Of a stretch of DNA of 64,000 bases, positions 1 through 64,000 are shown piece after piece. The notes under the pieces are model-generated. The model saw nothing but the letters and a program-made list of their open reading frames with translations, searched no databases and had not been told where the DNA came from. Numbering within the stretch: position 1 is the stretch's first letter; the number at the start of each line of letters is the position of its first letter. The position numbers and the translations under genes were made by a program. The stretch is from a virus (Duplodnaviria > Caudoviricetes). The DNA lies in IMG/VR virus record IMGVR_UViG_3300029288_000080, positions 113,604 to 177,603 of that record. One strand, written 5' to 3'.

Positions 1-721
1 TGCTCCAGGCGATTTTGCGGTGAAGCCGGGCCAACGCCATCTGGGCTTTCTTGCTGTTCCTGGATCCCTTCTGTTTACGGCTGAACCGCCGTTGTTTCCT
101 CTTCAGTTTCTCTTGGGCTTTTCTCAGGGCCTTGGGCCCCTGGATCTGTTCTCCGGTTGACAACGTTGCGGTAGTCTTGATCCCAAGGTCAACCCCGATG
201 GTGCCATCCGCTACCCTGGCTCGCTCAGAATGCTCGACATCAATCTGTACAGACAAAAACCAAGCGTCAGCAACACGTTTGACCACCGCCCCCATGATCT
301 TGCCGACGAAGCGTAATGGCTCGCGAGTCTTTACCCAGCCCAACACCGGGATCCTGACGCGGGTGCCATCCAGGCTGAATTTATCGTTGGCCATGTAAAA
401 CGAGTCATGTTGACCCTTCCGCTTGAGTTTAGGATACTGTGACACACCTTTATGCAATCTGGTGAATGCGTTTTGCACATTATGAAACGGTTGCGCGGTG
501 CAGTCACGATGAACGTCATATGTCCATGGAAACTGTTCTCCACGAATGGTATTAAAGCTTGCGCGTAGTTTTCTACCACTGGGTTTTTCACCTGCTTGAT
601 GCAGTCTGGTCCACTCGGCCAGCGCCCAGTTGTAGGTGAAACGGGCCACCCCGCAGGCCCGAGCAAAATATTGCTCCTGCTTGACGGTGGGGACTAAGCG
701 TATGGAGTGCGCCAAGATCAT
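1..721 (-). CDS. tnpB: RNA-guided endonuclease TnpB (IS607-like type), runs off window start
   Basis: Manual translation from ATG 721: MILAHSIRLVPTVKQEQYFARACGVARFTYNWALAEW...YPKLKRKGQHDSF...RVRIPVLGWVK...IGVDLGIKTTATLS (HTH_OrfB N-terminus and RuvC-I Asp). Not in the ORF track because it is truncated. Confidence 0.92.
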   Translation of the reverse strand, partial: MILAHSIRLVPTVKQEQYFARACGVARFTYNWALAEWTRLHQAGEKPSGRKLRASFNTIRGEQFPWTYDVHRDCTAQPFHNVQNAFTRLHKGVSQYPKLKRKGQHDSFYMANDKFSLDGTRVRIPVLGWVKTREPLRFVGKIMGAVVKRVADAWFLSVQIDVEHSERARVADGTIGVDLGIKTTATLSTGEQIQGPKALRKAQEKLKRKQRRFSRKQKGSRNSKKAQMALARLHRKIAWS

Positions 722-855
722 GAACTAGTATTTTACCCTTGTCTAAAGATTTAATATTAAAAATAAAAGCAGCGACACAGAGCGGTAAAACACTCTTGCT
801 GAACCAAGATTTTTCAGTGACCTCTACGGATGTCACAGAAACAGCAGGTGTCGCC

Positions 856-1683
856 ATGCCCACGTTTCGCCGGATCGATCAACAAGGTGAACGTGCGGCC
901 CAGTTGCTCCGCTTGGCCACCCGCCTGATTCTTCGATCCCTTCCATCGCCTTCCAGCACCACGGTCGATAATGTGGTCCGCACCCTGGTGAAAGCCTATG
1001 GAGTGATGCCGTTGCAACGGATCTCCATGGCCAAGGAAGCGATTGAAAAGGCCCAGGTGACCAGAAGGGCCGAAACCCTCCGGGCAGTCCACGTGATGCT
1101 CGAGCAGGTCCTCCAGGATCTCGGGCAGTACCGGGTCCAGCCCACCGTGGTGCCACAAGAGCCAGACGTACTGGCCAGTTGGCTCCAGGCCGTTGGGGAC
1201 AAGGGTTGGCGTGTCGCCGTCAAGGCCCCGGAGGAACCGGACGACTTGGCCGACGGGTTTGAACTGTCGGCCCAGTACCTTGATTCCATCGTGGTGAAGG
1301 TGTCGGCCCTGCTGGCCCAAGATCAGCAGTATGGAACGGTAGAGTTGCCCTGTATCCTGATGCAGGGCTACGCGATCCCGAAACAGACACTCCAGGATTG
1401 GTCCGCGGCACCCAAGCGGTTGAACATCACGATCGTGTACGGCCAGTACATTGCGGTCCAGCCGGTCAAGTGTATCGGGGTCCACGCCGATTTATTGGAA
1501 ATGCGCGGTGGCGGTTTGGCACTTTCCCGCGTCAACGACATCGCTGCTGTTAGCAACGTCACGGCCGCGGATGTAGTGCCGGCTCCCCGGCGCGTTGGCA
1601 ACCATTATTACTGCCCGGTGTTTGACGCCCGTGACGAGCAACGGCGGCATTTCATGCAGTGGCACCCGCTGGTCCAGCGGTAA
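856..1683 (+). CDS. hypothetical protein
   Basis: Long ORF (739..1683); ATG 856 preceded by AGGTG is the more plausible start. Confidence 0.7.
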   Translation: MPTFRRIDQQGERAAQLLRLATRLILRSLPSPSSTTVDNVVRTLVKAYGVMPLQRISMAKEAIEKAQVTRRAETLRAVHVMLEQVLQDLGQYRVQPTVVPQEPDVLASWLQAVGDKGWRVAVKAPEEPDDLADGFELSAQYLDSIVVKVSALLAQDQQYGTVELPCILMQGYAIPKQTLQDWSAAPKRLNITIVYGQYIAVQPVKCIGVHADLLEMRGGGLALSRVNDIAAVSNVTAADVVPAPRRVGNHYYCPVFDARDEQRRHFMQWHPLVQR

Positions 1684-1691
1684 AGGAAACC

Positions 1692-2759
1692 ATGGCTCAG
1701 AAAACTGGTATCAGGCTCCCGATCAATCCGCCGCTCAATAACCCGGCTCCGGTGCCCCAGCAGGACCCGGGGCAACTGGATGAGCGGCGACTCCGGCAAG
1801 TGTCGGTGGCCGACTTGGTTAACCAACACACCCAAGCGACCGGAACCGATTTGTTCGGGCAGTCAAATGACCCGGACCATATCGCTCAGGATTTTCAACA
1901 GGACGTCGCGGCGATCCAGCCCGACGCCACGACCATCATGGGGGACCCCACTGCTCCGCCGCCCACTGGCCCCGCTGTTACCCCAGGGGTTGCCCCGGAG
2001 CCCAGTGCCCCGGCCCCACAGGATCGTGACGACGCCGCCACCATGCTGAACCTCCTGTCCGACGAGATCGTCCGGGCCAGGCGGGCGGGCAACGAAGAAA
2101 TCGCCCAGCAGCTCCACGACGTGTTCATGCGGCTCAACAACGATGCCGCGACGCTACAGCGGGTCCACCGGGTTAAACAGGTCAACCCCGTGTTGGCCAA
2201 GCTCAAGGCCAACCTGGGGCTGGAGAAAATCCAGCCGGTGGAAGTCCCCTGGGCTGAGTTCACTTGGCGGTTTGCCGCGATCCCCGCGGCTCTGGACCGT
2301 TGGGTCGCCATGATGGCGGCGTCGGTTGGCGTGGACTACTGGTCGGTCTTGAAATTAGCGGCGGGGCTCGTCGCGATCGACAAGGAACCCCTGTGGAAGG
2401 TGTTCAACATTGACCTGTCGGCTGACTACAAAAACGAGAAGGACGGCACTACCACAACGATCCCCCGGTACATCAAGCTCTGTGGTGTCTGCGGGGCCGA
2501 CGTGCACCTGGAGGAAATGCTGGACCAGTGTCCTGCTTGTGGAGCCTTGCTGGACCCCTACGACGTGCCCCTTGGCCTCAGGGCCAAGTACGCGGAGGCA
2601 GCATACGGATTTTTCCAGGATTCCTTTGGCCCTTACGAAAATCTACAGGACCTTTTTGTCCTGACCCAGGCGGCGATGCCGGACCGCTATAATCAGCGGG
2701 CCGACCTCTACCCTTTTCTCAGACTGTCGAGGCAGCCGAACGACTCGACCCCCACCTGA
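1692..2759 (+). CDS. putative tail assembly chaperone (gpG-like), with CxxC...CxxC zinc ribbon
   Basis: AAGGA RBS before ATG 1692; in-frame slippery heptamer near the 3' end; two genes upstream of the tape-measure-like gene. Confidence 0.65.
   Translation: MAQKTGIRLPINPPLNNPAPVPQQDPGQLDERRLRQVSVADLVNQHTQATGTDLFGQSNDPDHIAQDFQQDVAAIQPDATTIMGDPTAPPPTGPAVTPGVAPEPSAPAPQDRDDAATMLNLLSDEIVRARRAGNEEIAQQLHDVFMRLNNDAATLQRVHRVKQVNPVLAKLKANLGLEKIQPVEVPWAEFTWRFAAIPAALDRWVAMMAASVGVDYWSVLKLAAGLVAIDKEPLWKVFNIDLSADYKNEKDGTTTTIPRYIKLCGVCGADVHLEEMLDQCPACGALLDPYDVPLGLRAKYAEAAYGFFQDSFGPYENLQDLFVLTQAAMPDRYNQRADLYPFLRLSRQPNDSTPT
2711..2717 (+). promoter_or_regulatory. programmed -1 ribosomal frameshift slippery site C CCT TTT
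   Basis: X XXY YYZ in the correct phase (TAC CCT TTT); the -1 frame is open from 2711 through 3211. Confidence 0.75.
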
Positions 2760-3211
2760 AAATCTGGCGGCGGGTTTGTGGGCGATTGAGGTTGTCACCG
2801 CTCAACCCTGAGGCGCAGCAGCTGTACCACAACCACACGGCCTTGATGTGGTGTGATCACCAGATGGCCCAGGACCAGAGCGACGAATTTGACCGGCTCG
2901 GTACCTTGTTGGGGACCCGGTGGACCAAAGACCAGGTCGCCACGATGTTCCAAAAGGGCAAGGGGAAAGCCACGCCCGACACCGTCATGATCCCCCTGGC
3001 CTTCATCGTGCAGCCGGAATTCCAGGAGGCCCTGAAGTCTATCTGGGGCACCTCGCTGCACAAACCCCGGTGGGTCGGGGACACCTCCGAGGTTGTGGAA
3101 GCCTCAACCTTGCCGAAGGAACAGTTCCTGGCCATGACGGCCGCGTCGAGCATCGCGGCCAAGGTCCAGCAGCTCAGGATGCAGCGTAACAACACCCCTG
3201 GCTCAAAATAA
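2711..3211 (+). CDS. gpT-like extension of the tail chaperone (-1 frame; ORF track 2786..3211)
   Basis: The ORF has only a weak TTG start with no RBS; reachable by a -1 shift at CCCTTTT. Confidence 0.65.
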   Translation, partial: PFSQTVEAAERLDPHLKIWRRVCGRLRLSPLNPEAQQLYHNHTALMWCDHQMAQDQSDEFDRLGTLLGTRWTKDQVATMFQKGKGKATPDTVMIPLAFIVQPEFQEALKSIWGTSLHKPRWVGDTSEVVEASTLPKEQFLAMTAASSIAAKVQQLRMQRNNTPGSK

Positions 3212-3223
3212 AGGGTAGACATT

Positions 3224-6025
3224 ATGGCGAACAATCTTCCGGGCGGACCTCCTGTAAGTCCTGGTGGACCTGCTGCCGCGGTTCCAGCGAACCCCCTGGT
3301 CCAGACGCCCACGACCACCGTTCCGGTCAACACCGCAGCAATCAACACCAACACGGCCGCGATCCAACAGAACACCGGGGCGATCAACGAGAACGCCGAT
3401 GCCACGGGCCGCTGGACACGACTCCAGGAGGACCAACGCAAGACGTTCCGTGATTTCCTGAAAGAGGAAGTCGAAGGGATGCGCCAGGCTGCCGCGGCAG
3501 CCGGGGATTATCGACGGTACATCTCGGAAGTCACGGGGGCATTTAGCGGGATGGCGGCCAAGATGAAGGAGCAGACCTCCCTCTCGACCATCTACAACAA
3601 TGCCCTGGGTCAACTATCCGAGGGAACCAAGTCCTATACAGCATCCCTCCAAGCCAACACCGGGGCCATCGGGGACGCTACCCAGCAGTCAACGGCGTTT
3701 GTCACGGGGCTCCAGGCCGCCCAGGCGCAGTCACACGAGTTGGCCGCGCGCTACAACATGGACGCCGGGGCAATCGCGAAAGCCGGGGAGACCGCGACCC
3801 AGATGTTCGCGACTCAGTTGGGGGCCATCGGGGATGTATCGGGAGGGATCAAAAGTCTGCAAAAAGAGTCGGTCATCTTCTCGCGGTTTTTCGGCACCGA
3901 CATGACCGCCGTGATGCAGCACTGGCAGGAGCGCATGGAGCACTCCAACATGACCCTCACGGAGGCCAAGGACGAGACTGCCCTGCTGGCCAAGGTGGCG
4001 GACCAGTATGCAATTTCGCTGGGTAAACTGGGCGACAAAATGCTCCAGACGGCCCAACTGGGTAAAAAAGAATTCCTCGAGATGGCCAAGCAGATCAATC
4101 AGGAGTTTCGCCTGGGGGTCCCGAATGTCGTGGCCTACACGGCCGCGATGGCCAAGATGTCGTTGGAGGCAGCGAAAAAGGGTTCCACCAAGATCGAGCA
4201 GGCGACGACCAGCCAGGGTCTCTTGAAACTCATGAACGAGATGACGTCCACGGAAGGCCAGTGGGGCGTCATGGCGTTCAACGCGGCACAAAAATCCTGG
4301 CAGCAGTTCAACACGGCCCCCGAGACCATGTCGAAAGAGGCGCGGTCTCGCCTGGAAGGTCGCAGGGGCCAGATTGAGGCGGCGTCGGGTAGCACGGTCG
4401 TGCAGGCCGGGCTCATCACCGAGGCCATGAAGGGTACGTCTGACCTGGCCATCAGCGCTCTCAAGAGCATGAAGGAAAAGGCTGGCGGCGACCAGGTGGC
4501 CCTGACCGCGATGCTGCGGCCCATCGTCGGGTCCATGACGGCCGCTGCGGACATTGCCGAAGGGCTGAACACCGGGTCAATCGAAGAGGTATTTGAGAAA
4601 CACAAGGAAGCCCTGATGGGCGAGGCCGAAAAACAAAAGACCGCTACCGAAAAGCTCGTGACTGCTGGGGCCAAGACCAATTCCACGCTGCATTCCATGG
4701 CCAAGGACATCAACTCAATCTACCACTGGATGATCGGGATGGCGGTCGGAAGCCCAGTCATGACGGCGCTCAGCACTGTAATTGGGGGTGCGGTCATGAA
4801 TAAGGTATTGGGCAGCACCATTGCGGCGCTTGGGCCCAAAATCTTGGCCACAGCGGCACCGACCGCATTGTCTACCGTAGCCCCAGCGGCGTTGTCCACC
4901 GGGGTGTCAGCTGCTGGCGGTGCTGCGGCCATCAAGACCGCGTTGGCTGGCGGTGCCGCAGCCGCTAAAGCCACTGCGCTCGCAGTGGCGCCGGCAGTTT
5001 TGCCGACTCTCTTGGTAGCTGCGGCAGCCTACAGTGGATACAAATATCTTGGGGCCAAAGACGAAGCTAAAAAACTAAGTAAAGGTGGCCGGAAAGTCGA
5101 TACTTGGGACGTACTGGCCAACCAGATCAATAATGTTTTGGGTGGTGGTGGTGGGTGGCACGCCCGTGAATTCGTCTCGTCAATGACGTTCAAGGAACTG
5201 GCCGCCCAGAAAAAGAAAATAGCGCAGATGGAGAAGGAGATCAAAGATAAGGAAACCAACGGCAAAGCCCTGACCGAGGCAGAAAAACAGGAAATTATCC
5301 TTAAAAAGCGAAAGTTGGAAGCCGAGAAAGCCAAGATCGCCGCGATCGTGGCCGAGGAGAAAAAGATCAAACCCTTCACCGACAAGGAACTGGCCGAGCG
5401 CCAGCTCGCGGTCATTAAACACGTAGCCGGCCGGGTTGCCTCGGGGGCCAACGTTGGGGGCCGAGGGGCAATGGGCAGCGCGATGCTCGGGATGGCCGAA
5501 GACTCGGCCAGTATGGCCAAGGAGTTGGTCGGGAGTCTGGGCCTGGGGGTTGGCAGCATGGACGCGGGTGAAACCCTCGCGGGATTTTTGCACGGTGGCT
5601 CCCCCGAAGCCGCGGCCTTGATGAAAAAGTTGCAGGCCAAGAGGATTTCTCAGGAGTCATTTGAGTCCGAAGTTGACGATAAGTTGAAGCGGAAGCAACT
5701 GGAATACGCTGGGGTCGACACCACTGGAATGAACAGGATGAAAATGTACGAGGAGTGGGGTAAAAAGATCACCTATGGGACTTCGGTCACGGGCCTGACC
5801 CCTGAAATACGAGAAGCAATGTCTCGTGGGTCTGAGAAACGTTATGGGGGCACCGGGATCACCGGGGTGGACCCGTCCAGTGACCTCAGCGAGGTCAGGA
5901 AGAATCCCGACGGATCAGTTGATTTGGTTACGACCATGAAGGTAACGAGCAAACTTTCAGCAGCTGGTGCTGGAATCATCAATGCGGTCGGCGCCTGGGC
6001 CAATAGTGGCGGCGTCGCTGGCTAA
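3224..6025 (+). CDS. putative tail tape measure protein
   Basis: 933 aa, helical and Ala/Gly/Met-rich, with a hydrophobic central stretch and a coiled coil; directly follows a G/GT-type frameshift pair. Confidence 0.7.
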   Translation: MANNLPGGPPVSPGGPAAAVPANPLVQTPTTTVPVNTAAINTNTAAIQQNTGAINENADATGRWTRLQEDQRKTFRDFLKEEVEGMRQAAAAAGDYRRYISEVTGAFSGMAAKMKEQTSLSTIYNNALGQLSEGTKSYTASLQANTGAIGDATQQSTAFVTGLQAAQAQSHELAARYNMDAGAIAKAGETATQMFATQLGAIGDVSGGIKSLQKESVIFSRFFGTDMTAVMQHWQERMEHSNMTLTEAKDETALLAKVADQYAISLGKLGDKMLQTAQLGKKEFLEMAKQINQEFRLGVPNVVAYTAAMAKMSLEAAKKGSTKIEQATTSQGLLKLMNEMTSTEGQWGVMAFNAAQKSWQQFNTAPETMSKEARSRLEGRRGQIEAASGSTVVQAGLITEAMKGTSDLAISALKSMKEKAGGDQVALTAMLRPIVGSMTAAADIAEGLNTGSIEEVFEKHKEALMGEAEKQKTATEKLVTAGAKTNSTLHSMAKDINSIYHWMIGMAVGSPVMTALSTVIGGAVMNKVLGSTIAALGPKILATAAPTALSTVAPAALSTGVSAAGGAAAIKTALAGGAAAAKATALAVAPAVLPTLLVAAAAYSGYKYLGAKDEAKKLSKGGRKVDTWDVLANQINNVLGGGGGWHAREFVSSMTFKELAAQKKKIAQMEKEIKDKETNGKALTEAEKQEIILKKRKLEAEKAKIAAIVAEEKKIKPFTDKELAERQLAVIKHVAGRVASGANVGGRGAMGSAMLGMAEDSASMAKELVGSLGLGVGSMDAGETLAGFLHGGSPEAAALMKKLQAKRISQESFESEVDDKLKRKQLEYAGVDTTGMNRMKMYEEWGKKITYGTSVTGLTPEIREAMSRGSEKRYGGTGITGVDPSSDLSEVRKNPDGSVDLVTTMKVTSKLSAAGAGIINAVGAWANSGGVAG

Positions 6026-6039
6026 CCAAGGAGATCAAA

Positions 6040-6267
6040 ATGTCCAAGAAGCTTCAACAGTCAATTCAGAGCGGTGTCGTGAAAGTGCGGAACTGCACCG
6101 CAGGGGTCGTGGCCATCACGATCGCGACTCCAGCGGGCACCCCGGTGGTCCTGCACCTGACCGCCAATACCACGATGGAGTTGGCCCCCAAGCACACCAC
6201 CGCCGAAATGGTCCAGCATGGAAATCTTGGGGACCTGATCAACCGGGGTCACGTCGCGGTGGTCTAA
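6040..6267 (+). CDS. small hypothetical protein
   Basis: AAGGAG RBS, 75 aa. Confidence 0.7.
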   Translation: MSKKLQQSIQSGVVKVRNCTAGVVAITIATPAGTPVVLHLTANTTMELAPKHTTAEMVQHGNLGDLINRGHVAVV

Positions 6268-6269
6268 CG

Positions 6270-6779
6270 ATGGCCTGCTGCTGTATCCATGACGACCGGG
6301 AAGTCGCAGAAGACCTCCTTGTTGTCCACCACGTTGAACCCCAAGGGTTCGGCGGATTGGACGTGCCGGAAAATCGAGTTTTCCTGTGCGATTATTGCCA
6401 CGGGGTACTGCACCGAGCTGAACAGAAAATGGCCCATGGGAAACAGGGCCATGCCGTCGACATGGTTCAGCGGTATCTACCGAACCAGCCGGGGCGACAG
6501 CAACGGATGCTCCGGCTGATCAACATCGCGGTCACGGCCCGGCAAAATCAGCAACACAGCGGCGAGGTCCCCGAGGCCGGTGAAACCGCCGAGACCATCG
6601 TGATGTCGTTGGAAATACCCCGTTGGCTCCACCACCGGCTCAAAACCTTGGCCCTGGGGAAAATGGGGCTCTACCGCTACTGCGCTACCATCCTGGAACA
6701 CCACGCCAACGCGGCGGTGTCGGGCCGCCCTGTTGATCCTCCTGCCCCTAAATCCATCCAGCTGATCAAGCCTCGCTAA
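6270..6779 (+). CDS. HNH endonuclease domain fused to a C-terminal ribbon-helix-helix-like segment
   Basis: HHVEPQGFGGLDVPENRVFLCDYCH HNH motif; C-terminal MSLEIPRWLHHRLKTLA. Confidence 0.7.
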   Translation: MACCCIHDDREVAEDLLVVHHVEPQGFGGLDVPENRVFLCDYCHGVLHRAEQKMAHGKQGHAVDMVQRYLPNQPGRQQRMLRLINIAVTARQNQQHSGEVPEAGETAETIVMSLEIPRWLHHRLKTLALGKMGLYRYCATILEHHANAAVSGRPVDPPAPKSIQLIKPR

Positions 6780-6785
6780 CAACGA

Positions 6786-7364
6786 TTAAAGACAAGGTAG
6801 CAACTCTGGGTCAGTCCACGGATTATTTATTTCCGTGACCAGGCGGGTGAGTTCTGCCCGGTACAACTTCAGGTTAGGGGTGACCAAAATGTAGTGGGGG
6901 CCTTGGATCACGGCCCTGACGTTGCAGACGCACGGGCAGGCGTCGGTAGGGTACTCGACATACTCGCATTCAGGCGGGACCACCAAGCCCTTGGACCGGC
7001 AGGCCACAGGGTTCACGACCGACGGGATCAGTTGTTCGCCCGAGCAAACAGAGGTGTACCAGGTATCGGGTACCACCACGACAAAACCGTCGCGATTAAT
7101 CCCAGGCCAGCCAACTTCCCCGAGGCACTGCTCCAGCAGGTTGGTCTCGAGATCAACTTCAAACAGAAACTCATCGTCGGCAGGGAGGTCTTCTCGGATC
7201 ACCGAGATGCCGCCCGGTGTCTTCTGAGCCAGAGAATCGTCAGGACGGTAGTGCGTGACGTCCAAAAACAGGTCAAAATTGTAGTGGTCGTTGGGGCAAG
7301 ATAGCAAAATCACTATTAAAACCACCATGCCCAAACGCCAAGGTAACCGGGTAGTCCGGGTCAT
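6786..7364 (-). CDS. Cys-rich secreted/lipoprotein-like hypothetical protein
   Basis: GAGGTG RBS on the minus strand, hydrophobic N-terminus ending LLSC. Confidence 0.6.
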   Translation of the reverse strand: MTRTTRLPWRLGMVVLIVILLSCPNDHYNFDLFLDVTHYRPDDSLAQKTPGGISVIREDLPADDEFLFEVDLETNLLEQCLGEVGWPGINRDGFVVVVPDTWYTSVCSGEQLIPSVVNPVACRSKGLVVPPECEYVEYPTDACPCVCNVRAVIQGPHYILVTPNLKLYRAELTRLVTEINNPWTDPELLPCL

Positions 7365-7484
7365 TACAACACCTCACCTTCTACTATAGATTAACGCAAG
7401 GTCATTATTTTCACGATCTTGCTTGACGTTGTCGTTCCACGCGGTAAAATGGCTGTAGACCATGATGGTCATGAGGCAAGCATA

Positions 7485-7829
7485 ATGTCCGCTGCTCCTG
7501 GTAATGGTGTCACGACTCTTTCGGTACGGCTTCCCGACGCTGTGCTGGACAAAATTCGCGTCCTGATCGCCGCCCACGGTGAAACCGCCACGTCCTTTAT
7601 AGAACGGTCGGTCGGCCGACTGGTCGAGGAGGTCAAGACCGGCAATCTAGATGTCAGGCGACCTCTGAAAGCCTGGTGGGACCGGAGTCACCGGACCATG
7701 TGGACCGTCCGGATCCCCACGGGACTAAAAAAGGAATCCGAGACCCTAAAGCACCGGATTGCGTCCAGCATGACCAACTGGATCATGCTGGCGGCGATCC
7801 GTGAGCTGGAGGAGACCCAGGACGAGTAG
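7485..7829 (+). CDS. tandem ribbon-helix-helix DNA-binding protein
   Basis: Two RHH-like repeats: TTLSVRLPDAVLDKIR and TMWTVRIPTGLKKES; upstream TTGACG-N16-TAAAAT. Confidence 0.6.
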   Translation: MSAAPGNGVTTLSVRLPDAVLDKIRVLIAAHGETATSFIERSVGRLVEEVKTGNLDVRRPLKAWWDRSHRTMWTVRIPTGLKKESETLKHRIASSMTNWIMLAAIRELEETQDE

Positions 7830-7836
7830 AAAAAGG

Positions 7837-7865
7837 TTGACAAGGTAAACCAACCGAGGTACAAC
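7837..7865 (+). promoter_or_regulatory. sigma70-like promoter (leaderless geometry)
   Basis: TTGACA-N17-TACAAC, ATG 6 nt after the -10 box. Confidence 0.7.
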
Positions 7866-7871
7866 ACAGGA

Positions 7872-8060
7872 ATGGCACTGCAGGTTTCACCGGAACAGCC
7901 CAGAACTGTCTGCAGTTGGTGTCGGTGTGTCCTGGACGGTCGCGGGCCTGTTCAACCCGAAGAGGTCGCAACCCTAAGCCACGGGATTTGCCGCCCGTGC
8001 GAAGCAAGATACTTCGGCAATCTACCACAGGAGTCACAAAATGAATCTACAGGATTTTAA
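7872..8060 (+). CDS. small zinc-binding protein
   Basis: CSWC...SHGICRPC motif. Confidence 0.6.
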   Translation: MALQVSPEQPRTVCSWCRCVLDGRGPVQPEEVATLSHGICRPCEARYFGNLPQESQNESTGF

Positions 8061-9141
8061 CCGTGATCTTGGCAAGTTGACCGACCGCACCGCTGACCCC
8101 ACCGAGGCGGTCCAGCGGGTGCTCGCGTCATTCGCGGCCGACGCGATGGGCCGCAACCCAGACGTCGACGACGACGGCGAGACCGCAATGGATTTTGTCA
8201 GTTTCATGATGGTGTTGCTTCAGAGCGACGCCGTCATCAATCTCCCGACGTACCGGCGCCGGCGGGTCGCGACCGTCAATCCCGACGAGATCGTGGTGTC
8301 GGCGGCCAACCGGCACGGCCGCGTCCTGGGGCTTACGTCAAACCAGCACGTCTGGTCCATGGGGGTCAACATCAACGACGCCAACGTCATGACCGCCACG
8401 ACCGTTGGGGCATCCAGGACTTTCCTGTTCCAGGACATCACGGGTGAGTGGTACGACGAGTGGAGCGGAATCGACTTCCGGACCGACAACTTCCCCGAGA
8501 AGCTCCGGACCGCGTTCGCGGCCAGTGAGATCAAGTTCACCGAGATGGTGTCGAGAAACCGCGGGGCTGGTGTCTACGGGCGCCGTTTCATCCTGGCCAA
8601 GGCGGCGATCACCCGGCTGGCTGACCGCGACAAATTCCTCAAGGCCGAGGCCAAGCGGTTGGCTCCCCCGGTGGATCCTGCAGCCCCCAAGGCCCCGTGG
8701 TCTGGGCCCAGGAAGGTCGGGACTGGCGAGAAGGTCAAGGTCTGGGCGTTCAACTGCTTCGTGGATACCTCGCTGACCGGCGACTACACCCCGATGGGGT
8801 CGCTCGAGGAGGTCCAGCGGGAACGCCACCGACTCCGCCAGAACATCCAGACCCTCCGGTTTTGCACCAGGGCCACGGAGTTCGGGTTCTGGAAGGACCA
8901 CATCGGTACCACCATCGGGCACGAGGACGCTGATCTGCTCGGTTGGCTCAAGGGCGGCGACCCCACTGCCCTGAAGGTACCGGCTTGGTGTCCGGGCGAG
9001 TGGACCACGGGGGTCAAGGCCCCTGGGGCCAAAACATTCTTCGCAGCTCTGCGGCGTCCCGATGCCCCCACGGTTCGGTGGCGGGCTTGGCGCCAGACCG
9101 AGGAAGTCGCAGCCCCCATGGACGACAGCACCGGCGAGTAA
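8041..9141 (+). CDS. hypothetical protein
   Basis: AGGAG RBS, 366 aa, GC3-biased codons. Confidence 0.8.
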   Translation: MNLQDFNRDLGKLTDRTADPTEAVQRVLASFAADAMGRNPDVDDDGETAMDFVSFMMVLLQSDAVINLPTYRRRRVATVNPDEIVVSAANRHGRVLGLTSNQHVWSMGVNINDANVMTATTVGASRTFLFQDITGEWYDEWSGIDFRTDNFPEKLRTAFAASEIKFTEMVSRNRGAGVYGRRFILAKAAITRLADRDKFLKAEAKRLAPPVDPAAPKAPWSGPRKVGTGEKVKVWAFNCFVDTSLTGDYTPMGSLEEVQRERHRLRQNIQTLRFCTRATEFGFWKDHIGTTIGHEDADLLGWLKGGDPTALKVPAWCPGEWTTGVKAPGAKTFFAALRRPDAPTVRWRAWRQTEEVAAPMDDSTGE

Positions 9142-9178
9142 CTCCTAAACCAACACGCAGTCCAGTGAAAGGAAAATC

Positions 9179-10096
9179 ATGACGACCAAGTACCCCACCA
9201 AGCACGATGTCCGCGAGCACCATGGCAATCTTTACCGTGCGGCCAAGCAATGGCTGGAGCAGCCCGACAGCTGGTCCCCCGACTGGACCGACGACTGGGT
9301 CGCGGCTGCTGCTTTCCTGAACCAGCAGCCCGACGGCCGGATGTTCCATGAGACCCCCTGGACCCCCAAGGGGGTCATGGGGTTGTTCTCCCAATACCGG
9401 TTTGACGACCATGGTAATGTGGTCCCGACCCCCAGGGCTCCGCGACAGTCCCGCAAGCCCCTGGGGTTCCGGCGGACTGCCACGGGTTACCGTCGGTACC
9501 TGAAGCCCGGGACCAGTCAGTACCGCAAGGTCATGGCTTCGGTGGTCCAGGCATTCCAGTGCGGTGGCACCGCTGCCGAAGCAGCCAAGATTCTGGAGAC
9601 CAGTGACGCCAACCACCTCAAGAACTACCGGCAGGGCCGCCCCTGGACTGCCCCGGTGGTCACGAGCCTGATGTACCGACTGCGTCATGGCAATCCCGGT
9701 CTGCATGATCGCCTGGTCACCGAGATCCCGACCAATGTGGTACATAGGGATCCCAAGACCAAGAAGGAGCAGGTGGTCAACACGACCAAGCTGTTCGACA
9801 CCCTGGCCAAGGAGTTTGCGCCGCCTGATGCACCTGTGATCGACGCGTTCACGACGCCCAAGCAGGAGTTTGCCTTCTACGCACCGTCACCGACGGCCAA
9901 GCAGGAGCCCAGCAAGCCCAAGGGCCGCGTCATGAAAATCCAGATCCGCGAGGCCGGTGACCTTCTCCAAGTGTTCCGGACCCATAGTGGTACCTTGGTC
10001 CTGACGGTCAAGTCCACCGACCAGCCAGGTGCCCTGATGTCCGCGGTCGACCAGTTCTGCCAGGGCCTCGGCGTCACGATCCCTAAGGTGCTGTAG
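9179..10096 (+). CDS. hypothetical protein (possible HTH DNA-binding)
   Basis: AAGGA RBS; TAAEAAKIL helix-turn-helix-like segment. Confidence 0.75.
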   Translation: MTTKYPTKHDVREHHGNLYRAAKQWLEQPDSWSPDWTDDWVAAAAFLNQQPDGRMFHETPWTPKGVMGLFSQYRFDDHGNVVPTPRAPRQSRKPLGFRRTATGYRRYLKPGTSQYRKVMASVVQAFQCGGTAAEAAKILETSDANHLKNYRQGRPWTAPVVTSLMYRLRHGNPGLHDRLVTEIPTNVVHRDPKTKKEQVVNTTKLFDTLAKEFAPPDAPVIDAFTTPKQEFAFYAPSPTAKQEPSKPKGRVMKIQIREAGDLLQVFRTHSGTLVLTVKSTDQPGALMSAVDQFCQGLGVTIPKVL

Positions 10097-10212
10097 TGAA
10101 ATCTCCTTGGCCCACTTGGCTGTCCAGGACTTCCCAGCGCCTGATCTACGTGCTCTGGGTCATCGTGGTGATCGCTGGAATCGTGATCCTTGTTCTTCGC
10201 GGCACCTGGTAG
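10096..10212 (+). CDS. small membrane protein (38 aa)
   Basis: GTG overlapping the previous stop; LIYVLWVIVVIAGIVILVL transmembrane segment. Confidence 0.5.
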   Translation: MKSPWPTWLSRTSQRLIYVLWVIVVIAGIVILVLRGTW

Positions 10213-10344
10213 CGCTTGCTCACTCCCCAAGACATTGCCCAGCGGATTCAGCAGCATGACCTGAACAGAGCCCGCCGCAAGTCGCGGGGCTTCAGCCCCG
10301 GCGAATAGGCGCGGCTTTTCTTCGGCTTCAGCCAGAAATAGGTC

Positions 10345-10373
10345 TTGACAGCACTGTCTACAGGCACTATAGT
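10345..10373 (+). promoter_or_regulatory. sigma70-like promoter for the passenger genes, overlapping TGTCTAC/GTAGACA boxes
   Basis: TTGACA-N17-TATAGT. Confidence 0.75.
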
Positions 10374-10418
10374 GTAGACAGGACGGTAGACACAAAGGAG
10401 AAATAAATGAGAACTTTA
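10374..10418 (+). repeat. 45-bp leader direct repeat, copy 1
   Basis: GTAGACAGGACGGTAGACACAAAGGAGAAATAAATGAGAACTTTA; 4 mismatches to copy 2. Confidence 0.9.
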
Positions 10419-10787
10419 TACGTCGTGCTTGGTTTTGCTGCGCTAACGTTTGTGGGTTGTGGTAAGAGTCCTGAGGCGAGAAGGGAAGAGCTGATTAGTC
10501 TAGTAGAACGTAAGGTCCAGCATGACCTGCCCTATGAAGACCACAGCACCAGAATTGTTCATGCAAAAATTAGCGATCCTTACCTATGTGTCTATGTAAA
10601 TGCAGCAGGAGATCCGCTAGCCAGATACGCAAGCAGCTTTGCTCAAGAACAGGACGTATTGGGCGCGGCAAAGCAAGTTGGCCTTACTACGATCGTGATC
10701 CACAACGGTCTTAGATCTAATGAAATCGACACGGTAACCGGAACGTCTCAGATGCGTACTGATGCTCTACCCAGCGGATGCAAGTAG
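10407..10787 (+). CDS. predicted lipoprotein (IS passenger)
   Basis: Signal peptide with lipobox FVGC; strong RBS. Confidence 0.8.
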   Translation: MRTLYVVLGFAALTFVGCGKSPEARREELISLVERKVQHDLPYEDHSTRIVHAKISDPYLCVYVNAAGDPLARYASSFAQEQDVLGAAKQVGLTTIVIHNGLRSNEIDTVTGTSQMRTDALPSGCK

Positions 10788-10828
10788 ACAGGACAGTAGA
10801 CATAAAGGAGGAATAAATGAGAACATTA
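10784..10828 (+). repeat. 45-bp leader direct repeat, copy 2
   Basis: GTAGACAGGACAGTAGACATAAAGGAGGAATAAATGAGAACATTA. Confidence 0.9.
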
Positions 10829-11413
10829 GGTTTTACCTTGTTTTGTCTGTGCTGCCTATCTTGTAAACAGGAGAGTCAATCTGCCGAGAAAGCGGAAACT
10901 GCTGATGCTGTTGCTCCGACGTGGCAGGAACAAGAAGCACAACGGGATCAGCAAAATCCGCTTGCTTCCGCGGCCTCGATCTACCGTGAGCTAGTTGACG
11001 CCTACGCGGTGTTGTCTGGCAAGGAAGAGTGCGTGCCCTGCACGCAACTGGTGCAACAGGAGCGTCGTGCTCAGCAAGTTCAACGCGGCGGCACTGACGA
11101 GCACCGACGCACAGCTTACAGCATCAAGAGTGCGGCCATCAAAGAATGTTGGGGGCATTTTGACGGTTATGAAACCACACGGTTCGATCGCTACCACGAG
11201 CGCGTAGGGCGTTTTTCACCAGGTCAACACCAGGTTCTTTATCGACTCTTACAGAAGGGTTTGGTGCTATTACGGCCATGTCGAGCTAAATTATGCCATT
11301 TGGCCAAAGACAATATTAGGCGCGAGGCTGAAGGTAAATGTAATGCACTGGGCGTAGTGCTGCTCGCCGTAGAAAAGGCGCTCAAGCAAGCCGGTGCATT
11401 CAAAGAGGAATAG
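10817..11413 (+). CDS. predicted lipoprotein (IS passenger)
   Basis: Signal peptide with lipobox CLSC; strong RBS. Confidence 0.75.
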   Translation: MRTLGFTLFCLCCLSCKQESQSAEKAETADAVAPTWQEQEAQRDQQNPLASAASIYRELVDAYAVLSGKEECVPCTQLVQQERRAQQVQRGGTDEHRRTAYSIKSAAIKECWGHFDGYETTRFDRYHERVGRFSPGQHQVLYRLLQKGLVLLRPCRAKLCHLAKDNIRREAEGKCNALGVVLLAVEKALKQAGAFKEE

Positions 11414-11427
11414 GGCCGGTACTCGCC

Positions 11428-11829
11428 ATGGCTAACGCGATGGAATACCAGCGAGACGAGCACCGGGTCCACTTGATCGTGTACCACTTGATCTGGGTGC
11501 CCCGACGCCGTAAAGCCGTGTTGATCGGTGCCGTCGCCCAGGACTGCAAGGCACTGATCGAGCGTAAGTGCGCGGAGCAGGGCTGGACCATCCTGGAGTT
11601 GGCCATTGACCCCGACCACATTCACCTTTTCGTGCGGGCCTGGCCTACCGTGTCGGCCGCCGAGATTATACAGAAGTGCAAGGGGTTGACTAGCCACGAG
11701 CTTAGAAAGCGACATCCCCAGCTCTTGAAACTGCCGTCACTGTGGACCAGGTCCTACTTTGCCTCCACGGCCGGTAATGTGTCGAGCGAAACCATCCAAC
11801 GGTATATCGCGGCTCAGCGTAAATTCTGA
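11428..11829 (+). CDS. tnpA: IS200/IS605 Y1 (HUH) transposase
   Basis: YHLIWVPRRRK, DHIHLFV (HUH), LWTRSYF, YIAAQ catalytic Tyr. Confidence 0.95.
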   Translation: MANAMEYQRDEHRVHLIVYHLIWVPRRRKAVLIGAVAQDCKALIERKCAEQGWTILELAIDPDHIHLFVRAWPTVSAAEIIQKCKGLTSHELRKRHPQLLKLPSLWTRSYFASTAGNVSSETIQRYIAAQRKF

Positions 11830-12977
11830 TGTTAAAGACCTTCCGCTACCGTCTCTACCCCAGCAAGGCCCAGGCCAAACGCCTGGCCTCGACGCTGGAG
11901 ACGTGCCGCCGGGTCTACAACGACTGCTTGGCCGAGCGGAAAGTGGCCTACGAGACCGAAGGCAAGACCATCGGGAAGTTCGAGCAGCTCCGTCACGTCA
12001 AGGAGATCAAAGCGACCAACCCCTATGCCAAAGGAGTCCACAGCCACGTCCTCCAGGTCACGATCTCGGACCTGGATAAAGCGTTCCAAGCATTTTTCCG
12101 TAGGGTCAAGCAGGGCGAAAAGCCCGGCTACCCTAGGTTCAAGGGGCGGGATCGTTTTGACTCGTTCGGGCTGAAAGAACTGGGCAACGGATTTAAGGTG
12201 GACGGCCGACGGCTGAAGATCTCTGGTGTCGGAAGGATCGCGGTCAGGTGGCACCGGGAACTGGAAGGCAAGGTCAAGACTATCCGGTTGGTCCGGGCCG
12301 CGGGCCATTGGTTTGCATGTTTCTCCTGTGAGGTTGCTGTGCAGCCACCGCTGCCCGCGACGGGCAAGAGCGTTGGGCTTGACGTTGGTATCGAGAGCAT
12401 CTTGACCACCAGCGATGGCGACAAGGTAGAGAACCCTAGGTGGTACCGTGGCGACCAAGCCAAGCTCAGGGTGGTGCAACGTAGGGTGTCCAGACGAAAG
12501 AAAGGGAGCAGGCGTCGGCGTAAAGCCATCAAGATGCTCCAACGGCACCACGAAAGAACCAAAAATCGGCGAAAGGATTTTTTGGACAAGTTGGCTTGCA
12601 CGTTGATCACAACTAACGACGTCATCGCGATCGAAGACTTGCAGGTCACCAATATGGTCAGGAACCACCACCTGGCCAAGAGCATCATGGACGCATCCTG
12701 GGGCTATCTGCGGCAACGACTTGAAGCCAAAGCGGCAGAAGCTGGACGGCAAGTCATCGCGGTACCCCCGGCCTACACGTCCAAATCTTGCTCGGGTTGT
12801 GGCGCTATTTTTGAGGATCTGAAATTAAGCACCAGATGGGTCAAGTGCTGCTGTGGTTTGTCTCTGGACCGCGACCACAACGCTGCCGTCAACATTCTTA
12901 GGAGGGGACACCTCCTTCGGGAGTCAACGTGGGCCGCTCAAGAGCCGTGCGTATCCCGAGAAGCCGCTGGGCTTTAG
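11829..12977 (+). CDS. tnpB: RNA-guided endonuclease TnpB
   Basis: RuvC D-E-D intact (GLDVG, IEDL, DRDHNAA); zinc finger CSGC...CCCG. Confidence 0.95.
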   Translation: MLKTFRYRLYPSKAQAKRLASTLETCRRVYNDCLAERKVAYETEGKTIGKFEQLRHVKEIKATNPYAKGVHSHVLQVTISDLDKAFQAFFRRVKQGEKPGYPRFKGRDRFDSFGLKELGNGFKVDGRRLKISGVGRIAVRWHRELEGKVKTIRLVRAAGHWFACFSCEVAVQPPLPATGKSVGLDVGIESILTTSDGDKVENPRWYRGDQAKLRVVQRRVSRRKKGSRRRRKAIKMLQRHHERTKNRRKDFLDKLACTLITTNDVIAIEDLQVTNMVRNHHLAKSIMDASWGYLRQRLEAKAAEAGRQVIAVPPAYTSKSCSGCGAIFEDLKLSTRWVKCCCGLSLDRDHNAAVNILRRGHLLRESTWAAQEPCVSREAAGL

Positions 12978-12994
12978 CCCATGCGGAGTGTCAC
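12860..12994 (+). ncRNA. predicted TnpB omegaRNA/reRNA scaffold (5' boundary approximate); guide begins at 12995
   Basis: Overlaps the tnpB 3' end and right-end hairpin, as established for IS200/IS605. Confidence 0.55.
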
Positions 12995-13400
12995 CGAGAG
13001 TACCAAACCACTATCATGTGGGCGTTGCTTGACGCGGTCGCGGACGCACATCAGTATGCCGATGTCCAGTTGGTCGAGACCCCCTGGACCCTCGTGGCCG
13101 ACGTCGTGGCCTACGGAGTTCAAGGTAAATCCCCTGCCCTGACGACAGCGGCAATTCAATGTCTGGAGCAGGGATTCGCCGCCGTGGGCACCAAGGCCAG
13201 TATTTTATACGACTTGGCTGGTGACGGCAGCACCTGTTGTGTCGTGGATCCAGAAGTTCATGACCCCGAAAAGGTCGTGGCCAGGATGAAAGCCCCGGTG
13301 GTCAGGTATCAAGGCCGGATTTTTATTCGCCGTTAGTCCACGAAACTAAAACAGAATCCTGGGGCACGGCAAAATAAATCCATTTTTCTGTAAAAAAGAG

Positions 13401-13429
13401 TTGACGTTGTCAATCAAATGACCTATATA
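13401..13429 (+). promoter_or_regulatory. sigma70-like promoter with palindromic -35 (TTGACGTTGTCAA)
   Basis: TTGACG-N17-TATATA with an AT-rich UP region. Confidence 0.7.
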
Positions 13430-13486
13430 TTGCTTGTAGGCAGCGACAACCAACGGCCCCAAGGGGCCTGAACCAGGAGAACGAAA

Positions 13487-14299
13487 ATGCCCAGCAAGAA
13501 GATCGATGGTATCACCCGCAACGATTTCTTCTACGTGGAGACCAAGTTCGTCCGGGTGGAGCCCGGGTTCAACGGAAGGATCACCACGACCGACAACGGA
13601 GTCGCCCCCGACGACGACCTCGCCGACCTGGAGTCGATCCGGGAGCACGGGGTCCTGGTGCCGCTCATGGTGCGGCCCGACCCCGAGGGGATCACCAAGT
13701 ACGTGGTGATCGAGGGGCACCGGCGGCTCGCCAAGGTGCTGCTGCTGAACGCGAACGGCTGCGACATCCGGGTGCCCGTCATCGTCGAGCACGTCAACGA
13801 GCAGGACGCCGCCGCCATGATGGCGATGGCGGGGCTCCAGCGCAAGAACTTCTCGTTCGCCGAGGAGGTCAACATCGTCCGGAAGTTCGCCCGGTGGGGC
13901 CTGTCCCCGGCCGAGACGGCCAAGAAGATCGGGATGCCGGTGGAGTGGGTGCGGCAGCACCTCGCGGTTTCCGCCGCCCCCGAGTCCGTCCTGGCGGCCG
14001 TGGCCTCCGGGGCCATGCCGGCCGACGTGGCGGTCAAGATCGCGAACCTCTCGGCCCGGGATGTCAAGAAGGTCGTGGACGCGGCCCAGAAGGGCCGGGG
14101 CTGCGCCCGCAAGGCCTCAGAGAAGGTGACCGGCAAGGCCGCGCGGCCCGGCAAGAAGGTGGTGGTGTCCATGAAGACCCTGCTGGCCGAGACCAAGCGG
14201 AACCGGAGCCCCCGGGTGAACCGCTGGATCGAGACCTGCCTGGACTTCGCGGCCGGGATGGTCCCGGCCGACGACCTGGCCGACATGCTCCGTCGCTAG
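13487..14299 (+). CDS. ParB/Srx-like protein with HTH
   Basis: SIREHGVLVPLMV...VIEGHRRL box, QRKNFSFAEE, SPAETAKKIG HTH. Confidence 0.85.
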   Translation: MPSKKIDGITRNDFFYVETKFVRVEPGFNGRITTTDNGVAPDDDLADLESIREHGVLVPLMVRPDPEGITKYVVIEGHRRLAKVLLLNANGCDIRVPVIVEHVNEQDAAAMMAMAGLQRKNFSFAEEVNIVRKFARWGLSPAETAKKIGMPVEWVRQHLAVSAAPESVLAAVASGAMPADVAVKIANLSARDVKKVVDAAQKGRGCARKASEKVTGKAARPGKKVVVSMKTLLAETKRNRSPRVNRWIETCLDFAAGMVPADDLADMLRR

Positions 14300-14349
14300 T
14301 CCTTCCTTTCCGCTGCTTCCCCTTTCGCCTTTTTCTTTCCAAAGACCTC

Positions 14350-14378
14350 TTGACAAGTATTGCACTGCGCGGTACACA
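14350..14378 (+). promoter_or_regulatory. sigma70-like promoter (leaderless geometry)
   Basis: TTGACA-N17-TACACA, ATG 6 nt downstream. Confidence 0.6.
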
Positions 14379-14384
14379 ATAGGT

Positions 14385-14528
14385 ATGAAGACTGCTACCA
14401 GCTTCCGCCTGTCCAAGCGGGCCCATGAAATCTTGGCCATCCTGGCTGAACAGAAGGGCGTCAGCAGGACCGCCATCATAGAGATCGCGTTGCGTGAATT
14501 GATCACACGGGAAAAGTCCAGTGGGTAG
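14385..14528 (+). CDS. CopG-like ribbon-helix-helix protein (47 aa)
   Basis: MKTATSFRLSKRAHEILAILAEQKGVSRTAIIEIALRELITREKSSG (manual translation). Confidence 0.8.
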   Translation: MKTATSFRLSKRAHEILAILAEQKGVSRTAIIEIALRELITREKSSG

Positions 14529-16041
14529 AGCCACAACCCCCACGTTCATCGCGGAGTTTCCCTTGGTCACGACTCCTGATCAGGAGCGTGAACTTGCCAT
14601 CAGGATGGAGATGGCCCGGCAGATCTACAACGCTGCCTTGGAAGAATCCCTCAGGATCCTGGATCTCATGCGGGAGTCTCGGGCGTGGAAGCAGGCACGG
14701 AAGTTGAAGGGGAAAGATAGGACCGCGGCGTTCAAAGCAGCGGTTCAATCTTTTGGGTTCAACATCGGCACAATCTATTTGTTTACGAAAACCTGCCGTA
14801 AGTCTTGCTGTATTCAAGACCATGTGGGAGCGGTGGAGGCACAAACCCTGAGTGACCGAGCGTTCAGCGCAGTTCAGCGCTATGGTTTCGGGAAGCAGGG
14901 TAGACCACGGTTCAAGGGTTACGGTAGACTTCATAGTGTTGAGGGAAAGAGCAACAAATGTGCCATTATGTTGCGGGGCAACCAAATCCTGTGGATAGGG
15001 TTGACCCTGTCCTTAATGCTGGACCCCAAGTCAAACGAATGGCAAACCCAGGCGCTGGCCTGCAGGACCAAGTATTGCCGCATTGTTCGTCGGCGCATCA
15101 AAGGTCAGGATCGTTGGTTCTGCCAGTTGGTACAAGAAGGGCGTCCTCCCCAGGTTCATCAGGTAGGTGAAGGTTCCGTGGGGCTGGACATCGGGCCCAG
15201 CACGATCGCTGTTGTCAGCGACTCCGCCGCTAAAGTCCAGCAGTTTTGCCCGACGGTTCAAGAACCTTGGGCCGAGACCAGGGTGATCCAGCGGGCTCTG
15301 CGTAGAAGCAGAAAGGCTACAAATCCTAATCGGTACAACTCAGACGGCACGTATCAACGAGGACGCGGCCACTGGACCAAATCCACGCGGTATCGGAAAT
15401 TACAGGTCAGATTGGTAGAACAGCAGCGAAAACTCTCTGCAGAGCGGCGTAGGGCACACGGCCAACTCTGCAACGAGATCTTGGCCCAAGGAAAGGAACT
15501 CAAAACCGAAAACATAAGCTATTTGGCTTTTCAAAAGAATTTTGGCCGAAGCATGAAAGTCCGGGCTCCTGGGATGTTCATGGCGCTGCTGACCCGCAAA
15601 GCCGAAAATGCTGGCGGGTCCATCACGTTGATCACGCCCAGGACCACAAAGTTGTCCCAGTACGACCACACTGTGGATCGGTACATCAAGAAACCATTGT
15701 CCCAAAGGATCCATTGCTTTGGCGACGGTGTTACTAAACCGGTTCAACGTGATCTTTACAGTGCTTTTCTGGCCAAACATTGTTCCAAGGATAACTTGGA
15801 TGTCCGTCAGGTCCAACTGGCCTGGCCGGCTGCGAAACCGCTGCTGCGACGGGCGACATCCAAGTGGAAAGAATCTGCGAGCAGGAAGGCTTCGGCCATT
15901 CCTCACGATCATGATCGTCAGAGCGGATCGTCCGTCAAAGCCGACCCAGACCACGACGAGGCCCGGGATGTTGTAGTGAGGACACCAGACTCACGAGAGC
16001 CCGGGAGAGCTGCGGTTAGGAAAGCAGAATCTCATGTTTAG
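14521..16041 (+). CDS. tnpB: large TnpB-family RNA-guided nuclease (506 aa), zinc-finger cysteines largely lost
   Basis: GLDIGPS, KTENISY and QRDLYSA RuvC motifs; KLSQYDH...KKPLSQRIH. Confidence 0.85.
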   Translation: MGRATTPTFIAEFPLVTTPDQERELAIRMEMARQIYNAALEESLRILDLMRESRAWKQARKLKGKDRTAAFKAAVQSFGFNIGTIYLFTKTCRKSCCIQDHVGAVEAQTLSDRAFSAVQRYGFGKQGRPRFKGYGRLHSVEGKSNKCAIMLRGNQILWIGLTLSLMLDPKSNEWQTQALACRTKYCRIVRRRIKGQDRWFCQLVQEGRPPQVHQVGEGSVGLDIGPSTIAVVSDSAAKVQQFCPTVQEPWAETRVIQRALRRSRKATNPNRYNSDGTYQRGRGHWTKSTRYRKLQVRLVEQQRKLSAERRRAHGQLCNEILAQGKELKTENISYLAFQKNFGRSMKVRAPGMFMALLTRKAENAGGSITLITPRTTKLSQYDHTVDRYIKKPLSQRIHCFGDGVTKPVQRDLYSAFLAKHCSKDNLDVRQVQLAWPAAKPLLRRATSKWKESASRKASAIPHDHDRQSGSSVKADPDHDEARDVVVRTPDSREPGRAAVRKAESHV

Positions 16042-16205
16042 GCATGGGAAGGTCTGGCTAAAGGAAGTCGAGCGTCATCTTTTCAGAAGCCAAAAAGGCC
16101 AAGGCCGACGCGACCGTCCTGGCTAACCTAGCCCTGGTGCTCGCGGAAGCCGAACAGCACTTGGCCGACGCTTCCGTGATGGAGCCGGCCGAGTAAAATA
16201 AAGTA

Positions 16206-16234
16206 TTGACAAGGTCAATACCCTGTACTATAAA
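16206..16234 (+). promoter_or_regulatory. sigma70-like promoter with palindromic -35 (TTGACAAGGTCAA)
   Basis: TTGACA-N17-TATAAA. Confidence 0.8.
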
Positions 16235-16255
16235 GACTGTAGAGGAGACAGCGTC

Positions 16256-16870
16256 ATGACCACGAAAATCAAGACCACCAGGCACCCTGACGGATTCACC
16301 GCCTACGAGATCGCTGGCCTGATGGAGATGGCCCAGCGGTACCTGTACCTCCGGGAAAACCTGAGCCGTACCCACGACATGATGGTCTCGGCCGACAGCA
16401 TGGTGGCCAAGGGCCTGGACCTCCCCGAAGCCCTGAAGCCCGAGCGACTGCTCAAGGGCATCGCATACTACATCAGCACGGCGTTCAACCCGGATCGCTG
16501 TCTGTGCAGTTGCAAGGGTATGTACTTCTGCGACCTGTCTGCTGGCCACCCTGGTCCCCACAAGGATGATACCTTCCAGTGGGACCACGATTATGATGCA
16601 GGCGTCGCCGGCGAGATCAAGGAGTTGGAGGTCCTGGACCACGACGAAATCCAGCGGGAAATCGGCATCAGGGTCATCTACGACTCGGTGGACCACCACC
16701 ACGAAGCCCGTCGGTTCAAGACCATGAAGGCGGCCCAGCGGTTTGCCCACCGGTGGGTCGGGACCACGCCGGAAATCGGCACTGATTATGCTGTGAGCCC
16801 CGACGGTATCGGGCGCATCACCTGCGAGGGATGCGACGTCTACACGTTGTTTCCCGACGTGGCGAGGTAG
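16256..16870 (+). CDS. hypothetical protein
   Basis: GAGGAG RBS, 204 aa. Confidence 0.75.
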   Translation: MTTKIKTTRHPDGFTAYEIAGLMEMAQRYLYLRENLSRTHDMMVSADSMVAKGLDLPEALKPERLLKGIAYYISTAFNPDRCLCSCKGMYFCDLSAGHPGPHKDDTFQWDHDYDAGVAGEIKELEVLDHDEIQREIGIRVIYDSVDHHHEARRFKTMKAAQRFAHRWVGTTPEIGTDYAVSPDGIGRITCEGCDVYTLFPDVAR

Positions 16871-16874
16871 TGTC

Positions 16875-17129
16875 ATGAACAAGACCAAGGTCAAGATCGA
16901 GAAGGCCCTGGTGGACGCAAAATTCATCAAGGTGGAGCCGGACTTCTGGGCGCTGTTCCCTTACGGGCCGGACACCCGACCGTGGACCCGCCGAGACGTC
17001 AGGGAGTCCAGCGCCATCGCGGCCGAGTACCACGCGGGCGAATGGAAGGTCATCCGGGGGCTCCAGAGCGTCGCGATCAACAAACCACAAGATGTCCAGG
17101 TAGCCGTGGACCTTCTGTGCGGAAAGTAG
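16875..17129 (+). CDS. hypothetical protein
   Basis: GAGG RBS, operon packing. Confidence 0.65.
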   Translation: MNKTKVKIEKALVDAKFIKVEPDFWALFPYGPDTRPWTRRDVRESSAIAAEYHAGEWKVIRGLQSVAINKPQDVQVAVDLLCGK

Positions 17130-17137
17130 GAAGTGCC

Positions 17138-17365
17138 GTGAGCAAACCCACACGACATTACCATCGGATTTTCAAGGAAGCGGAAGTCACGGCCTACTAC
17201 GTGCCCCCGCCCTTGGAAGCACACTGTTATGTTCAAATTTGCAGATGCGGGGCATGGCGTTGCCGCTGGCAGCCCGCCTTAAAGGATGATGGTCGGGTAT
17301 GGGTTTCAAAGGACGAGCAGGACCCGTTTGTTCAGACCGCCATCAATAGTCTTCTAGGAAAGTGA
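17138..17365 (+). CDS. hypothetical protein
   Basis: GTG start after AGGA; 3' part of ORF 16982..17365. Confidence 0.55.
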   Translation: MSKPTRHYHRIFKEAEVTAYYVPPPLEAHCYVQICRCGAWRCRWQPALKDDGRVWVSKDEQDPFVQTAINSLLGK

Positions 17366-17372
17366 GGACGCT

Positions 17373-18053
17373 ATGTACGAGTGGCAATACTGCGCCGTCG
17401 ACACCAACGCCCAGAAGTATTTCCCGTGGACCAGCCAGCGCCGCCAGGCCATCCGGGACTTGCTGGACTGGGTCTGGGACCAGCCCAATCGCGTCCGTGG
17501 CGAGCGCGTCGCCCACATCGCCGTGAAGGACTGCTACGTGGAACGTCGCTGGACCGACCAGGGCGACCCCGAGGGAGATCCGGAGGGTAGCGTCGGAGAA
17601 GCCATGTGGTACGCCCAGTACCACGGGTGGGTGGACCGACAGGGTCGTTGGGTGGACCCTCAGGACCCTCCTGGCCACAAGGACTCGCTCTGGCTGGACG
17701 ACGGTAGAGCCCCGAGCGAGTGGGAGCGTGGGCTTTCGTGTAGCCAGGAAGACCGTGACGCCAGCGAGTGGGTCTGGGTCATGACCATCGACGAGGCCAA
17801 GACAGCTTTGCAGTCCGGCCGCTACCGTTACGTGTCCTTGGACTGGTCGCTGGAGTCCACGGATCCTGACCACACCGGTACCGACCTGGCCAAGTGGATC
17901 CTCCAGGAAGCGGAGGCTGGGCGACTACCACGTCTCAAGTGGTACGTGCATTCGGGTCTCTCGTCTGGTCGGGCAGAAATGCGCCCGTACCTGAAGGCCG
18001 CGGACCAGAGTTGGGCGGCCCGAGAAAAGGTGCAAAATCATGACGCCAAGTGA
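17373..18053 (+). CDS. protein with a C-terminal cyclic-phosphate-processing receiver (cREC)-like domain
   Basis: LWLDDGRAP...WVWVMTIDEA...VSLDWSL...TGTDLAKWI...VHS...GRAEM pattern. Confidence 0.7.
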   Translation: MYEWQYCAVDTNAQKYFPWTSQRRQAIRDLLDWVWDQPNRVRGERVAHIAVKDCYVERRWTDQGDPEGDPEGSVGEAMWYAQYHGWVDRQGRWVDPQDPPGHKDSLWLDDGRAPSEWERGLSCSQEDRDASEWVWVMTIDEAKTALQSGRYRYVSLDWSLESTDPDHTGTDLAKWILQEAEAGRLPRLKWYVHSGLSSGRAEMRPYLKAADQSWAAREKVQNHDAK

Positions 18054-18315
18054 AGCCATTGCCAAGATGTTCCAGATCCACATGAAGGCCGAGGATGACC
18101 TCCGGGCTGTCCTGGACCAGTACAACGCCGAGCACAGAACCATCATTCCGGTGGAACGGCTCTGCTACGACGCCATGGTGGAGAACCAGCTGGGTCATAC
18201 CACCGACATCATTCCCAGGAGTGTGTTCTGCCATTACTACTCGGCGGTCGAGTGGGCGGCCAACTGTCACTATTACCGGGCCAAGGACCTTGAAGCCCAG
18301 GGTAAGGGGAAGTAG
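18040..18315 (+). CDS. hypothetical protein
   Basis: Overlapping start, 91 aa. Confidence 0.6.
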   Translation: MTPSEAIAKMFQIHMKAEDDLRAVLDQYNAEHRTIIPVERLCYDAMVENQLGHTTDIIPRSVFCHYYSAVEWAANCHYYRAKDLEAQGKGK

Positions 18316-18316
18316 T

Positions 18317-18715
18317 ATGACCGCCATCAGGACCAGGACCATGAGAAAGCGCTGTATGCTGTGCACAGCCCAACACGAGGGCGAGATCGGGGATCCTTAC
18401 TGCCCCGAGTGCGGGCTGCTGTGTCGTGGTTTCGAGGCCCTGGCCCACCAGGACCCTGGGGCTGCACTGGACTGGCTCGCCACCATGGAACACTGTTACG
18501 GGCTGGCCCAGCAGTGCAGGGAACTCCCGCCTTGCCAGCCAGAACTCACGGCGCTGTTTGACGGACTGCTCCATCGTGGTCTGGCCAGCACGGGCCCCAT
18601 GAAGGACTTCATCGAGGCGTACTGCCAGTACCTTCAGGACGGCGAACACCTGCTGTCCGAGGAACAGAAGCAGGACCGTGCCCATGACAGGGTCGTGGCC
18701 CTGTTCGGGGGCTGA
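18317..18715 (+). CDS. zinc-ribbon hypothetical protein
   Basis: CMLC...CPEC. Confidence 0.6.
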   Translation: MTAIRTRTMRKRCMLCTAQHEGEIGDPYCPECGLLCRGFEALAHQDPGAALDWLATMEHCYGLAQQCRELPPCQPELTALFDGLLHRGLASTGPMKDFIEAYCQYLQDGEHLLSEEQKQDRAHDRVVALFGG

Positions 18716-18717
18716 TC

Positions 18718-19164
18718 GTGGTGACGATCCGGCATTATCAGGACCACTGGGCCCTGCAGGGGCGAGAGAATACCCGCAATCTATGGGACGGGGACGTTGC
18801 CCCGGACCCGCGGCTTCCCAGGGCGGCCCAGCGTTTCTGGCGCCAGGTGCATTTTCCACCGCGGTGTAACGGTGGTGTCGTGGCTCGTGACCATAGTGAA
18901 ATCATAGGGATTTGCCGGTACGAAATCGTCAGTGACGCCCCCCGTTGTCGTGGCCAGGTGATCTTAGAGATGGCGGGCACCTGGATAGCTCGCCAATATC
19001 GTCGAGATGGTCTCGCCACCCGAATGTGGCGCTTGATTTTTCGGAAACTTCCGAAAGACACCAAAGTGCACTGCGTGGTTGCCACGTGGAGCGGCGCCCG
19101 CTTCGTGACCCGTTTAGCCCAGCAGTACCCCCATCTGCATTTTCAGGTTTCTCACGGTTATTGA
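18718..19164 (+). CDS. GNAT-family acetyltransferase
   Basis: TWIARQYRRDGLATRM acetyl-CoA-binding motif A. Confidence 0.7.
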   Translation: MVTIRHYQDHWALQGRENTRNLWDGDVAPDPRLPRAAQRFWRQVHFPPRCNGGVVARDHSEIIGICRYEIVSDAPRCRGQVILEMAGTWIARQYRRDGLATRMWRLIFRKLPKDTKVHCVVATWSGARFVTRLAQQYPHLHFQVSHGY

Positions 19165-19247
19165 CCCCTCCGCCCATTTCTCCCCACGTTAATCTTTAGT
19201 GGAATCCTAGTCCAGCCGGATCAACGGCGTGGGAAATGGTGTAGCCT

Positions 19248-20792
19248 ATGTCTATTGCGCAGTTTTCGCAATTTCGCGATTTTCTCGCGTTGGTCGTCCA
19301 GGACACTGATGTCGTGCGGAAAAATCAGGTCCTCCAGGACTCCACCTACATGGAGACCTTGCTGGCCCGGATCGAGGCCCTGACCCCCGACATTACCCTG
19401 AAGTCCACGTACGCCGACGCGATTTCTCAAATGGGCGTCGTGAAGGTTGACGATTCAGCCCGAACGATCAATTTCGTGCCCCTGGGGTTCGAGACCAAAC
19501 TGTCTCGCTACCGCGAGGGCGTCGCCACGGCCCCGAATTACCTGTGGGCCAGGACCACGACTTCTGCTGATCGGGTCCGCTACCTCTTGGCCGACTGGTC
19601 CGACACGGTCACGGGTAATGGGGTCCTGCTGCTCAACGAGCAGTTGGAAGTGTTGCGCCGATTCCCGCATTTTGGCTCCTTGCCCGCGACCCCTGATTTC
19701 CAATACGAAGAAGCTTCTTGCGCCATCACCTTTACGGTCGGGGACGCTGAATATATCGCGATTGCGTGCAACAGCCACCACATCGTCCAGATTTACGCCT
19801 GGGCGGCCCCGTACGGCCATGTCGCGACCATCGGGACCATCGACACCCCTGGGGCCAACGCCACGACCCTGACGAGTCCCACTAGCTTGGCGTTCAACTC
19901 CGCGACCTCCATGCTGTACATCGGGTGCCCCACGGGCCAGCCGGCCGGCGCAACCGCAGCCAACGGATTTGTGGCCGCGTGGGACCTGACTATTCCTGGT
20001 ACCCCGGTGTTTTCCGCGATCCCCTGGTTCTACAGCGGCACCGGTTCCCTGCTGGACTCCCAGGTCCACACGCCTACAAGTCTGTACCACGACGGTACCT
20101 ACTTGTGGATCGTCAATGGTAATGATTCGACCGTCGGGGCATTTTCCACCACGGGAAATCTCCCGCCTTGCCAACGGTTCCTTGAAGCCCAGGGACCAGG
20201 ATACCAACTGCGGTCGCCCCGACAAGTCTGGGTCCAGGCAATTTCTGGTGGCTACGGTCGCGTCTACGTGGCCAACTCGGCCACCGGGGTCATCGACGAG
20301 TTCGACGGCGTAACTTTCGAGCACCTCCACAGCTACGGGATCCGGGCCAGTGAAGATGGGCTCAATGCCTACACGCGACTGTCCCCCTATACCTATGGTG
20401 CCCTGGGGCAACCCGTGGGGGTTGCTTGGGACCAAGTGGTGATTGGCGACCAGACCACCAATGTCCTGGTCGTGGCCGATGCGGCCAACGGACGGCTTCA
20501 CCGATTTAACCTCGACGCCTACCAAACCGACAATTTCGTGAATTTCGCAGAAGTGGAGTTTGGGGTTCCTGTGGAGTTGACCGGTTGGAGTTTGGACGGA
20601 ACCGTCCCGATCAATCTCGTGAAAGTATACTACAGGACCGCCGCCACCCAACAGTTTCGTGAGTTGTCCCAGGATGCCACGACCCCAGCGGCCAAGACAT
20701 TCCAGTTCCGGGTTCAGTTCCACCTGGACACCGAACAGTTCGTCGCGGCCTGGTGGTTCAAAAATCTCACGATTTCTGGGAAACAGGTTTAA
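19248..20792 (+). CDS. virion structural protein with NHL/beta-propeller repeats
   Basis: Repeated P.SLA/P.GVA...LYVA/VVADAANGRL units; first gene of the structural block. Confidence 0.65.
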   Translation: MSIAQFSQFRDFLALVVQDTDVVRKNQVLQDSTYMETLLARIEALTPDITLKSTYADAISQMGVVKVDDSARTINFVPLGFETKLSRYREGVATAPNYLWARTTTSADRVRYLLADWSDTVTGNGVLLLNEQLEVLRRFPHFGSLPATPDFQYEEASCAITFTVGDAEYIAIACNSHHIVQIYAWAAPYGHVATIGTIDTPGANATTLTSPTSLAFNSATSMLYIGCPTGQPAGATAANGFVAAWDLTIPGTPVFSAIPWFYSGTGSLLDSQVHTPTSLYHDGTYLWIVNGNDSTVGAFSTTGNLPPCQRFLEAQGPGYQLRSPRQVWVQAISGGYGRVYVANSATGVIDEFDGVTFEHLHSYGIRASEDGLNAYTRLSPYTYGALGQPVGVAWDQVVIGDQTTNVLVVADAANGRLHRFNLDAYQTDNFVNFAEVEFGVPVELTGWSLDGTVPINLVKVYYRTAATQQFRELSQDATTPAAKTFQFRVQFHLDTEQFVAAWWFKNLTISGKQV

Positions 20793-20794
20793 AG

Positions 20795-21064
20795 ATGCTC
20801 CAGTACAAACCCCTGGCCCACCCTGACCTGGAAATCGCGGTCGTGACCACCGAAACCGATGGGGTCGTGACCGCCTTGACGATTTATTTCCGCACTTTTG
20901 TCTCCTTGGTGGACCCCGTCACCTACGCTTCAGACCTGGACCAGGAAATCATTAGTGAGGCTGGCATCGCTGAATCCGCAGTCCTGAGTGACTTCCACCT
21001 GTCCTCCCAGGAAACTCGCGGCACCCAGTACCATTATTGCGTGACCGCCGTGGTCACGGTCTAA
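20795..21064 (+). CDS. putative small structural protein
   Basis: Resembles the N-terminus of the next gene (VDP.TY...EII..AG). Confidence 0.6.
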   Translation: MLQYKPLAHPDLEIAVVTTETDGVVTALTIYFRTFVSLVDPVTYASDLDQEIISEAGIAESAVLSDFHLSSQETRGTQYHYCVTAVVTV

Positions 21065-21066
21065 CA

Positions 21067-22182
21067 ATGCCCATCACGATCACGTCGTCGGTCCAGACGG
21101 AATTACAGCAGTGGCACTGTTCGGTGGTCCTGACGGCCCAGTCGGCCATCGTGGACCCCGCTGGCTACGTTTCGGGTTCCGCCACGGTCCAGGCCGAGAT
21201 TTTGGCCAAGGCTGGGCTGGATGCTGACCTCGTCTACGTGGCCACGACCCTAACGTCGACCGCGACCATTGGCTACACCTACCAATACTACCTGACGGTG
21301 GTGTTCGGGTCGTCTGCATTGACCGGTGGCGGCCACACCCACGATTGCGACACCGTTGACTACCCGTTGCAGTGCGGCTACACCGCTGGCCCCACGGTCA
21401 ACCTGGACGCTACCCTCGGGGCCGTCATTTTCAAACGACCCACCACGCCTGACATCACGATGTTTGCCGTGCAGGCCGGGACCAATAATCTGTTTCGGGT
21501 TGGCCCTGGTACTGAAATTCGGTTCGGTGGTCACTTCGATTTTTATCCTGACGCCACCTACGACGTCGGGACCGTTGACGCTGGGGTCACGCTTCATCGG
21601 CCTCGCGACGTAAGAATCAGTCGGGACCTGTACGCGGGCGGTATTGGTCAGTTCGGCAGCTACGGAAGTTTTGGTGGTTACGTCCAGGCCACCCATGATC
21701 GTTTGGTTGCCCAGGCGGTTAACCCCACGACCGACGCGGCAGTTCGCCACCTGTACGTCAACTCGGTGGACAACTCGTTACGCTGGTGGGATGGCACTAC
21801 TGAACATATTATCGGGGTGGCGTCGGGATCTGACACAGTTGGCCTGTGGAACTGCAGTACCTTGGTGCAGGAACGCGACATCGTGTTTTGCGATGCAGCT
21901 GACCATGTTGATCGTGCATCGGCCGCGACGTTGACTGGCCGGACTGTCGTGGGGATCTGCGCGGCCAAGTTATCGTCCACGACTGCGTTGATCCGTTATT
22001 CCGGCGAAACCACCGGGTACACCGGTCTAATGCCCGGCGCCGCTTATTACGTGGGCGTTGGGGCCGGAACCATGCAGCAAGGGATCGGTGGTTTTATCGA
22101 AGGCTACACAGTGGTCCGGGTTGGCACCGCCAAGAATACCACCACACTGGTTCAATTCAATGGTGAACCCCGCGTCTACTAA
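21067..22182 (+). CDS. putative fibre/decoration protein with a C-terminal DUF2190-like domain
   Basis: Gly/Thr-rich; VVGICAAK...TGLMPGAAYYVG...VGTAKN. Confidence 0.6.
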   Translation: MPITITSSVQTELQQWHCSVVLTAQSAIVDPAGYVSGSATVQAEILAKAGLDADLVYVATTLTSTATIGYTYQYYLTVVFGSSALTGGGHTHDCDTVDYPLQCGYTAGPTVNLDATLGAVIFKRPTTPDITMFAVQAGTNNLFRVGPGTEIRFGGHFDFYPDATYDVGTVDAGVTLHRPRDVRISRDLYAGGIGQFGSYGSFGGYVQATHDRLVAQAVNPTTDAAVRHLYVNSVDNSLRWWDGTTEHIIGVASGSDTVGLWNCSTLVQERDIVFCDAADHVDRASAATLTGRTVVGICAAKLSSTTALIRYSGETTGYTGLMPGAAYYVGVGAGTMQQGIGGFIEGYTVVRVGTAKNTTTLVQFNGEPRVY

Positions 22183-22194
22183 ATAGGGATCAGC

Positions 22195-23103
22195 ATGGCA
22201 TACACGACTTACCGCAGCATTTTGATCTCTGGGGCTACCGCTACAGCCAGGTGTAGGTTGCTCGCCTGGACCCTCAAGGATAAGTTGGTCGCACAAGGCT
22301 GGGCGGTCCAGGGTTCAAGCGACGGCGTCACTGTCGTGGCTGACTATATGGACGCGGCAGACCGCTGGGTTACTGCTGTTAGCCTGAATAACTCGGCTTG
22401 GATTTGTCTGCAAAATGCCGCCGTTGAAACTGCCGAAATCGTCATCCAGGTAACTGGTGAATCTCTGTACTGCTGGCGATCTGATACAGGTGGCTATGGT
22501 GCTGGCCAGGGTGCTGGTCTTCTGACTCGTGTGGGAACTTCCGCACCTCCGGCCGATGAGCTTCAGGTCCACGGGACCAACGTGACGGCTGGTTTGGGGT
22601 ACGACCACTACACCAACATCGCGGCAGACGACACGTCATTTATTTTGTTTTCCAAGCTCGGGGTCGTAGCAGGCCAAGCTCTCGCGTGTGTCAAACTCAC
22701 AGGGTCTAAGGTTGGGGATATCAGACCTTACTGGAGTTACCTGAACTTTCTCGACGCCGCCGAAGTTTGGGACGTGGCTTCTTTGTCCACTGCCCCAGCA
22801 GGTGGTTTTCCGCGATCGTGGCATCCAGCCGGTGGTACCCAAACGTACCGCCTGACTGACCTCTATGCTGGGGGCTCGTTCATGGGGGCCATGGGGGCGG
22901 ATCCATACACCGGGAAGTTCCCCATGATCGAGACTTTAGCGGTCTGCACCGATGCGCCCTACCAGCATATCCGTGGGGTGGTGACGGGCATTTATCGCAC
23001 CTCAGGGATCCGGTCTCTGGGCGACCTGTACAACACCGGCGACTACGTGCAGATTGGCAACTATGCGGTTCCCTGGGGGTCCGTTAGCGACCCATTGGTG
23101 TAG
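22195..23103 (+). CDS. putative virion protein (paralog of 23219..24163)
   Basis: Shared motifs KVGD.RPYWSY, WHP..G, DP..G, HIRG.V.G.YR, IG.YAVPW. Confidence 0.75.
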   Translation: MAYTTYRSILISGATATARCRLLAWTLKDKLVAQGWAVQGSSDGVTVVADYMDAADRWVTAVSLNNSAWICLQNAAVETAEIVIQVTGESLYCWRSDTGGYGAGQGAGLLTRVGTSAPPADELQVHGTNVTAGLGYDHYTNIAADDTSFILFSKLGVVAGQALACVKLTGSKVGDIRPYWSYLNFLDAAEVWDVASLSTAPAGGFPRSWHPAGGTQTYRLTDLYAGGSFMGAMGADPYTGKFPMIETLAVCTDAPYQHIRGVVTGIYRTSGIRSLGDLYNTGDYVQIGNYAVPWGSVSDPLV

Positions 23104-23105
23104 CA

Positions 23106-23216
23106 ATGGCCGACTACGACACAATAGATTTGATTCCATTGGCTCCTGACGAGGATGCAGCACCTCTGTGGGATGCGGTGGATAAGTTTGACACCGGAAC
23201 CGACGAGGGCGTATAA
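23106..23216 (+). CDS. small acidic peptide (36 aa)
   Basis: MADYDTIDLIPLAPDEDAAPLWDAVDKFDTGTDEGV fills the gap exactly. Confidence 0.5.
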   Translation: MADYDTIDLIPLAPDEDAAPLWDAVDKFDTGTDEGV

Positions 23217-23218
23217 CT

Positions 23219-24163
23219 ATGGCAACTTGGGCAACTATCCGCAATACTACATTAACGGGGGCAACCGGCACCATCAGGGCCTCCAGGTTTCTGGCGTTCA
23301 TCGACGAGTATTTGGTCACGACCGCAGGTTGGACGCGAGTCGGGAGTGGAGGCGGAACAGGCAGCGGTCTTTACCAGTGGGGAGCCGCTAAGGTACTCCC
23401 GACGTTCGCGGCTTCCCCAGGTTCCATGGCGACGTTGGCCTGGGGTCTTTACCAGAATGCTTCTGGTGCCCAGGTTTTATTCCAGTGTTCCACACAGTAC
23501 TGTCATATGCAAGTAACACCCACGGGCGGTTTCGTTGTTGGTCCGTCTGCTGAGGATATCCTGCCCACCGCCCCGGCCGACATCATGGTGTTCACGACCT
23601 CCACGAGCTACACGAACATCGGGGCCAACGCAGACCAAAAATTCACGTTTGCCTACACGACAGACCACAATTCGTTTATTTTTTACGGCAAAGCACCGGG
23701 TGGTACCGATAATGTCGCCTACGCGGTCGTCAAGCTCGAAGACTACAAAGCTGGTGACCTCCAACCCTACTGGAGCTACTGCAACACGCACAGTGGGGCG
23801 GATATGTGGACCGTGACGTTTCTTTCCACCACCGTGACGGCCGACACCTGCTTGGGCTGGCATCCCACCACCGGCAAAAAACAATATGGGGTGATCAATC
23901 CTACCTGTTTGGGCGGCGGGGTTGATCTGTTTTTGAACATGCCGGTGGACCCAGTAAGCGGTAATCATCAAAAATTGGAAATGCTTTGTGCTTGCACCAT
24001 AGCCGGCAGCGTACATCTTCGTGGTAAGGTTCCCGGTCTATACCGAGTGTCCGATGCGTTGGCCACTGGGGATCGATTGAGCCTATCAGGTGGTGTGTAC
24101 GAACAAATTGTAATCGGTGACTATGCTGTACCGTGGATGTCCAGCGATTCCATGTCGTGGTAA
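23219..24163 (+). CDS. putative virion protein (paralog of 22195..23103)
   Basis: Same shared motifs as its paralog. Confidence 0.75.
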   Translation: MATWATIRNTTLTGATGTIRASRFLAFIDEYLVTTAGWTRVGSGGGTGSGLYQWGAAKVLPTFAASPGSMATLAWGLYQNASGAQVLFQCSTQYCHMQVTPTGGFVVGPSAEDILPTAPADIMVFTTSTSYTNIGANADQKFTFAYTTDHNSFIFYGKAPGGTDNVAYAVVKLEDYKAGDLQPYWSYCNTHSGADMWTVTFLSTTVTADTCLGWHPTTGKKQYGVINPTCLGGGVDLFLNMPVDPVSGNHQKLEMLCACTIAGSVHLRGKVPGLYRVSDALATGDRLSLSGGVYEQIVIGDYAVPWMSSDSMSW

Positions 24164-24184
24164 TGTAGCACCCGTGTCACCGGC

Positions 24185-25420
24185 ATGGCCGACTTTCAAT
24201 TCACCGATCTAACCTATTGGGATATCCGGAATGCTCTCCCGAGTTTTCCGGCCGAAGTTATCAGTTTCGGTTTTTACGATTATCCACTGGATCCTTTCGG
24301 TGCCGACGCCCTGGCACTCACCTTTCTGGAGGCTCAAATGGCCAATTTTCCCCCGCTGTTTCTTCGCCCGACCAATGGTTTGCCCGAACGCCTCCTGACC
24401 GCTGACGGCGGTCTACAGGTTGACGTGATTGACTGTGCCGCTGCCTCCGCGGGGGTCAAGTTGTTCGAGACGGTCACGTCGGCCGGCGGCGGCTCCGTCG
24501 AGGTGTTCAAGGCGTTTGAAGGAACCATCACGTTCGGAAAGGTCGGCGGCACCGTCAATTTCATGGGGAGTGCCCATGTCGCCACGAACTTCGAGGTCCA
24601 CGACGGTGGCACCGCCCTGCTCAAGGGCCACACGACCTTGGGGCTTTCGATCGCCGATAACTTCACGGTGGCGGCGAGCCTCTTGGGCAACCTGGTGCTC
24701 AAGGCGTCGGCCGGTCACGAGATTTCTTGCACGAGCGGGCAGATCAAGATTTACACGACCACGTCGGGTGACGTTTGGCTGTCCAGCGCCGCGGTCCTAA
24801 AACTTGACGCCGCGACCAATATTGTGGCAACCGCAACCGCTGGGTCCATGTCGTTCACGGCCAACACGACCGGTGTCGTGCGGGCCGGCGCCGCCGCCGA
24901 CTTGACCCTCGGGGCCCGCGGGGTTGACGTGACGCTCAACCAGGCCGGTCAAACCAGCCTGACCGGTTTCGCCGGGACCGTCACGTCGCTGGTCGGGGCC
25001 CTCAATGACCTCCGTGGAGACGTGGGCGATGCTACTCCTTCGGCTTTGTGCGGTGAGGCGGGTGGCATCACGCTCGGGGATGTCGTCTGCCTGAAGCACA
25101 ACGGTGCGGCCGTTAGGTTGTACAAGTGCGACAACACCGACGTAACCCTCAACAAAGCCGTCGGGGTGGCGCTCAACTCGGCGATTTTGAACGCGTCGTG
25201 TCGGTACGCCACGGGTGGCAACGCCATTATCAACTCGATCACGAACGTCCCTGCTGATCAAGAAGGCAAGTATTTGTTCCTGGCGACTGGCGGTGGTGTG
25301 GTTTTGACTGCTCCAACGACCGGCACTACCGTGGTGGTCGGGGTATTGAGCAAGTCGGGCATTGCAGGCGTGTCTGAAATGATTTTCCAGCCGATGATCC
25401 CCATGACGTCCACCCCGTAA
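24185..25420 (+). CDS. putative fibre protein; internal in-frame start likely at 24338; C-terminal DUF2190-like domain
   Basis: GGAGG RBS before ATG 24338 (MANFPPL...), matching the N-terminus of the next gene. Confidence 0.7.
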   Translation: MADFQFTDLTYWDIRNALPSFPAEVISFGFYDYPLDPFGADALALTFLEAQMANFPPLFLRPTNGLPERLLTADGGLQVDVIDCAAASAGVKLFETVTSAGGGSVEVFKAFEGTITFGKVGGTVNFMGSAHVATNFEVHDGGTALLKGHTTLGLSIADNFTVAASLLGNLVLKASAGHEISCTSGQIKIYTTTSGDVWLSSAAVLKLDAATNIVATATAGSMSFTANTTGVVRAGAAADLTLGARGVDVTLNQAGQTSLTGFAGTVTSLVGALNDLRGDVGDATPSALCGEAGGITLGDVVCLKHNGAAVRLYKCDNTDVTLNKAVGVALNSAILNASCRYATGGNAIINSITNVPADQEGKYLFLATGGGVVLTAPTTGTTVVVGVLSKSGIAGVSEMIFQPMIPMTSTP

Positions 25421-25426
25421 TCCACC

Positions 25427-26293
25427 ATGGCTAACTTCCCCCCGCTTTATTTGAACCCAACCGTTGGACTTCCTGAACGGCTTCTACCCGCGGACGGCGG
25501 CCTTGAGGCCGTGGTGATCGACGTCCCTGTTGCTGCGTCGCCCGTAGACCTATTTGCTTCGGTGACGTCACCGGGCGGGTCCGTGTCGATGTTCTCGGGG
25601 TTCGCCGGCACCATGGGGGTCGGGGCTGCCAGCAGTACCTTGGCGCTTGCTGGCGGCCTCACCGCAGTAGGGACCGGCATTTTCGGCTCTACCGTGACGA
25701 TCGGGAACACCTCGGCTACCCCCACGCTTCAATTGGGTGGCGGTGATGTTTCCAAGTACATTGACGCTGTCGGAATTGTTGGGCCAGCCGGAACACCGTC
25801 GGTTCGCTACAATGCCACGAGCCATCGCTGGCAGGGTACCGATGACGGTGTCGCCTGGGTCAATCTGATTAGCAATGGGGCTCCGTTTGCTGACGACGTG
25901 TTGTTTGGCCCCGGCCTGGTGCTCAAACGGTATTACGCTGTCGTGCCGCTTTCGCTGGTTGGCCTTGCCACCGACCTGGGAATTTCAGCCACGACGGTCT
26001 TGTTGAGCGCTGCAATCCGTGTGTCAACCGCCATCACGTTGGCGGGGGCTCCTGGTCCCCCACAGTCTCTTTCCTTGGGTGACGGTGGCCTGGCCACCAG
26101 GTACATTACCGTGACCGACGCGGTAGGGCCCGGCATCGCCCTCAATACCAAAGGCACGTTCAATTTCTTTATGGCGCCCACGACCGTGCCGAACGCGTCT
26201 AACTTGCTCCTGACCCTCGGGGCCGTCGCGACTGCCGGGGAAGTGGAAGTCGAACTCCACTATTTCGAGCAGACCACTCTTCCCGACGCCTAA
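25427..26293 (+). CDS. putative fibre protein sharing an N-terminal module with the upstream gene
   Basis: MANFPPLYLNPTVGLPERLLPADGGL vs MANFPPLFLRPTNGLPERLLTADGGL. Confidence 0.75.
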   Translation: MANFPPLYLNPTVGLPERLLPADGGLEAVVIDVPVAASPVDLFASVTSPGGSVSMFSGFAGTMGVGAASSTLALAGGLTAVGTGIFGSTVTIGNTSATPTLQLGGGDVSKYIDAVGIVGPAGTPSVRYNATSHRWQGTDDGVAWVNLISNGAPFADDVLFGPGLVLKRYYAVVPLSLVGLATDLGISATTVLLSAAIRVSTAITLAGAPGPPQSLSLGDGGLATRYITVTDAVGPGIALNTKGTFNFFMAPTTVPNASNLLLTLGAVATAGEVEVELHYFEQTTLPDA

Positions 26294-26369
26294 CATTTTT
26301 CATTTTCTGGTGTCCCAACTGTGTAAAACACAGCCATACGGTTGTAACCCAACCAAAAAGGAATCGATC

Positions 26370-27053
26370 ATGACCAAGCTCACGCTCCTCTTTTTCCTGA
26401 TTTCCGCCCCCGTGTTTGCCCAGGTGCCCACCGCACCTCCGGCCATGACACCCCCGATTGCCGCGATGACTGCTCCGGCTCCCGCGATGGCGGCAACGAC
26501 TCCGACCGCGATGGCCCCTGCTGCCATGGCGGTGCCGGTCAAGGTGAACCTGACCCCCATGGCTGCCCCGGTGGCACCCGCGGCTCCTGCCGAGCCTGTG
26601 GCGTCGGATGACCCCTCGGTCCCGAACCTCGAGACCACCGTGGCGGTTCCTGCTACCGTGGCCGACGCGACCGCCCCCGTGACCATGTCGGCGACTCCGG
26701 TGGGTGGCAACACCCCGGCGGCACCTGCCAAGACTCCGGTCAATTGGGCCGCGATCATCACGGCGATCGGGATGGTCATCACGGCAACCTTGACGCTGTT
26801 GGGTGGCTTCGGTTATCTAGCGTGGACCAAGAATGCCCGGGTCCAGCTGATCCTCAAGGCCACCAAAAAGGGCACCGAGGCATTCCTCGCGTACGCCGAG
26901 AAGTCTCCTGCTGCTTGGGACGACATCATTGCCAAGATTCTCGACAACACCAACGCGGTCCTGCTGGCGTCCGGCCAGGACCCCATGACCGACGCCGAAA
27001 AGACCACGGCCAAGACACTGGCGACCTCGTTCAAGACGGTCGCTGGAAAGTAG
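26370..27053 (+). CDS. membrane protein with signal peptide, Pro/Ala/Met-rich linker and TM (holin-like C-terminus possible)
   Basis: MTKLTLLFFLISAPVFA signal; PAMT/AMA repeats; WAAIITAIGMVITATLTLLGG TM. Confidence 0.7.
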   Translation: MTKLTLLFFLISAPVFAQVPTAPPAMTPPIAAMTAPAPAMAATTPTAMAPAAMAVPVKVNLTPMAAPVAPAAPAEPVASDDPSVPNLETTVAVPATVADATAPVTMSATPVGGNTPAAPAKTPVNWAAIITAIGMVITATLTLLGGFGYLAWTKNARVQLILKATKKGTEAFLAYAEKSPAAWDDIIAKILDNTNAVLLASGQDPMTDAEKTTAKTLATSFKTVAGK

Positions 27054-27061
27054 AAATCAAA

Positions 27062-27421
27062 ATGCCCGACACGACCGCCGCGTCACTCGACACCGGGAAA
27101 TTAGCAGAAGAAATTTCAGCTAAGATCCAAGCCGCCAAAGCACCTGCTTGGAAGACGGTATTATGGTGGACCCTGGGGATTGCGGCGGTCGTGTCGCTCA
27201 TTACCATCTTGATCTTGATGATCAAGAAAAATACCTCAGCACCTGACGCGGTCAACACCATTATGGCATTTTCCGAGGACCAGATCCGCCAGGCCGAAGC
27301 AGCCAAAAAAGTGGAGGTCGCCAAGGCCGAGGGAGTCGCCGAAACCAAAATCACAGAGATCAAGTCCATCATGGAGATTCGTGACGAAAATGAACGTCTA
27401 CGTCGCCTCATCTCACTCTAG
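27062..27421 (+). CDS. single-pass membrane coiled-coil protein (i-spanin-like)
   Basis: WWTLGIAAVVSLITILILMI TM followed by a helical domain. Confidence 0.55.
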   Translation: MPDTTAASLDTGKLAEEISAKIQAAKAPAWKTVLWWTLGIAAVVSLITILILMIKKNTSAPDAVNTIMAFSEDQIRQAEAAKKVEVAKAEGVAETKITEIKSIMEIRDENERLRRLISL

Positions 27422-27923
27422 CGTGTCATTTTTCAGCGGCGCTGCCATTGCAGCCACTATCCTGGTGGTGGCGTGGGGTTGTGGGGCACCCGCTGGCCCC
27501 AAGGTCCCGACGTACCAGGAGGCCGAAGCTCAGGCCCAGAAGGACCTGCCCCGACATGTCCCAGCCGAGACCACCCTGTTTGACGGTGGCATTGGCGACG
27601 CTGGTCTGGACATCCTGTTGCCCAAGGGCACGGCAGCTCCCTTTTCTGGTGCCCTTGTGGGGTCCAAGCGGTACGCCATCTACAAGGCGGTCCAGATTGA
27701 CCGTACCCTCCTGATCAAGAAATACCACGCGGAAGCCCTGGCGGCCCGGACCAAAGAAATCATCCTGACGGCCACGACCCAGGCACTCAAGGAAACGTCC
27801 AAGCGAAGTTGGTGGGAAAGGAATGCTTTGTGGGTCGGGATCGTCACGGGGGTCGTGTTGGGCACTGCCCTGACGGTCGGACTGGTCTACGGTATTACCG
27901 GGGGCGATGGAGTCAAGCAGTGA
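27390..27923 (+). CDS. lipoprotein with C-terminal TM (spanin-like architecture)
   Basis: Lipobox AWGC; C-terminal LWVGIVTGVVLGTALTVGLVYGI. Confidence 0.55.
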   Translation: MNVYVASSHSSVSFFSGAAIAATILVVAWGCGAPAGPKVPTYQEAEAQAQKDLPRHVPAETTLFDGGIGDAGLDILLPKGTAAPFSGALVGSKRYAIYKAVQIDRTLLIKKYHAEALAARTKEIILTATTQALKETSKRSWWERNALWVGIVTGVVLGTALTVGLVYGITGGDGVKQ

Positions 27924-28147
27924 CACGCGAATCTTTTCAGCCATTGTTGGCCAACGCGATGGGCAAATGGACTTTGTGTTGTCGAGGTCAGGGGCGCAAA
28001 TGCCCCGAAATCCTCGTGCAGGACAACATCCTGAAGATTCGCGACGACGATGGAGCGGTCGTGTCAATGTCGTTGGACCAGTTCAACGACGTCGTGGCCA
28101 CGCTGCAAGAAGCCATTCGATTTCGCGCCAAAGTCAGGGGCGTCTGA
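27920..28147 (+). CDS. small hypothetical protein
   Basis: GTG overlapping the previous stop; LCCRG..KCPEI. Confidence 0.6.
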   Translation: MTRESFQPLLANAMGKWTLCCRGQGRKCPEILVQDNILKIRDDDGAVVSMSLDQFNDVVATLQEAIRFRAKVRGV

Positions 28148-28533
28148 TGCTATTGTTCGCACTCCTCACCTATGGAATCGTGTTTCTCGTGGCCGACGCC
28201 CGGATGTTCGGCTGTGACGCGAAACTCTGGAACTCCGGTGGCAACCCCGAGCAGGATTGTCGCGACGTCGGGATCCTGAAAATCCGCCAATGGTTTCTCC
28301 GGCACGATTTCTTTTCCGAACTGCTCGGCTGCTATTTCTGCACCGGCTGCTACGCGGGCCCCGTGGCCCACTGGCTCTTAATCTATGGGCTTGGCCCCCA
28401 GTATCCCCTGTATCCCCATGGGTCGGCCGGGACCGCCGTGGTCATGACCCTGGTGGCGATGCCGCTCGGTGGTGTCGTGGCCTTCGGGATTGACTCAATC
28501 TTGTTGGCCCTGGAACCCAAGTCCAAGGATTAG
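28147..28533 (+). CDS. membrane protein with CxxC (DUF1360-like)
   Basis: ELLGCYFCTGCY flanked by TM segments. Confidence 0.6.
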   Translation: MLLFALLTYGIVFLVADARMFGCDAKLWNSGGNPEQDCRDVGILKIRQWFLRHDFFSELLGCYFCTGCYAGPVAHWLLIYGLGPQYPLYPHGSAGTAVVMTLVAMPLGGVVAFGIDSILLALEPKSKD

Positions 28534-28537
28534 TCCA

Positions 28538-30658
28538 GTGCTGATCTCCACCGCCCAGCAGGCCGTGACCCGCCAGATGATCGAGGGGACCAACGGGCTC
28601 TTGATCCCCAGGGGCTTGGCATACCCGCTGGACCCATTTCTGCTTGGCACGGTACGACATGGTCGCAAGCTCGGGTTTGAATATGCGATGCTGGTCCCGG
28701 ATAATCGCTGGCGGCTTGCCGAGGATGCTGTCTACCTGACGGATCGCTTCATCCTGGACGACATTCCCCAGTGGCTGCGGCCAGGCGACTACATCTCGAT
28801 CGGGCTGCGCGAAATGCACCGGGTCGTAGACATTTCCGACGAGACCGTCATGTTGGCGACCCGGATCATGGCAGACCACGATGCCGGGACCTACGTGTAC
28901 CACTACTCGTCGATGGCCGAGGTCGAGGGGGCCTACCAGGTTGGCCAGACCAACATCAATGTGGATTTGCCGGTTGGCTGGTTCTGCGTCCCAGGAGACG
29001 TCATTTCCATCCTGTACGCCGCGGGCGACCTTTTCCCGTCGTTCGTCCACTACAACGTCGTGACCGCGAGTCTCGTGGGGTCCACGTCGGCAACGTCCCA
29101 GTGGTTCCTGACGCTAGATCAAGGGCTGCACCGTGCCCTTGCCGACGCGGAAGAAATCCAGCTCCGGGCTTACCCAGCGTATCAGTCCCGTGCCCTCAAG
29201 GTCCCGCAGGCCGGCGTTGCGCTGGTTGGAGTAGTGGGACCCTACCTGTTGGACTGGACATCGGTTCCCTTTCTGGACGGTCCGGAAGTCTATGAGCACC
29301 AGACCGTCCAGTACCTGGACGATACGTTGGTCCCGGTAGAATCCCCGTTTATGATCCAGAAAAACGCCGCCGTCATGGACGCGCCCATCCGGGCTGACCA
29401 GTTTTTCTTCTGGGACCTGGTAGCAGGAGACTTGAATTACGACGACACCCTCGGGAGGGTCTTGGGAAGCCGCGACGCTGCTGGTTGGTGGTGGATCAAA
29501 TCCACGATGGCGCCGGCCATGGAAATACCCGTCGTGGCCGCTGCCGGCATGATCATCACGGTGGCACCGGCCTCTCTGGTCGACAATGACTACTTCCTCT
29601 TGACCGACGACCTTGACACCCAAAGGATCGAATACCAGGTAACCGCAGGGTACGTCGCGACTGCCGAAACCCCAGCGACCGGTGCCATTACCGTCGGGGC
29701 CATCCCGGTGGATAACGACACCCTCGTGGTGGACAACGGGCTCGGCACTGTCGTGATTTTTGAGTTTCAGGCAACCGGGGCATTTATCTCGGCCAACGCT
29801 ACTTATCGAATCATCGACGTCCAAGCAGCAGCACTCCCGACCGACGTGGCCGTCGCGATCGAGACTGCCGTCATGGCGGTCAGGGCCGTCCTGGGGATCT
29901 CGGCCGTGAACGTCGGGCCAGTAGTCAACCTGACCCACGATACTGTGACGACCAGGGCCAACGTGCCCTTGGCTATCACGGGTGCTTGGTTAGGGGCTCC
30001 GCTTGCAGGGATGACCGGAGGTTCCCACGCGGTCGAAACCGTTGACGTGTCGTCGGCCTTGATTACCACGGCCATCCAGGTGGCAGCCCTGACCGCCGCA
30101 GCAGTCAACCGTTCTGGGCTCCACATCACGGCCCACGCTACCGCCACGGCCCCATCGATTGCTCTTGTTTCCACGGTCCCGGGGCCTGCTGGCAATCAGC
30201 CGATCCAGGAGTTTGTCCTGGCCCCTGGGTTCCTGGTGTCCGGGATGTCAGGAGGGTTTGGAGGACGTTCCTGGTCGTTCACGATTAAATCAGAATCGGC
30301 CGCGTTGCTGCGGGTCAGGTTCTACCCGAACGCCTGGCAGGATTTCAACCTCGTGGCCGCGGTCGACACTCCTGTGGCGGTCCAGTTGCTCGCGACAGAC
30401 CAACCGGTAGAACGGATCGACATTTTGGTCGCGAGTGTGCCACCTGCAGTTCCTGGTGGCGAAATCCAGATGACCGACTGGGGCGTCAGCCACGCAAGAA
30501 TCAGGGCTCTACGCCACACCTACGTGGCCCATGTGCAAGGTGGCCGTACTTTCGCCTGCACGGGTATGTGGGCCAAGCCAGTGTGGCGGTCGCTTGACGA
30601 TCTCAAACTTCCGATGAACGGCACCGGGGCGCTAAACTCCGGTTTCGCGATGGTGTAG
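28538..30658 (+). CDS. putative virion structural (baseplate/tail) protein
   Basis: About 700 aa, beta-rich, internal repeat (DNDYFLL.DD/DNDTLVVDN...GMTGG/GMSGG). Confidence 0.65.
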   Translation: MLISTAQQAVTRQMIEGTNGLLIPRGLAYPLDPFLLGTVRHGRKLGFEYAMLVPDNRWRLAEDAVYLTDRFILDDIPQWLRPGDYISIGLREMHRVVDISDETVMLATRIMADHDAGTYVYHYSSMAEVEGAYQVGQTNINVDLPVGWFCVPGDVISILYAAGDLFPSFVHYNVVTASLVGSTSATSQWFLTLDQGLHRALADAEEIQLRAYPAYQSRALKVPQAGVALVGVVGPYLLDWTSVPFLDGPEVYEHQTVQYLDDTLVPVESPFMIQKNAAVMDAPIRADQFFFWDLVAGDLNYDDTLGRVLGSRDAAGWWWIKSTMAPAMEIPVVAAAGMIITVAPASLVDNDYFLLTDDLDTQRIEYQVTAGYVATAETPATGAITVGAIPVDNDTLVVDNGLGTVVIFEFQATGAFISANATYRIIDVQAAALPTDVAVAIETAVMAVRAVLGISAVNVGPVVNLTHDTVTTRANVPLAITGAWLGAPLAGMTGGSHAVETVDVSSALITTAIQVAALTAAAVNRSGLHITAHATATAPSIALVSTVPGPAGNQPIQEFVLAPGFLVSGMSGGFGGRSWSFTIKSESAALLRVRFYPNAWQDFNLVAAVDTPVAVQLLATDQPVERIDILVASVPPAVPGGEIQMTDWGVSHARIRALRHTYVAHVQGGRTFACTGMWAKPVWRSLDDLKLPMNGTGALNSGFAMV

Positions 30659-30659
30659 C

Positions 30660-32852
30660 ATGGGTAGCATTCCAGCCCTCAATTATACGATCCGCCATTC
30701 CCTGGACCGACTCAAGCGGCAGCACCTCTACTACGAGGAGGAAATCCTCAAGACCCGCCAGCTCGTCTTTGGAATGCCCGGGATCGTCACGACCCCGAGT
30801 TACGGGATGGTTTCTGGCACGGATCCGGCCAGCCATGTAACCGGTTCCACTGACCCGTTGGTTGTCTCGGTCAACTCGGGGGTACCCACGACCGTAGACG
30901 TGAACCCCGGGACCCTGGTGTTTCGCTCGGGGGTCTGGATGGACCTCCACACCACAGTCCGACAGATTGCCTTGGCAGACCCGACCGTCGGGGTCGCCAA
31001 CGTCGTGTACGTGCAGTACCAGTTGGAAGATGCCCCGTTGTCGCTCAACGACGCCAACCAGTTGGTCGTGCCCCACACGATGCGGATCGGCGGCACCATT
31101 GATACGTCTACCCTGCCCGAATCCATCCTGGTGGCCTGCACGACCGTCACGGGCTACCTGGCGTTCTCGACCGCGACCCTTGACGACGTCGTGCCCATCG
31201 CGATCATCACGAACCAGCAGACGTCGGGCGGAACCATTGCGATTTCGATTGACCACACCCGAGAATCCTACACGTGGAATCGTCCGTGGTTCAGTGTCCA
31301 GGACGTGGAACACCGCGGCCATGTGGGCTCCGGGACCGTCACGGACACCAACATCCATGGCGTGGGTGTGCCAGACCTGACTGTTGGCGATTTTTCCATG
31401 ATGCAGTTGCTCCTGGACTACGGGATGGTCGTGGCCGATGACCGTGACACCCCGAAGGTTCCTGGATACCGCTGCACCGTAGAAATGGCAGCACCCTTCC
31501 TTGGACCCGATGACCTCGTTGGAACCGCCACGGGCTACCCTGGCGCCATGTATTACGAACTTCCTGACTACCCCGTGGCAGTAGGACAATGCTGGCGAGC
31601 CTCCACGCTGGAGGTATTTCCGGCACTTCATGTCGTCGGGACCAACCGGGTGGTATTCCCGTACGAAGCACCTCCCGGTGGCGACACCCTCTGGATCAAC
31701 TACAACAGGGTACCGGCTTGCGAGCCACCGGTCAACGGCACCACGACCTTTCGGTCCAATAATCCGTCAACCGGCGAGGTAGTGATTGCAGGCGGTGCAA
31801 CGTTCACGAGTCTGGTCAACGTTGAAGAAACAATGGGTGACGCCTACCTGTTTCCTCAGCAGTACGACTTTTTTGTTGACGGCACCGGGGCGCTGCTCAA
31901 AACCCCCCAGGTGGTTTTCTGTTGGAAACGTCTGGATGATATCGGGGCTTCAATAGTCCCGACGATCACGCAATATGGTCCTGGTCGGATCATGGTGGGG
32001 TTGTCGGGTGCTGCCGTGGGTTTCGGCACCATCCAGGTATCTATCGTAGGGATCGACACCACCGGGGCCACCATCACGGATGTCTTGACTTTCACGGGTG
32101 GCACCTGGACCGACCCCGGTCCGCCTGGCACCACCACGATTGTGCCTGGAGCGTGTCAGGTTACCCCCAGGGTATTTGCGTCGGTCACGAACATTCAGGT
32201 ATCCGACATTCCGCCCGGTCATGGTCCCAACGCCGGCATCATGGCCTGGAGCCTCCAGACCCCCACGAGCAACTATGACAAAATGAAAGACGCGATGCAC
32301 GTCGCGTCTGCCACTTGGAACGGCTACTCTTTCTCCAACCTGTTGGACCGCAGGATCATATCCACCACTGTAAAGCCCGAATCCAACGAGATGGACCGCC
32401 AGCAGGACGCCTTGGCGTTCATGCTGCACGCCGGTGGTAACTCCACCGTTTACTGCGAAGACCTTCGTAGGCCCAGATACAACTCGCTTGTGGACCCAGA
32501 TGATGTCTACGCTGGTGGCCTCAACTCTAACCAGCATTACCCACTGTTCCAAACTGGCAAATGGGCAGTTGGGTCTGTCGGTAACTACCAGTCAATTGCA
32601 TTCCCAGTCGACAATACCGTTGCCGGGCTCGCTTGGCGAGTGTCACTACTGCGAGATGCTCGGCGTACACCCGTAGGCTGGAATCCCACTCCTCTATTTA
32701 TCGCGTATTATGGTGGTTTTTGGCATCCTTTTGTCATGACCGTGGTGGCTGGTTTGCCCGATACTTACGAATGTGTAGTGGGCGGGGTTCCGTCCAGATG
32801 TGTCTTGTACCTCCTCAACATCACGGCCAATGGTTACGTTCTCTACGGTTAA
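30660..32852 (+). CDS. putative virion structural (baseplate) protein
   Basis: 730 aa, within the structural operon; HRGHVGSGTVTDTNIHG motif. Confidence 0.65.
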   Translation: MGSIPALNYTIRHSLDRLKRQHLYYEEEILKTRQLVFGMPGIVTTPSYGMVSGTDPASHVTGSTDPLVVSVNSGVPTTVDVNPGTLVFRSGVWMDLHTTVRQIALADPTVGVANVVYVQYQLEDAPLSLNDANQLVVPHTMRIGGTIDTSTLPESILVACTTVTGYLAFSTATLDDVVPIAIITNQQTSGGTIAISIDHTRESYTWNRPWFSVQDVEHRGHVGSGTVTDTNIHGVGVPDLTVGDFSMMQLLLDYGMVVADDRDTPKVPGYRCTVEMAAPFLGPDDLVGTATGYPGAMYYELPDYPVAVGQCWRASTLEVFPALHVVGTNRVVFPYEAPPGGDTLWINYNRVPACEPPVNGTTTFRSNNPSTGEVVIAGGATFTSLVNVEETMGDAYLFPQQYDFFVDGTGALLKTPQVVFCWKRLDDIGASIVPTITQYGPGRIMVGLSGAAVGFGTIQVSIVGIDTTGATITDVLTFTGGTWTDPGPPGTTTIVPGACQVTPRVFASVTNIQVSDIPPGHGPNAGIMAWSLQTPTSNYDKMKDAMHVASATWNGYSFSNLLDRRIISTTVKPESNEMDRQQDALAFMLHAGGNSTVYCEDLRRPRYNSLVDPDDVYAGGLNSNQHYPLFQTGKWAVGSVGNYQSIAFPVDNTVAGLAWRVSLLRDARRTPVGWNPTPLFIAYYGGFWHPFVMTVVAGLPDTYECVVGGVPSRCVLYLLNITANGYVLYG

Positions 32853-32861
32853 GGACTAACG

Positions 32862-33773
32862 ATGTCCAAACAGCTACGCTATTGGGATTACGGCCGGGTT
32901 TACGATAACCTGGATTTCACCTCTGCCCAGTACACCATCCACCTGGCTGGTCCATACCGCGGCTTTGCCCTGTCGGCCAGCCTGACCGGGAACCTGGAGA
33001 TCGCGGCGGGTTCGGGGGTGCTGCATGACGGCTTCGTCTGGTCCGAGGACGATGTCACACCCGTGACGTTCGTGCCTCAAGTTGCCGCGGCGGTCTGGAC
33101 CGTGGTCGCGACCCATGTGAATCGCCAGATTTTCGGCGGTGAGCCGGTCCTATACGAGTTGCGCCTGGGCTATTTCGGTACCGTGGTGGACGGGGCTGTC
33201 CTGGGTTGGATCCTGTACCCCGGGGCCAACGCGGTCCTGACCACAGCGATGTGCAGGACGGCCCCGAGCCTCCTGAGCCAAGCCAACCTGTACGCCTCGA
33301 TGCTGCCGGACGAACGGTTGCCTCCATTCAACGACCAGAATGGGTGCTTCACCCAGACGGTCGACCCTGACGTGACCCTGACGTCCCTGGCGTTCGACGC
33401 AGGATTTTTCGTGGTCAACCAGACCGCCGCCCACGCGGTCCCGGGGCCTCCTGGCACCTCCGAGGTCATCCAGCATGTCCAGTTCTACGCGGGGACGCGC
33501 CCGGCCTTTATCCGGTTGTACCTGGACGTCCCTGGGGCCGCCAGTACCGACGTGACCGTCGAGGTCTACGATACCGCCTTGGCCCCGGTGGCCTGTACCG
33601 GTGGAGTCATCAGCAACACAGTCGGGTGGGAGGAACACGTCGTCACGGTGGACCCCACGGCCGGGACCTTCACGGTCGGGATGCCCTGGACCATCCGGGT
33701 GACCCAGACGATGGACCCGGGCCTGACCATCAGGATCGCGCGGATCCGCTGCGAGTTCTGGCCCTTCCCGTAG
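32862..33773 (+). CDS. putative virion structural protein
   Basis: AAGGA RBS, beta-rich, 303 aa. Confidence 0.65.
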   Translation: MSKQLRYWDYGRVYDNLDFTSAQYTIHLAGPYRGFALSASLTGNLEIAAGSGVLHDGFVWSEDDVTPVTFVPQVAAAVWTVVATHVNRQIFGGEPVLYELRLGYFGTVVDGAVLGWILYPGANAVLTTAMCRTAPSLLSQANLYASMLPDERLPPFNDQNGCFTQTVDPDVTLTSLAFDAGFFVVNQTAAHAVPGPPGTSEVIQHVQFYAGTRPAFIRLYLDVPGAASTDVTVEVYDTALAPVACTGGVISNTVGWEEHVVTVDPTAGTFTVGMPWTIRVTQTMDPGLTIRIARIRCEFWPFP

Positions 33774-33780
33774 GCGCAAC

Positions 33781-34248
33781 ATGCGAACCTTAGTTAAGTT
33801 CTACCAGAATTTCACCGAGACCTCGACCAACCGGCTCGTGACCCGTACCCTGGGTAAGCTCGGGGTTGTGGACCGCGAATCCTTGGTGGCGGCCCGGACC
33901 AAACCCAGTCCCGGAGATTGGTGGTACTGTGACATCGTCCAGGAAGTCTGTGCCGGGGCTGACCGCGGGGTGTTTGTCCTGCGGCCGGTGTCAAAACTGC
34001 CGGTCCTGGAACAAGACGGGTTCTCAACCGTTGATATCCTTCACCTGGTTCCGGGGTTGTACACGAGCCAGCGGTGTCAGAACGTCATGCTGTTGCACCC
34101 CAAGCGTCCTGACCGCCACTGGATTGCCTCGAGCGATCTGCGACGCCACATTGTAGACCGCCATATGCTCCCGGGGGGCCGCTACGGGATCAACTCGGTC
34201 GTGGTGGTGTTTGACGGGGCCGACGACTGGCCCAAGAAGTACTCCTGA
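33781..34248 (+). CDS. hypothetical protein
   Basis: Operon packing, 155 aa. Confidence 0.65.
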   Translation: MRTLVKFYQNFTETSTNRLVTRTLGKLGVVDRESLVAARTKPSPGDWWYCDIVQEVCAGADRGVFVLRPVSKLPVLEQDGFSTVDILHLVPGLYTSQRCQNVMLLHPKRPDRHWIASSDLRRHIVDRHMLPGGRYGINSVVVVFDGADDWPKKYS

Positions 34249-34580
34249 TGGGCAGTTGTTGTCGAGGCCGCGGGGCCACCAGGTCCGCAGGGGCACCCCA
34301 GCACCCCGACTGCCGAGACGTGGAGCAGGCCGGGGCCCTCATGATGGTGTATCCCATCTCCACCCCCCAGGGGATGCGCCTGGTCCTCAAGACGGCCCGG
34401 CACGGCCTTGTCGATATCGGGTCATACGCTGTTGCACTTCAATGCGGCGGTTCTACGGTTCAACTGCTCCGCCGCTACGCCCCAGATCTACAGAAACTCG
34501 CCGCTACCCAACCGATCAAGTTCGCCCCGTGGGTCGGGAAGGGTCTTAGCCTGTCCGATGCAGTCGCGATGCTCCGATAA
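34248..34580 (+). CDS. hypothetical protein
   Basis: TGATG coupling, 110 aa. Confidence 0.6.
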   Translation: MGSCCRGRGATRSAGAPQHPDCRDVEQAGALMMVYPISTPQGMRLVLKTARHGLVDIGSYAVALQCGGSTVQLLRRYAPDLQKLAATQPIKFAPWVGKGLSLSDAVAMLR

Positions 34581-34586
34581 TCCCTC

Positions 34587-34615
34587 TTGACACCATGGCC
34601 TTGATCCGGTAAAAC
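34587..34615 (+). promoter_or_regulatory. sigma70-like promoter for a short non-coding transcript
   Basis: TTGACA-N17-TAAAAC. Confidence 0.65.
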
Positions 34616-34621
34616 CATCTT

Positions 34622-34710
34622 GCGGCCAGGCCCACCATCAAAGTTTCCTTCGGGAGCAGGTGGGCTACGTCGTCACCCCAAAACCCGCCTTGTGGCGGGT
34701 TTTGTGTTTC
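34622..34710 (+). ncRNA. candidate structured small RNA
   Basis: Nested stems capped by C(UUCG)G, between a promoter and a terminator; no RBS or ATG. Confidence 0.55.
34679..34710 (+). terminator. intrinsic terminator (probably bidirectional)
   Basis: CAAAACCCGCC-TTGT-GGCGGGTTTTG followed by TGTTTC. Confidence 0.85.
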
Positions 34711-34753
34711 TGGCTTTAATATCAGCCAACAAAGCGAAGCCGAAAATAAAATG

Positions 34754-34782
34754 TTGACAAGCGCAAACACCTGAGCCATAAT
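34754..34782 (+). promoter_or_regulatory. sigma70-like promoter (leaderless geometry)
   Basis: TTGACA-N17-CATAAT, ATG 6 nt downstream. Confidence 0.75.
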
Positions 34783-34788
34783 ATCCAT

Positions 34789-35061
34789 ATGACAACCCAA
34801 CGATTACTTTTCGTCGATAAGTGGGTTTCTTTTCCCGGTGGCTGTGTGGTGATGCCCCTGGCCGAGAAGCCTTCAACTGTATGGACTTTACTGGCCTACA
34901 CCGATCTCAGTCATCCGCCTACGCTACCGTGCCGATTAACCAGGGCCGACGGTGCGATGTATGAAGAAGAAGCGTACGACTGGTGTTGGACAGACGGCAA
35001 GTTCCGCTACTTCAGTCATGCTGGCAACGGGCCCGTGTGGCTCCTGCTCGAGTACAAGTGA
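34789..35061 (+). CDS. hypothetical protein
   Basis: 90 aa, directly after a promoter. Confidence 0.65.
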   Translation: MTTQRLLFVDKWVSFPGGCVVMPLAEKPSTVWTLLAYTDLSHPPTLPCRLTRADGAMYEEEAYDWCWTDGKFRYFSHAGNGPVWLLLEYK

Positions 35062-35816
35062 TGGCCAGGTTGATCTGCATCGGTGACGTCCACGGTCACC
35101 TGGACGAACTCAACGCACTCCTGCTTCAGGTGCAGGTACGGCCAGGAGATCGTCTGGTGTTCTTGGGCGACCTGGTGGACCGTGGCCCCGACTCCCCCGG
35201 GGTGGTTCGACGAGTCCGGGGACTCCTCCACACTTTTCCTGGTTCCACAGCCCTGTTGGGCAACCACGAGAGTCAACTGGTGCAACTGGCCAAGCGGTCT
35301 AATTGCGACCAGTGGATCCACGACCTCACCGATGAGGAGTTCCATTGGCTCACGGGGCTCCCGGTGTTCACACGGGACCCTGAGCGCAGCATCCTGATGG
35401 TCCACGGGGGTCTCTACCCCAGGTACTTCGCACACTACCCCGCGGGTGTCCCGGTCGATTGGGAAGCAGTCGCGGCACTGCCCCGCAAACAGCGCGAACG
35501 GATCCACCGATTTTGTCGCGTCCGCTACTGCGACCCCGATGGCGATGTCGTAGCCCTTGGAGAAGAAACCACCGAGGACCACTTCTGGGCCGACCTGTAC
35601 GACGGCCGCGAGGGTTTCGTGGTGTTCGGCCACGAGCCCTACCGGGATGCTCCTCGCCGATTTCCCCATGCCCTCGGGATCGACGGGGTGTTCGAGATTT
35701 TGGCGGCCGTGTGGGACCAGGGCCCCGATCCGGTCATCTTCCGGCAGCCGACCATCACGGCCACGACCGCAGCAGTAGTCCGGATGCTCGCCAACCTGGG
35801 GGTCAAGATCAAATGA
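35061..35816 (+). CDS. calcineurin-like metallophosphoesterase (ApaH/PrpA/PNKP-phosphatase-like)
   Basis: GDVHG, GDLVDRG, GNHE, VHGG, FGH motifs. Confidence 0.92.
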   Translation: MARLICIGDVHGHLDELNALLLQVQVRPGDRLVFLGDLVDRGPDSPGVVRRVRGLLHTFPGSTALLGNHESQLVQLAKRSNCDQWIHDLTDEEFHWLTGLPVFTRDPERSILMVHGGLYPRYFAHYPAGVPVDWEAVAALPRKQRERIHRFCRVRYCDPDGDVVALGEETTEDHFWADLYDGREGFVVFGHEPYRDAPRRFPHALGIDGVFEILAAVWDQGPDPVIFRQPTITATTAAVVRMLANLGVKIK

Positions 35817-35995
35817 GCCAAGAAATCACCCCGGCCCGCCCGATCGACGCGTATTGCGCGGGGATCCCGGCGCTCGGCACCACCCTAACCCTGGCTTACC
35901 TGGGGTACGGGCTGCCCCAGTTACTCCTCGGGGTCGTGTTGTCCAGCCTCGCGGGCCTTGGGGTCTCGGAATTTCTACTGCACTGGCGAGACTGA
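35813..35995 (+). CDS. small membrane protein
   Basis: Two hydrophobic segments, ATGA overlap. Confidence 0.5.
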   Translation: MSQEITPARPIDAYCAGIPALGTTLTLAYLGYGLPQLLLGVVLSSLAGLGVSEFLLHWRD

Positions 35996-36029
35996 CCCAC
36001 GGCAGCCCGCACCTCGGTAAAACCGAGGT

Positions 36030-39008
36030 ATGCCAACTTCCCGTCTAACTCCCGGTCGTCCCGCCATCTGCCAAGCCTGCCCGCTCCAAGAATCAGCGGG
36101 GCTCACTCGTCACTGCTGTTCCGTCCAGCAGGGTCGTGACACCTCCCTGATGATCATCGGGGACCACCCGGTTGACCTACAGCCCCATGGGGCTGAGCCC
36201 TTCACTGACCCAGCGGGTCAGATGCTCCAGCGGGTCATGGGGCAGGTGACCCAAGGGAACAGTGGCGTCGCCTACGGGTACTGTGTGCGGTGCCGCCCGA
36301 TGGACCGGGGCAAGCCTGACAAAACCCGCCCGGCCACCGCCACGGAGGCCAACCACTGCCGGGTCAACGTCGCGAAAGACCTGGCCCTGCTGAAGCCCAA
36401 ACAAGTGGTGTTGCTGGGCCTCGGGGCTGCAAAACTCCTGGCTCAACTGCCCGATGGTTCGGCCGTGTCGGCCAAGGTTCAGTTGGGCGACCTGCGGGGC
36501 CGCGACCTCCACTGCACCGCCCACGACGGCACCAAGATCCCCGTGATCGTCACGTACGACCCGGAGTTCATCCAGCGGAACCCCACGGTCGCGGCGACGT
36601 GGCGCGACGATTTCCTGCGGGCCTGGCTTCGGGGGTCCGGTCGGCTCCCAGACGATTCCCGTGACGGCAAAGTCTACACCCTCGACACCATTGAGAAGGT
36701 TAGGAAGTTTGCCCGGCGGGTCGCGAAACTAAAGCGTGGCGATATTTTGGTCCTGGACTACGAGACCGAGGGACTCGGCCGCGTGGAAAACAAGATCCTG
36801 ACCGCTGGTTTTGCATTTGACCCGGACCACGCCTATGTGATCCCGATGCAGCACCAGGAAGCCCCGTGGTCAGGGCCCGAATACCGAGAAATCGTGGGCT
36901 TGATCAAGCAGATCCTGACCAAGCCGGCTCCCTACTGGATCGGGGGCCACAACCTCAAGTTCGAGTTGCAGGTAACCCGTGGGCAACTGGGTTTTGAGAT
37001 CGACCTACCCTGCTGCGACACCATGTTGAGGGCCCATGCACTCAATCCCGACTACGGTCGGGTGGATAAAAAGTCTCAGGGCCACGACGACGATGCTGTT
37101 GACCAGATTGTAGACACCACCGGGGACATTCAGGTCGGGGGTTTCGGGCTCAAGAGCCAGTCCAAGGAATGCCTGAACTTTCACCACTATGAAGACGAAG
37201 ATGTGGCCGCTACGGTCGGGCGCCGCAACGAAGCGAAGTTGGCGTTACTGCCGCTCGACAAGGTTATCCGGTACAACGGGATTGATGGCTTCGTGACCTT
37301 CCGGCTGAACCACTACCAAGACGTCATGGCCGAGGCCATGGGGTACCGAAAAAAGTTGACTCGGTTGTGCCGTGGCATGCACACCAAGGTCTTGGCCGTC
37401 CTGGTAGAAATGGAAACCAACGGGATCCGGGTGGACAAAGAATACCTCCGGATGTTGCTCCACGACGATTCCATCGTGCAGACCCGAATGCAGGAGATTT
37501 CCCAGGAGTTTTGTGCCCTGCCCTCGGTCCAGGAGGCCAATCGACGCCTCCTGGCCGACAGGTATGGTGGCCAGGCTGGCCTGTGGGGCCAAGGGGCTGG
37601 TGAATCCTGGGTGTTCTCGATGCGGCAAGCTCTGTCCAAGAAAATTTTGCTGATTGACGTCCTGGAGTTGGAGCCCCTAAAGCACACGGCCGCCGGGGCG
37701 GTGTCAATCGACAAAAAATTCCTGGAGAACTACGCCGGGGTCCCGGAAGTAGACCTTCTGGCCGAGTGGACCGCACTCGCAACGATCAAGTCCAGGTATC
37801 TCGTCGGGACCAACAAGGTCATGCTGGCAGACCCGGACATGCGGGATGGGCGAGCCAGGGCGCAGTTCCGGCCAGCCGGCACCATCACGGGGCGGATTTC
37901 GGCCGCCGGGATCAACGTCCTGAACGTGCCGAAAAAGGCCGAGGACGGGTCTAAGAAGGCGTCGGCCTCACTGATCAAGCGGATGTACATCTGCGATCCT
38001 GGTCATGTGATGGTCTGCGGTGACTACTCGCAAGCTGAGGTCCGGTGGCTCGCGGCCCTGACGCAAGACCCCGATATGCTCAAGGCGTTCGGGGCTGCGT
38101 GGGATATGCGGGCCTTGTGTCTCAAGGACCCATCCCCTGAAAATCTCAAGCGGCTGGACGCCGAGGGTGACTTCCACAAGCAAACCGCCTCGATGGTGTT
38201 CGACGTCCCGATCTCCAAGGTTACGAAGGAGCAGCGAGGCCAGTCGAAAGGCGTGGTCTTTGGCCAAATTTATGGTCAAGGATTACCGGCACTTGCAGCG
38301 ATCCTGAAGAAAACCAAGGCCCAGACCGAGGAGTTCATCACGAGGTTCTTCGCGCGCTTCCCCGTGGCCAAAGACGCCTTGGCCCAGATGGCCCAGGACG
38401 GGTTTGAAAATGGGTTTGCCGAGTCCCCGACGGGCCGGCGCAAACAATTCGTCACCAAGATGATCGCGGGGGACGCCCAGGCTCTACAGTATTGTTCTGG
38501 TAAACTACGGTCGCTCCGGGGCCGTGAGGAGCGGGTGGCCCGCAACATGCCGATCCAGGGGATTTCCTCCGACATGAACCTGACGGCCTGCTACCGGATC
38601 ATCCAGTATTACCGACGACACAATCTTCCGTGGCGCCTGATCAACTCGGTCTACGACTCCATCATGCTGGAAGTACCGCGTCAAGATGCCGAGCACTGCG
38701 TCGAGGTGGTGCAGTCCATTATGGAACGGGAAGATTTGCTCGCGGGATTTGGGATTGACCCAGGACTCAGGTTCCTGGCGGAAATGTCCGTCGGGACCCA
38801 CTGGGGCAACCAGGTGGACATCACGGCAGGCGAGCAGCAGTGGAAGGTGGGGTGCAGGTCCTGCAAAAAGTCCCGCGAGGAGAAAAAGAAGCCGACCAAC
38901 CATCGGTGCGAATCATGTGGGTCCACCGACGTATACCTCGAGTTGATCAAGGGGCCACATGATTTGGCGTTTAAGTGGCTGGATCGCCAACTCAGGGGCA
39001 AGGCGTGA
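36030..39008 (+). CDS. polA: family A DNA polymerase with N-terminal uracil-DNA-glycosylase-like domain, 3'-5' exonuclease and C-terminal Zn finger
   Basis: UDG4-like CQACPL...PF..PAGQML...CRP...C; Exo LDYETEG, HNLKFE, YNGID; Pol TGRIS, DYSQAEVR, RGQSKGVVFGQIYG, NMPIQG, VYDS; C-terminal CRSC...CESC. Confidence 0.92.
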   Translation: MPTSRLTPGRPAICQACPLQESAGLTRHCCSVQQGRDTSLMIIGDHPVDLQPHGAEPFTDPAGQMLQRVMGQVTQGNSGVAYGYCVRCRPMDRGKPDKTRPATATEANHCRVNVAKDLALLKPKQVVLLGLGAAKLLAQLPDGSAVSAKVQLGDLRGRDLHCTAHDGTKIPVIVTYDPEFIQRNPTVAATWRDDFLRAWLRGSGRLPDDSRDGKVYTLDTIEKVRKFARRVAKLKRGDILVLDYETEGLGRVENKILTAGFAFDPDHAYVIPMQHQEAPWSGPEYREIVGLIKQILTKPAPYWIGGHNLKFELQVTRGQLGFEIDLPCCDTMLRAHALNPDYGRVDKKSQGHDDDAVDQIVDTTGDIQVGGFGLKSQSKECLNFHHYEDEDVAATVGRRNEAKLALLPLDKVIRYNGIDGFVTFRLNHYQDVMAEAMGYRKKLTRLCRGMHTKVLAVLVEMETNGIRVDKEYLRMLLHDDSIVQTRMQEISQEFCALPSVQEANRRLLADRYGGQAGLWGQGAGESWVFSMRQALSKKILLIDVLELEPLKHTAAGAVSIDKKFLENYAGVPEVDLLAEWTALATIKSRYLVGTNKVMLADPDMRDGRARAQFRPAGTITGRISAAGINVLNVPKKAEDGSKKASASLIKRMYICDPGHVMVCGDYSQAEVRWLAALTQDPDMLKAFGAAWDMRALCLKDPSPENLKRLDAEGDFHKQTASMVFDVPISKVTKEQRGQSKGVVFGQIYGQGLPALAAILKKTKAQTEEFITRFFARFPVAKDALAQMAQDGFENGFAESPTGRRKQFVTKMIAGDAQALQYCSGKLRSLRGREERVARNMPIQGISSDMNLTACYRIIQYYRRHNLPWRLINSVYDSIMLEVPRQDAEHCVEVVQSIMEREDLLAGFGIDPGLRFLAEMSVGTHWGNQVDITAGEQQWKVGCRSCKKSREEKKKPTNHRCESCGSTDVYLELIKGPHDLAFKWLDRQLRGKA

Positions 39009-39226
39009 TCGAGTTACCGGTCAAGGTAGTGGACTGTGCTGTCTGCCATGCCGTGGATCAACTTATCTTGACCTTCGAGGCCACTGGGTTCGGAGCACTT
39101 TATCGTGTGGTGTGCCCAGGATGTGGCTACTCGGCCCCGCCGAACAAAACCGAAGAAAAAGCCGTGGCCCGGTGGAACTCGTGCCAGTCCAGCCGCGGTA
39201 GGGTAAAACGAAATAAAGAAAAATGA
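39005..39226 (+). CDS. Lar-like (restriction alleviation family) zinc-ribbon protein
   Basis: CAVC...YRVVCPGCG...TEEKAVARWN. Confidence 0.6.
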   Translation: MIELPVKVVDCAVCHAVDQLILTFEATGFGALYRVVCPGCGYSAPPNKTEEKAVARWNSCQSSRGRVKRNKEK

Positions 39227-40461
39227 CATGGTTCATCACACCGCAGTTAATGCAGCAGTACCGTCTGGCTTGCGAGAAATCGCCTTGTTTGCCGGAGCAG
39301 GTGGAGGAATCCTCGGCGGACATCTCCTCGGGTGGAAAACAGTCTGCGCCGTCGAAATCACGCCGTACGCCCGGGAAGTCTTGTTCGCCCGACAGGCCGA
39401 CGGAACTCTTGAACCCTTCCCCGTCTGGGACGACATCCGTACTTTTGACGGACGCGCTTGGCGAGGCTATTGTGACGTGGTTTCGGGAGGATTTCCTTGC
39501 CAGGATGTCAGCTCGGCCGGAAAAGGTGCCGGTATTGACGGCGAAAGATCAGGACTCTGGGGCGAGATGGCGCGGGTCATCGGTGAGGTGCAACCCCGAT
39601 GGGTCTGGGTGGAAAATAGCCCATTGCTGGTTTCCAGAGGACTTGTCAGAGTCGTCCGTGACCTTACCACGCTGGGGTATAGTTGTGCGTGGGGACGTGT
39701 GGGAGCCTGGCAAGTCAGTGCCCCGCATCGTCGAGATCGATTCTGGCTCATCGGAAATCGTGAGTGCCCAGAGTAATGTCAGGGTTCCTTGGCCAACCCC
39801 CATGGTCACGGATGCTAAAAACAAAGGTGGAAAAGGGCAACTACGCCGTAAGTATCCACCGCTCAATGCCGTCGTCGGGATTGAGCGGTCCAGCAAGGCT
39901 ACCGAGGCGTTGGCCTGGCCAACGCCTCAGTCCCGAGACTACAAAGGGGCACCAGGAAAGGGCTGTGTTGAGCGTGGCGGACACCAGTCAAGTTTACCAA
40001 TGAAGATTGGGCAAGTCACCGAGGCGTTGGCCAGGCCAACGCCTCGGTCCTGTACCGCCACGGCCGCCACCATCACGGAGCAGGCACAACAATGTGCTGC
40101 TGACCGTTTCCCTAATCTGGAAACCGTGATGGTCCAGCGGGAACATGGGGCAGTCGGGGGTGCCTTGAATCCAGCATGGGTGGAGTGGCTCATGAACTGG
40201 CCCGTGGGTTGGACCAACCTGAAACCTATCCGGGGATTTAACCGCTGGCGTCGCAAAACCATGGAATCCTCCTGGTGGGCCCGAGATCCAGCCGACGAAC
40301 CCGATACCAAGGTGCCGCGCATATCCGTGGGGAAACTGCACCGAGTTGACCGACTCAAGGCCATCGGGAACGGTCAAGTGCCCCTCTGCTGTGCCTTGGC
40401 ATTCCTGACGCTCCAGCGGGAGTTACTGACATTTTTGAAAAATCACCCTTCCGGTCGGTAA
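39223..40461 (+). CDS. overlapping-frame partner of the C5-MTase, carrying TRD (WPTP repeats) and motifs IX-X
   Basis: WPTP units, LNPAWVEWLMNWP, RLKAIGNGQVP; 5' half overlaps the catalytic ORF in another frame. Confidence 0.75.
   Translation: MTWFITPQLMQQYRLACEKSPCLPEQVEESSADISSGGKQSAPSKSRRTPGKSCSPDRPTELLNPSPSGTTSVLLTDALGEAIVTWFREDFLARMSARPEKVPVLTAKDQDSGARWRGSSVRCNPDGSGWKIAHCWFPEDLSESSVTLPRWGIVVRGDVWEPGKSVPRIVEIDSGSSEIVSAQSNVRVPWPTPMVTDAKNKGGKGQLRRKYPPLNAVVGIERSSKATEALAWPTPQSRDYKGAPGKGCVERGGHQSSLPMKIGQVTEALARPTPRSCTATAATITEQAQQCAADRFPNLETVMVQREHGAVGGALNPAWVEWLMNWPVGWTNLKPIRGFNRWRRKTMESSWWARDPADEPDTKVPRISVGKLHRVDRLKAIGNGQVPLCCALAFLTLQRELLTFLKNHPSGR
39228..39776 (+). CDS. C5-cytosine DNA methyltransferase, catalytic N-terminal part (motifs I-VIII)
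   Basis: LFAGAGG, GGFPCQD, WVENSP, HRRDRFW; stops before the TRD. Confidence 0.88.
   Translation: MVHHTAVNAAVPSGLREIALFAGAGGGILGGHLLGWKTVCAVEITPYAREVLFARQADGTLEPFPVWDDIRTFDGRAWRGYCDVVSGGFPCQDVSSAGKGAGIDGERSGLWGEMARVIGEVQPRWVWVENSPLLVSRGLVRVVRDLTTLGYSCAWGRVGAWQVSAPHRRDRFWLIGNRECPE
39901..39931. repeat. 31-bp near-perfect palindrome, copy 1
   Basis: ACCGAGGCGTTGGCC-T-GGCCAACGCCTCAGT. Confidence 0.9.
40018..40048. repeat. 31-bp perfect palindrome, copy 2
   Basis: ACCGAGGCGTTGGCC-A-GGCCAACGCCTCGGT. Confidence 0.9.
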
Positions 40462-40491
40462 AATACCCCCAACTTCCCTCAAAGGACTTCC

Positions 40492-42060
40492 ATGCCTGAC
40501 CAAAAATGTACCCCTTTTGATGAACAATGGCTTCGGCTCCAACCCTGGCAGGTTTCATTCCTGCTGGCTCCCTGTCGGTGTAAAGCCCCGGTCAAGATGG
40601 TGTGGACCTTGCCCGGAGATTTCCCGGCCATTATCTGCACCACCTGTAACTACGGGATTGTCGGCGACACCGTCGAACAGGTGGTGCTGCGGCACAACCA
40701 TGAGCGTGCCGTTGTCTCCGACGTCAAGTCCTCGCATTTCCCCACTGCTGACCTACAACTCCATTACGCCGTGGACCTCTTGGTCGCGCTGTTGCCCTGT
40801 CGAGAAGTCCAGGACGGCATCGATGCCCTGGTCCACCAGGGAAAACTCCCGGCCGACAAACCCTACTGTGTCCATCGGGCTGGCCCGGCCCATTGTGCTG
40901 GGTTGGAAAAAGACTTCGCTGAGTTGAGCGGCACCCTGGCCAACCTGGTCTTGAAGGATGCCAAAGCCGGTAGCATTCTGAAATCCGGCCAGACCGTGGA
41001 GCAGGCCAAAGCACTGGACGACGCAAGTCATAAATACTGGTCTGAGATCAACGAACGGGCCAAAAAGAACGTTCAAGAGCATCCCGACACCGTAGACTTG
41101 GATAATGCGCGGGGGAAAAAAGCCGCCCAAGCCAAACTGGCCAAGATGTCCCGTGAACAGATCTTGGTCGGGATGTCGCTCAAGGATTTTTATTCCACTG
41201 AATGTGGTGCAATCCCGAAAGTCAGCGAGGCCGAATGGAGAGTCCTCATCCAGGACCGTTTGAAGCAACTGGACGAGCTGGACCGCCGCGTTGCCGAGAA
41301 AAAGGCCAAGATGGCCACACCGTCGGGCCTCAAGACCGCCACGGTGAAAAAGCCGACCAAGACGACGGTCAAGAAGGGCGTGGTGCCGGCACCACCGGCC
41401 CGTAAATCCATCCAGGCCAGGGTGCCGTGCATCGCCGACGAGAACGAGAAAATCCAGGCCATGCACCTGCCGCCCAAGGGGTCGATAATCTTGGTGCTCG
41501 GTAGCGACGAGGCAGTTGCCGCCCAGCAGGCTGCCCAGAAGACCAAGGTTCTTGCCGAGCAAGACAAGGCCAAGGAGCAGGACGACCATGATCCCAAGGC
41601 TACCGAGGCACTCCAGACCAAGCTCCGGTCAATCGCGAAGGTTGCACTGCAGCGAAGCGGTAACATCCTGGTCAAGTCCCAGACCCAAGTGATCCGGGTG
41701 CTGTATCGTGAACAGGGTAACCTGTACGAAATCTCAAGCATCCTGGGGAATCCCCACGGATTCGTGGTGCAGCGGGTCGTGTATGTGGCGGGGGTTTCAA
41801 ATGTCCCCACTAAACTGCCCGGCCAAGACATGGAAGCGGTCCTGGGGATCGCGACCCCCGGGCCCAACAACGAGATGAACAACACCGTCTGGTATGACCG
41901 GATTGACCTACGGCCCCGCGACGGTACCGTCGCGGCAGGACCGTCGCTGCATCTTTGCTGTCACAATGTTGAAGCCCAGGTTTCCGCTGGCCCCACGTTA
42001 GCCTCTATCGTTGACACCACCAAGCCGGCTGAGCCGGAGAAAGACCAGTCCAATGCGTAG
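40492..42060 (+). CDS. multi-domain hypothetical protein
   Basis: AAGGA RBS, 522 aa, Lys-rich linker. Confidence 0.7.
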   Translation: MPDQKCTPFDEQWLRLQPWQVSFLLAPCRCKAPVKMVWTLPGDFPAIICTTCNYGIVGDTVEQVVLRHNHERAVVSDVKSSHFPTADLQLHYAVDLLVALLPCREVQDGIDALVHQGKLPADKPYCVHRAGPAHCAGLEKDFAELSGTLANLVLKDAKAGSILKSGQTVEQAKALDDASHKYWSEINERAKKNVQEHPDTVDLDNARGKKAAQAKLAKMSREQILVGMSLKDFYSTECGAIPKVSEAEWRVLIQDRLKQLDELDRRVAEKKAKMATPSGLKTATVKKPTKTTVKKGVVPAPPARKSIQARVPCIADENEKIQAMHLPPKGSIILVLGSDEAVAAQQAAQKTKVLAEQDKAKEQDDHDPKATEALQTKLRSIAKVALQRSGNILVKSQTQVIRVLYREQGNLYEISSILGNPHGFVVQRVVYVAGVSNVPTKLPGQDMEAVLGIATPGPNNEMNNTVWYDRIDLRPRDGTVAAGPSLHLCCHNVEAQVSAGPTLASIVDTTKPAEPEKDQSNA

Positions 42061-42508
42061 TTTCATTATCGTCAGTGCTCTGTTGCTCGCGAGTTGCATG
42101 GATCCCTATACGACGGCCCGCCAGACCATCCTGGTGGCCAAGAATGTCGTGACCGTCGCGGACGCGGGATTCCAGACCTTCTGGGACGCCAAGCAGGCCG
42201 AGTGCCTCAAGCAGTTCCCGGCCCAGGACCCCCAGTATGCTGCGTGCGTCAAGCAGGTCAAGGACGTGATGGCAACCTGGACGATCTCCAAACGAATCGC
42301 CGATGCCTCGTGGGCCGAGGCCGAGGCCATCATCACGGCGGCCGAGCAGAAGCACCAGGGTCTGCCGGTTGACTGGATGACTCCGGCGACTCGAGGGATC
42401 TGTGTCGTGGCCCAGGCGTTGGAGTTCCTGCCAGCGTCGGTCAAGCAGCACATCCAAGGGATCCTCGCGCTGGTCAAGCACTACACCTGTGCACCCGCCG
42501 CCAAGTAG
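42053..42508 (+). CDS. predicted lipoprotein
   Basis: MRSFIIVSALLLASC lipobox. Confidence 0.75.
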   Translation: MRSFIIVSALLLASCMDPYTTARQTILVAKNVVTVADAGFQTFWDAKQAECLKQFPAQDPQYAACVKQVKDVMATWTISKRIADASWAEAEAIITAAEQKHQGLPVDWMTPATRGICVVAQALEFLPASVKQHIQGILALVKHYTCAPAAK

Positions 42509-42558
42509 TTCTTGCTCCCATACCATTCTGGTGCTACCCTACTTGTCCGGAGGTCGTC

Positions 42559-43005
42559 GTGCCTGACAAACCCGTACCGGACAAAGAATCCCATCCGTTC
42601 AATCTCATCGGTCACTTCAGGTCAGAAATGTACCGGCAATACCGAGCGTTGCTCAACGCCAGCACTTGGCTCCCGATGGACCAGTTGGAACCGAATAGAC
42701 TCTACTGGGTCTATGCCCGTAACGCCTACCAGGGCATCTGGAGTCCCCAGGATCGCGGGTTTTGCATCTTGCGGGAAAAGTTTGGTTCCCGATACCTTTT
42801 CACCGAATACCACTGGGACACCGGCAAGCCCTTCGGGACGGTCAAACCGTTTGGCCTTGTTGATGGCGAGGGGCCATTTGACCTGCAGGACCCTGACGGC
42901 ACTTTCGCCCGACTTGACCTACTGGACCGTCTCCACGACGAGCCAGAGAAAATCGGGTTGGTCACGATGGCCCTTGATACCCTGCTCGGTAAAATCTGCC
43001 CGTAA
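42559..43005 (+). CDS. hypothetical protein
   Basis: GGAGG RBS, GTG start. Confidence 0.7.
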   Translation: MPDKPVPDKESHPFNLIGHFRSEMYRQYRALLNASTWLPMDQLEPNRLYWVYARNAYQGIWSPQDRGFCILREKFGSRYLFTEYHWDTGKPFGTVKPFGLVDGEGPFDLQDPDGTFARLDLLDRLHDEPEKIGLVTMALDTLLGKICP

Positions 43006-43052
43006 TCCCAACCATTAAGCTAGATTTAATGGTTCCGCACCCCGAGGTCCAG

Positions 43053-43859
43053 ATGGCCAAAAAGCGAAACGACGAAGAACAATGGCGTGATGTCCCTGGA
43101 TACGAGGGTCTGTACCAAGTTTCTTCGTGGGGCAAAGTCAAAAGTCTAAGCCGCCAAACCCGGAATGGCCCAGGTGACAACCACTGGATGTGGTCCAAAG
43201 ACCGGATTTTGGCTGCACCAATAGATGCTCGCGGATATCGCTATGTAGGACTACCGCGTTTTGCTGCTGACGGACAGGCCACCTGCACGTATAAAAATCA
43301 TCGCGTGCACTTACTTGTCCTGGCAGCATTCGTGGGGCCCTTACCCCAGGACCAGATGGGCCGGCATTTAGACAACAATAAACTAAACAACAGATTAGAC
43401 AATCTTGCCTATGGAACCCACCAAGACAACATGAACGACAAGTTCGTTCATGGCACTAATCCAGCAGGTTCAAAAAATCCTGGGAGTAAACTAAGCGAAG
43501 ACGATGTATTGGCGATACGAAATGCTTTTGTTCGTGGTGCCACCCAAACCAGTCTAGCGCTAGAATACCACGTGAGCGTCGGTAGCGTGTGCAATATCGT
43601 GCATGGCAAGTCATGGCAGCATGTCACGATGCCACCTAAGCTGCTGCGGTACTTAGAACAGCACCCTGTTTCAGCAAGCTACCGTCACCGCGGTGACAGA
43701 CGAGTCATGACTGAAGCGCAGGTCGTAGAGATACGACAATGGTATGATCGGCATAAAAAGTCCGTCGCGAGCACCGCGCGGCACTTTAGCCTTCCGTATG
43801 GCAGCGTAAGAGGCATCATTACTGGTCGTACCTGGCGATCCTTGCTGGAGCAAAAATAA
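43053..43859 (+). CDS. NUMOD4-HNH homing endonuclease with two C-terminal HTH modules
   Basis: EQWRDVPGYEGLYQVSSWGKVKS; VHLLVLAAF..HLDNNKLNNRLDNL; KLSEDDV..IR. Confidence 0.9.
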   Translation: MAKKRNDEEQWRDVPGYEGLYQVSSWGKVKSLSRQTRNGPGDNHWMWSKDRILAAPIDARGYRYVGLPRFAADGQATCTYKNHRVHLLVLAAFVGPLPQDQMGRHLDNNKLNNRLDNLAYGTHQDNMNDKFVHGTNPAGSKNPGSKLSEDDVLAIRNAFVRGATQTSLALEYHVSVGSVCNIVHGKSWQHVTMPPKLLRYLEQHPVSASYRHRGDRRVMTEAQVVEIRQWYDRHKKSVASTARHFSLPYGSVRGIITGRTWRSLLEQK

Positions 43860-45718
43860 TGCCTGTGAAAAAATACGGCGCTGCCGAAATCCAAGTTCTT
43901 GAGGGACTGGAGCACATTCGTAAGCGTGTAGGAATGTATATCCCCGACACTGGACCTGCCGGGGTCCACCACCTTCTTCATGAAGCTGTTGATAATGCCG
44001 TGGACGAGTTCCTAGATGGCCACGTTGACGAAATCAGCGTCACATTGCTGCCAGATGGTGCTGTTGTTCAAGATAATGGCCGTGGGATTCCAGTGGAACA
44101 TCATGAGCAGGCCAACTGTTCCACCTTGGAAGCTGTGTTCACGCTGCTTCATGCAGGTGGCAAGTTCAAAAAAGGCGCCTACACCAGCGCTACCGGGGGG
44201 ACTTTCGGCGTAGGTATAAAAACTCTAACGGCGCTCTCGTCCCACATGGTTGCCACGACTGTGCGGGATGGAAAATGTTGGCAACAGCAGTACCATCAGG
44301 GCAAGCCCACCACTAAAGTCCAGCGGGTTAAATCCGACTTGGCCGCTGGTGTCAGGGTGGAGTTTCACCCCGACCCAACCATTTTCGGCGAGTGGAAATG
44401 GCAGCCCCGGAAGGTCGCGGCCTGGCTCCAGGACACCGCGTGGTTGTGCCCTGGCCTGACCATTATCCTGACCGTCGGGGACAAATCAGTCCGGTACCAT
44501 AGCCCCGACGGACTCGCTGGATTACTACGGCACGAAACCCCCGACGCCGTGGTCCAGGGCGACGTGGTAGAAATCCACGTTGAAGGGGTCGTGGACGCGG
44601 CGTTCTGCTGGACCGACGTGGAAGGCGAGCACTGGCGTTCCTGGGTCAACGTGGTGAACACCCCGGGCCACGGGGTCCACGTCAAAGGCGCCACCAGGGC
44701 GATCCAGGATTTTCTCCAGGAGTTGTCCGACCAGAAGATCCGGGGTGAGGATCTTCGCGATGGCCTCGTGGGTGCCATTCATGTCCGCACCCTGGAGCCG
44801 AAATTTCAGGGCCAGACCAAGCAACGGTTGGACAACCCCGAGGTCGAGACCCAGGTCTACGGGATTGTCCTGCAGCACCTCCGGGACCACCGAGCAGCCC
44901 TGCAGGACCAATGCTTGGCCATCGTGGCCAGGGCCAAGAGGATCCAGGACGCCCGCCAGAAGTTCCGGGCGGAACAGTCGGCCATCAAGAACGTCAAGGT
45001 CAAGCGAGGAGCCCGGGGGCTCCTACCGGACAAACTCGTAGAGGCCCCTGACTGTACGGCTGACGAGCGGGAACTCTACATCGTGGAGGGTGATTCGGCC
45101 GGCGGCACCGTCAAGAAGGCCAGGATCCGAAAACGCCGAGGCAAGGGTGACCACGAATACCACTACCAGGAGGTCTTTCAACTCCGGGGCAAGGTAGCGA
45201 ACGCAGCCCGAAAAGGCGAGGTTGAGGACCTGCTGAAAAACCAGGAGGTCAAGGACCTGATCACCGCGATTGGCGCTGGGATTGGTGACTCGTTTGACCT
45301 GACGAAGTGTCGGTACCGACACGTCTACCTCCTGGCCGACGCCGACCCTGATGGCAAGCACATCGTCGCGTTGCTCCTGGGACTGTTCGCCCGGTATTTC
45401 CCAACGTTGATTTCCGCCGGGATTATCCGGGTGGTCCTGAACCCCCTGTTCATGGGGGTCACGGCGACCAGCAGGGTCTACGGCGATTCAGTCGAGGAAA
45501 TCCGAGCAACCCTGGGGGGCAAGCAAAACATCAGGATCACGCGGTTCAAGGGCCTGGGCGAGTCCAACGCGTCTGACCTCCAAGCCTACGCGCTTCACCC
45601 CAAGACCCGCCGGGTCCTGCAGGTGGAATGGGATGACAAGCACGACGCCAAGTTGGTCCAGCGGTACATGGGGCTCGACGTCACGGCCCGGAGGGAAATC
45701 CTCGGGATTGTCGATTAA
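43859..45718 (+). CDS. type IIA topoisomerase B subunit (GyrB/ParE-like)
   Basis: GLEHIRKRVGMYI, EAVDNAVDE, DNGRGIP, LHAGGKF, VEGDSAGG, LRGK, DADPDG, RFKGLGE. Confidence 0.95.
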   Translation: MPVKKYGAAEIQVLEGLEHIRKRVGMYIPDTGPAGVHHLLHEAVDNAVDEFLDGHVDEISVTLLPDGAVVQDNGRGIPVEHHEQANCSTLEAVFTLLHAGGKFKKGAYTSATGGTFGVGIKTLTALSSHMVATTVRDGKCWQQQYHQGKPTTKVQRVKSDLAAGVRVEFHPDPTIFGEWKWQPRKVAAWLQDTAWLCPGLTIILTVGDKSVRYHSPDGLAGLLRHETPDAVVQGDVVEIHVEGVVDAAFCWTDVEGEHWRSWVNVVNTPGHGVHVKGATRAIQDFLQELSDQKIRGEDLRDGLVGAIHVRTLEPKFQGQTKQRLDNPEVETQVYGIVLQHLRDHRAALQDQCLAIVARAKRIQDARQKFRAEQSAIKNVKVKRGARGLLPDKLVEAPDCTADERELYIVEGDSAGGTVKKARIRKRRGKGDHEYHYQEVFQLRGKVANAARKGEVEDLLKNQEVKDLITAIGAGIGDSFDLTKCRYRHVYLLADADPDGKHIVALLLGLFARYFPTLISAGIIRVVLNPLFMGVTATSRVYGDSVEEIRATLGGKQNIRITRFKGLGESNASDLQAYALHPKTRRVLQVEWDDKHDAKLVQRYMGLDVTARREILGIVD

Positions 45719-45721
45719 GTG

Positions 45722-45750
45722 TTGACAACGGCAATCCGCCGGTGTACAAC
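45722..45750 (+). promoter_or_regulatory. sigma70-like promoter (leaderless geometry, ATG 45757)
   Basis: TTGACA-N17-TACAAC. Confidence 0.7.
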
Positions 45751-45973
45751 AGGACCATGAAGACCCGTCAGATCAAGGCAGGCAAGGTGTACACCGGACG
45801 AGACGGCGAGGTGCGCCGTGTCCTGGACATCTACAAAAGTTGCGGTGACTACTTTGTGCGTTACTGTCTATGATCGAGGAATACATGCGCGGAGACGACT
45901 TGGACAGAAAGACGGTGCTCAAGGAATTGGCCGATCACATGGATGTGATCGAGACTGCAAAAAGGTGGGGACG

Positions 45974-46270
45974 ATGATCGAACCCAATTATGACGATCTC
46001 GATCCGTGTATTGACCCCCGATGGACGCCGGGAAGTCTGGCAGTAGCAATCACGCAGGTTGTTGACGGCACCGTGTTGGAGGCCGCGGAGGAGCATTTAC
46101 GGAGGGCCGATGCGGTAGAACGGCTCATCCGTGCGGGTGTCCGTGTGCGGGAGGCGCGCAGGTTGTGGCGCGACCCAAGCGTGGACGCCACGGTAGCCCA
46201 GCGGGAGTACGACGCGGCCCTGAATGAACTGGACGCGGCAGTGGAAACTGCGGAGCACTGGATAAAATGA
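45974..46270 (+). CDS. hypothetical protein
   Basis: 3' part of ORF 45818..46270. Confidence 0.55.
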   Translation: MIEPNYDDLDPCIDPRWTPGSLAVAITQVVDGTVLEAAEEHLRRADAVERLIRAGVRVREARRLWRDPSVDATVAQREYDAALNELDAAVETAEHWIK

Positions 46271-46451
46271 TGGTCATCGGCATTATCATCACCGTCATCT
46301 GGGTTGTCGCGATCACGGTTGGTCTCATGGGCGGTCCACCTACGCCGCGGAGAAAATGATGGCTTTTCGCATAGAGGTTGAGCCTAACGACCACTGTTAC
46401 GACACCGACGATATGGTCGCGTGGTGTGAGTAACACAAGCGAGCCAACACC

Positions 46452-46712
46452 ATGAAGGAACATTTGGTCGCGTCTGATTTTAGTTGTCCTATGCCAGACC
46501 GGCCTTCGGTCTTGGCGCCCGGTGCGGTGGTGCCGGGTGACTACGACCACTATTACTGCCCGCGGTGTCACACCAGAGTACACAAACTCCTCCACGGCGT
46601 AGCCAAGACGTGTAAATGCGGCCTGACCATGACACGCTACGGCAACGGGCTTGACATCGAAATGGACGTGGACCTGGACGAGACCGCGCCGGTGGGCCAG
46701 GTGGTAAATTGA
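46452..46712 (+). CDS. small zinc-ribbon protein
   Basis: CPRC...CKCG. Confidence 0.6.
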   Translation: MKEHLVASDFSCPMPDRPSVLAPGAVVPGDYDHYYCPRCHTRVHKLLHGVAKTCKCGLTMTRYGNGLDIEMDVDLDETAPVGQVVN

Positions 46713-46754
46713 GAACCAGAAACCATTTATTGGCAGCAACGAAAGACATACAAC

Positions 46755-47342
46755 ATGGATGACCTCTCCAGAGCCAACGAAGCGCAGCGAGAAATAGATG
46801 AGTTGCAGCGCGCATTAGATTACGCCCAAAAGGAAGCGCAACACCTCAAGGTCATCATGAGGGACGCATTGGTGCCGTGCCCCAGGTGCAACGGGACCTT
46901 GTGGGTTGGTGACCAAGATAGCGGTGATGTTTGCCCATGCGATTCTGCTGGATATGTCCCAGGCTACGTGCCGGCGACCGACGCTTCGCTGAAGCGACGG
47001 GAAAAGATCGCGTCGTCTCCTTGGACCTCTGGACTCGCGGTCCAGGTGGCTGGAATGGACGGTGGCTATCCCATTGAGGAGTATTACCACCCCGAGGCCG
47101 ACGCGGTCGACAAGATCATGACGGCCGCGAAAGAATTGGAAACTGCTTGGACCGAATTGGAAGCGGCCCAGACGGCGTACCACGTGGCCCTAAACGACAC
47201 CACCATGTCAGTTGATGAAATCAATACTGCCACGGTTTTGGCCGCAACTGACCGACGCGATCGGGCTCGTGCGGAATTGCGGGCGGCTACACTGTCTGCG
47301 GCAGAATATGACTACGCCGCAGACAACGGGAGCGAGCCATAA
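46755..47342 (+). CDS. hypothetical protein with coiled coils and CPRCNG zinc motif
   Basis: 195-aa ORF. Confidence 0.65.
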   Translation: MDDLSRANEAQREIDELQRALDYAQKEAQHLKVIMRDALVPCPRCNGTLWVGDQDSGDVCPCDSAGYVPGYVPATDASLKRREKIASSPWTSGLAVQVAGMDGGYPIEEYYHPEADAVDKIMTAAKELETAWTELEAAQTAYHVALNDTTMSVDEINTATVLAATDRRDRARAELRAATLSAAEYDYAADNGSEP

Positions 47343-47917
47343 TGCGCGAGTTATGTTTCGTTATCAACGGCGAAGAAGTCGGGGTGGGGATATCGGCGGA
47401 AAGCACGCTGGCTGCCGCGAGAAACGCGGCCCTGGCATACAGCGCCAACACCGGGCGCCCAGTAACTGACTGGGACGTATACGATGAGGCTGGAGTAATC
47501 CTTTCACCCTATAAGATCATCGGAGATGGTGTCCCGGACCGGATGTTTCTCGCGCTCCGGATGGCGTCGATCTGCCACACCGTCGGGTACCAGGATTGCC
47601 CCGGCCACGTGTACGACGTGTCCCAAGCCAAGGTAGTTGTGGGGCCCACGGCGAAACCAAAATACGATTACGCCGATATAATCCGAGCACTAGAACTTGA
47701 ACTTGGTCAGCCACCGTACCGCGCCGCCCTGTTGACCGCTATGGTAGAAAACAGCGTGTTGCGGGAAGAGCGCACGCTCATGCAAGGCCAAATGAAAACA
47801 ATGAGAGACACACTGAAAGCGTGTTCCAGGGTAATCAACGATCCAGAGTATCCGGATAGGCCAGTACTTAGAATTTGCATCTGGGAAGCACTAGATCTAA
47901 AGGGCCCGTGGTGGTGA
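47342..47917 (+). CDS. N-terminal DUF2604-like ubiquitin-like (beta-grasp) domain fused to a helical C-terminal region
   Basis: FVINGEEV...L...AL..SANTGRP..DWDVYDEAGVILSPYKIIGD...MFLAL matches the DUF2604 pattern as I recall it. Confidence 0.65.
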   Translation: MRELCFVINGEEVGVGISAESTLAAARNAALAYSANTGRPVTDWDVYDEAGVILSPYKIIGDGVPDRMFLALRMASICHTVGYQDCPGHVYDVSQAKVVVGPTAKPKYDYADIIRALELELGQPPYRAALLTAMVENSVLREERTLMQGQMKTMRDTLKACSRVINDPEYPDRPVLRICIWEALDLKGPWW

Positions 47918-47985
47918 AACCTTGACCGGTACACCAAACTGACGACATGGCTGCGTGGCGCGAATACCATGAACGAGGCAGCACC

Positions 47986-48330
47986 ATGACCAAGCACACA
48001 TTTACCGATTTGCTCGGGCGCGATTTCAGCGTACAGGTAGATCTTGATGCCGACGGGGATGACCTCTTATCCATAGAGGACCAAGGACACCACCCCATTA
48101 TGCTGTTCTGTCACACCGACGCGATCGAACTGGCCAAGGTGCTACTTCGCTACGGCGCGCATGGGCGAGTTGAGCATGTCGACTGCCCAGATTGTGATGG
48201 TACTGGTACGGTCAACCCAGGGCATTTTCAGTGCTATAGTTGTGGAGGTACTGGCGAAATGTCAGGGAGTACAACACACGATGCCCACGACGCGACTCTG
48301 GGGTCATTGTGGAAAATGGCAAGGTGGTAG
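47986..48330 (+). CDS. protein with DnaJ-type CxxCxGxG zinc finger
   Basis: CPDCDGTG...CYSCGGTG. Confidence 0.65.
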   Translation: MTKHTFTDLLGRDFSVQVDLDADGDDLLSIEDQGHHPIMLFCHTDAIELAKVLLRYGAHGRVEHVDCPDCDGTGTVNPGHFQCYSCGGTGEMSGSTTHDAHDATLGSLWKMARW

Positions 48331-48331
48331 A

Positions 48332-48577
48332 ATGAAATTCACCGTAAAGGCCACGGTAGACCCCGATCCAGATGGTCGCCACTGTGGCCCGTGTCCCATT
48401 TCCAATGCGGGTTGCACGTCGTTTTGCGTGCTGTACGGGCACCGTGATTTCGACGACCAAGGTATGGTTCGTCCTGTTGCTTGCCTGGAAGATGAAAAAG
48501 CCTGCAAGCTCTTGGTAGATTTTGAGGCGTCGTTGCCGAAGGTGCGGCCTGCCGTTTGCCTGGAGATGTATCCGTGA
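48332..48577 (+). CDS. small Cys-rich protein
   Basis: ATG after AAGGTGG; CGPC...C..FC..C. Confidence 0.55.
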   Translation: MKFTVKATVDPDPDGRHCGPCPISNAGCTSFCVLYGHRDFDDQGMVRPVACLEDEKACKLLVDFEASLPKVRPAVCLEMYP

Positions 48578-48915
48578 CACAGTTACGCGATATCGACGAC
48601 CACACCAAAGGAGTACTCCGCAAAATCATCAATGCGGCATCTTGTGGGGCAGGCGCTACGCTCAATAGGCTGGAAGTGCAAGGGCTGCTGGCGTTACCAG
48701 ACGTGCAAGACGCCATGGTCGAGTGGGCGCAAAACTTTCAGAACAAGGTTGATTGGGTCCGACGCTTTCAAACCAAAGCAGACCTACCCCCACCTGTCTG
48801 CTATCTTCCGCTGACTGGACCACCACCCGACACCAATTTGCTGGGCCGTTGCGCCCAGGAAACGTACTCAACCTGCAGTACCTGTTGGAGCTTGCAGGAC
48901 AGGAGAACACCATGA
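48574..48915 (+). CDS. hypothetical protein
   Basis: GGAG RBS, GTGA overlap. Confidence 0.55.
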   Translation: MTQLRDIDDHTKGVLRKIINAASCGAGATLNRLEVQGLLALPDVQDAMVEWAQNFQNKVDWVRRFQTKADLPPPVCYLPLTGPPPDTNLLGRCAQETYSTCSTCWSLQDRRTP

Positions 48916-49640
48916 CGTCCATGGACCAACCATCTCGACCTTGCTGTCCACACTGCGGCCGGCAGGACTGTGGTACCGCGGAACAAATCCCCGGCTGGAC
49001 TATCTCGTGCGACGACACCACCACCTATAACCTCGATGGCTCGTACACGATCAGGCGAGGAACCGAACACGAGTTTGGTGGTTTTGCCCGTGACCGCGAA
49101 GACCTTTTACTGGACGACCTGATCGAGGCGCAACAGCGAGTCAAGGACCTGGAAACCGAAGCGCAACGACTACAGGGCATACTGGCCACGGCAGCCGAGG
49201 GGTATGGGTTGGGAGCAATGTGTTGCCGCACCCTGGCCGGACTGGACCGCGGGGCTCAAGACGTCGCGTCCCAAGTGGCAAACGGAGCGGTGCATAGGCT
49301 TCGAGCCGATCTTGACGCGGCCCGCGCCGAAGTGCAGCGATTACTGCGGATAAATCAGCACCTCGCCGACAACACCGCTGAAGCGGCCACCCGGGCTAAC
49401 AACCATGCGTGCAAAACAGTAGATCTGGAACGCGAAGTCATCCGGCTGAAGGCGGCACTAGACGACGCCAACGCCGATATCCTGGCTACCCAGGCAGCCC
49501 ACTCATTCACCGCAGGGGAACGTGACTACTTTCGGGGCAGAGCCAAGACGATGCAGCAGGTACTCCTGCAAGCGGTCCGTGACCGCAGTGCGCTTGGCTG
49601 GCCCCAGTGTGGCGACGCAGCAGGGGAGCCGATCAAATGA
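48912..49640 (+). CDS. coiled-coil hypothetical protein
   Basis: AGGAG RBS; CPHC motif followed by heptads. Confidence 0.65.
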   Translation: MTSMDQPSRPCCPHCGRQDCGTAEQIPGWTISCDDTTTYNLDGSYTIRRGTEHEFGGFARDREDLLLDDLIEAQQRVKDLETEAQRLQGILATAAEGYGLGAMCCRTLAGLDRGAQDVASQVANGAVHRLRADLDAARAEVQRLLRINQHLADNTAEAATRANNHACKTVDLEREVIRLKAALDDANADILATQAAHSFTAGERDYFRGRAKTMQQVLLQAVRDRSALGWPQCGDAAGEPIK

Positions 49641-49654
49641 GCCGGCGAACAAAG

Positions 49655-49683
49655 TTGACACAGCGTAGTTCCAGCAGGATACT
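49655..49683 (+). promoter_or_regulatory. sigma70-like promoter (leaderless geometry)
   Basis: TTGACA-N17-GATACT, ATG at 49690. Confidence 0.65.
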
Positions 49684-49689
49684 GGTGCC

Positions 49690-49827
49690 ATGCTGTACCA
49701 ATACCACAACATCCACGTCAATCGTTCTGCCCAGCAGCTTGCTCGGCGGAGAATCCTCCATCATATCCTCGAGGCCGTCAGTCTCGTGGCGGCGATTTCT
49801 CCCTGGGTGCTGCTGCTTTGGTTGTAA
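49690..49827 (+). CDS. small membrane-anchored peptide (45 aa)
   Basis: MLYQYHNIHVNRSAQQLARRRILHHILEAVSLVAAISPWVLLLWL. Confidence 0.55.
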   Translation: MLYQYHNIHVNRSAQQLARRRILHHILEAVSLVAAISPWVLLLWL

Positions 49828-49842
49828 CGGAAAGGAAATAAA

Positions 49843-50070
49843 ATGATCACCCTCAGCATTTCCGACATGATGGACATTCCAGATTTCACCCTGGAGGAGC
49901 GGCGACGGATTGACCAGTATTATAAGAAAATGCGGGCCAAGCACGACTTCCGCTTCAAGACAACGGTTCGACGGGTCAAGTTACCGCCGGACCATTTCCG
50001 CGACGACGCCGACAAAATTCGCCACTGCTGCGCGACCGCCGGGGTCGTGGGCCAGTCAATGTACCGATAG
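49843..50070 (+). CDS. small hypothetical protein
   Basis: AAGGA RBS. Confidence 0.6.
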   Translation: MITLSISDMMDIPDFTLEERRRIDQYYKKMRAKHDFRFKTTVRRVKLPPDHFRDDADKIRHCCATAGVVGQSMYR

Positions 50071-50117
50071 GGTCCGACCGGTAAAACCAGTATACACCAC
50101 AACCAAGGAGACCCAAT

Positions 50118-50954
50118 ATGCCCCAAGATAGTCAACGGATCGCCGACGTCAGCCAGGCCCACAACGAGATGGTTTGGCGCCTGACCAACGACTTCTTCAC
50201 GTCGCTTCCTGAAAACCAGCGAAAGCAGAAGGGTCGCTGGGCTTTGGCGGCACGGCGCCTCTCAGACAACGAGGTCGCGATGGACGGTCGGGACGCCCCC
50301 TATTCCCCCCAGGAACTTTCGGCTCTTTGTCGGTCGATTGACCTGCGAAAACTGAGGGAAGCCCACCCCAATCTTGTGACACCAGAACGCGAACGCATTT
50401 TTTCTTTCATGCGGGTCCGATATGCCCAGAAAATGCCTTGGTTTCAGATTGCCTTGGACGCTAATCACGCCGGGAAGATTCTCAGGGGTAGGCCGTGGTC
50501 TGCCAACGGTCGTGACGCCAGTAATTTTTACAGCAAGCACAAGCGTTTCTGGCCCGGCCCGGCCCGTGTGATGTTGGACACGGTGGAAGGATCGACCCTG
50601 CCTCCGGCCCAGACCGTCATTGACTACGATGACGACAGTTGGGATGACGAGGACATCGTGGTTGCGCCCACGACTCCGCTGGCCCAACACGTCCCACTCA
50701 ACAGTCGGCGGCGACCCCCAGTTACTACCGGCGAAGGTCTGTTCTCCGAAAATACCCGCACGCCCGATCCCGTGGGTTTAGACCTCACGAGGAAAATCAA
50801 GGGCGGCAGCGTAGTCGTCAAGGTTGACGATGGTCCTGGTGGTAGTGCCACCACGACATTCACGGTGCAACACGAAGGTTCCAGGAATGACCGCATCACC
50901 CAGCAAGTCATCAAGATGGCCCAGCAGGTCGCGACCTTGGGATGCCCCAGCTAG
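50118..50954 (+). CDS. hypothetical protein
   Basis: AAGGAG RBS, 278 aa. Confidence 0.75.
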   Translation: MPQDSQRIADVSQAHNEMVWRLTNDFFTSLPENQRKQKGRWALAARRLSDNEVAMDGRDAPYSPQELSALCRSIDLRKLREAHPNLVTPERERIFSFMRVRYAQKMPWFQIALDANHAGKILRGRPWSANGRDASNFYSKHKRFWPGPARVMLDTVEGSTLPPAQTVIDYDDDSWDDEDIVVAPTTPLAQHVPLNSRRRPPVTTGEGLFSENTRTPDPVGLDLTRKIKGGSVVVKVDDGPGGSATTTFTVQHEGSRNDRITQQVIKMAQQVATLGCPS

Positions 50955-50963
50955 GAGTGCACC

Positions 50964-51302
50964 ATGACGTCAGCCCTCGATGACTCCAACTACACCCTGC
51001 CCGATTCCAAGGGCACCGGGCTCACCACAGCCGAAACCAAGCGGCTCACCCAGAAAACCAATGAGCTGCGGGATTCCCTGGGCCAGACCTGCAAGCATCT
51101 GGTCAAGCCCCCAGCCAACGCCAAACCCTGGAAGCGGGCCAAGCGCAAGTGGTCCAAGGAAGCGTGGCGTCAGTACCTAGATGGCCATGGCGGGCCCGTC
51201 CTGGACGATGCCTTGGCGGTCATGCCAGCCGAACTGATTGACGACGCCGACGCGGCCGAGCCCCAGGACGAGCAGGAGGTCGCGTGCGCACCCGACCCCT
51301 AG
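50964..51302 (+). CDS. hypothetical protein
   Basis: AGGAG RBS. Confidence 0.7.
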   Translation: MTSALDDSNYTLPDSKGTGLTTAETKRLTQKTNELRDSLGQTCKHLVKPPANAKPWKRAKRKWSKEAWRQYLDGHGGPVLDDALAVMPAELIDDADAAEPQDEQEVACAPDP

Positions 51303-51413
51303 AGACAGCAGTGTTGTTTGCCGCGGCGGTCCTGTTCATCCTGCTGGTTCTACCCTACCTGTTTGCCCTGGCCGACTGACCGTCGGTAAAACCTGTCCAA
51401 CAAGAGGTGTCCG

Positions 51414-53552
51414 ATGGAAAAAGATTCCGTCGTTGAATCTAGCGTGACCCACGAGATTGTCCGGGACTGCCTGGAACAGTACGGCCGCTACGTCCTGTCC
51501 GACCGAGCAGTCCCCAGTGTCCTGGACGGCATGAAGGTGGGGGGTCGCCGTACCCTCTGGGCCTTGTGGAAACTCGGTGCCCTGGCCAAGAAAATCCCGA
51601 TCAAATCCGCCCAGGTGGTCGGGAAGATCATCGGGGAATACCACCCCCATGGTGATTCCGCTGCCTACGGGGCCCTGGTCCACATGGTGCACCTACGCCA
51701 TCCCCTGGTCCACGGGGACGGCAACTTCGGTGACCCCACGACAATCCCGGAAGACGTGTTCGCCTCCGCGAGGTACACCGAGTGCAAACTCACGGCGTTC
51801 GCGGAACGGTTGTTCGACGACATCGACGTGGTCCCGATGGTGCCCAACTTCTCCGAGACCACCGAGGAACCGCCACTGCTACCTGCCCGACTCCCGATGG
51901 TCCTGCTGAACGGCACCCAAGGGATCGCGGTCGGGTTGTCCACTTCCATCCCGCCCCACAACCTTGGGGAAATCCTGGACGCCACCTTGCTGGTTCTGAG
52001 GAAGCCTACCAGCACCCTGGACGACCTCCTCGGGGTTGTCAAGGGCCCAGACTACGGGTACGGGACCCTCACGTCTCGTCGTCAAGACCTCGCGGAACTT
52101 TACGACACCGGCCAGGGACGCCTGACCTTTGGCAGTCAATACAGCATTGAGGACACAGACCACCGGGGAGTCAAGAAACTCGTGATCACGGGGTTGGCCC
52201 CGGAGGTCAAAAAGAACAAGCTCCGGGATACGGTTCAGGATTTGCACAAACGCCGCCTGCTCGAGAGTCCCCTGACCGATGAGTCCACCGCCAAGACTGG
52301 GTTGCGCTTGACAGTGGAGTACCGAGACGCCGGGATCCTCCAGGCCAGGGTGCTACCGCTACTGGAGTCAGCCGTGCAATACCGGTGGTACTGTCTGGAC
52401 CAAGACGGCACCGTCCGGAAGTTCACGTTGCTCCAAATCCTCCAGCAGTTCGTCCAGTTCCGTCGGGATATTGAAACCCTGGTGTTGAAGCGGCGACGCA
52501 AGCAGCTAAAACATGACCTCGGGGTCGCGGAAGCCAAGTTGGCCGCGACTCAACGGCTCCCCGAGGTCGTCAAGATCCTACAGGCCCAGCAGGACGAACC
52601 CGAGGCCAAGGCTGCGTTGTGCCGGTTGCTCTCCATTGAGGAATGGCAGGCCGACGTGATCCTAGGGGCTACGGTCAGGTCCTTGGCGCGCTACGGGGCC
52701 GATGCAATCAAAGCGACCGTCACGAAGCTCCGGGGCAACTTGGCCACGGTCCAAGGGCAACTCCAGGACATCGACGGGGTCGTGGCCATGAGGCTCGAGG
52801 AAATGCGCCAGTACAACACTCCCAGGGGCACAGCACTCCGAACCCGTACCAAGGACCTGGGGGATTCGGCCAAGCAATGGTGTGGGGTCCTGCCTGACGG
52901 TACCGTGGACGTTTCAATTGACCTGCCCACCCGATCCAAGGCGCAATGGCGCTACTGCGGATTTTTCGCCGCCGACAAGTTCGTGGTCGTCAAGGCCAAC
53001 AACGCCGCCGCAGTCGTTGCCCCCATGTATCTGGACCGCTACCAGGCTGGCCCGACCGTCGGGGCCACGGCAGCCCAGTATTGCCTCGTGGCCGACCAGG
53101 ATGGCCGGTACTGCTGCTTCGAGACCGACCAGCGCCGCGCTACCTTCCCGGTGTTCCGGGGGCAGGGCAAGCCCTTGGTGGTGGCAGGGCTGAACCCTGG
53201 GGACAGGTTGCTCGTGGTGGAGCAGGACGGCACCGTGCGGTGGCGAGACTTCACTGACATCAAGGTGACGCGCCCGAACGTCCAGCCCCATCGGCTGCTT
53301 CGGTCCGGGCAGATCCTGACGGTAGTGCAGGTCCCCCGGGACACTACCGTGATGCTGACGACCGGAGAGGAACTAGGATCAGCCGAGCAGATTGACCCCG
53401 ATGCTGGCATCCTGGTGGTCGGGCCCCACAACCTGGTGGTCCAGGATAACCGTCGCGGCACCATGAGCAAAAAAGAAACCATCAAGGCCGTGCAGGCTGG
53501 AAACGTCACGGCCGTGATGCCGCTACCAGAGGAACCAAATGCTGCTGCCTGA
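51414..53552 (+). CDS. type IIA topoisomerase A subunit (GyrA/ParC-like)
   Basis: RAVPSVLDGMK, YHPHGD, GNFG, SARYTE (catalytic Tyr), GIAVG...IPPHN, GPD. Confidence 0.95.
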   Translation: MEKDSVVESSVTHEIVRDCLEQYGRYVLSDRAVPSVLDGMKVGGRRTLWALWKLGALAKKIPIKSAQVVGKIIGEYHPHGDSAAYGALVHMVHLRHPLVHGDGNFGDPTTIPEDVFASARYTECKLTAFAERLFDDIDVVPMVPNFSETTEEPPLLPARLPMVLLNGTQGIAVGLSTSIPPHNLGEILDATLLVLRKPTSTLDDLLGVVKGPDYGYGTLTSRRQDLAELYDTGQGRLTFGSQYSIEDTDHRGVKKLVITGLAPEVKKNKLRDTVQDLHKRRLLESPLTDESTAKTGLRLTVEYRDAGILQARVLPLLESAVQYRWYCLDQDGTVRKFTLLQILQQFVQFRRDIETLVLKRRRKQLKHDLGVAEAKLAATQRLPEVVKILQAQQDEPEAKAALCRLLSIEEWQADVILGATVRSLARYGADAIKATVTKLRGNLATVQGQLQDIDGVVAMRLEEMRQYNTPRGTALRTRTKDLGDSAKQWCGVLPDGTVDVSIDLPTRSKAQWRYCGFFAADKFVVVKANNAAAVVAPMYLDRYQAGPTVGATAAQYCLVADQDGRYCCFETDQRRATFPVFRGQGKPLVVAGLNPGDRLLVVEQDGTVRWRDFTDIKVTRPNVQPHRLLRSGQILTVVQVPRDTTVMLTTGEELGSAEQIDPDAGILVVGPHNLVVQDNRRGTMSKKETIKAVQAGNVTAVMPLPEEPNAAA

Positions 53553-54786
53553 AAATGTTGTCCAGGTTTTGCGGAAGGTGTACTGGGATCTCCACGGGCC
53601 AGAAAGCCCAGAGGGCGTGGAACGGCCCGAGGATTTTTGGCCTCCTTTGGTCCCGGTGGATTTCCGGTTGAGCCAAGGGTCGAGCGGAACTTCCGTGGCA
53701 CTGGTGTGTCAGGACCAAGAGTTTCGTGTTCGACTAGGCCGAACGCCCCGCCCTTCCGGAAAATGGGACTGTGCTGCTGATTTTCTGGATCACATCCCTT
53801 GGATTCCAGGTACGTTTATCCAGTTGGTACCCGTGCGGATTAAACACCGACCCGTTGACGGCGCTGTTGTGAAGTTCCAAGGGCAAAACACCCGGTACCC
53901 AATGCTACCGACGGGTCCTGTTAGGTCGTTGACCCCCCAGGACCCCACCGATCAACAAACCTGTAGCCTTCGTGTAGCGCCTGGTGTCGCTGCTAGGGTT
54001 CAGCGGTGTTGCCAGGTGGCCAACAGTCACCATGTCCCGGCCCGAGACCGTCTACCAGGTGCCCTGTTGACCCGTAGGCATAGCTGCTGGGCTGTCGGGA
54101 CCGACCGGGCCCTGATGGTCGCGGTCAAGATCGCGACGGTGGAGGACTTACCCGCGTGGTCCTTTTGGCTGCCGGGCAACCAGGCCGAACTGGTGACGTG
54201 CCTCCTGGGCACCCAAGACCTCAAGTTGTCTTGGGCAACGTCGGGCAACCACATCACCACGACGATCGAGTCACAGGACCAACGTGGATCTTGGCGGTAC
54301 CGGCTAGACCACCTGGACCGTGCCCTGCAGCACCTGGGCAAGATTCTGACGGCACCTCGGGTACTCCCTACCCCGGGGCTCTTGGACGCTGTCCAGTGGG
54401 CCTGGGACCAGCATGATGATCGGTGGCCGCTGTACCTGGTCCCGGACCTCGGGGCTCCCTGGAGCTTTTGTTTTCACAAAATCGGTGACGTTGTCCAGGT
54501 GGTCGCGGCTGTTCCACAAGATGTAGACGGCAATGAAGTTAAATTGGTGATGAAGCCCCTGGAAGCATCAGGCACGACGCTTCCGCTCGACACCTGGTAC
54601 GACGCAGAAAAACTCCTGTTCGGGCTCAAGACCGCCGACGAAAAGACCCAGTGGGCCTGCGGGACCTTGGACAATGTCACGGATCACTTCTCAGTGCTGT
54701 ACTGCCGGGCTCCTGGCATCAGGGTTGTCCTGGCTGCCCAGCGAAATACCAAAGCCGACGAGGCTCTGGCGAAACTGGAGCGGTAA
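53539..54786 (+). CDS. divergent DNA sliding clamp (beta-clamp-like) candidate
   Basis: LPGALL...WAVGTDRALMV resembles GVLL...VATDGHRLA; YDAEKLLFGLK resembles FNAKYLLDAL; size and replication context fit. Confidence 0.4.
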   Translation: MLLPENVVQVLRKVYWDLHGPESPEGVERPEDFWPPLVPVDFRLSQGSSGTSVALVCQDQEFRVRLGRTPRPSGKWDCAADFLDHIPWIPGTFIQLVPVRIKHRPVDGAVVKFQGQNTRYPMLPTGPVRSLTPQDPTDQQTCSLRVAPGVAARVQRCCQVANSHHVPARDRLPGALLTRRHSCWAVGTDRALMVAVKIATVEDLPAWSFWLPGNQAELVTCLLGTQDLKLSWATSGNHITTTIESQDQRGSWRYRLDHLDRALQHLGKILTAPRVLPTPGLLDAVQWAWDQHDDRWPLYLVPDLGAPWSFCFHKIGDVVQVVAAVPQDVDGNEVKLVMKPLEASGTTLPLDTWYDAEKLLFGLKTADEKTQWACGTLDNVTDHFSVLYCRAPGIRVVLAAQRNTKADEALAKLER

Positions 54787-54795
54787 AACAACCCC

Positions 54796-55353
54796 ATGAA
54801 AACACCAGAGCCATCGGCTTTTTTGCTCGGATTTGACGTGGGGTTCAGCAGCATCGGGATCGCCAGATTGGGCATCGTGGCCCAAGGGTTGACCTTCGTG
54901 GACGCCACAGTCATCCAGACAAAAAAGAGTGGCAAAAAGCGCGAGGTCAGGGCCGCCGACGACAATATGCGCAGGATCGAAGAAATCGCCCTCAAGTTGA
55001 GCCAGTGGGTGACCGACGACATCGTGGCTATCTGCTGCGAATCGCAGTCGTGGCCGATCCAAAAGCAGGTCTGCATCAAAATAGCGTTCACCTGGGGGAT
55101 CATCGGGGCCTTGGCTTCCTTGCGGGAAATCCCGATTATTCAGTCGTCGCCCCAGGAAGTCAAAGATTCCCTCGTGGGTAATAAATCGGCTTCCAAGGAC
55201 GACATGATCAAGGCGATCCGAAAGAAGTTCCCCGAGGTCCCGTGGCCCAACGCCACTACACTCCACGAGCACATGGCTGACGCTGTTGCCTCGGGGCTCG
55301 CGTGTCAAAACCATGCCGTTATCCAGGCGGTCCGAAAAATGAGGATGAGATAA
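54796..55353 (+). CDS. ruvC: RuvC-like Holliday junction resolvase
   Basis: LGFDVGFSSIG, CCES, PQEVK...GNKSASKDDM, HMADAVA. Confidence 0.9.
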   Translation: MKTPEPSAFLLGFDVGFSSIGIARLGIVAQGLTFVDATVIQTKKSGKKREVRAADDNMRRIEEIALKLSQWVTDDIVAICCESQSWPIQKQVCIKIAFTWGIIGALASLREIPIIQSSPQEVKDSLVGNKSASKDDMIKAIRKKFPEVPWPNATTLHEHMADAVASGLACQNHAVIQAVRKMRMR

Positions 55354-55703
55354 TGGGACCACATTGGGAAGACATTTATGACGATGAAGGGTGGGATGAA
55401 GCTGTGGCAAAAACTGGCTTGCCTACCGGCCAAACTCCTGACGACAGCGAACTGCGCCGCATCCTCCTGACGGAAAATGGAGGCAGTGTTTCCGCTGGGA
55501 TTGGTGGCGTCTACGCCTACGCAGCACCCCCGCTGGACCAATGGATCCCTGGCCCCCAAGAGTTCTACACCGTTTCAGTGCCACCCCTGACCGAGGAGAT
55601 GGTCAAGGACCTGCTGGCCAGGGTCCAGCGGCTCGAGCAGCAAGTTGCTGACCTCGTGGCCAAAAAACCGAAGCCTCGGGTCCGGCGCAAAAAACCGGCA
55701 TGA
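55353..55703 (+). CDS. hypothetical protein
   Basis: TAATG coupling. Confidence 0.6.
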   Translation: MGPHWEDIYDDEGWDEAVAKTGLPTGQTPDDSELRRILLTENGGSVSAGIGGVYAYAAPPLDQWIPGPQEFYTVSVPPLTEEMVKDLLARVQRLEQQVADLVAKKPKPRVRRKKPA

Positions 55704-57538
55704 GCACCACGGTACTACACCAAGACCGCGATGGTGACGTTACCGCCATGGTGGTGTCGTCGTCGGGGGAGTTACCGGCCAAGGCACCCAAGGGGTTCCG
55801 TGGCCCGGGTAAACGGCTGAAGCGCCTTGTTGAGAAAATCCGACGTCGCGGCAAAGTCAGGGGTATCAGCACCCACGTGGACCACGATGGATCAGCCTGC
55901 ATGGTCTTGGGTGAATGCCTTGAAACCATGCGGAAACTACCAGACAACTCGATCGACGCCGTTGTCGCGGACCCACCGTACGGCCTGTCCCGACACCCAC
56001 CTGAAATGATCCGCGAGGCACTATCGTGTTGGTTGTCTGGAAAACCCTTTGTCCCTGCCAAAGGGGCTAAAGGCTTCATGGGTCGTGACTGGGATTCCTT
56101 TCCCCCAGGACCAGAAGTCTGGCGAGAATGTTATCGTGTACTTAAACCAGGGGGCCACGCGGTCATATTCGCAGGGACCAGGACACTTGATCTGATGGGC
56201 ATGAGCCTGCGGCTAGCCGGATTTGAGGTGAGGGATTCCATTGCTTGCTGGATCATGGGGTCGGGGTTTCCAAAAGGCGGATCGATTGGACGGCAAATCT
56301 ACAAACAATTGGGCAAAGAGAAGTCACGAAAAGTAATCGGTGAATACCGTATGCCTCTGGACAGCACCGCACCGAATCGACGCCCATCCCAGGGCTTAGG
56401 CTACCAAGGCAGTAAGACCATTGGTGTGGGACGAAACGTCACGACATCGGCTACCGAAGAAGCCGCACCATTCGAGGGCTACGCTTCCCAGATGAAGCCC
56501 TCGCATGAGCCGATCCTGCTCGTGCGCAAAAGTCTGGATGGCACCCTGGCCAACAACGCGTTGGTCCATGGGACCGGCGGGCTGAACATTGATGCGTGCC
56601 GGGTGGCGTTTCAAGGAACCACCGACGAGCAGGAGTCTAAAAACAAAAACCAGCATGGTGACTTTGGCTCAGGGCAACGAGGCAACAAAATCTACGGGGC
56701 AGACTTAAACGACAGAACCAACTACGACGCACCTGGCCGTTGGCCACCAAATACAGTTTTCTGTCACGCGGATGGCTGCCGACCCGTGGGGTCCAGACAA
56801 ATACAAACTGCCAGCCGTTTGGGCGTCCACAAACTAGATGCCCATGAAAATAAAACCCAGAGCATGGGCAAGGAATCCAGGCCAGCAGGCACACCTCTTA
56901 CCCACCACTGTGACCCCGACGGCAAAGAAACCGTGGAACAGTGGGCCTGCGTCGAGGGGTGTCCAATCGGAATGCTGGACCGGCAAAGCTTAGAGCAGGG
57001 GATACATGGTGCAGGGAAAGCGCGCACCGGCGTACACGGCGGGGATTATAAAGCAACATCTTGGAAAGTAAATGGTGGGGCTCCCAGAGAAATGGGACGG
57101 TTTGGAGACCAAGGTGGAGCCAGCCGATTTTTCCCGTGTTTCCCCCAGGACCAGGATCCATTTTTCTACTGCGCCAAAGCATCTCGTCGTGAACGTGAAC
57201 TTGGGTGTGATGCTGTTGAGCCCAATAAACAGGGTACCCGCAATACCCACATCTCGGTCAAACCACTGCAAGTGATGCGATGGCTTTGTCGATTGGTTTC
57301 AACCCCAGGGGGTGCCTTGATCCTCGACCCCTTCATGGGGTCCGGGACCACCGGGGTCGCGGCCCTGCTGGAAGGCCAGCGATTTATCGGGATTGAACAG
57401 GATCCCCGATACCACGAAATCGCGGTCAACAGGATCCACCAGTACAAACTGCACCGCGGCAAGGCCCAGCAGGGTAAAAAGAAACCAGCGAAGTCCGCTG
57501 CTGCCAAACCGTCCCTCTGGGACCAAGGAAAACCATGA
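55700..57538 (+). CDS. N4/N6 DNA methyltransferase (beta class) with a long variable region
   Basis: ADPPY, RVLKPGG, GSGFPK, H.SVKP, LDPFMGSGTTG. Confidence 0.92.
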   Translation: MSTTVLHQDRDGDVTAMVVSSSGELPAKAPKGFRGPGKRLKRLVEKIRRRGKVRGISTHVDHDGSACMVLGECLETMRKLPDNSIDAVVADPPYGLSRHPPEMIREALSCWLSGKPFVPAKGAKGFMGRDWDSFPPGPEVWRECYRVLKPGGHAVIFAGTRTLDLMGMSLRLAGFEVRDSIACWIMGSGFPKGGSIGRQIYKQLGKEKSRKVIGEYRMPLDSTAPNRRPSQGLGYQGSKTIGVGRNVTTSATEEAAPFEGYASQMKPSHEPILLVRKSLDGTLANNALVHGTGGLNIDACRVAFQGTTDEQESKNKNQHGDFGSGQRGNKIYGADLNDRTNYDAPGRWPPNTVFCHADGCRPVGSRQIQTASRLGVHKLDAHENKTQSMGKESRPAGTPLTHHCDPDGKETVEQWACVEGCPIGMLDRQSLEQGIHGAGKARTGVHGGDYKATSWKVNGGAPREMGRFGDQGGASRFFPCFPQDQDPFFYCAKASRRERELGCDAVEPNKQGTRNTHISVKPLQVMRWLCRLVSTPGGALILDPFMGSGTTGVAALLEGQRFIGIEQDPRYHEIAVNRIHQYKLHRGKAQQGKKKPAKSAAAKPSLWDQGKP

Positions 57539-57891
57539 CCAAGGATAAAGACCAGACCCCTGACGACAAAGTCATTTCCATCCATTCGGTCAAGCCGCCC
57601 GTCGCGACCGACGAACTGGAGTGTGACCACGAGTGTGCTGATTGTCCCGAGCGCGACGAGTGCGAGGAAGTCCAGCAGACCGGCTGCGGGGATCCTCTGT
57701 GCCCCGAGTGTCAGTCCAGACGGGTCCAGCAGATCCTGGAGATCGCCCAGACCATCCAGGCCATCCGGGAGGTCGTGTCGGGCGACCCTCTGGACGGCAC
57801 CTGCAAACCACTCTGTACCGCAGCCACCAGGTTGGCCAAGGCAGCCCAGTGGATTTCCACCCAGGTGTACACGGGCGACCAGGAGGACTAG
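57535..57891 (+). CDS. Cys-rich hypothetical protein
   Basis: AAGGA RBS. Confidence 0.65.
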   Translation: MTKDKDQTPDDKVISIHSVKPPVATDELECDHECADCPERDECEEVQQTGCGDPLCPECQSRRVQQILEIAQTIQAIREVVSGDPLDGTCKPLCTAATRLAKAAQWISTQVYTGDQED

Positions 57892-57892
57892 G

Positions 57893-58294
57893 ATGGCCAA
57901 ACGGAAAACGTACCCCGTGGTCCAGTTGGCCCACTGGATGGTCAAACGTGACGGGCCACGGTGCGAATGCTGGGACCAGACCCATGACGTCTCGTGGGTC
58001 TGTCGTGACTGCTGGGGCACTGGTTTCTCCGGAGGCTACACCCTCCACGCCGCGTCAGTAGGCTACTACCTGGTCAAAGACAATACCGCACCAAAAGAAT
58101 CCGAAGACACGTGGGCAACCCGGGTGTACCGCCCAACGCATCAGTTTGACCCCACCAACTACGCTCTTGGAGACATACTGGTTGATCTGACCAGCCCAGC
58201 ACGTTGGAAAATAATCGCGGCTTCCGTGGCCGGCGAGATAGAAACCCGTTTAGTCCAGCCATACGAGACTGCTCAACGATTTCCCACTTTGTAA
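57893..58294 (+). CDS. zinc-finger protein (CECW...CRDCWGTGFSGGY)
   Basis: AGGAGG RBS; motif resembles large-phage neck proteins. Confidence 0.55.
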   Translation: MAKRKTYPVVQLAHWMVKRDGPRCECWDQTHDVSWVCRDCWGTGFSGGYTLHAASVGYYLVKDNTAPKESEDTWATRVYRPTHQFDPTNYALGDILVDLTSPARWKIIAASVAGEIETRLVQPYETAQRFPTL

Positions 58295-58304
58295 GGAGGT
58301 CATC

Positions 58305-58622
58305 ATGGCCAAAAATCCAGAAAAGAAATTCGTGCATTTTGTCCCGGAGCCCAAGGTTGGGCATGGCTGCGACGAGTGCGGCGACTGTGAGGATTGCGAA
58401 CCCGATGAGGGGATGCTGCTCGACGAGATGATTGGGTCGATCCACGGGATGTTACTGGTCGTGGAAAAGGCCCAAACCCTCATGAACAACACCAGCGTAC
58501 AGGATACCCGCGACGACCTGCGCGGCATCCAGGTCAAGGCTACCCGCCTGGCCTGCACGATGATCAACAACATCGAGGTCATCGAGCACGTCGTGGTCCC
58601 AACCGAAACCAAGGGGAACTAA
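58305..58622 (+). CDS. hypothetical protein
   Basis: AAGGAGG RBS. Confidence 0.7.
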   Translation: MAKNPEKKFVHFVPEPKVGHGCDECGDCEDCEPDEGMLLDEMIGSIHGMLLVVEKAQTLMNNTSVQDTRDDLRGIQVKATRLACTMINNIEVIEHVVVPTETKGN

Positions 58623-58624
58623 CC

Positions 58625-59587
58625 ATGCTGCCGAAACTCACGTCTCCACGGATGCGCGGGCCCGAAGTTCTGGATTGGCAGAACAAACTCCTAATCTTGA
58701 AGTACGATCTTGGTCAATATGGGGCCGACGGCGTGTTCGGGCCTGCAACCGACCAAGCGACCCGCGCGTTCCAAACCACAGCCAACATCACGGTTGACGG
58801 AACAGTGGGCCCCGTGACCCAAGCAGCGGCTGACAAAGCCATCGCTGACCAAAAACCCCCGTACTCAGGGGTCATGCGGTTGGTTTCGCTCCGGGATGTC
58901 CTGCCTGTTGGCCAGACCACCATGATGGGGTTCGACGCGTCCTGCTACGTGTGGCCCGAGGCCGCCAAGGCCATGTGGAACAAAGGATACCGGATCGTGT
59001 TCCGCTACCTGCGGTTGTGGGATCGATGTGTCCTAGACCGGCCAGATGGGCAGGGTGGTTCTGACTCGCTGTCCAAACAAGAGCGCGATGAACTCCTGTC
59101 AATGGGATACCTGATCGGCCTGGTGTCGTTTGCCACGTTGCGTTCTGAACGCTACCCTTTGACCGCAGAGGGCGGCACTAACAGGGGCGATATTGCCGGA
59201 TGGAACGCGACAGAGTTAGGGTTCCCCCAGGGGATGCACCTGCACTCCGACCAGGAATATTCGTCGGTGCCGCCCGGTAGCAAAACGGCACTCCCGGCCT
59301 ACGAGAACGCCCGGTTTGACGTGATCCGCGACCGATATTCGATGGTGTCGTCCCTGTACGTCGGGACCAACCTCGGGATGACCGGCAAGGAACTGTGCAG
59401 TAACATCGTGACCCCCAACTTCTGGCGCTGCGCCGTGGTCGATACCCCCACGCCTTCGCCCCGAGGGGTCAAGATCCAACAGGGGTTCCCCAAGACAATT
59501 ACGGTCGGGGGTAGGAAATTCGAATACGACCCCGACGTCGTCCAGGCCGACTTGCTCGGTGACTACCCCGTGTTTGGTTCTGCGTAA
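58625..59587 (+). CDS. endolysin: peptidoglycan-binding domain plus DUF1906/GH25-like glycoside hydrolase
   Basis: ADGVFGPATDQATRAFQ...VDGTVGPVT; GFDA...GYRIVFRYL...LSKQE. Confidence 0.8.
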   Translation: MLPKLTSPRMRGPEVLDWQNKLLILKYDLGQYGADGVFGPATDQATRAFQTTANITVDGTVGPVTQAAADKAIADQKPPYSGVMRLVSLRDVLPVGQTTMMGFDASCYVWPEAAKAMWNKGYRIVFRYLRLWDRCVLDRPDGQGGSDSLSKQERDELLSMGYLIGLVSFATLRSERYPLTAEGGTNRGDIAGWNATELGFPQGMHLHSDQEYSSVPPGSKTALPAYENARFDVIRDRYSMVSSLYVGTNLGMTGKELCSNIVTPNFWRCAVVDTPTPSPRGVKIQQGFPKTITVGGRKFEYDPDVVQADLLGDYPVFGSA

Positions 59588-59626
59588 ACCCCGCCTGATT
59601 TATTTTCTTCTCCGCCAATAAAGTAG

Positions 59627-59655
59627 TTGACAAGCGCAATCCACCGTGCTACCAA
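59627..59655 (+). promoter_or_regulatory. sigma70-like promoter (leaderless geometry, ATG 59663)
   Basis: TTGACA-N17-TACCAA. Confidence 0.65.
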
Positions 59656-59662
59656 TAGAAGC

Positions 59663-59875
59663 ATGGAAACCAACACCACTACCCCGACGACCCGTATCCA
59701 CCCGACCAAAACCGTCCTGCAAGGGATCAACGAGGCCATGGCCACGTTCCGTGCGGACTACATGGCTGACCGTGCCCGCCAGGAAGCCGAGCAGCTGCGA
59801 CAAAACCCCAGCCCGGCTGGCCGTGAGGTGGTTCGCGTCCTTCTGGCCCGCGCTCGTGCCCTCCGCGGCATCTAA
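59663..59875 (+). CDS. small hypothetical protein
   Basis: Follows the promoter. Confidence 0.6.
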   Translation: METNTTTPTTRIHPTKTVLQGINEAMATFRADYMADRARQEAEQLRQNPSPAGREVVRVLLARARALRGI

Positions 59876-59884
59876 GGAGCCACC

Positions 59885-60235
59885 ATGGACACCGGCAACA
59901 AGTACGAGGAAACCAAAAACCTGACCACCACCCAGATCGCTGCGCTGGTCCGCCGGGAACTTCGCGCGGCCCAGAAAACCCGGGGATTCCGCTGCAGCGT
60001 CAAAACCGACCATTTTTCAGGTGGCTCGGCCATCAGGGTCCGGTTGGACTTCCCTGAGGATGCTGATCGAGTCAATGCCGCCACGACGATCCAGTGGGCC
60101 CGGGAAATCCTGGACCAGTACAACCGGCAGGATGTCGACCTCCTGACCGACTACTTCGACGTCCGGTTCTACGGGACCGTCACGTGCAACCTGCACCCCC
60201 TACCCTACCTGGCCCGTGACGTTGAGGAGGAATAG
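59885..60235 (+). CDS. LPD29-like (large polyvalent protein-associated domain) protein
   Basis: GNKY...IAALVRREL...SVKTDHFSGGSAI...YN..D.DLLTDYFDVRFY. Confidence 0.65.
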   Translation: MDTGNKYEETKNLTTTQIAALVRRELRAAQKTRGFRCSVKTDHFSGGSAIRVRLDFPEDADRVNAATTIQWAREILDQYNRQDVDLLTDYFDVRFYGTVTCNLHPLPYLARDVEEE

Positions 60236-60239
60236 CATC

Positions 60240-60524
60240 ATGACCAACACGATCAAGCCGCCCGCCATCGGACCGCTCCCCCGGTTCCTCGTGATGTCGG
60301 CGTCGACCACCCCGAGTTCCACGTGCTGGGGCGTCTACGGGCGAGTCGCGGTCCTGGAAATCCTGGACCAGTCGGCCCGGCCCACCTGCATTCGAGACAC
60401 CCGAGGCGCCAAGGTCCTGGCCACCTGGGAAAACTGCAACATCGGGACCACTGACCGCTGTGCGTACTGGAGGGCGGTCCGGGAGGCCCAGGAGTTCGCG
60501 GCGACCAGAAATGCCAACGGATAA
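60240..60524 (+). CDS. hypothetical protein
   Basis: GAGGAGG RBS. Confidence 0.65.
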   Translation: MTNTIKPPAIGPLPRFLVMSASTTPSSTCWGVYGRVAVLEILDQSARPTCIRDTRGAKVLATWENCNIGTTDRCAYWRAVREAQEFAATRNANG

Positions 60525-60538
60525 AGTGTAAATACCCG

Positions 60539-60567
60539 TTGACAACCGCAACCAAGACAGGTAAAGT
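60539..60567 (+). promoter_or_regulatory. sigma70-like promoter (leaderless geometry, ATG 60575)
   Basis: TTGACA-N17-TAAAGT. Confidence 0.7.
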
Positions 60568-60574
60568 GACTGAC

Positions 60575-61114
60575 ATGCGTACCACGAAGCCCCGTAAACC
60601 CAAGGTAGTGCTGCCTCCTGTTCCGCCTTCCCCGCCCCCGACCCCCGAGGAGCAGTGGCGAAACATCAGGAAAACTACCATCGGGGTGATCCAGTATCAC
60701 GTGGCTCAAGGGATTAAAACCCGAAAGGATCTGGACCAGCGGATTCAATCCGGTGACCTCCTTGACGTCATCGCGAACGCCTCCAGAGCCATTGAGAAGA
60801 TTTCGGCCGGTGAGATCGCCAGTCGGGCAATCCGAGCTGCCAGGGGATCGGTTGACCCATTGTTCACGGTCCTCAAGGTGGAGTTGGCTCGTGAGACCGA
60901 CGAAATCTTACGGTACCGGCCCTGCAGCCCCGACGAGATGGTCCAGGTGACCAACCTGGCCCGCAACCGTGGGATCGGCGAGGTGCTCCGCGATCTCGCT
61001 GCGGACGTCCAGGTAGCCGACAAGGCCATGGCAACCCTGGGGGTCGTCGATACCCCTTGGGGCCCCGAAGACGACGAGGAACTCCTGTGGGCGCAGGAAA
61101 CCTGGAAGGTGTGA
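60575..61114 (+). CDS. hypothetical protein
   Basis: Follows the promoter, precedes rtcB. Confidence 0.65.
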   Translation: MRTTKPRKPKVVLPPVPPSPPPTPEEQWRNIRKTTIGVIQYHVAQGIKTRKDLDQRIQSGDLLDVIANASRAIEKISAGEIASRAIRAARGSVDPLFTVLKVELARETDEILRYRPCSPDEMVQVTNLARNRGIGEVLRDLAADVQVADKAMATLGVVDTPWGPEDDEELLWAQETWKV

Positions 61115-61115
61115 C

Positions 61116-62309
61116 GTGAAGATCCAAGGCAAGTACAACACTGCCGATGTGTTCAACGACCACGTTGAGGCGTCGGCGATGTCGCAAATCATTGAGTTGC
61201 TCAACCAAGAGTTCGTCCAGGGGTCCAGCATCAAGATCATGCCGGATGTCCACGCTGGAGCGGGCTGCGTGGTTGGCACCACCATGACGCTACACGGCAA
61301 AGTCGTGCCCAATCTCGTGGGGGTGGACATTGGCTGCGGCGTAGAAGTCCGCAAGCTCTGCGGCAAGCCGGACTTCAAGAAGCTCGATAAGGTGATTCTG
61401 GACCATGTGCCGTCTGGGTTCAACGTCCGCAGCGCCAGCGGCATGCACCGATTGCTGGACAAGAATGCACTCGCCAGCCTCAAGTGTGTCCATGCAGTAG
61501 ATCTACGACGTGCACACCGGTCGGTTGGCACTCTCGGTGGCGGCAACCACTTCATCGAGATCGACGTGGACTCGGAAGGTAAGTACTGGCTGGTGGTCCA
61601 CAGCGGCTCCCGCAACCTGGGCAAGCAGGTGGCCGAGCATTACCAGGCCGCCGCGGTCAAGCAACGGAGCCAGCAGGACTATGGGAAGCAGGCCATGGTG
61701 GACCACCTCAAGGCCGAGGGCCGTGCGGCCGAAATTTCCGACGCCATCAAGGCCCTGAAGATCCCGAAGATCCCCCAGTACCTGGCCTACCTGGATGGGG
61801 ACCTGTTCCGTGACTACCTCCACGACATGGAGATCGTCCAGGACTACGCTCGGCGCAACCGAGCCGCGATCATCGAAACCATCGACGACGAAATGGAGTT
61901 CGCTGCCGACGACCACTTTGAAACGGTCCACAACTACGTGGATCTTGACCACATGGTCCTGCGGAAGGGCGCGGTCGCGGCCTATCAGGACCAGCGGCTC
62001 GTAATCCCCCTGAACATGCGGGACGGGACCCTGCTGTGCCGTGGCCTCGGCAACCCCGACTGGAATTTCTCTGCGCCCCACGGGGCCGGCCGAGCCATGG
62101 GGAGGGCTGAGGCCAAGCGGCGCCTATCCATGGACGACTTCCGCGAGACCATGCAGGGGGTCTACTCAACCTGCGTGGACCCAGGAACCCTCGACGAGGC
62201 CCCTGGGGCGTATAAGCCGGCCGAGGAGATCCAGCAGTATATCGGTGACACCGTCGAGGTGCTGGACCGCTGGAAGCCAGTCTACAACTTCAAGGCGCGA
62301 GAAGGCTAG
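61116..62309 (+). CDS. rtcB: RtcB RNA ligase
   Basis: MPDVHAG, VGVDIGCG, GTLGGGNHFIE, HSGSR, HNY, RKGA, HGAGR, DEAPGAYK. Confidence 0.96.
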   Translation: MKIQGKYNTADVFNDHVEASAMSQIIELLNQEFVQGSSIKIMPDVHAGAGCVVGTTMTLHGKVVPNLVGVDIGCGVEVRKLCGKPDFKKLDKVILDHVPSGFNVRSASGMHRLLDKNALASLKCVHAVDLRRAHRSVGTLGGGNHFIEIDVDSEGKYWLVVHSGSRNLGKQVAEHYQAAAVKQRSQQDYGKQAMVDHLKAEGRAAEISDAIKALKIPKIPQYLAYLDGDLFRDYLHDMEIVQDYARRNRAAIIETIDDEMEFAADDHFETVHNYVDLDHMVLRKGAVAAYQDQRLVIPLNMRDGTLLCRGLGNPDWNFSAPHGAGRAMGRAEAKRRLSMDDFRETMQGVYSTCVDPGTLDEAPGAYKPAEEIQQYIGDTVEVLDRWKPVYNFKAREG

Positions 62310-62498
62310 GATGTTCACCATCACGACCATCACGGTAATCGAGCCGCGCGGTGCCACCGACCTGGTCCTGATCCACACGGGAGGATACCGTGACGTTGCA
62401 GTGCAACCAGGCTATGGGCCACGGGGCCCAGTGGGTTCGGGACCACCTTGGCCGTGAGCCCGACGAAATTATCAAGGAAAAATAATTGCATTTTATTA

Positions 62499-62527
62499 TT
62501 GACAACGTCAAGTATCTGCGGTATTGG
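62499..62527 (+). promoter_or_regulatory. promoter with palindromic -35 (TTGACAACGTCAA) and AT-rich UP element
   Basis: TTGACA-N17-TATTGG. Confidence 0.6.
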
Positions 62528-62548
62528 TAGGTGTAAGGAGACTCCACC

Positions 62549-62770
62549 ATGTCGATCATACATTTCTCAACCGACCGACTGCTCGACGGCATCGTCAGGA
62601 TGATCAGGATGGCAGGCTACGCCCCTGGTTGTTCCTTGGCATCGGCTTCCCTGCCGGTCAACCTGGCCATCGAGGCCAAGGTGCAGTTGACTGCCAAGGA
62701 GAAGCGGCAGTTGAAGGCATGGCAGACCAATCCCAATCTGTACGGGTCCCAGGGATTTTACCATCCGTAG
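62549..62770 (+). pseudogene. small gene probably truncated by the downstream TnpB element
   Basis: AAGGAG RBS; the ORF ends 9 nt after the TTAC target where the element begins. Confidence 0.5.
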
Positions 62771-63998
62771 CCGGAAAGCCCCGGCTAAAGCCGGGGGATG
62801 AAGGGCGTTGCTTTCTGTTGGTACACACTTCTTTTTAACCACGTTATACTATAGTGCATGGTAGTTAAAGCATACCGATATCGTCTGTACTGTACCAAGG
62901 CTCAGGTCACCAGCCTGAACCGCTGGCTCGACTTGTCCCGTTGGGTCTACAACAAGACCCTGGAAGTCCGGAAGACCTCGTGGGAAACTGATGAAGTCAG
63001 GATCGGGCTGTTCGCGACCAACAAACTCCTGCCCCAATGGAAACAAGAAAAGCCAGAACTTCAGGAAGTCCACAGCCAAGTCCTGCAGAATGCCCAGAAG
63101 CGTGTCGACACTGCTTTCCAAGGATTTTTCCGCAGGGTCAAGAATCACGAGACCCCCGGGTACCCCCGGTTCAGAAATCGTTTCCGCTACGATTCGCTCT
63201 GCTGGCCCCAGTATCCTGGAGGTGCCGTCCTGGACGGAGATATCCTGCGGGTCCGGGGCATCGGGGACATCCGGATCAATCTGCACCGTCCTGTTGAGGG
63301 CAAAATCAAGACCACGACGATTTCCAGAACCTCGACAGGAAAATGGTTTGTGATCTTTTCCGTTGAAGTAGATGTGGTTTGGTTGCCTACGTCCCAGCGA
63401 GCCATTGGGCTGGACGCTGGGCTAGAAAATCTCCTGACGTCCGACCAGGGCCGCGTGATCCACAACCCCAGGTTCCTCCGGCGTGGCCAGCATGACCTCA
63501 AACGGGCCCAGCGAAAACTTTCGGCCACAGCCAAGGGGACGGTCGATAGGGCCAAGAAAAGGAAAGTCGTCGCCCACATCCACGAGCGGATCCGAAATCA
63601 ACGGGTTAACTTTGCCCACCGGATTAGCCGATATTTCGTTGATCATTATGGCGTTATTGTGTTCGAGGACCTCAACGTCCTCAACATGGTCAAGAACCAC
63701 TGTTTGGCCAAGAGCATTCAGGACGCAGCCTGGACGATGATCAGGACCTTCACGATCTACAAAGCGGCAGAAGCTGGTAGAACCATCATCCTGGTCAACC
63801 CGGCGTATACGTCGCAAGATTGCTCGCGGTGTGGTCACCGAGAAAAGAAGCCGTTGGGCCAGCGGGAGCATCGTTGTCCTGCCTGTGGTCTGGTGCTTCA
63901 TCGGGACCATAATGCAGCCATCAATATCTTGAGACTGGGGCTACAGTCTCTGGCCCTTGGGCCTGCAAGTCCTCGACGTAAGTCGGGGAAATAGTCAC
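62762..63998 (+). mobile_element. IS1341-type (tnpB-only) IS200/IS605 element
   Basis: Target TTAC 62758-61, left guide AAAG plus hairpin CCCCGGCTAAAGCCGGGG; right hairpin TCCTCGACGTAAGTCGGGGA and terminal TCAC 63995-98. Confidence 0.8.
62858..63994 (+). CDS. tnpB: RNA-guided endonuclease TnpB
   Basis: GLDAG, FEDL, HRDHNAA; CSRC...CPAC. Confidence 0.95.
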   Translation: MVVKAYRYRLYCTKAQVTSLNRWLDLSRWVYNKTLEVRKTSWETDEVRIGLFATNKLLPQWKQEKPELQEVHSQVLQNAQKRVDTAFQGFFRRVKNHETPGYPRFRNRFRYDSLCWPQYPGGAVLDGDILRVRGIGDIRINLHRPVEGKIKTTTISRTSTGKWFVIFSVEVDVVWLPTSQRAIGLDAGLENLLTSDQGRVIHNPRFLRRGQHDLKRAQRKLSATAKGTVDRAKKRKVVAHIHERIRNQRVNFAHRISRYFVDHYGVIVFEDLNVLNMVKNHCLAKSIQDAAWTMIRTFTIYKAAEAGRTIILVNPAYTSQDCSRCGHREKKPLGQREHRCPACGLVLHRDHNAAINILRLGLQSLALGPASPRRKSGK

Positions 63999-64000
63999 GT

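Follow-up and report, generated by a model that had tools for sequence, protein, structure and literature searches.

Do the two small genes that lie between a far-upstream hairpin and the transposase gene tnpA in this phage DNA belong to the transposable unit, or are they phage genes beside it? Insertion sequences of the IS200/IS605 family are treated as minimal and free of cargo, and their TnpB nucleases, the ancestors of Cas12, can drive elements into empty sites. The window analyzed here, a stretch of 64,000 nt from a 177.6-kb record, had been read from its letters alone (the sequence-only reading) as holding an IS605 element with both genes inside it. On comparison with its relatives, the segment 10261-12994 is a complete, intact-looking element of the IS200/IS605 family, of IS605 type (sub-terminal hairpins, and a Y1 tnpA with tnpB behind it), in the order left end (LE) directly after TGAC, promoter, two passenger genes, tnpA, tnpB and a right end (RE) terminating in TCAC (Table 1). 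We consider it likely that the whole is best explained as an IS605-type element with two secreted-protein passengers inside its ends, which would move by its transposase and home through TnpB.

Table 1. Features of the cargo-bearing element and its flanks, in window positions.
Feature	Position	Strand	Remarks
Interrupted phage gene, N-terminal 15 codons (TTG start)	10216..10260	+	first 25 nt identical in relative L197
TGAC target tetranucleotide, flanking the left end	10257..10260	+	predicted left cleavage site and predicted TnpB TAM
Left end (LE)	10261..10335	+	outer stem, guide CAAG, bulged TnpA hairpin, T-rich tail; from folding and homology to cargo-free LEs
Sigma-70-type promoter TTGACA-17-TATAGT	10345..10373	+	11/12 consensus positions
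Leader copy 1	10374..10418	+	two GTAGACA iterons, Shine-Dalgarno AGGAG, first codons MRTL
Passenger gene 1	10407..10787	+	126-aa lipoprotein (predicted), lipobox TFVGC, Cys18; small alpha/beta fold (model, pLDDT 79); orphan family
Leader copy 2, before passenger gene 2	10784..10828	+	overlaps gene 1 stop codon
Passenger gene 2	10817..11413	+	198 aa; N-terminal signal or anchor, six conserved Cys, predicted helical bundle; orphan family
tnpA, Y1 (HUH) transposase	11428..11829	+	PF01797 E 1.7e-34; NF033573
tnpB, RNA-guided nuclease of ISDra2 type (predicted)	11829..12977	+	PF01385, PF07282, PF12323; 8bf8/8h1j
Guide-RNA (omega/re-RNA) scaffold helices and right end (RE)	12850..12994	+	guide GAAG, TnpA hairpin, AGTG TCAC at the cut; 17-sequence alignment
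Predicted TnpB guide-matching target	12995..13014	+	right flank; would adjoin TGAC after excision; inferred from established IS605 TnpB biology
Interrupted phage gene, C-terminal 113 codons, adjoining parB	12995..13336	+	P0006, 89% identical, uninterrupted in L197

The tnpA product matched NF033573 with 133.9 bits (cut-off 55) and, in the PDB, the transposases of IS608 (2a6m/2vhg) and ISDra2 (2xm3); the HIH motif and the tyrosine of RYI were seen in alignment with 2ec2. The ATG at 11440 matches the start codon used in the family, and the cargo-bearing subclade has a four-codon N-terminal extension. The tnpB product scored 324 bits against NF040570 and aligned with ISDra2 TnpB (8bf8/8h1j) over residues 3-360 (E 2.4e-63), and its RuvC D/E/D positions (GLDVG, AIEDL and DRDHNAA) align with those of the close homologue 9yyg. 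The features of the IS605 group are present: a TnpA with HUH motif and Tyr and, downstream, a TnpB with RuvC D/E/D and Zn-ribbon. Against a sister element described below (L112), dN/dS was 0.03 for tnpA and 0.09 for tnpB, which indicates that both genes are under strong purifying selection relative to that element. The closest members of this TnpB lineage (76-88% identity) all lie on viral or phage-like contigs.

Folding of the scaffold and right end with RNAalifold (17 sequences) gave 25 predicted pairs, 20 of them with compensatory changes. Conserved RNA structure thus marks the scaffold at the tnpB 3' end and the right end, after which comes a guide derived from the flank. A search of 10000-13300 against Rfam matched no family. 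For TnpB, TGAC is the predicted TAM and CGAGAGTACCAAACC the predicted target; in place of these the relative L197 shows CGAC and four mismatches in 20 nt.

Both ends carry sub-terminal imperfect hairpins, which co-vary across about 30 left ends and 17 right ends. At the left, the guide CAAG (10278-81) is followed by the bulged hairpin TCGC-GGGGC-TTCA-GCCCC-G-GCGA (10282-10304); the consensus of the approximately 30 relatives is TGAC, some 10-12 nt, CCGCCG, CAAG, the co-varying bulged hairpin and then TAGGCGGG. At the right, the guide GAAG precedes the hairpin CCGC-T-GGGC-TTTA-GCCC-AT-GCGG and then AGTG TCAC, of which the last nucleotide is 12994; the 17 relatives share an invariant AGAAG, the co-varying hairpin and then AGTGTCAC. 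Most of the approximately 30 relatives have TGAC at the same spacing from the left-end motif, and it also flanks the elements L085, L086 and L112. From the guide rule of the family it had been predicted that CAAG would specify TGAC, and GAAG TCAC: both tetramers are in place, and the same pairing is kept in L085, L086, L112 and family-wide. The element follows TGAC and interrupts, in its 5' part, a small phage gene adjoining parB; the flanks show no target duplication.

The same comparison upheld the proposal that the hairpin at 10282-10304 is a far-upstream left end: its architecture is common to about 30 relatives, and its motif precedes tnpA by 1169 nt, as against 84-152 nt in the cargo-free ones. 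In the cargo-free relatives tnpA is preceded by a promoter and iterons in the same arrangement, and by this homology the promoter and the leader upstream of passenger gene 1 are the native tnpA promoter and leader of the family. A passenger module of 1.07 kb, with two genes for predicted secreted proteins, lies between this promoter/leader and tnpA and is therefore cargo inside the left and right ends. An inverted repeat (TGTCTAC/GTAGACA) surrounds the promoter -10, the two leaders form a 45-nt direct repeat (91% identical), and the leader region holds a cluster of 5 of the genome's 18 GTAGACA sites (177 kb). The left end homologous to those of about 30 relatives and the native leader before gene 1 place the two extra genes inside the mobile unit of a bona fide IS605 element, as the sequence-only reading had claimed.

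Against this it could be argued that the passengers are original phage genes, that the true left end adjoins tnpA and that the hairpin at 10282-10304 is solo or unrelated. Passenger homologues do occur outside any IS (P0007 in contig L198; an array in L115), and the G+C content of the passenger region (45-52%) is lower than that of tnpA and tnpB. However, the 14-26 nt that separate gene 2 from tnpA contain neither hairpin nor guide and provide no space for another left end; the leader before gene 1 belongs to the family; the empty-site relative L197 is devoid of the passengers too; and L112 repeats the architecture at another locus. An origin of the passengers as resident phage genes is accordingly extremely improbable.

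The empty-site relative L197, a phage contig obtained by protein cluster search, is syntenic with the window over 8971-19548 (75-90% nt identity) and is without the entire 2.7 kb of 10261-12994, with passengers, tnpA and tnpB all missing. Empty sites keeping the lipoprotein genes had been named beforehand as the result that would speak against cargo, and L197 has neither passenger. Deletion of 10261-12994 gives, as had been noticed, a continuous ORF starting with LTPQDIAQRIQQHD and passing directly to REYQTTIMW; the same frame is open in L197, where it runs on into the gene of the 123-aa P0006. L197 carries, however, an extra in-frame 93 nt immediately left of the insertion point and has CGAC where the window has TGAC, so it represents the empty site of a relative rather than the precise sequence into which the element inserted. 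In IMG/VR no empty site came up, either by exact pattern or by protein search with the interrupted gene. A second TnpB-like gene (506 aa), considered as a homologue of a 497-aa ORF that L197 has in the same location, proved not to be homologous.

A sister element was found on contigs L112-114, with the layout TGAC, LE, promoter, gene 2 homologue, tnpA, tnpB and RE ending in TCAC. Its locus is another one, behind a different gene, and the contig, phage-like and distantly related, shares two genes with this phage (tblastx). The two elements have 81% nt identity (TnpA 91.5%, TnpB 87.7%), and the left-end motif of the sister lies 769 nt from its tnpA. Judged by locus and layout, L112-114 is an independent second insertion with the same architecture; its only cargo is the gene 2 homologue (P0002), in the same slot as in the window. 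Apart from the window, the relatives that turned up when genome, viral and metagenome contigs were scanned for TnpB were all free of cargo. No further cargo-bearing copy came from pattern scans for the leader and the cargo/tnpA junction, or from profile scans of IMG/VR for both passengers. L043, L074 and L094, taken up as possible cargo bearers for their long left-end-to-tnpA distance, turned out to have a longer spacer or chance motif matches. The gene that the sister element directly follows is glycoside-hydrolase-like (PF08924), and a PG_binding_1 gene lies close by; a PHROGs search of the genes neighbouring the L112 and L115 loci gave no matches.

The sister element has lost the 27-nt inner hairpin of its left end and is, as far as its sequence tells, probably no longer excisable; from this, cargo-bearing copies may tend to become fixed. 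Contig L115 has a homologue of passenger 1 (61%) and, after it, a 37-nt leftover from the start of tnpA together with the spacer specific to the subclade, which suggests the scar that gene delivery and later loss of the transposase genes would leave. The leaders in L198 and L115 were also considered as homologues of the IS leader, and homology was not clear on comparison.

Two lipoprotein genes had been claimed. Gene 1 has only two homologues, P0004 (61%) in L115 and a 99% identical copy that stems from the same phage (L116); gene 1 fits a PROSITE PS51257-like lipobox rule at Cys18, as P0004 does. The homologues of gene 2 are P0002 (49% aa) and P0007 (36%, outside any IS). By the same rule gene 2 fails in the window copy, and so does P0007, while the L112 orthologue P0002 fits. 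The lipoprotein prediction is firm for gene 1 but uncertain for gene 2, of which the product is predicted to be a Cys-rich helical secreted protein. The lipobox in the one, and the signal with six conserved Cys in the other, predict that the cargo is located in the envelope.

Searches of Pfam, PHROGs, PADLOC and NCBIfam with the passengers gave no matches, and no fold match rose above background, whether by Foldseek (PDB and BFVD; E values of at least 0.01) or by the VIA wide search; the best Z, 7.0, was to a CamS lipoprotein domain. Feature matches in the ESM Atlas scored at most 0.83, and the only TM-scores above 0.5 (0.65, for passenger 1) were to unnamed clusters. One of the two orphan passenger families has diverged far more quickly than the transposase genes beside it, and both passengers are on this ground candidates for factors in phage-phage or phage-host conflict. 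We infer that the products are small envelope proteins benefiting the phage; exclusion of competing phages or receptor masking, which the searches did not support, is the leading guess, and a tentative one.

The passengers might instead be lysis-related, a spanin-like pair of lipoprotein and helical periplasmic protein rather than exclusion factors. This would suit the prediction of a lipoprotein and a helical, Cys-containing secreted or anchored protein, and also the two genes beside the L112 element; yet gene 2 is modelled as a compact six-helix bundle with no long coiled coil, and gene 1 is large, not proline-rich and without a C-terminal membrane segment. Moreover, L112 has the gene 2 homologue only, and a lysis function on a rare mobile insertion would duplicate the phage's own lysis genes. 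We therefore judge a spanin-like role improbable.

No second copy of the cargo element was found within the 177.6-kb record. The occupied allele was the only one seen in six landfill and groundwater runs; no joint of 10260 to 12995 was seen in Logan contigs of four further runs, although contigs can hide rare variants, and the search for an excision or circle junction found none. In runs X4 and X6, foreign flanks begin exactly after 12994, and a contig of landfill run X4 joins 10311 to 12957, forming an LE+RE-only mini-element. These junctions indicate that related ends occupy other sites in the same habitats. A joint of 9867 to 11883 in X3 was disregarded, as one side has only 21 nt.

The lack of a second copy and of any skip joint could be due to a real cargo-bearing IS605 derivative that is now fixed and effectively immobile, with the passengers as ordinary accessory genes ('morons') in old ends. 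The deleted left-end hairpin of the sister element and the L115 locus, which keeps a passenger and has lost tnpA and tnpB, are in agreement with this. Both ends of the window element, however, match the family consensus, bulged hairpins and guides included; tnpA and tnpB are intact and strongly conserved by selection relative to L112; and closely related ends lie at other sites in the same habitats. We think such fixation rather unlikely.

For the preferred reading, an element that carries cargo, moves and homes, the following mechanism is proposed. The cargo would be co-transcribed with tnpA-tnpB from the left-end promoter. By analogy with IS608 and ISDra2, TnpA would bind both hairpins on single-stranded DNA, and CAAG and GAAG would position cleavage after TGAC and after TCAC. 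The whole segment between the ends, with its cargo, would leave as an excised circle and insert on the 3' side of another TGAC. Following published work on the family, TnpB with a guide RNA derived from the right end would then cut emptied or naive sites (TGAC plus CGAGAGTACC...), and recombination with an occupied copy would restore or spread the element.

A wider proposal is that a phage-restricted IS605 lineage serves, by TnpB homing drive, as a vehicle for fast-evolving envelope cassettes. Passengers would be added, swapped or dropped at the repeated leader (iterons and Shine-Dalgarno) behind the element's promoter; loss of the transposase genes after delivery would leave a passenger in a phage lipoprotein array, as the L115 scar suggests; and the carrier phage would gain from its passengers an advantage over competitors, for instance through exclusion. 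We regard this proposal, taken as a whole, as unlikely. If it were true, IS605 elements would be a route of accessory-gene exchange between phages. The present case suggests that IS605-type elements can ferry useful accessory genes between phages, and offers a natural system for asking whether RNA-guided homing spreads linked cargo, a 'gene drive with payload'.

Among known systems, phage 'morons' include superinfection-exclusion lipoproteins (T5 Llp, phi80/N15 Cor, TP-J34 Ltp); such lipoprotein morons are small, fast-evolving genes that differ from one related phage to the next, each behind a strong promoter of its own. The window passengers have no sequence or fold similarity to these proteins and, whereas lipoprotein morons lie between phage genes, they sit inside a transposon. 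The X4 contig, which joins LE to RE of a near-identical element, recalls the PATEs, hairpin-only miniature derivatives of IS200/IS605; the window element, full length and with cargo, is at the opposite extreme.

The element resembles IS608 of Helicobacter pylori and ISDra2 of Deinococcus radiodurans in its Y1 HUH TnpA and a TnpB close to that of ISDra2, in its sub-terminal bulged hairpins, each with a 5' 4-nt guide that predicts the cleavage tetranucleotide (the IS608 rule), in insertion 3' of a fixed tetranucleotide without target duplication, and in a guide-RNA scaffold that overlaps both the right end and the 3' end of tnpB. It differs from both in its target, TGAC and not TTAC or TTGAT, and in the 1.07 kb of passengers between left-end promoter/leader and tnpA.

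That IS605 elements are normally cargo-free, as the sequence-only reading stated, holds as a rule, but rare cargo-associated IS200/IS605/IS607 elements in this otherwise cargo-free family had already been reported by Altae-Tran et al. 2023 (PMC10691335). Their example is Ser-3, a serine-recombinase branch of IS607 type whose cargo is of HTH, helicase and WhiA-like kinds (PMC10691335). The window element is like theirs in bearing TnpB together with added genes, many of which lack recognisable domains in that study (PMC10691335). Unlike Ser-3, it combines a Y1 transposase with predicted secreted envelope cargo. Mapped ends, an empty-site relative, a sister insertion, a delivery scar and cargo behind the element's own promoter come together in this one case.

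The boundaries and genes of the element are listed in the table below. The outermost bases of the left end (LE), counted from the predicted cleavage point (from 10261), read CTGAACAGAG. Both passenger genes, gene 1 and gene 2, are preceded by a 45-nt leader, the two copies of which are 91% identical.

Features of the cargo-carrying IS605-type element (window coordinates)
Feature	Position	Strand	Remarks
TGAC	directly left of 10261	+	flanking tetranucleotide
LE: guide CAAG and bulged hairpin	hairpin 10282-10304	+	
Promoter TTGACA-17-TATAGT	10345-10373	+	near-consensus
Gene 1 ORF, 126 aa	10407-10787	+	
Gene 2 ORF, 198 aa	10817-11413	+	
tnpA	11428-11829	+	PF01797
tnpB	11829-12977	+	PF01385, PF07282, PF12323
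Right end (RE): guide GAAG, hairpin, AGTG, terminal TCAC	end 12994	+	

The HUH motif and the Tyr are present in TnpA, which aligns to the IS608 and ISDra2 Y1 transposases; TnpB could be aligned to ISDra2 TnpB over its full length, with the RuvC D/E/D positions present. The source is a linear IMG/VR virus record, 177.6 kb long and estimated to be about 70% complete. It contains a single copy of the element, the remaining TnpB genes showing at most 45% protein identity. At least three further TnpB-like genes are found in the record (window ~1-390, minus strand; window 62858-63940, plus strand; genome 65445-66230), which is unusually rich in TnpB elements.

TnpB relatives were retrieved from genome, viral and metagenome contigs in order to compare the ends. 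The nearest cargo-free relatives by TnpB identity (L084 and L085, 80%; L086, 76%) are all on viral contigs: each has a homologous LE approximately 100-120 nt upstream of tnpA, directly flanked by TGAC, and an RE terminating in TCAC. A single LE architecture is common to about 30 distinct relatives: TGAC, a spacer of about 10-12 nt, CCGCCG, CAAG, co-varying hairpin arms and TAGGCGGG. In an alignment of 17 REs, AGAAG and AGTGTCAC were invariant and the hairpin in between co-varied; RNAalifold detected compensatory changes in 20 of the 25 predicted pairs. Helices upstream of the RE hairpin, which are among the co-varying pairs, fit a predicted TnpB guide-RNA scaffold.

Structures of IS608 established that target positions 2, 1 and 4 map onto guide positions 1, 2 and 4. 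Application of this rule here returned TGAC for CAAG and TCAC for GAAG, the same pairs that the sequence-only reading had proposed. Foreign flanks start exactly after 12994 in Logan contigs of two landfill metagenomes (X4 and X6), and in one landfill Logan contig the flank ends in GAATGAC immediately before a related LE. An X4 contig covers 10269-10311 and 12957-12994, with 10311 joined straight to 12957 and different flanking sequence at either end; it represents a PATE-like miniature, retaining the two ends only, derived from a near-identical element of the same habitat.

The distance from the LE motif to the tnpA start is 84-152 nt in every cargo-free relative with tnpA and 1169 nt in the window element. 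The gap between gene 2 and tnpA is only 14-26 nt, so that no other LE can fit there.

A protein cluster search identified P0006 (123 aa), 89% identical to the interrupted gene, encoded on the phage contig L197. This contig shares synteny with window 8971-19548 (nucleotide identity 75-90%) and lacks the entire 10261-12994 region. An empty-site genome keeping the lipoprotein genes had been named in the sequence-only reading as the finding that would refute their carriage by the element; L197 lacks both passengers, and the claim withstood this test. In L197, the junction is immediately preceded on the left by 93 nucleotides, in frame, that the window lacks, and CGAC stands in place of TGAC; as judged from these sequences, L197 represents the empty site of a relative rather than the exact ancestral site. 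Both in the element-deleted window sequence and in L197, the reading frame that starts with the TTG at 10216 stays open, which supports the earlier claim that the element interrupts an ORF, here a small gene split in its 5' part. The flanks that would form the donor joint are CAGCATGAC followed by CGAGAGTACC; this empty joint was absent from the Logan contigs of four further runs, in which occupied junctions were present. With an RE-derived guide, TnpB would be predicted to target TGAC followed by CGAGAGTACCAAACCACTAT.

Directly upstream of the interrupted gene, a 38-codon ORF (window 10097-10212) encodes a single hydrophobic helix (LIYVLWVIVVIAGIVILVL) and is conserved in L197 (1065-1181). 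Downstream of parB, the window carries an RHH gene and a 506-aa TnpB-like gene (14350-16077) where L197 has an unrelated 497-aa ORF (2727-4220): this is a second variable cassette, adjoining the IS.

Gene 2 has a single close homologue, P0002 (49% amino acid identity), which occupies the same slot in an element found in contigs L112-114 with the order TGAC, LE, promoter, leader, gene, tnpA, tnpB, RE and terminal TCAC. Its TnpA and TnpB (L112) are 91.5% and 87.7% identical to those of the window; no cargo-free relative is as close as this sister element. The sister element sits after a different gene, coding for a PF08924 hydrolase-like protein, in a contig sharing only two distant genes with the window's phage; the cargo-bearing form was thus inserted at least twice. 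Between the window and L112, dN/dS was 0.03 for tnpA and 0.09 for tnpB, and for gene 2 dN was 0.46 with dS saturated, indicating that the passenger was either swapped for a distant homologue or diverged much more rapidly than the genes beside it. The inner LE hairpin (27 nt) is missing from the sister element in three contigs from three samples (L112:4046-4075; also L113 and L114), and the outer stem and T-run are retained; this copy is probably immobilised, to judge from its LE.

For gene 1 there is one other homologue, P0004 (61%), encoded in L115. Behind its gene lie 37 nt left over from the 5' end of tnpA (L115:1005-1041), including the spacer characteristic of the cargo-bearing subclade. 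The arrangement resembles a passenger that had been delivered and whose accompanying transposase genes were deleted afterwards. In L115:1-2000, a tRNA-Thr gene is followed by an uninterrupted series of four or more small lipoprotein genes, each with an MKTF...GC start, the gene 1 homologue among them.

On the basis of the LE-tnpA spacing, the empty-site relative, the sister element and the L115 scar, the passengers are placed within the transposable unit, bearing out the claim that the lipoprotein genes belong to the element. In a Planctomycetaceae MAG (L037:1630-5143), related tnpA and tnpB genes lie 2 kb apart with a 415-aa opposite-strand ORF between them, which is more likely to be a nested insertion than cargo.

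The stretch comprising the LE, the promoter and the GTAGACA iterons corresponds to the promoter and leader that natively precede tnpA in this family: in cargo-free relatives an inverted repeat likewise brackets the -10 box and a direct repeat follows, the repeat sequences co-varying between elements. These repeats suggest an operator or a DNA hairpin. Their sequence is TGTTGAT/ATCAACA in many relatives and TGTCTAC/GTAGACA in the window element, where repeats lie at 10354-10402 and 10784-10802; the direct repeat is located about 5 nt downstream of the inverted repeat, upstream of tnpA (window, L013, L128, L147, L051, L159 and others). Five of the 18 GTAGACA sites of the 177-kb genome cluster within the element.

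Gene 1 conforms to a PROSITE-like lipobox rule at Cys18 and was modelled as a small alpha/beta domain (pLDDT 79). The hydrophobic, Cys-rich N-terminus of gene 2 fails this rule in the window copy, whereas the L112 orthologue passes; the mature part has six conserved Cys, and the model is a six-helix bundle (pLDDT 77). An envelope location of the passengers is well supported. A third gene 2 homologue, P0007 (36%), is found outside any IS, on phage-like contigs with DnaB and HNH genes. No family, defence-system or fold match pointed to a function for either passenger. They might play a spanin-like part, but the structure models speak against this, making it the less likely role. By analogy with phage lipoprotein morons, exclusion or receptor masking would be the most plausible guess.

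The observation made in the sequence-only reading was thus confirmed and its interpretation upheld in part: carriage of the passengers stood, while exclusion or receptor masking is a guess. These findings make a well-documented case of a Y1-type IS605 element whose cargo encodes envelope proteins and which circulates on phage contigs; a relative's empty site, a sister insertion and a scar of delivery accompany it. As far as sequence can tell, it shows all the defining features of the IS200/IS605 family, in which cargo is rare (Altae-Tran et al. 2023, PMC10691335), and departs from them in carrying cargo in the leader slot.

Follow-up and report, generated by a model that had tools for sequence, protein, structure and literature searches.

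A phage-encoded BilA-type ubiquitin-like protein with a replaced C-terminal tail: a possible non-conjugatable mimic directed at bacterial Bil enzymes

In bacteria, the counterpart of antiviral tagging by ISG15 and ubiquitin is found in the Bil systems. The Type I system, a set of four genes (Ubl-E2-DUB-E1) that acts against phages, is represented by Collimonas sp. OK412; its ubiquitin-like protein (Ubl), BilA, is an ISG15-like di-Ubl that is conjugated to the central tail fibre of the phage, defence depends on the DUB, and the C-terminal Gly of BilA is indispensable (Hor, Wolf and Sorek). Bil defence is lost in a mutant of the DUB active site (doi 10.1101/2023.09.04.556158), and the DUB would therefore be an effective target. 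The CEHH/6C operons, in which CEHH is a diverged E2, have been renamed Type II BilABCD (Chambers et al., doi 10.1101/2023.09.26.559546), and their BilA is represented by the structures of the protein from Ensifer aridi (PDB 8TYX/8TYY/8TYZ/8TZ0, Chambers et al.). The Gly of this BilA is universally conserved, with at most nine variable residues after it; the protein is pre-processed by BilC, which also cleaves BilA-GFP (Chambers et al., doi 10.1101/2023.09.26.559546). The antiviral role and the targets of Type II Bil are less firmly established than those of Type I. In the searchable literature, neither DUF2604, nor an anti-Bil protein, nor a phage BilA mimic is mentioned, and a phage counter-measure to Bil is present only as speculation on DUB domains of tail proteins, none having been shown.

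Canonical members of the DUF2604 family are proteins of 80–100 aa that end in GG and are encoded by the first gene of an operon with the order DUF2604, CEHH (PF14455), BilD_N/Prok-E2_C/ThiF, and Prok-JAB, and these operons adjoin integrases and defence-type genes. On such an operon, PADLOC assigned the E1 to BilD (5e-19) and the JAB protein to BilC (1e-13), and none of its Bil models matched the DUF2604 or CEHH proteins. A preliminary description of the locus considered here, made from sequence alone, had named DUF2604 as the Ubl of E1-E2-JAB operons, and the CEHH-BilD-BilC operons, the PADLOC assignments, and the account of Chambers et al. all agree with it. Concerning the tail, all 26 aligned stand-alone members end in G-x-G-G plus 0–10 residues; furthermore, G-x-G-G is kept in 178 of the 187 members, and in the hmmalign alignment 178 have Gly at HMM column 82 and canonical members have zero insertions between β5 and GG. 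Some DUF2604 proteins (22 of 187, including P0017, P0054, P0076, P0064, P0062, P0020, and others) keep GG yet carry 13–326 residues beyond it, and these may be Ubl-GG-cargo precursors cleavable by BilC.

The gene examined here lies in a window of 64 kb (64,000 nucleotides), which is the final part of a 177.6-kb viral record of IMG/VR with an estimated completeness of about 70%. Long ORFs in the window are nearly all on the + strand, and the gene content includes a family-A DNA polymerase, DNA methyltransferases, and a split type II topoisomerase. The DNA polymerase shares at most 29% identity with any in the phage collection, so that cultured phages are too distant for host inference. The ORF of interest (47342..47917, +) encodes a protein of 191 aa, referred to as P0001, with a BilA-type Ubl domain followed by a replaced tail, a linker, and a helical module. 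A GGGAG Shine-Dalgarno sequence can be read at 47328..47332 (+), 9 nt 5′ of the ATG, and this ATG overlaps, as TAATG, the stop codon of the preceding ORF of 195 aa (46755..47342, +), which carries a CxxC...CxC motif and gave no Pfam match; the overlap suggests that translation of P0001 is coupled to that of the upstream ORF. A scan for promoters and terminators gave no indication for or against the early expression supposed in the preliminary description. No PHROGs family was found for the whole of P0001 or for either half, megablast and tblastn of 50,697 phage records returned zero matches, and a word-indexed search with the N-terminal domain as the sole query likewise returned none. Elsewhere in the window, six ORFs of 415–933 aa (3224-6025, 19248-20792, 28469-30658, 30660-32852, 40492-42060, and 53539-54786, all +) are without a PHROG family at E 1e-5, and a transposase-like gene (phrog_506) is located within the phage at 14521-16041 (+). 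The two DNA methyltransferase genes are at 39223-40461 and 55700-57538 (+), and one of these methyltransferases, of 612 aa and of the N6/N4 type, is kept in the related contigs L002 and L003.

Residues 1–73 of P0001 (47342..47560, +) constitute a ubiquitin-like β-grasp domain of the DUF2604/Type II BilA type, as indicated by Pfam, AF2, Foldseek, and a PDB profile match. The Pfam DUF2604 model (PF10790) matches residues 3–73 at 43.1 bits (E 6e-11; cutoff 25), and the genome-wide profile scan gave 44.7 bits for the same protein. The BilA Ubl of E. aridi (8TYX/8TYZ) is matched by a profile of canonical members at E 1.5e-24 for 8TYX, and 8TYX is reached by the P0001 sequence alone at E 1.3e-4. An AF2 model from the single sequence was unusable (pLDDT 42), and the model backed by an alignment of 85 rows, which was used instead, shows residues 1–72 as a β-grasp with pLDDT of about 97. 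The best Foldseek match of this model is 8tyx_A, i.e., BilA (TM 0.82, rmsd 1.3 Å, 33% identity), and ubiquitin and SUMO rank below it. A phmmer search of 1.84 billion representatives yielded 76 matches to P0001, every one of which is a DUF2604 domain; the close matches are P0003 and P0004 only, and they cover only residues 2–88. All 11 near-invariant residues of the family (N9, G10, A30, L31, S34, N36, G38, R39, W44, G51, and L72) are present in P0001, and the same 11 are invariant across the four phage proteins P0001–P0004. P0001 belongs to the DUF2604 sequence family, as the preliminary description had proposed for the first ~75 aa, and the DUF2604/BilA β-grasp that it expected from Pfam and from AlphaFold with Foldseek was obtained. 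The protein thereby resembles Type II BilA in family, in having a single β-grasp, and in its near-invariant residues; by contrast, Type I BilA has two β-grasp domains and belongs to a separate sequence group.

The C-terminal side of the domain differs from Type II BilA. P0001 has A-S-I-C at the G-x-G-G position, its tail is conserved within the phage clade, a helical module is present, and the protein is encoded by a phage without BilB, BilC, or BilD nearby. In the fixed-spacing register of hmmalign, residues A75-S76-I77-C78 occupy the G-x-G-G columns of the family, and 113 residues follow A-S-I-C, in line with the earlier observation that the Gly-rich tail is missing and that the protein continues for more than 100 aa. 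The full-length exceptions without GG are P0001–P0004, P0055, and P0075. The tail of P0001 reads MASICHTVGYQ (residues 74–84; 47561..47593, +), and the four phage homologues share the motif MA-x-I-x-HTVGYQ, in which Cys78 is replaced by Thr in one homologue and His79, Gly82, Y83, and Q84 are invariant. Because nine of the 11 positions of this motif are invariant (82%), compared with 43% of the Ubl core and 0% of the downstream region, the tail is regarded as replaced rather than simply lost. With no Gly that is free or could be exposed at the fixed position of the family, P0001 is predicted to be incapable of adenylation or transfer. A second GG-less DUF2604 protein, P0055 (L012:986-1894; 302 aa), is unrelated to P0001 and is encoded on a short contig with small overlapping ORFs; at the G-x-G-G position it has the tail AGCFCCHGTT, which is Cys/His-rich like that of P0001, and about 220 residues lie beyond. 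The same solution may have arisen independently in P0055.

The tail is followed by a predicted flexible linker (residues 85–109; 47594..47668, +) with pLDDT below 50 and 0% invariant positions, and residues 78–105 as a whole are flexible in the AF2 model. Residues 110–183 (47669..47890, +) form a helical module with helices at 110–121, 124–165, and 173–183 and AF2 pLDDT of 73–90. Residues 125–165 of this module are homologous to a separate ORF of 94 aa (L002:7751-8035; BLASTP E 3e-8), which in L002 precedes the Ubl gene by two genes. A further homologue of the module is a 96-aa ORF (L016:854-1144), the immediate upstream neighbour of the P0002 gene in contigs L016 and L017. Since homologues of the module are fused to the Ubl or encoded close by, the two are linked in each of these phages. 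An atlas search and Pfam returned for the module only borderline small viral hypothetical proteins and weak HTH-like structural matches. At the other end of the protein, P0002–P0004 have N-terminal extensions that are Zn-ribbon-like and contain CxxC pairs.

The gene is part of a block of small ORFs bordered on the left by a GyrB-like topoisomerase II subunit gene (43859..45718, +; Pfam HATPase_c, DNA_gyraseB, Toprim, and GyrB_C) and on the right by a GyrA/ParC-like subunit gene (51414..53552, +; Pfam DNA_topoisoIV, E 1e-85). The genes of P0003 and P0004 occupy the same site in L002 and L003, contigs of related phages, where small ORFs likewise separate the GyrB-like gene from the GyrA/ParC-like gene. 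Between the window and these two contigs, the GyrB-like gene is 88–90% identical and the GyrA/ParC-like gene 87–88%, whereas the Ubl gene is only 55–59% identical over about 85 aa, against 87–90% for the flanking topoisomerases, and the block varies in its genes from phage to phage. This pattern is what would be expected of a fast-evolving accessory gene. An alignment-pattern search recovered the P0002 gene in the two short metagenome contigs L016 and L017 and zero further clade members in IMG/VR and 185,579 species genomes. The GG-less form with the conserved tail is confined to a few uncultured phage contigs, and since no prophage copy is present among the searched genomes, they hold no clue to the host. 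Several other elements of the region were observed. An HNH/NUMOD4 homing-endonuclease gene (window 43029-43859, +) adjoins the start of the GyrB-like gene, and the GyrA/ParC-like gene of L003 (L003:13120-16518) contains an intein with a LAGLIDADG endonuclease and encodes 1132 aa, compared with 712 aa in the window; in phages of this group, selfish elements appear to have a hotspot in the split topoisomerase II genes. Downstream of the Ubl gene, an ORF of 127 aa (window 47947-48330, +) contains a zinc-finger motif, CxxCxGxG, of the DnaJ type (sub-cutoff in Pfam, E 0.0014), and its homologue in L002 (46% identity) stands upstream of the Ubl gene, indicating that the small genes of the block shuffle their order.

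The Ubl gene is unaccompanied by genes for Bil enzymes. Profile searches for ThiF (PF00899), Prok-JAB (PF14464), JAB/MPN (PF01398), and CEHH (PF14455) found none in the 177.6-kb record, about 70% complete, and tblastn with BilB, BilC, and BilD of three operons gave zero matches in the window, L002, and L003, including the ±10 kb around the Ubl gene in the latter two; the remark in the preliminary description that E1, E2, and JAB genes are missing nearby holds over this wider range. Two features that define a conjugatable BilA, namely the reactive Gly at fixed spacing after β5 and the operon with BilB, BilC, and BilD (judged on a record about 70% complete), are both missing, and for this reason P0001 should, from its sequence and gene context, not be filed as a BilA modifier. 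It is similar in its orphan status to other phage DUF2604 proteins that end in GG. Such BilA-type Ubls were observed at L013:5920-6249 and L014:3867-4196 (ending VGCGG-HN) and in L015 (about 6001-6255; ending VGAGG), in viral contigs of 155 kb and 202 kb, with Bil enzymes not found by tblastn within ±6 kb. Unlike P0001, which is predicted to be unactivatable and has extra domains, these proteins of about 85 aa have a conjugatable tail and could feed host enzymes. The GG-less BilA-like protein with a conserved tail and extra modules is a variant distinct from the GG-ending orphan phage Ubls.

The preliminary description had proposed that the protein acts as a decoy of Ubl-based defence, and a complex model bears on this proposal. 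Residues 1–95 of P0001 were modelled with the BilC of the L009 operon, a stand-in for the host's own enzyme that comes from an unrelated mobile element of a metagenome, and the model reached an ipSAE of 0.87, compared with 0.10 for the best of three controls; 58 of 80 solved complexes attained this mark, as did two of 110 mismatched pairs, a rough comparison because a custom alignment was used. The runs share at least 83% of contacts, and the pLDDT of the partner is at least 81. On the Ubl side, the interface comprises residues 7–12, 34–39, 45, 47, 51, and 69–80, so that the new tail is part of it, together with most positions conserved in the family; its BilC side contains E30, H91, H93, S100, and D103, a script-checked match to the JAMM catalytic set. 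Confident contacts stop at residue 80, which fits the ungapped register. Because the BilA:BilC complex is already solved (8TYX), this co-fold with BilC, of the kind that had been suggested for this protein, shows likeness to BilA:BilC and is not proof that P0001 binds. The decoy proposal itself gains strength from three features: the near-invariant residues are kept, the tail is the best-conserved segment, and the BilC model passes its controls. It is modified in that a DUB target fits better than the E1.

On this evidence, we tentatively propose, at a little short of an even chance, that P0001 mimics BilA without being conjugatable and blocks the Bil enzymes of the host, among which the DUB is the most likely target. 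Its N-terminal 73 residues keep the BilA β-grasp and the conserved enzyme-binding surface of the family, and the protein would be a dead-end ligand that occupies these host enzymes. The likeliest target would be the JAB/JAMM peptidase BilC, for which P0001 would serve as an uncleavable pseudo-substrate; BilC is favoured because it is the only Bil enzyme with natural substrates that extend on both sides of the tail. Blocking of BilC would stop both the maturation of the BilA precursor and the recycling of the Ubl, and defence would be disarmed. Sequestration of the E1 is a secondary possibility. Binding to BilC, its inhibition, and the anti-defence role are our inferences. More speculatively, the invariant His79, together with Cys78, could be placed at or near the catalytic zinc of BilC. 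Inhibition of metalloproteases of the cysteine-switch type offers a model for such an arrangement. The specific version of the proposal, in which P0001 would be the first anti-Bil protein and its His-containing tail (I-C-H-T-V-G-Y-Q) would plug the JAMM zinc site of the host BilC, is possible and in our view doubtful. The underlying concept, a ubiquitin fold that engages host Ubl enzymes, is shared with DUB-inhibiting ubiquitin variants, Ubl pseudo-substrates, and viral ubiquitins such as baculovirus v-ubi. A search of BFVD with P0001 found only generic ubiquitin-fold proteins of eukaryotic viruses, and the proteins that share this concept differ in that they belong to eukaryotic systems, mostly have a GG tail, and are related to P0001 by fold only, with at most 23% identity.

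The proposal of a dead-end mimic has to be weighed against the opposite reading of the tail, that of a cryptic precursor. Gly82 needs to be considered as a cryptic reactive Gly because in MAFFT alignment A3, unlike in the hmmalign register, the GG columns of the family fall at residues 82–83 of P0001. A host or phage peptidase would then cut after Gly82 (between HTVG and YQ), the freed Ubl would be conjugated by the host E1/E2 so that the pathway is hijacked or poisoned, and the helical module would be released. The invariance of Gly82 in all four phage homologues is consistent with such a cut, and so are the cleavage of BilA-GFP fusions by BilC, the existence of the module as a separate ORF in related phages, and the normal occurrence of Ubl-GG-extension precursors in the family, as represented by the 22 of 187 members with residues past GG. 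However, the tail would have to be four residues longer than that of every canonical member, none of which has an indel between β5 and GG, and the di-Gly is missing. Furthermore, Y83 and Q84 are invariant, whereas the family shows no conservation after the Gly, and the confident contacts of the complex model end at residue 80, as in the ungapped register. We regard processing of this kind as distinctly unlikely. It is also unlikely that the β-grasp was taken from bilA and re-used as a generic interaction domain in a process unrelated to Bil, e.g., replication or host takeover. β-Grasp domains are widely re-used, the gene is situated between topoisomerase II subunit genes in a replication region and at the same place in three phages, and modules shuffle among the homologues, with Zn-ribbon-like N-terminal extensions and with helical modules either fused or separate. 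Nevertheless, re-use as a mere scaffold should have led to loss of the residues that make up the modelled enzyme-contact patches, all of which are kept; the most conserved segment is the very tail that would enter the active site of an enzyme; and the content of the block varies among phages with core genes about 88% identical, which is typical of accessory rather than replication genes.

Two further readings concern the status of the gene. P0001 could be a component of a Ubl system of the phage itself, e.g., a regulatory or non-conjugated subunit, whose enzymes are encoded in the missing ~30% of the genome. The estimate of about 70% completeness leaves room for these enzymes; against it stand the absence of ThiF, Prok-JAB, JAB, and CEHH from 177.6 kb, the lack of Bil enzymes within ±10 kb in L002 and L003, and the arrangement of known cassettes, in which the Ubl adjoins its enzymes and is GG-terminated, and we consider this reading highly improbable. 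Finally, the loss of GG and the non-conserved C-terminus might be taken as signs that a captured bilA gene is decaying and has left a non-functional remnant. The ORF is, however, intact, with a Shine-Dalgarno sequence and translational coupling, the same locus is kept in several phages, 43% of the Ubl core and 82% of the tail are invariant despite fast divergence, and the fold is predicted with confidence. Decay was rejected because the conservation pattern rules against it, and we assign it a nearly negligible probability.

If P0001 is indeed a non-conjugatable mimic of BilA, it would provide a natural Ubl mimic, with an uncleavable tail kept by selection, that could be used as a ready-made probe and inhibitor in the enzymology of BilC and BilD, and it would be the first anti-Bil gene available for surveys of phage genomes. 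It would parallel the subversion of ubiquitin-like pathways by eukaryotic viruses. Furthermore, it would constitute independent evidence that Type II Bil exerts selective pressure on phages in nature and would help to settle whether Type II Bil operons act on environmental phages.
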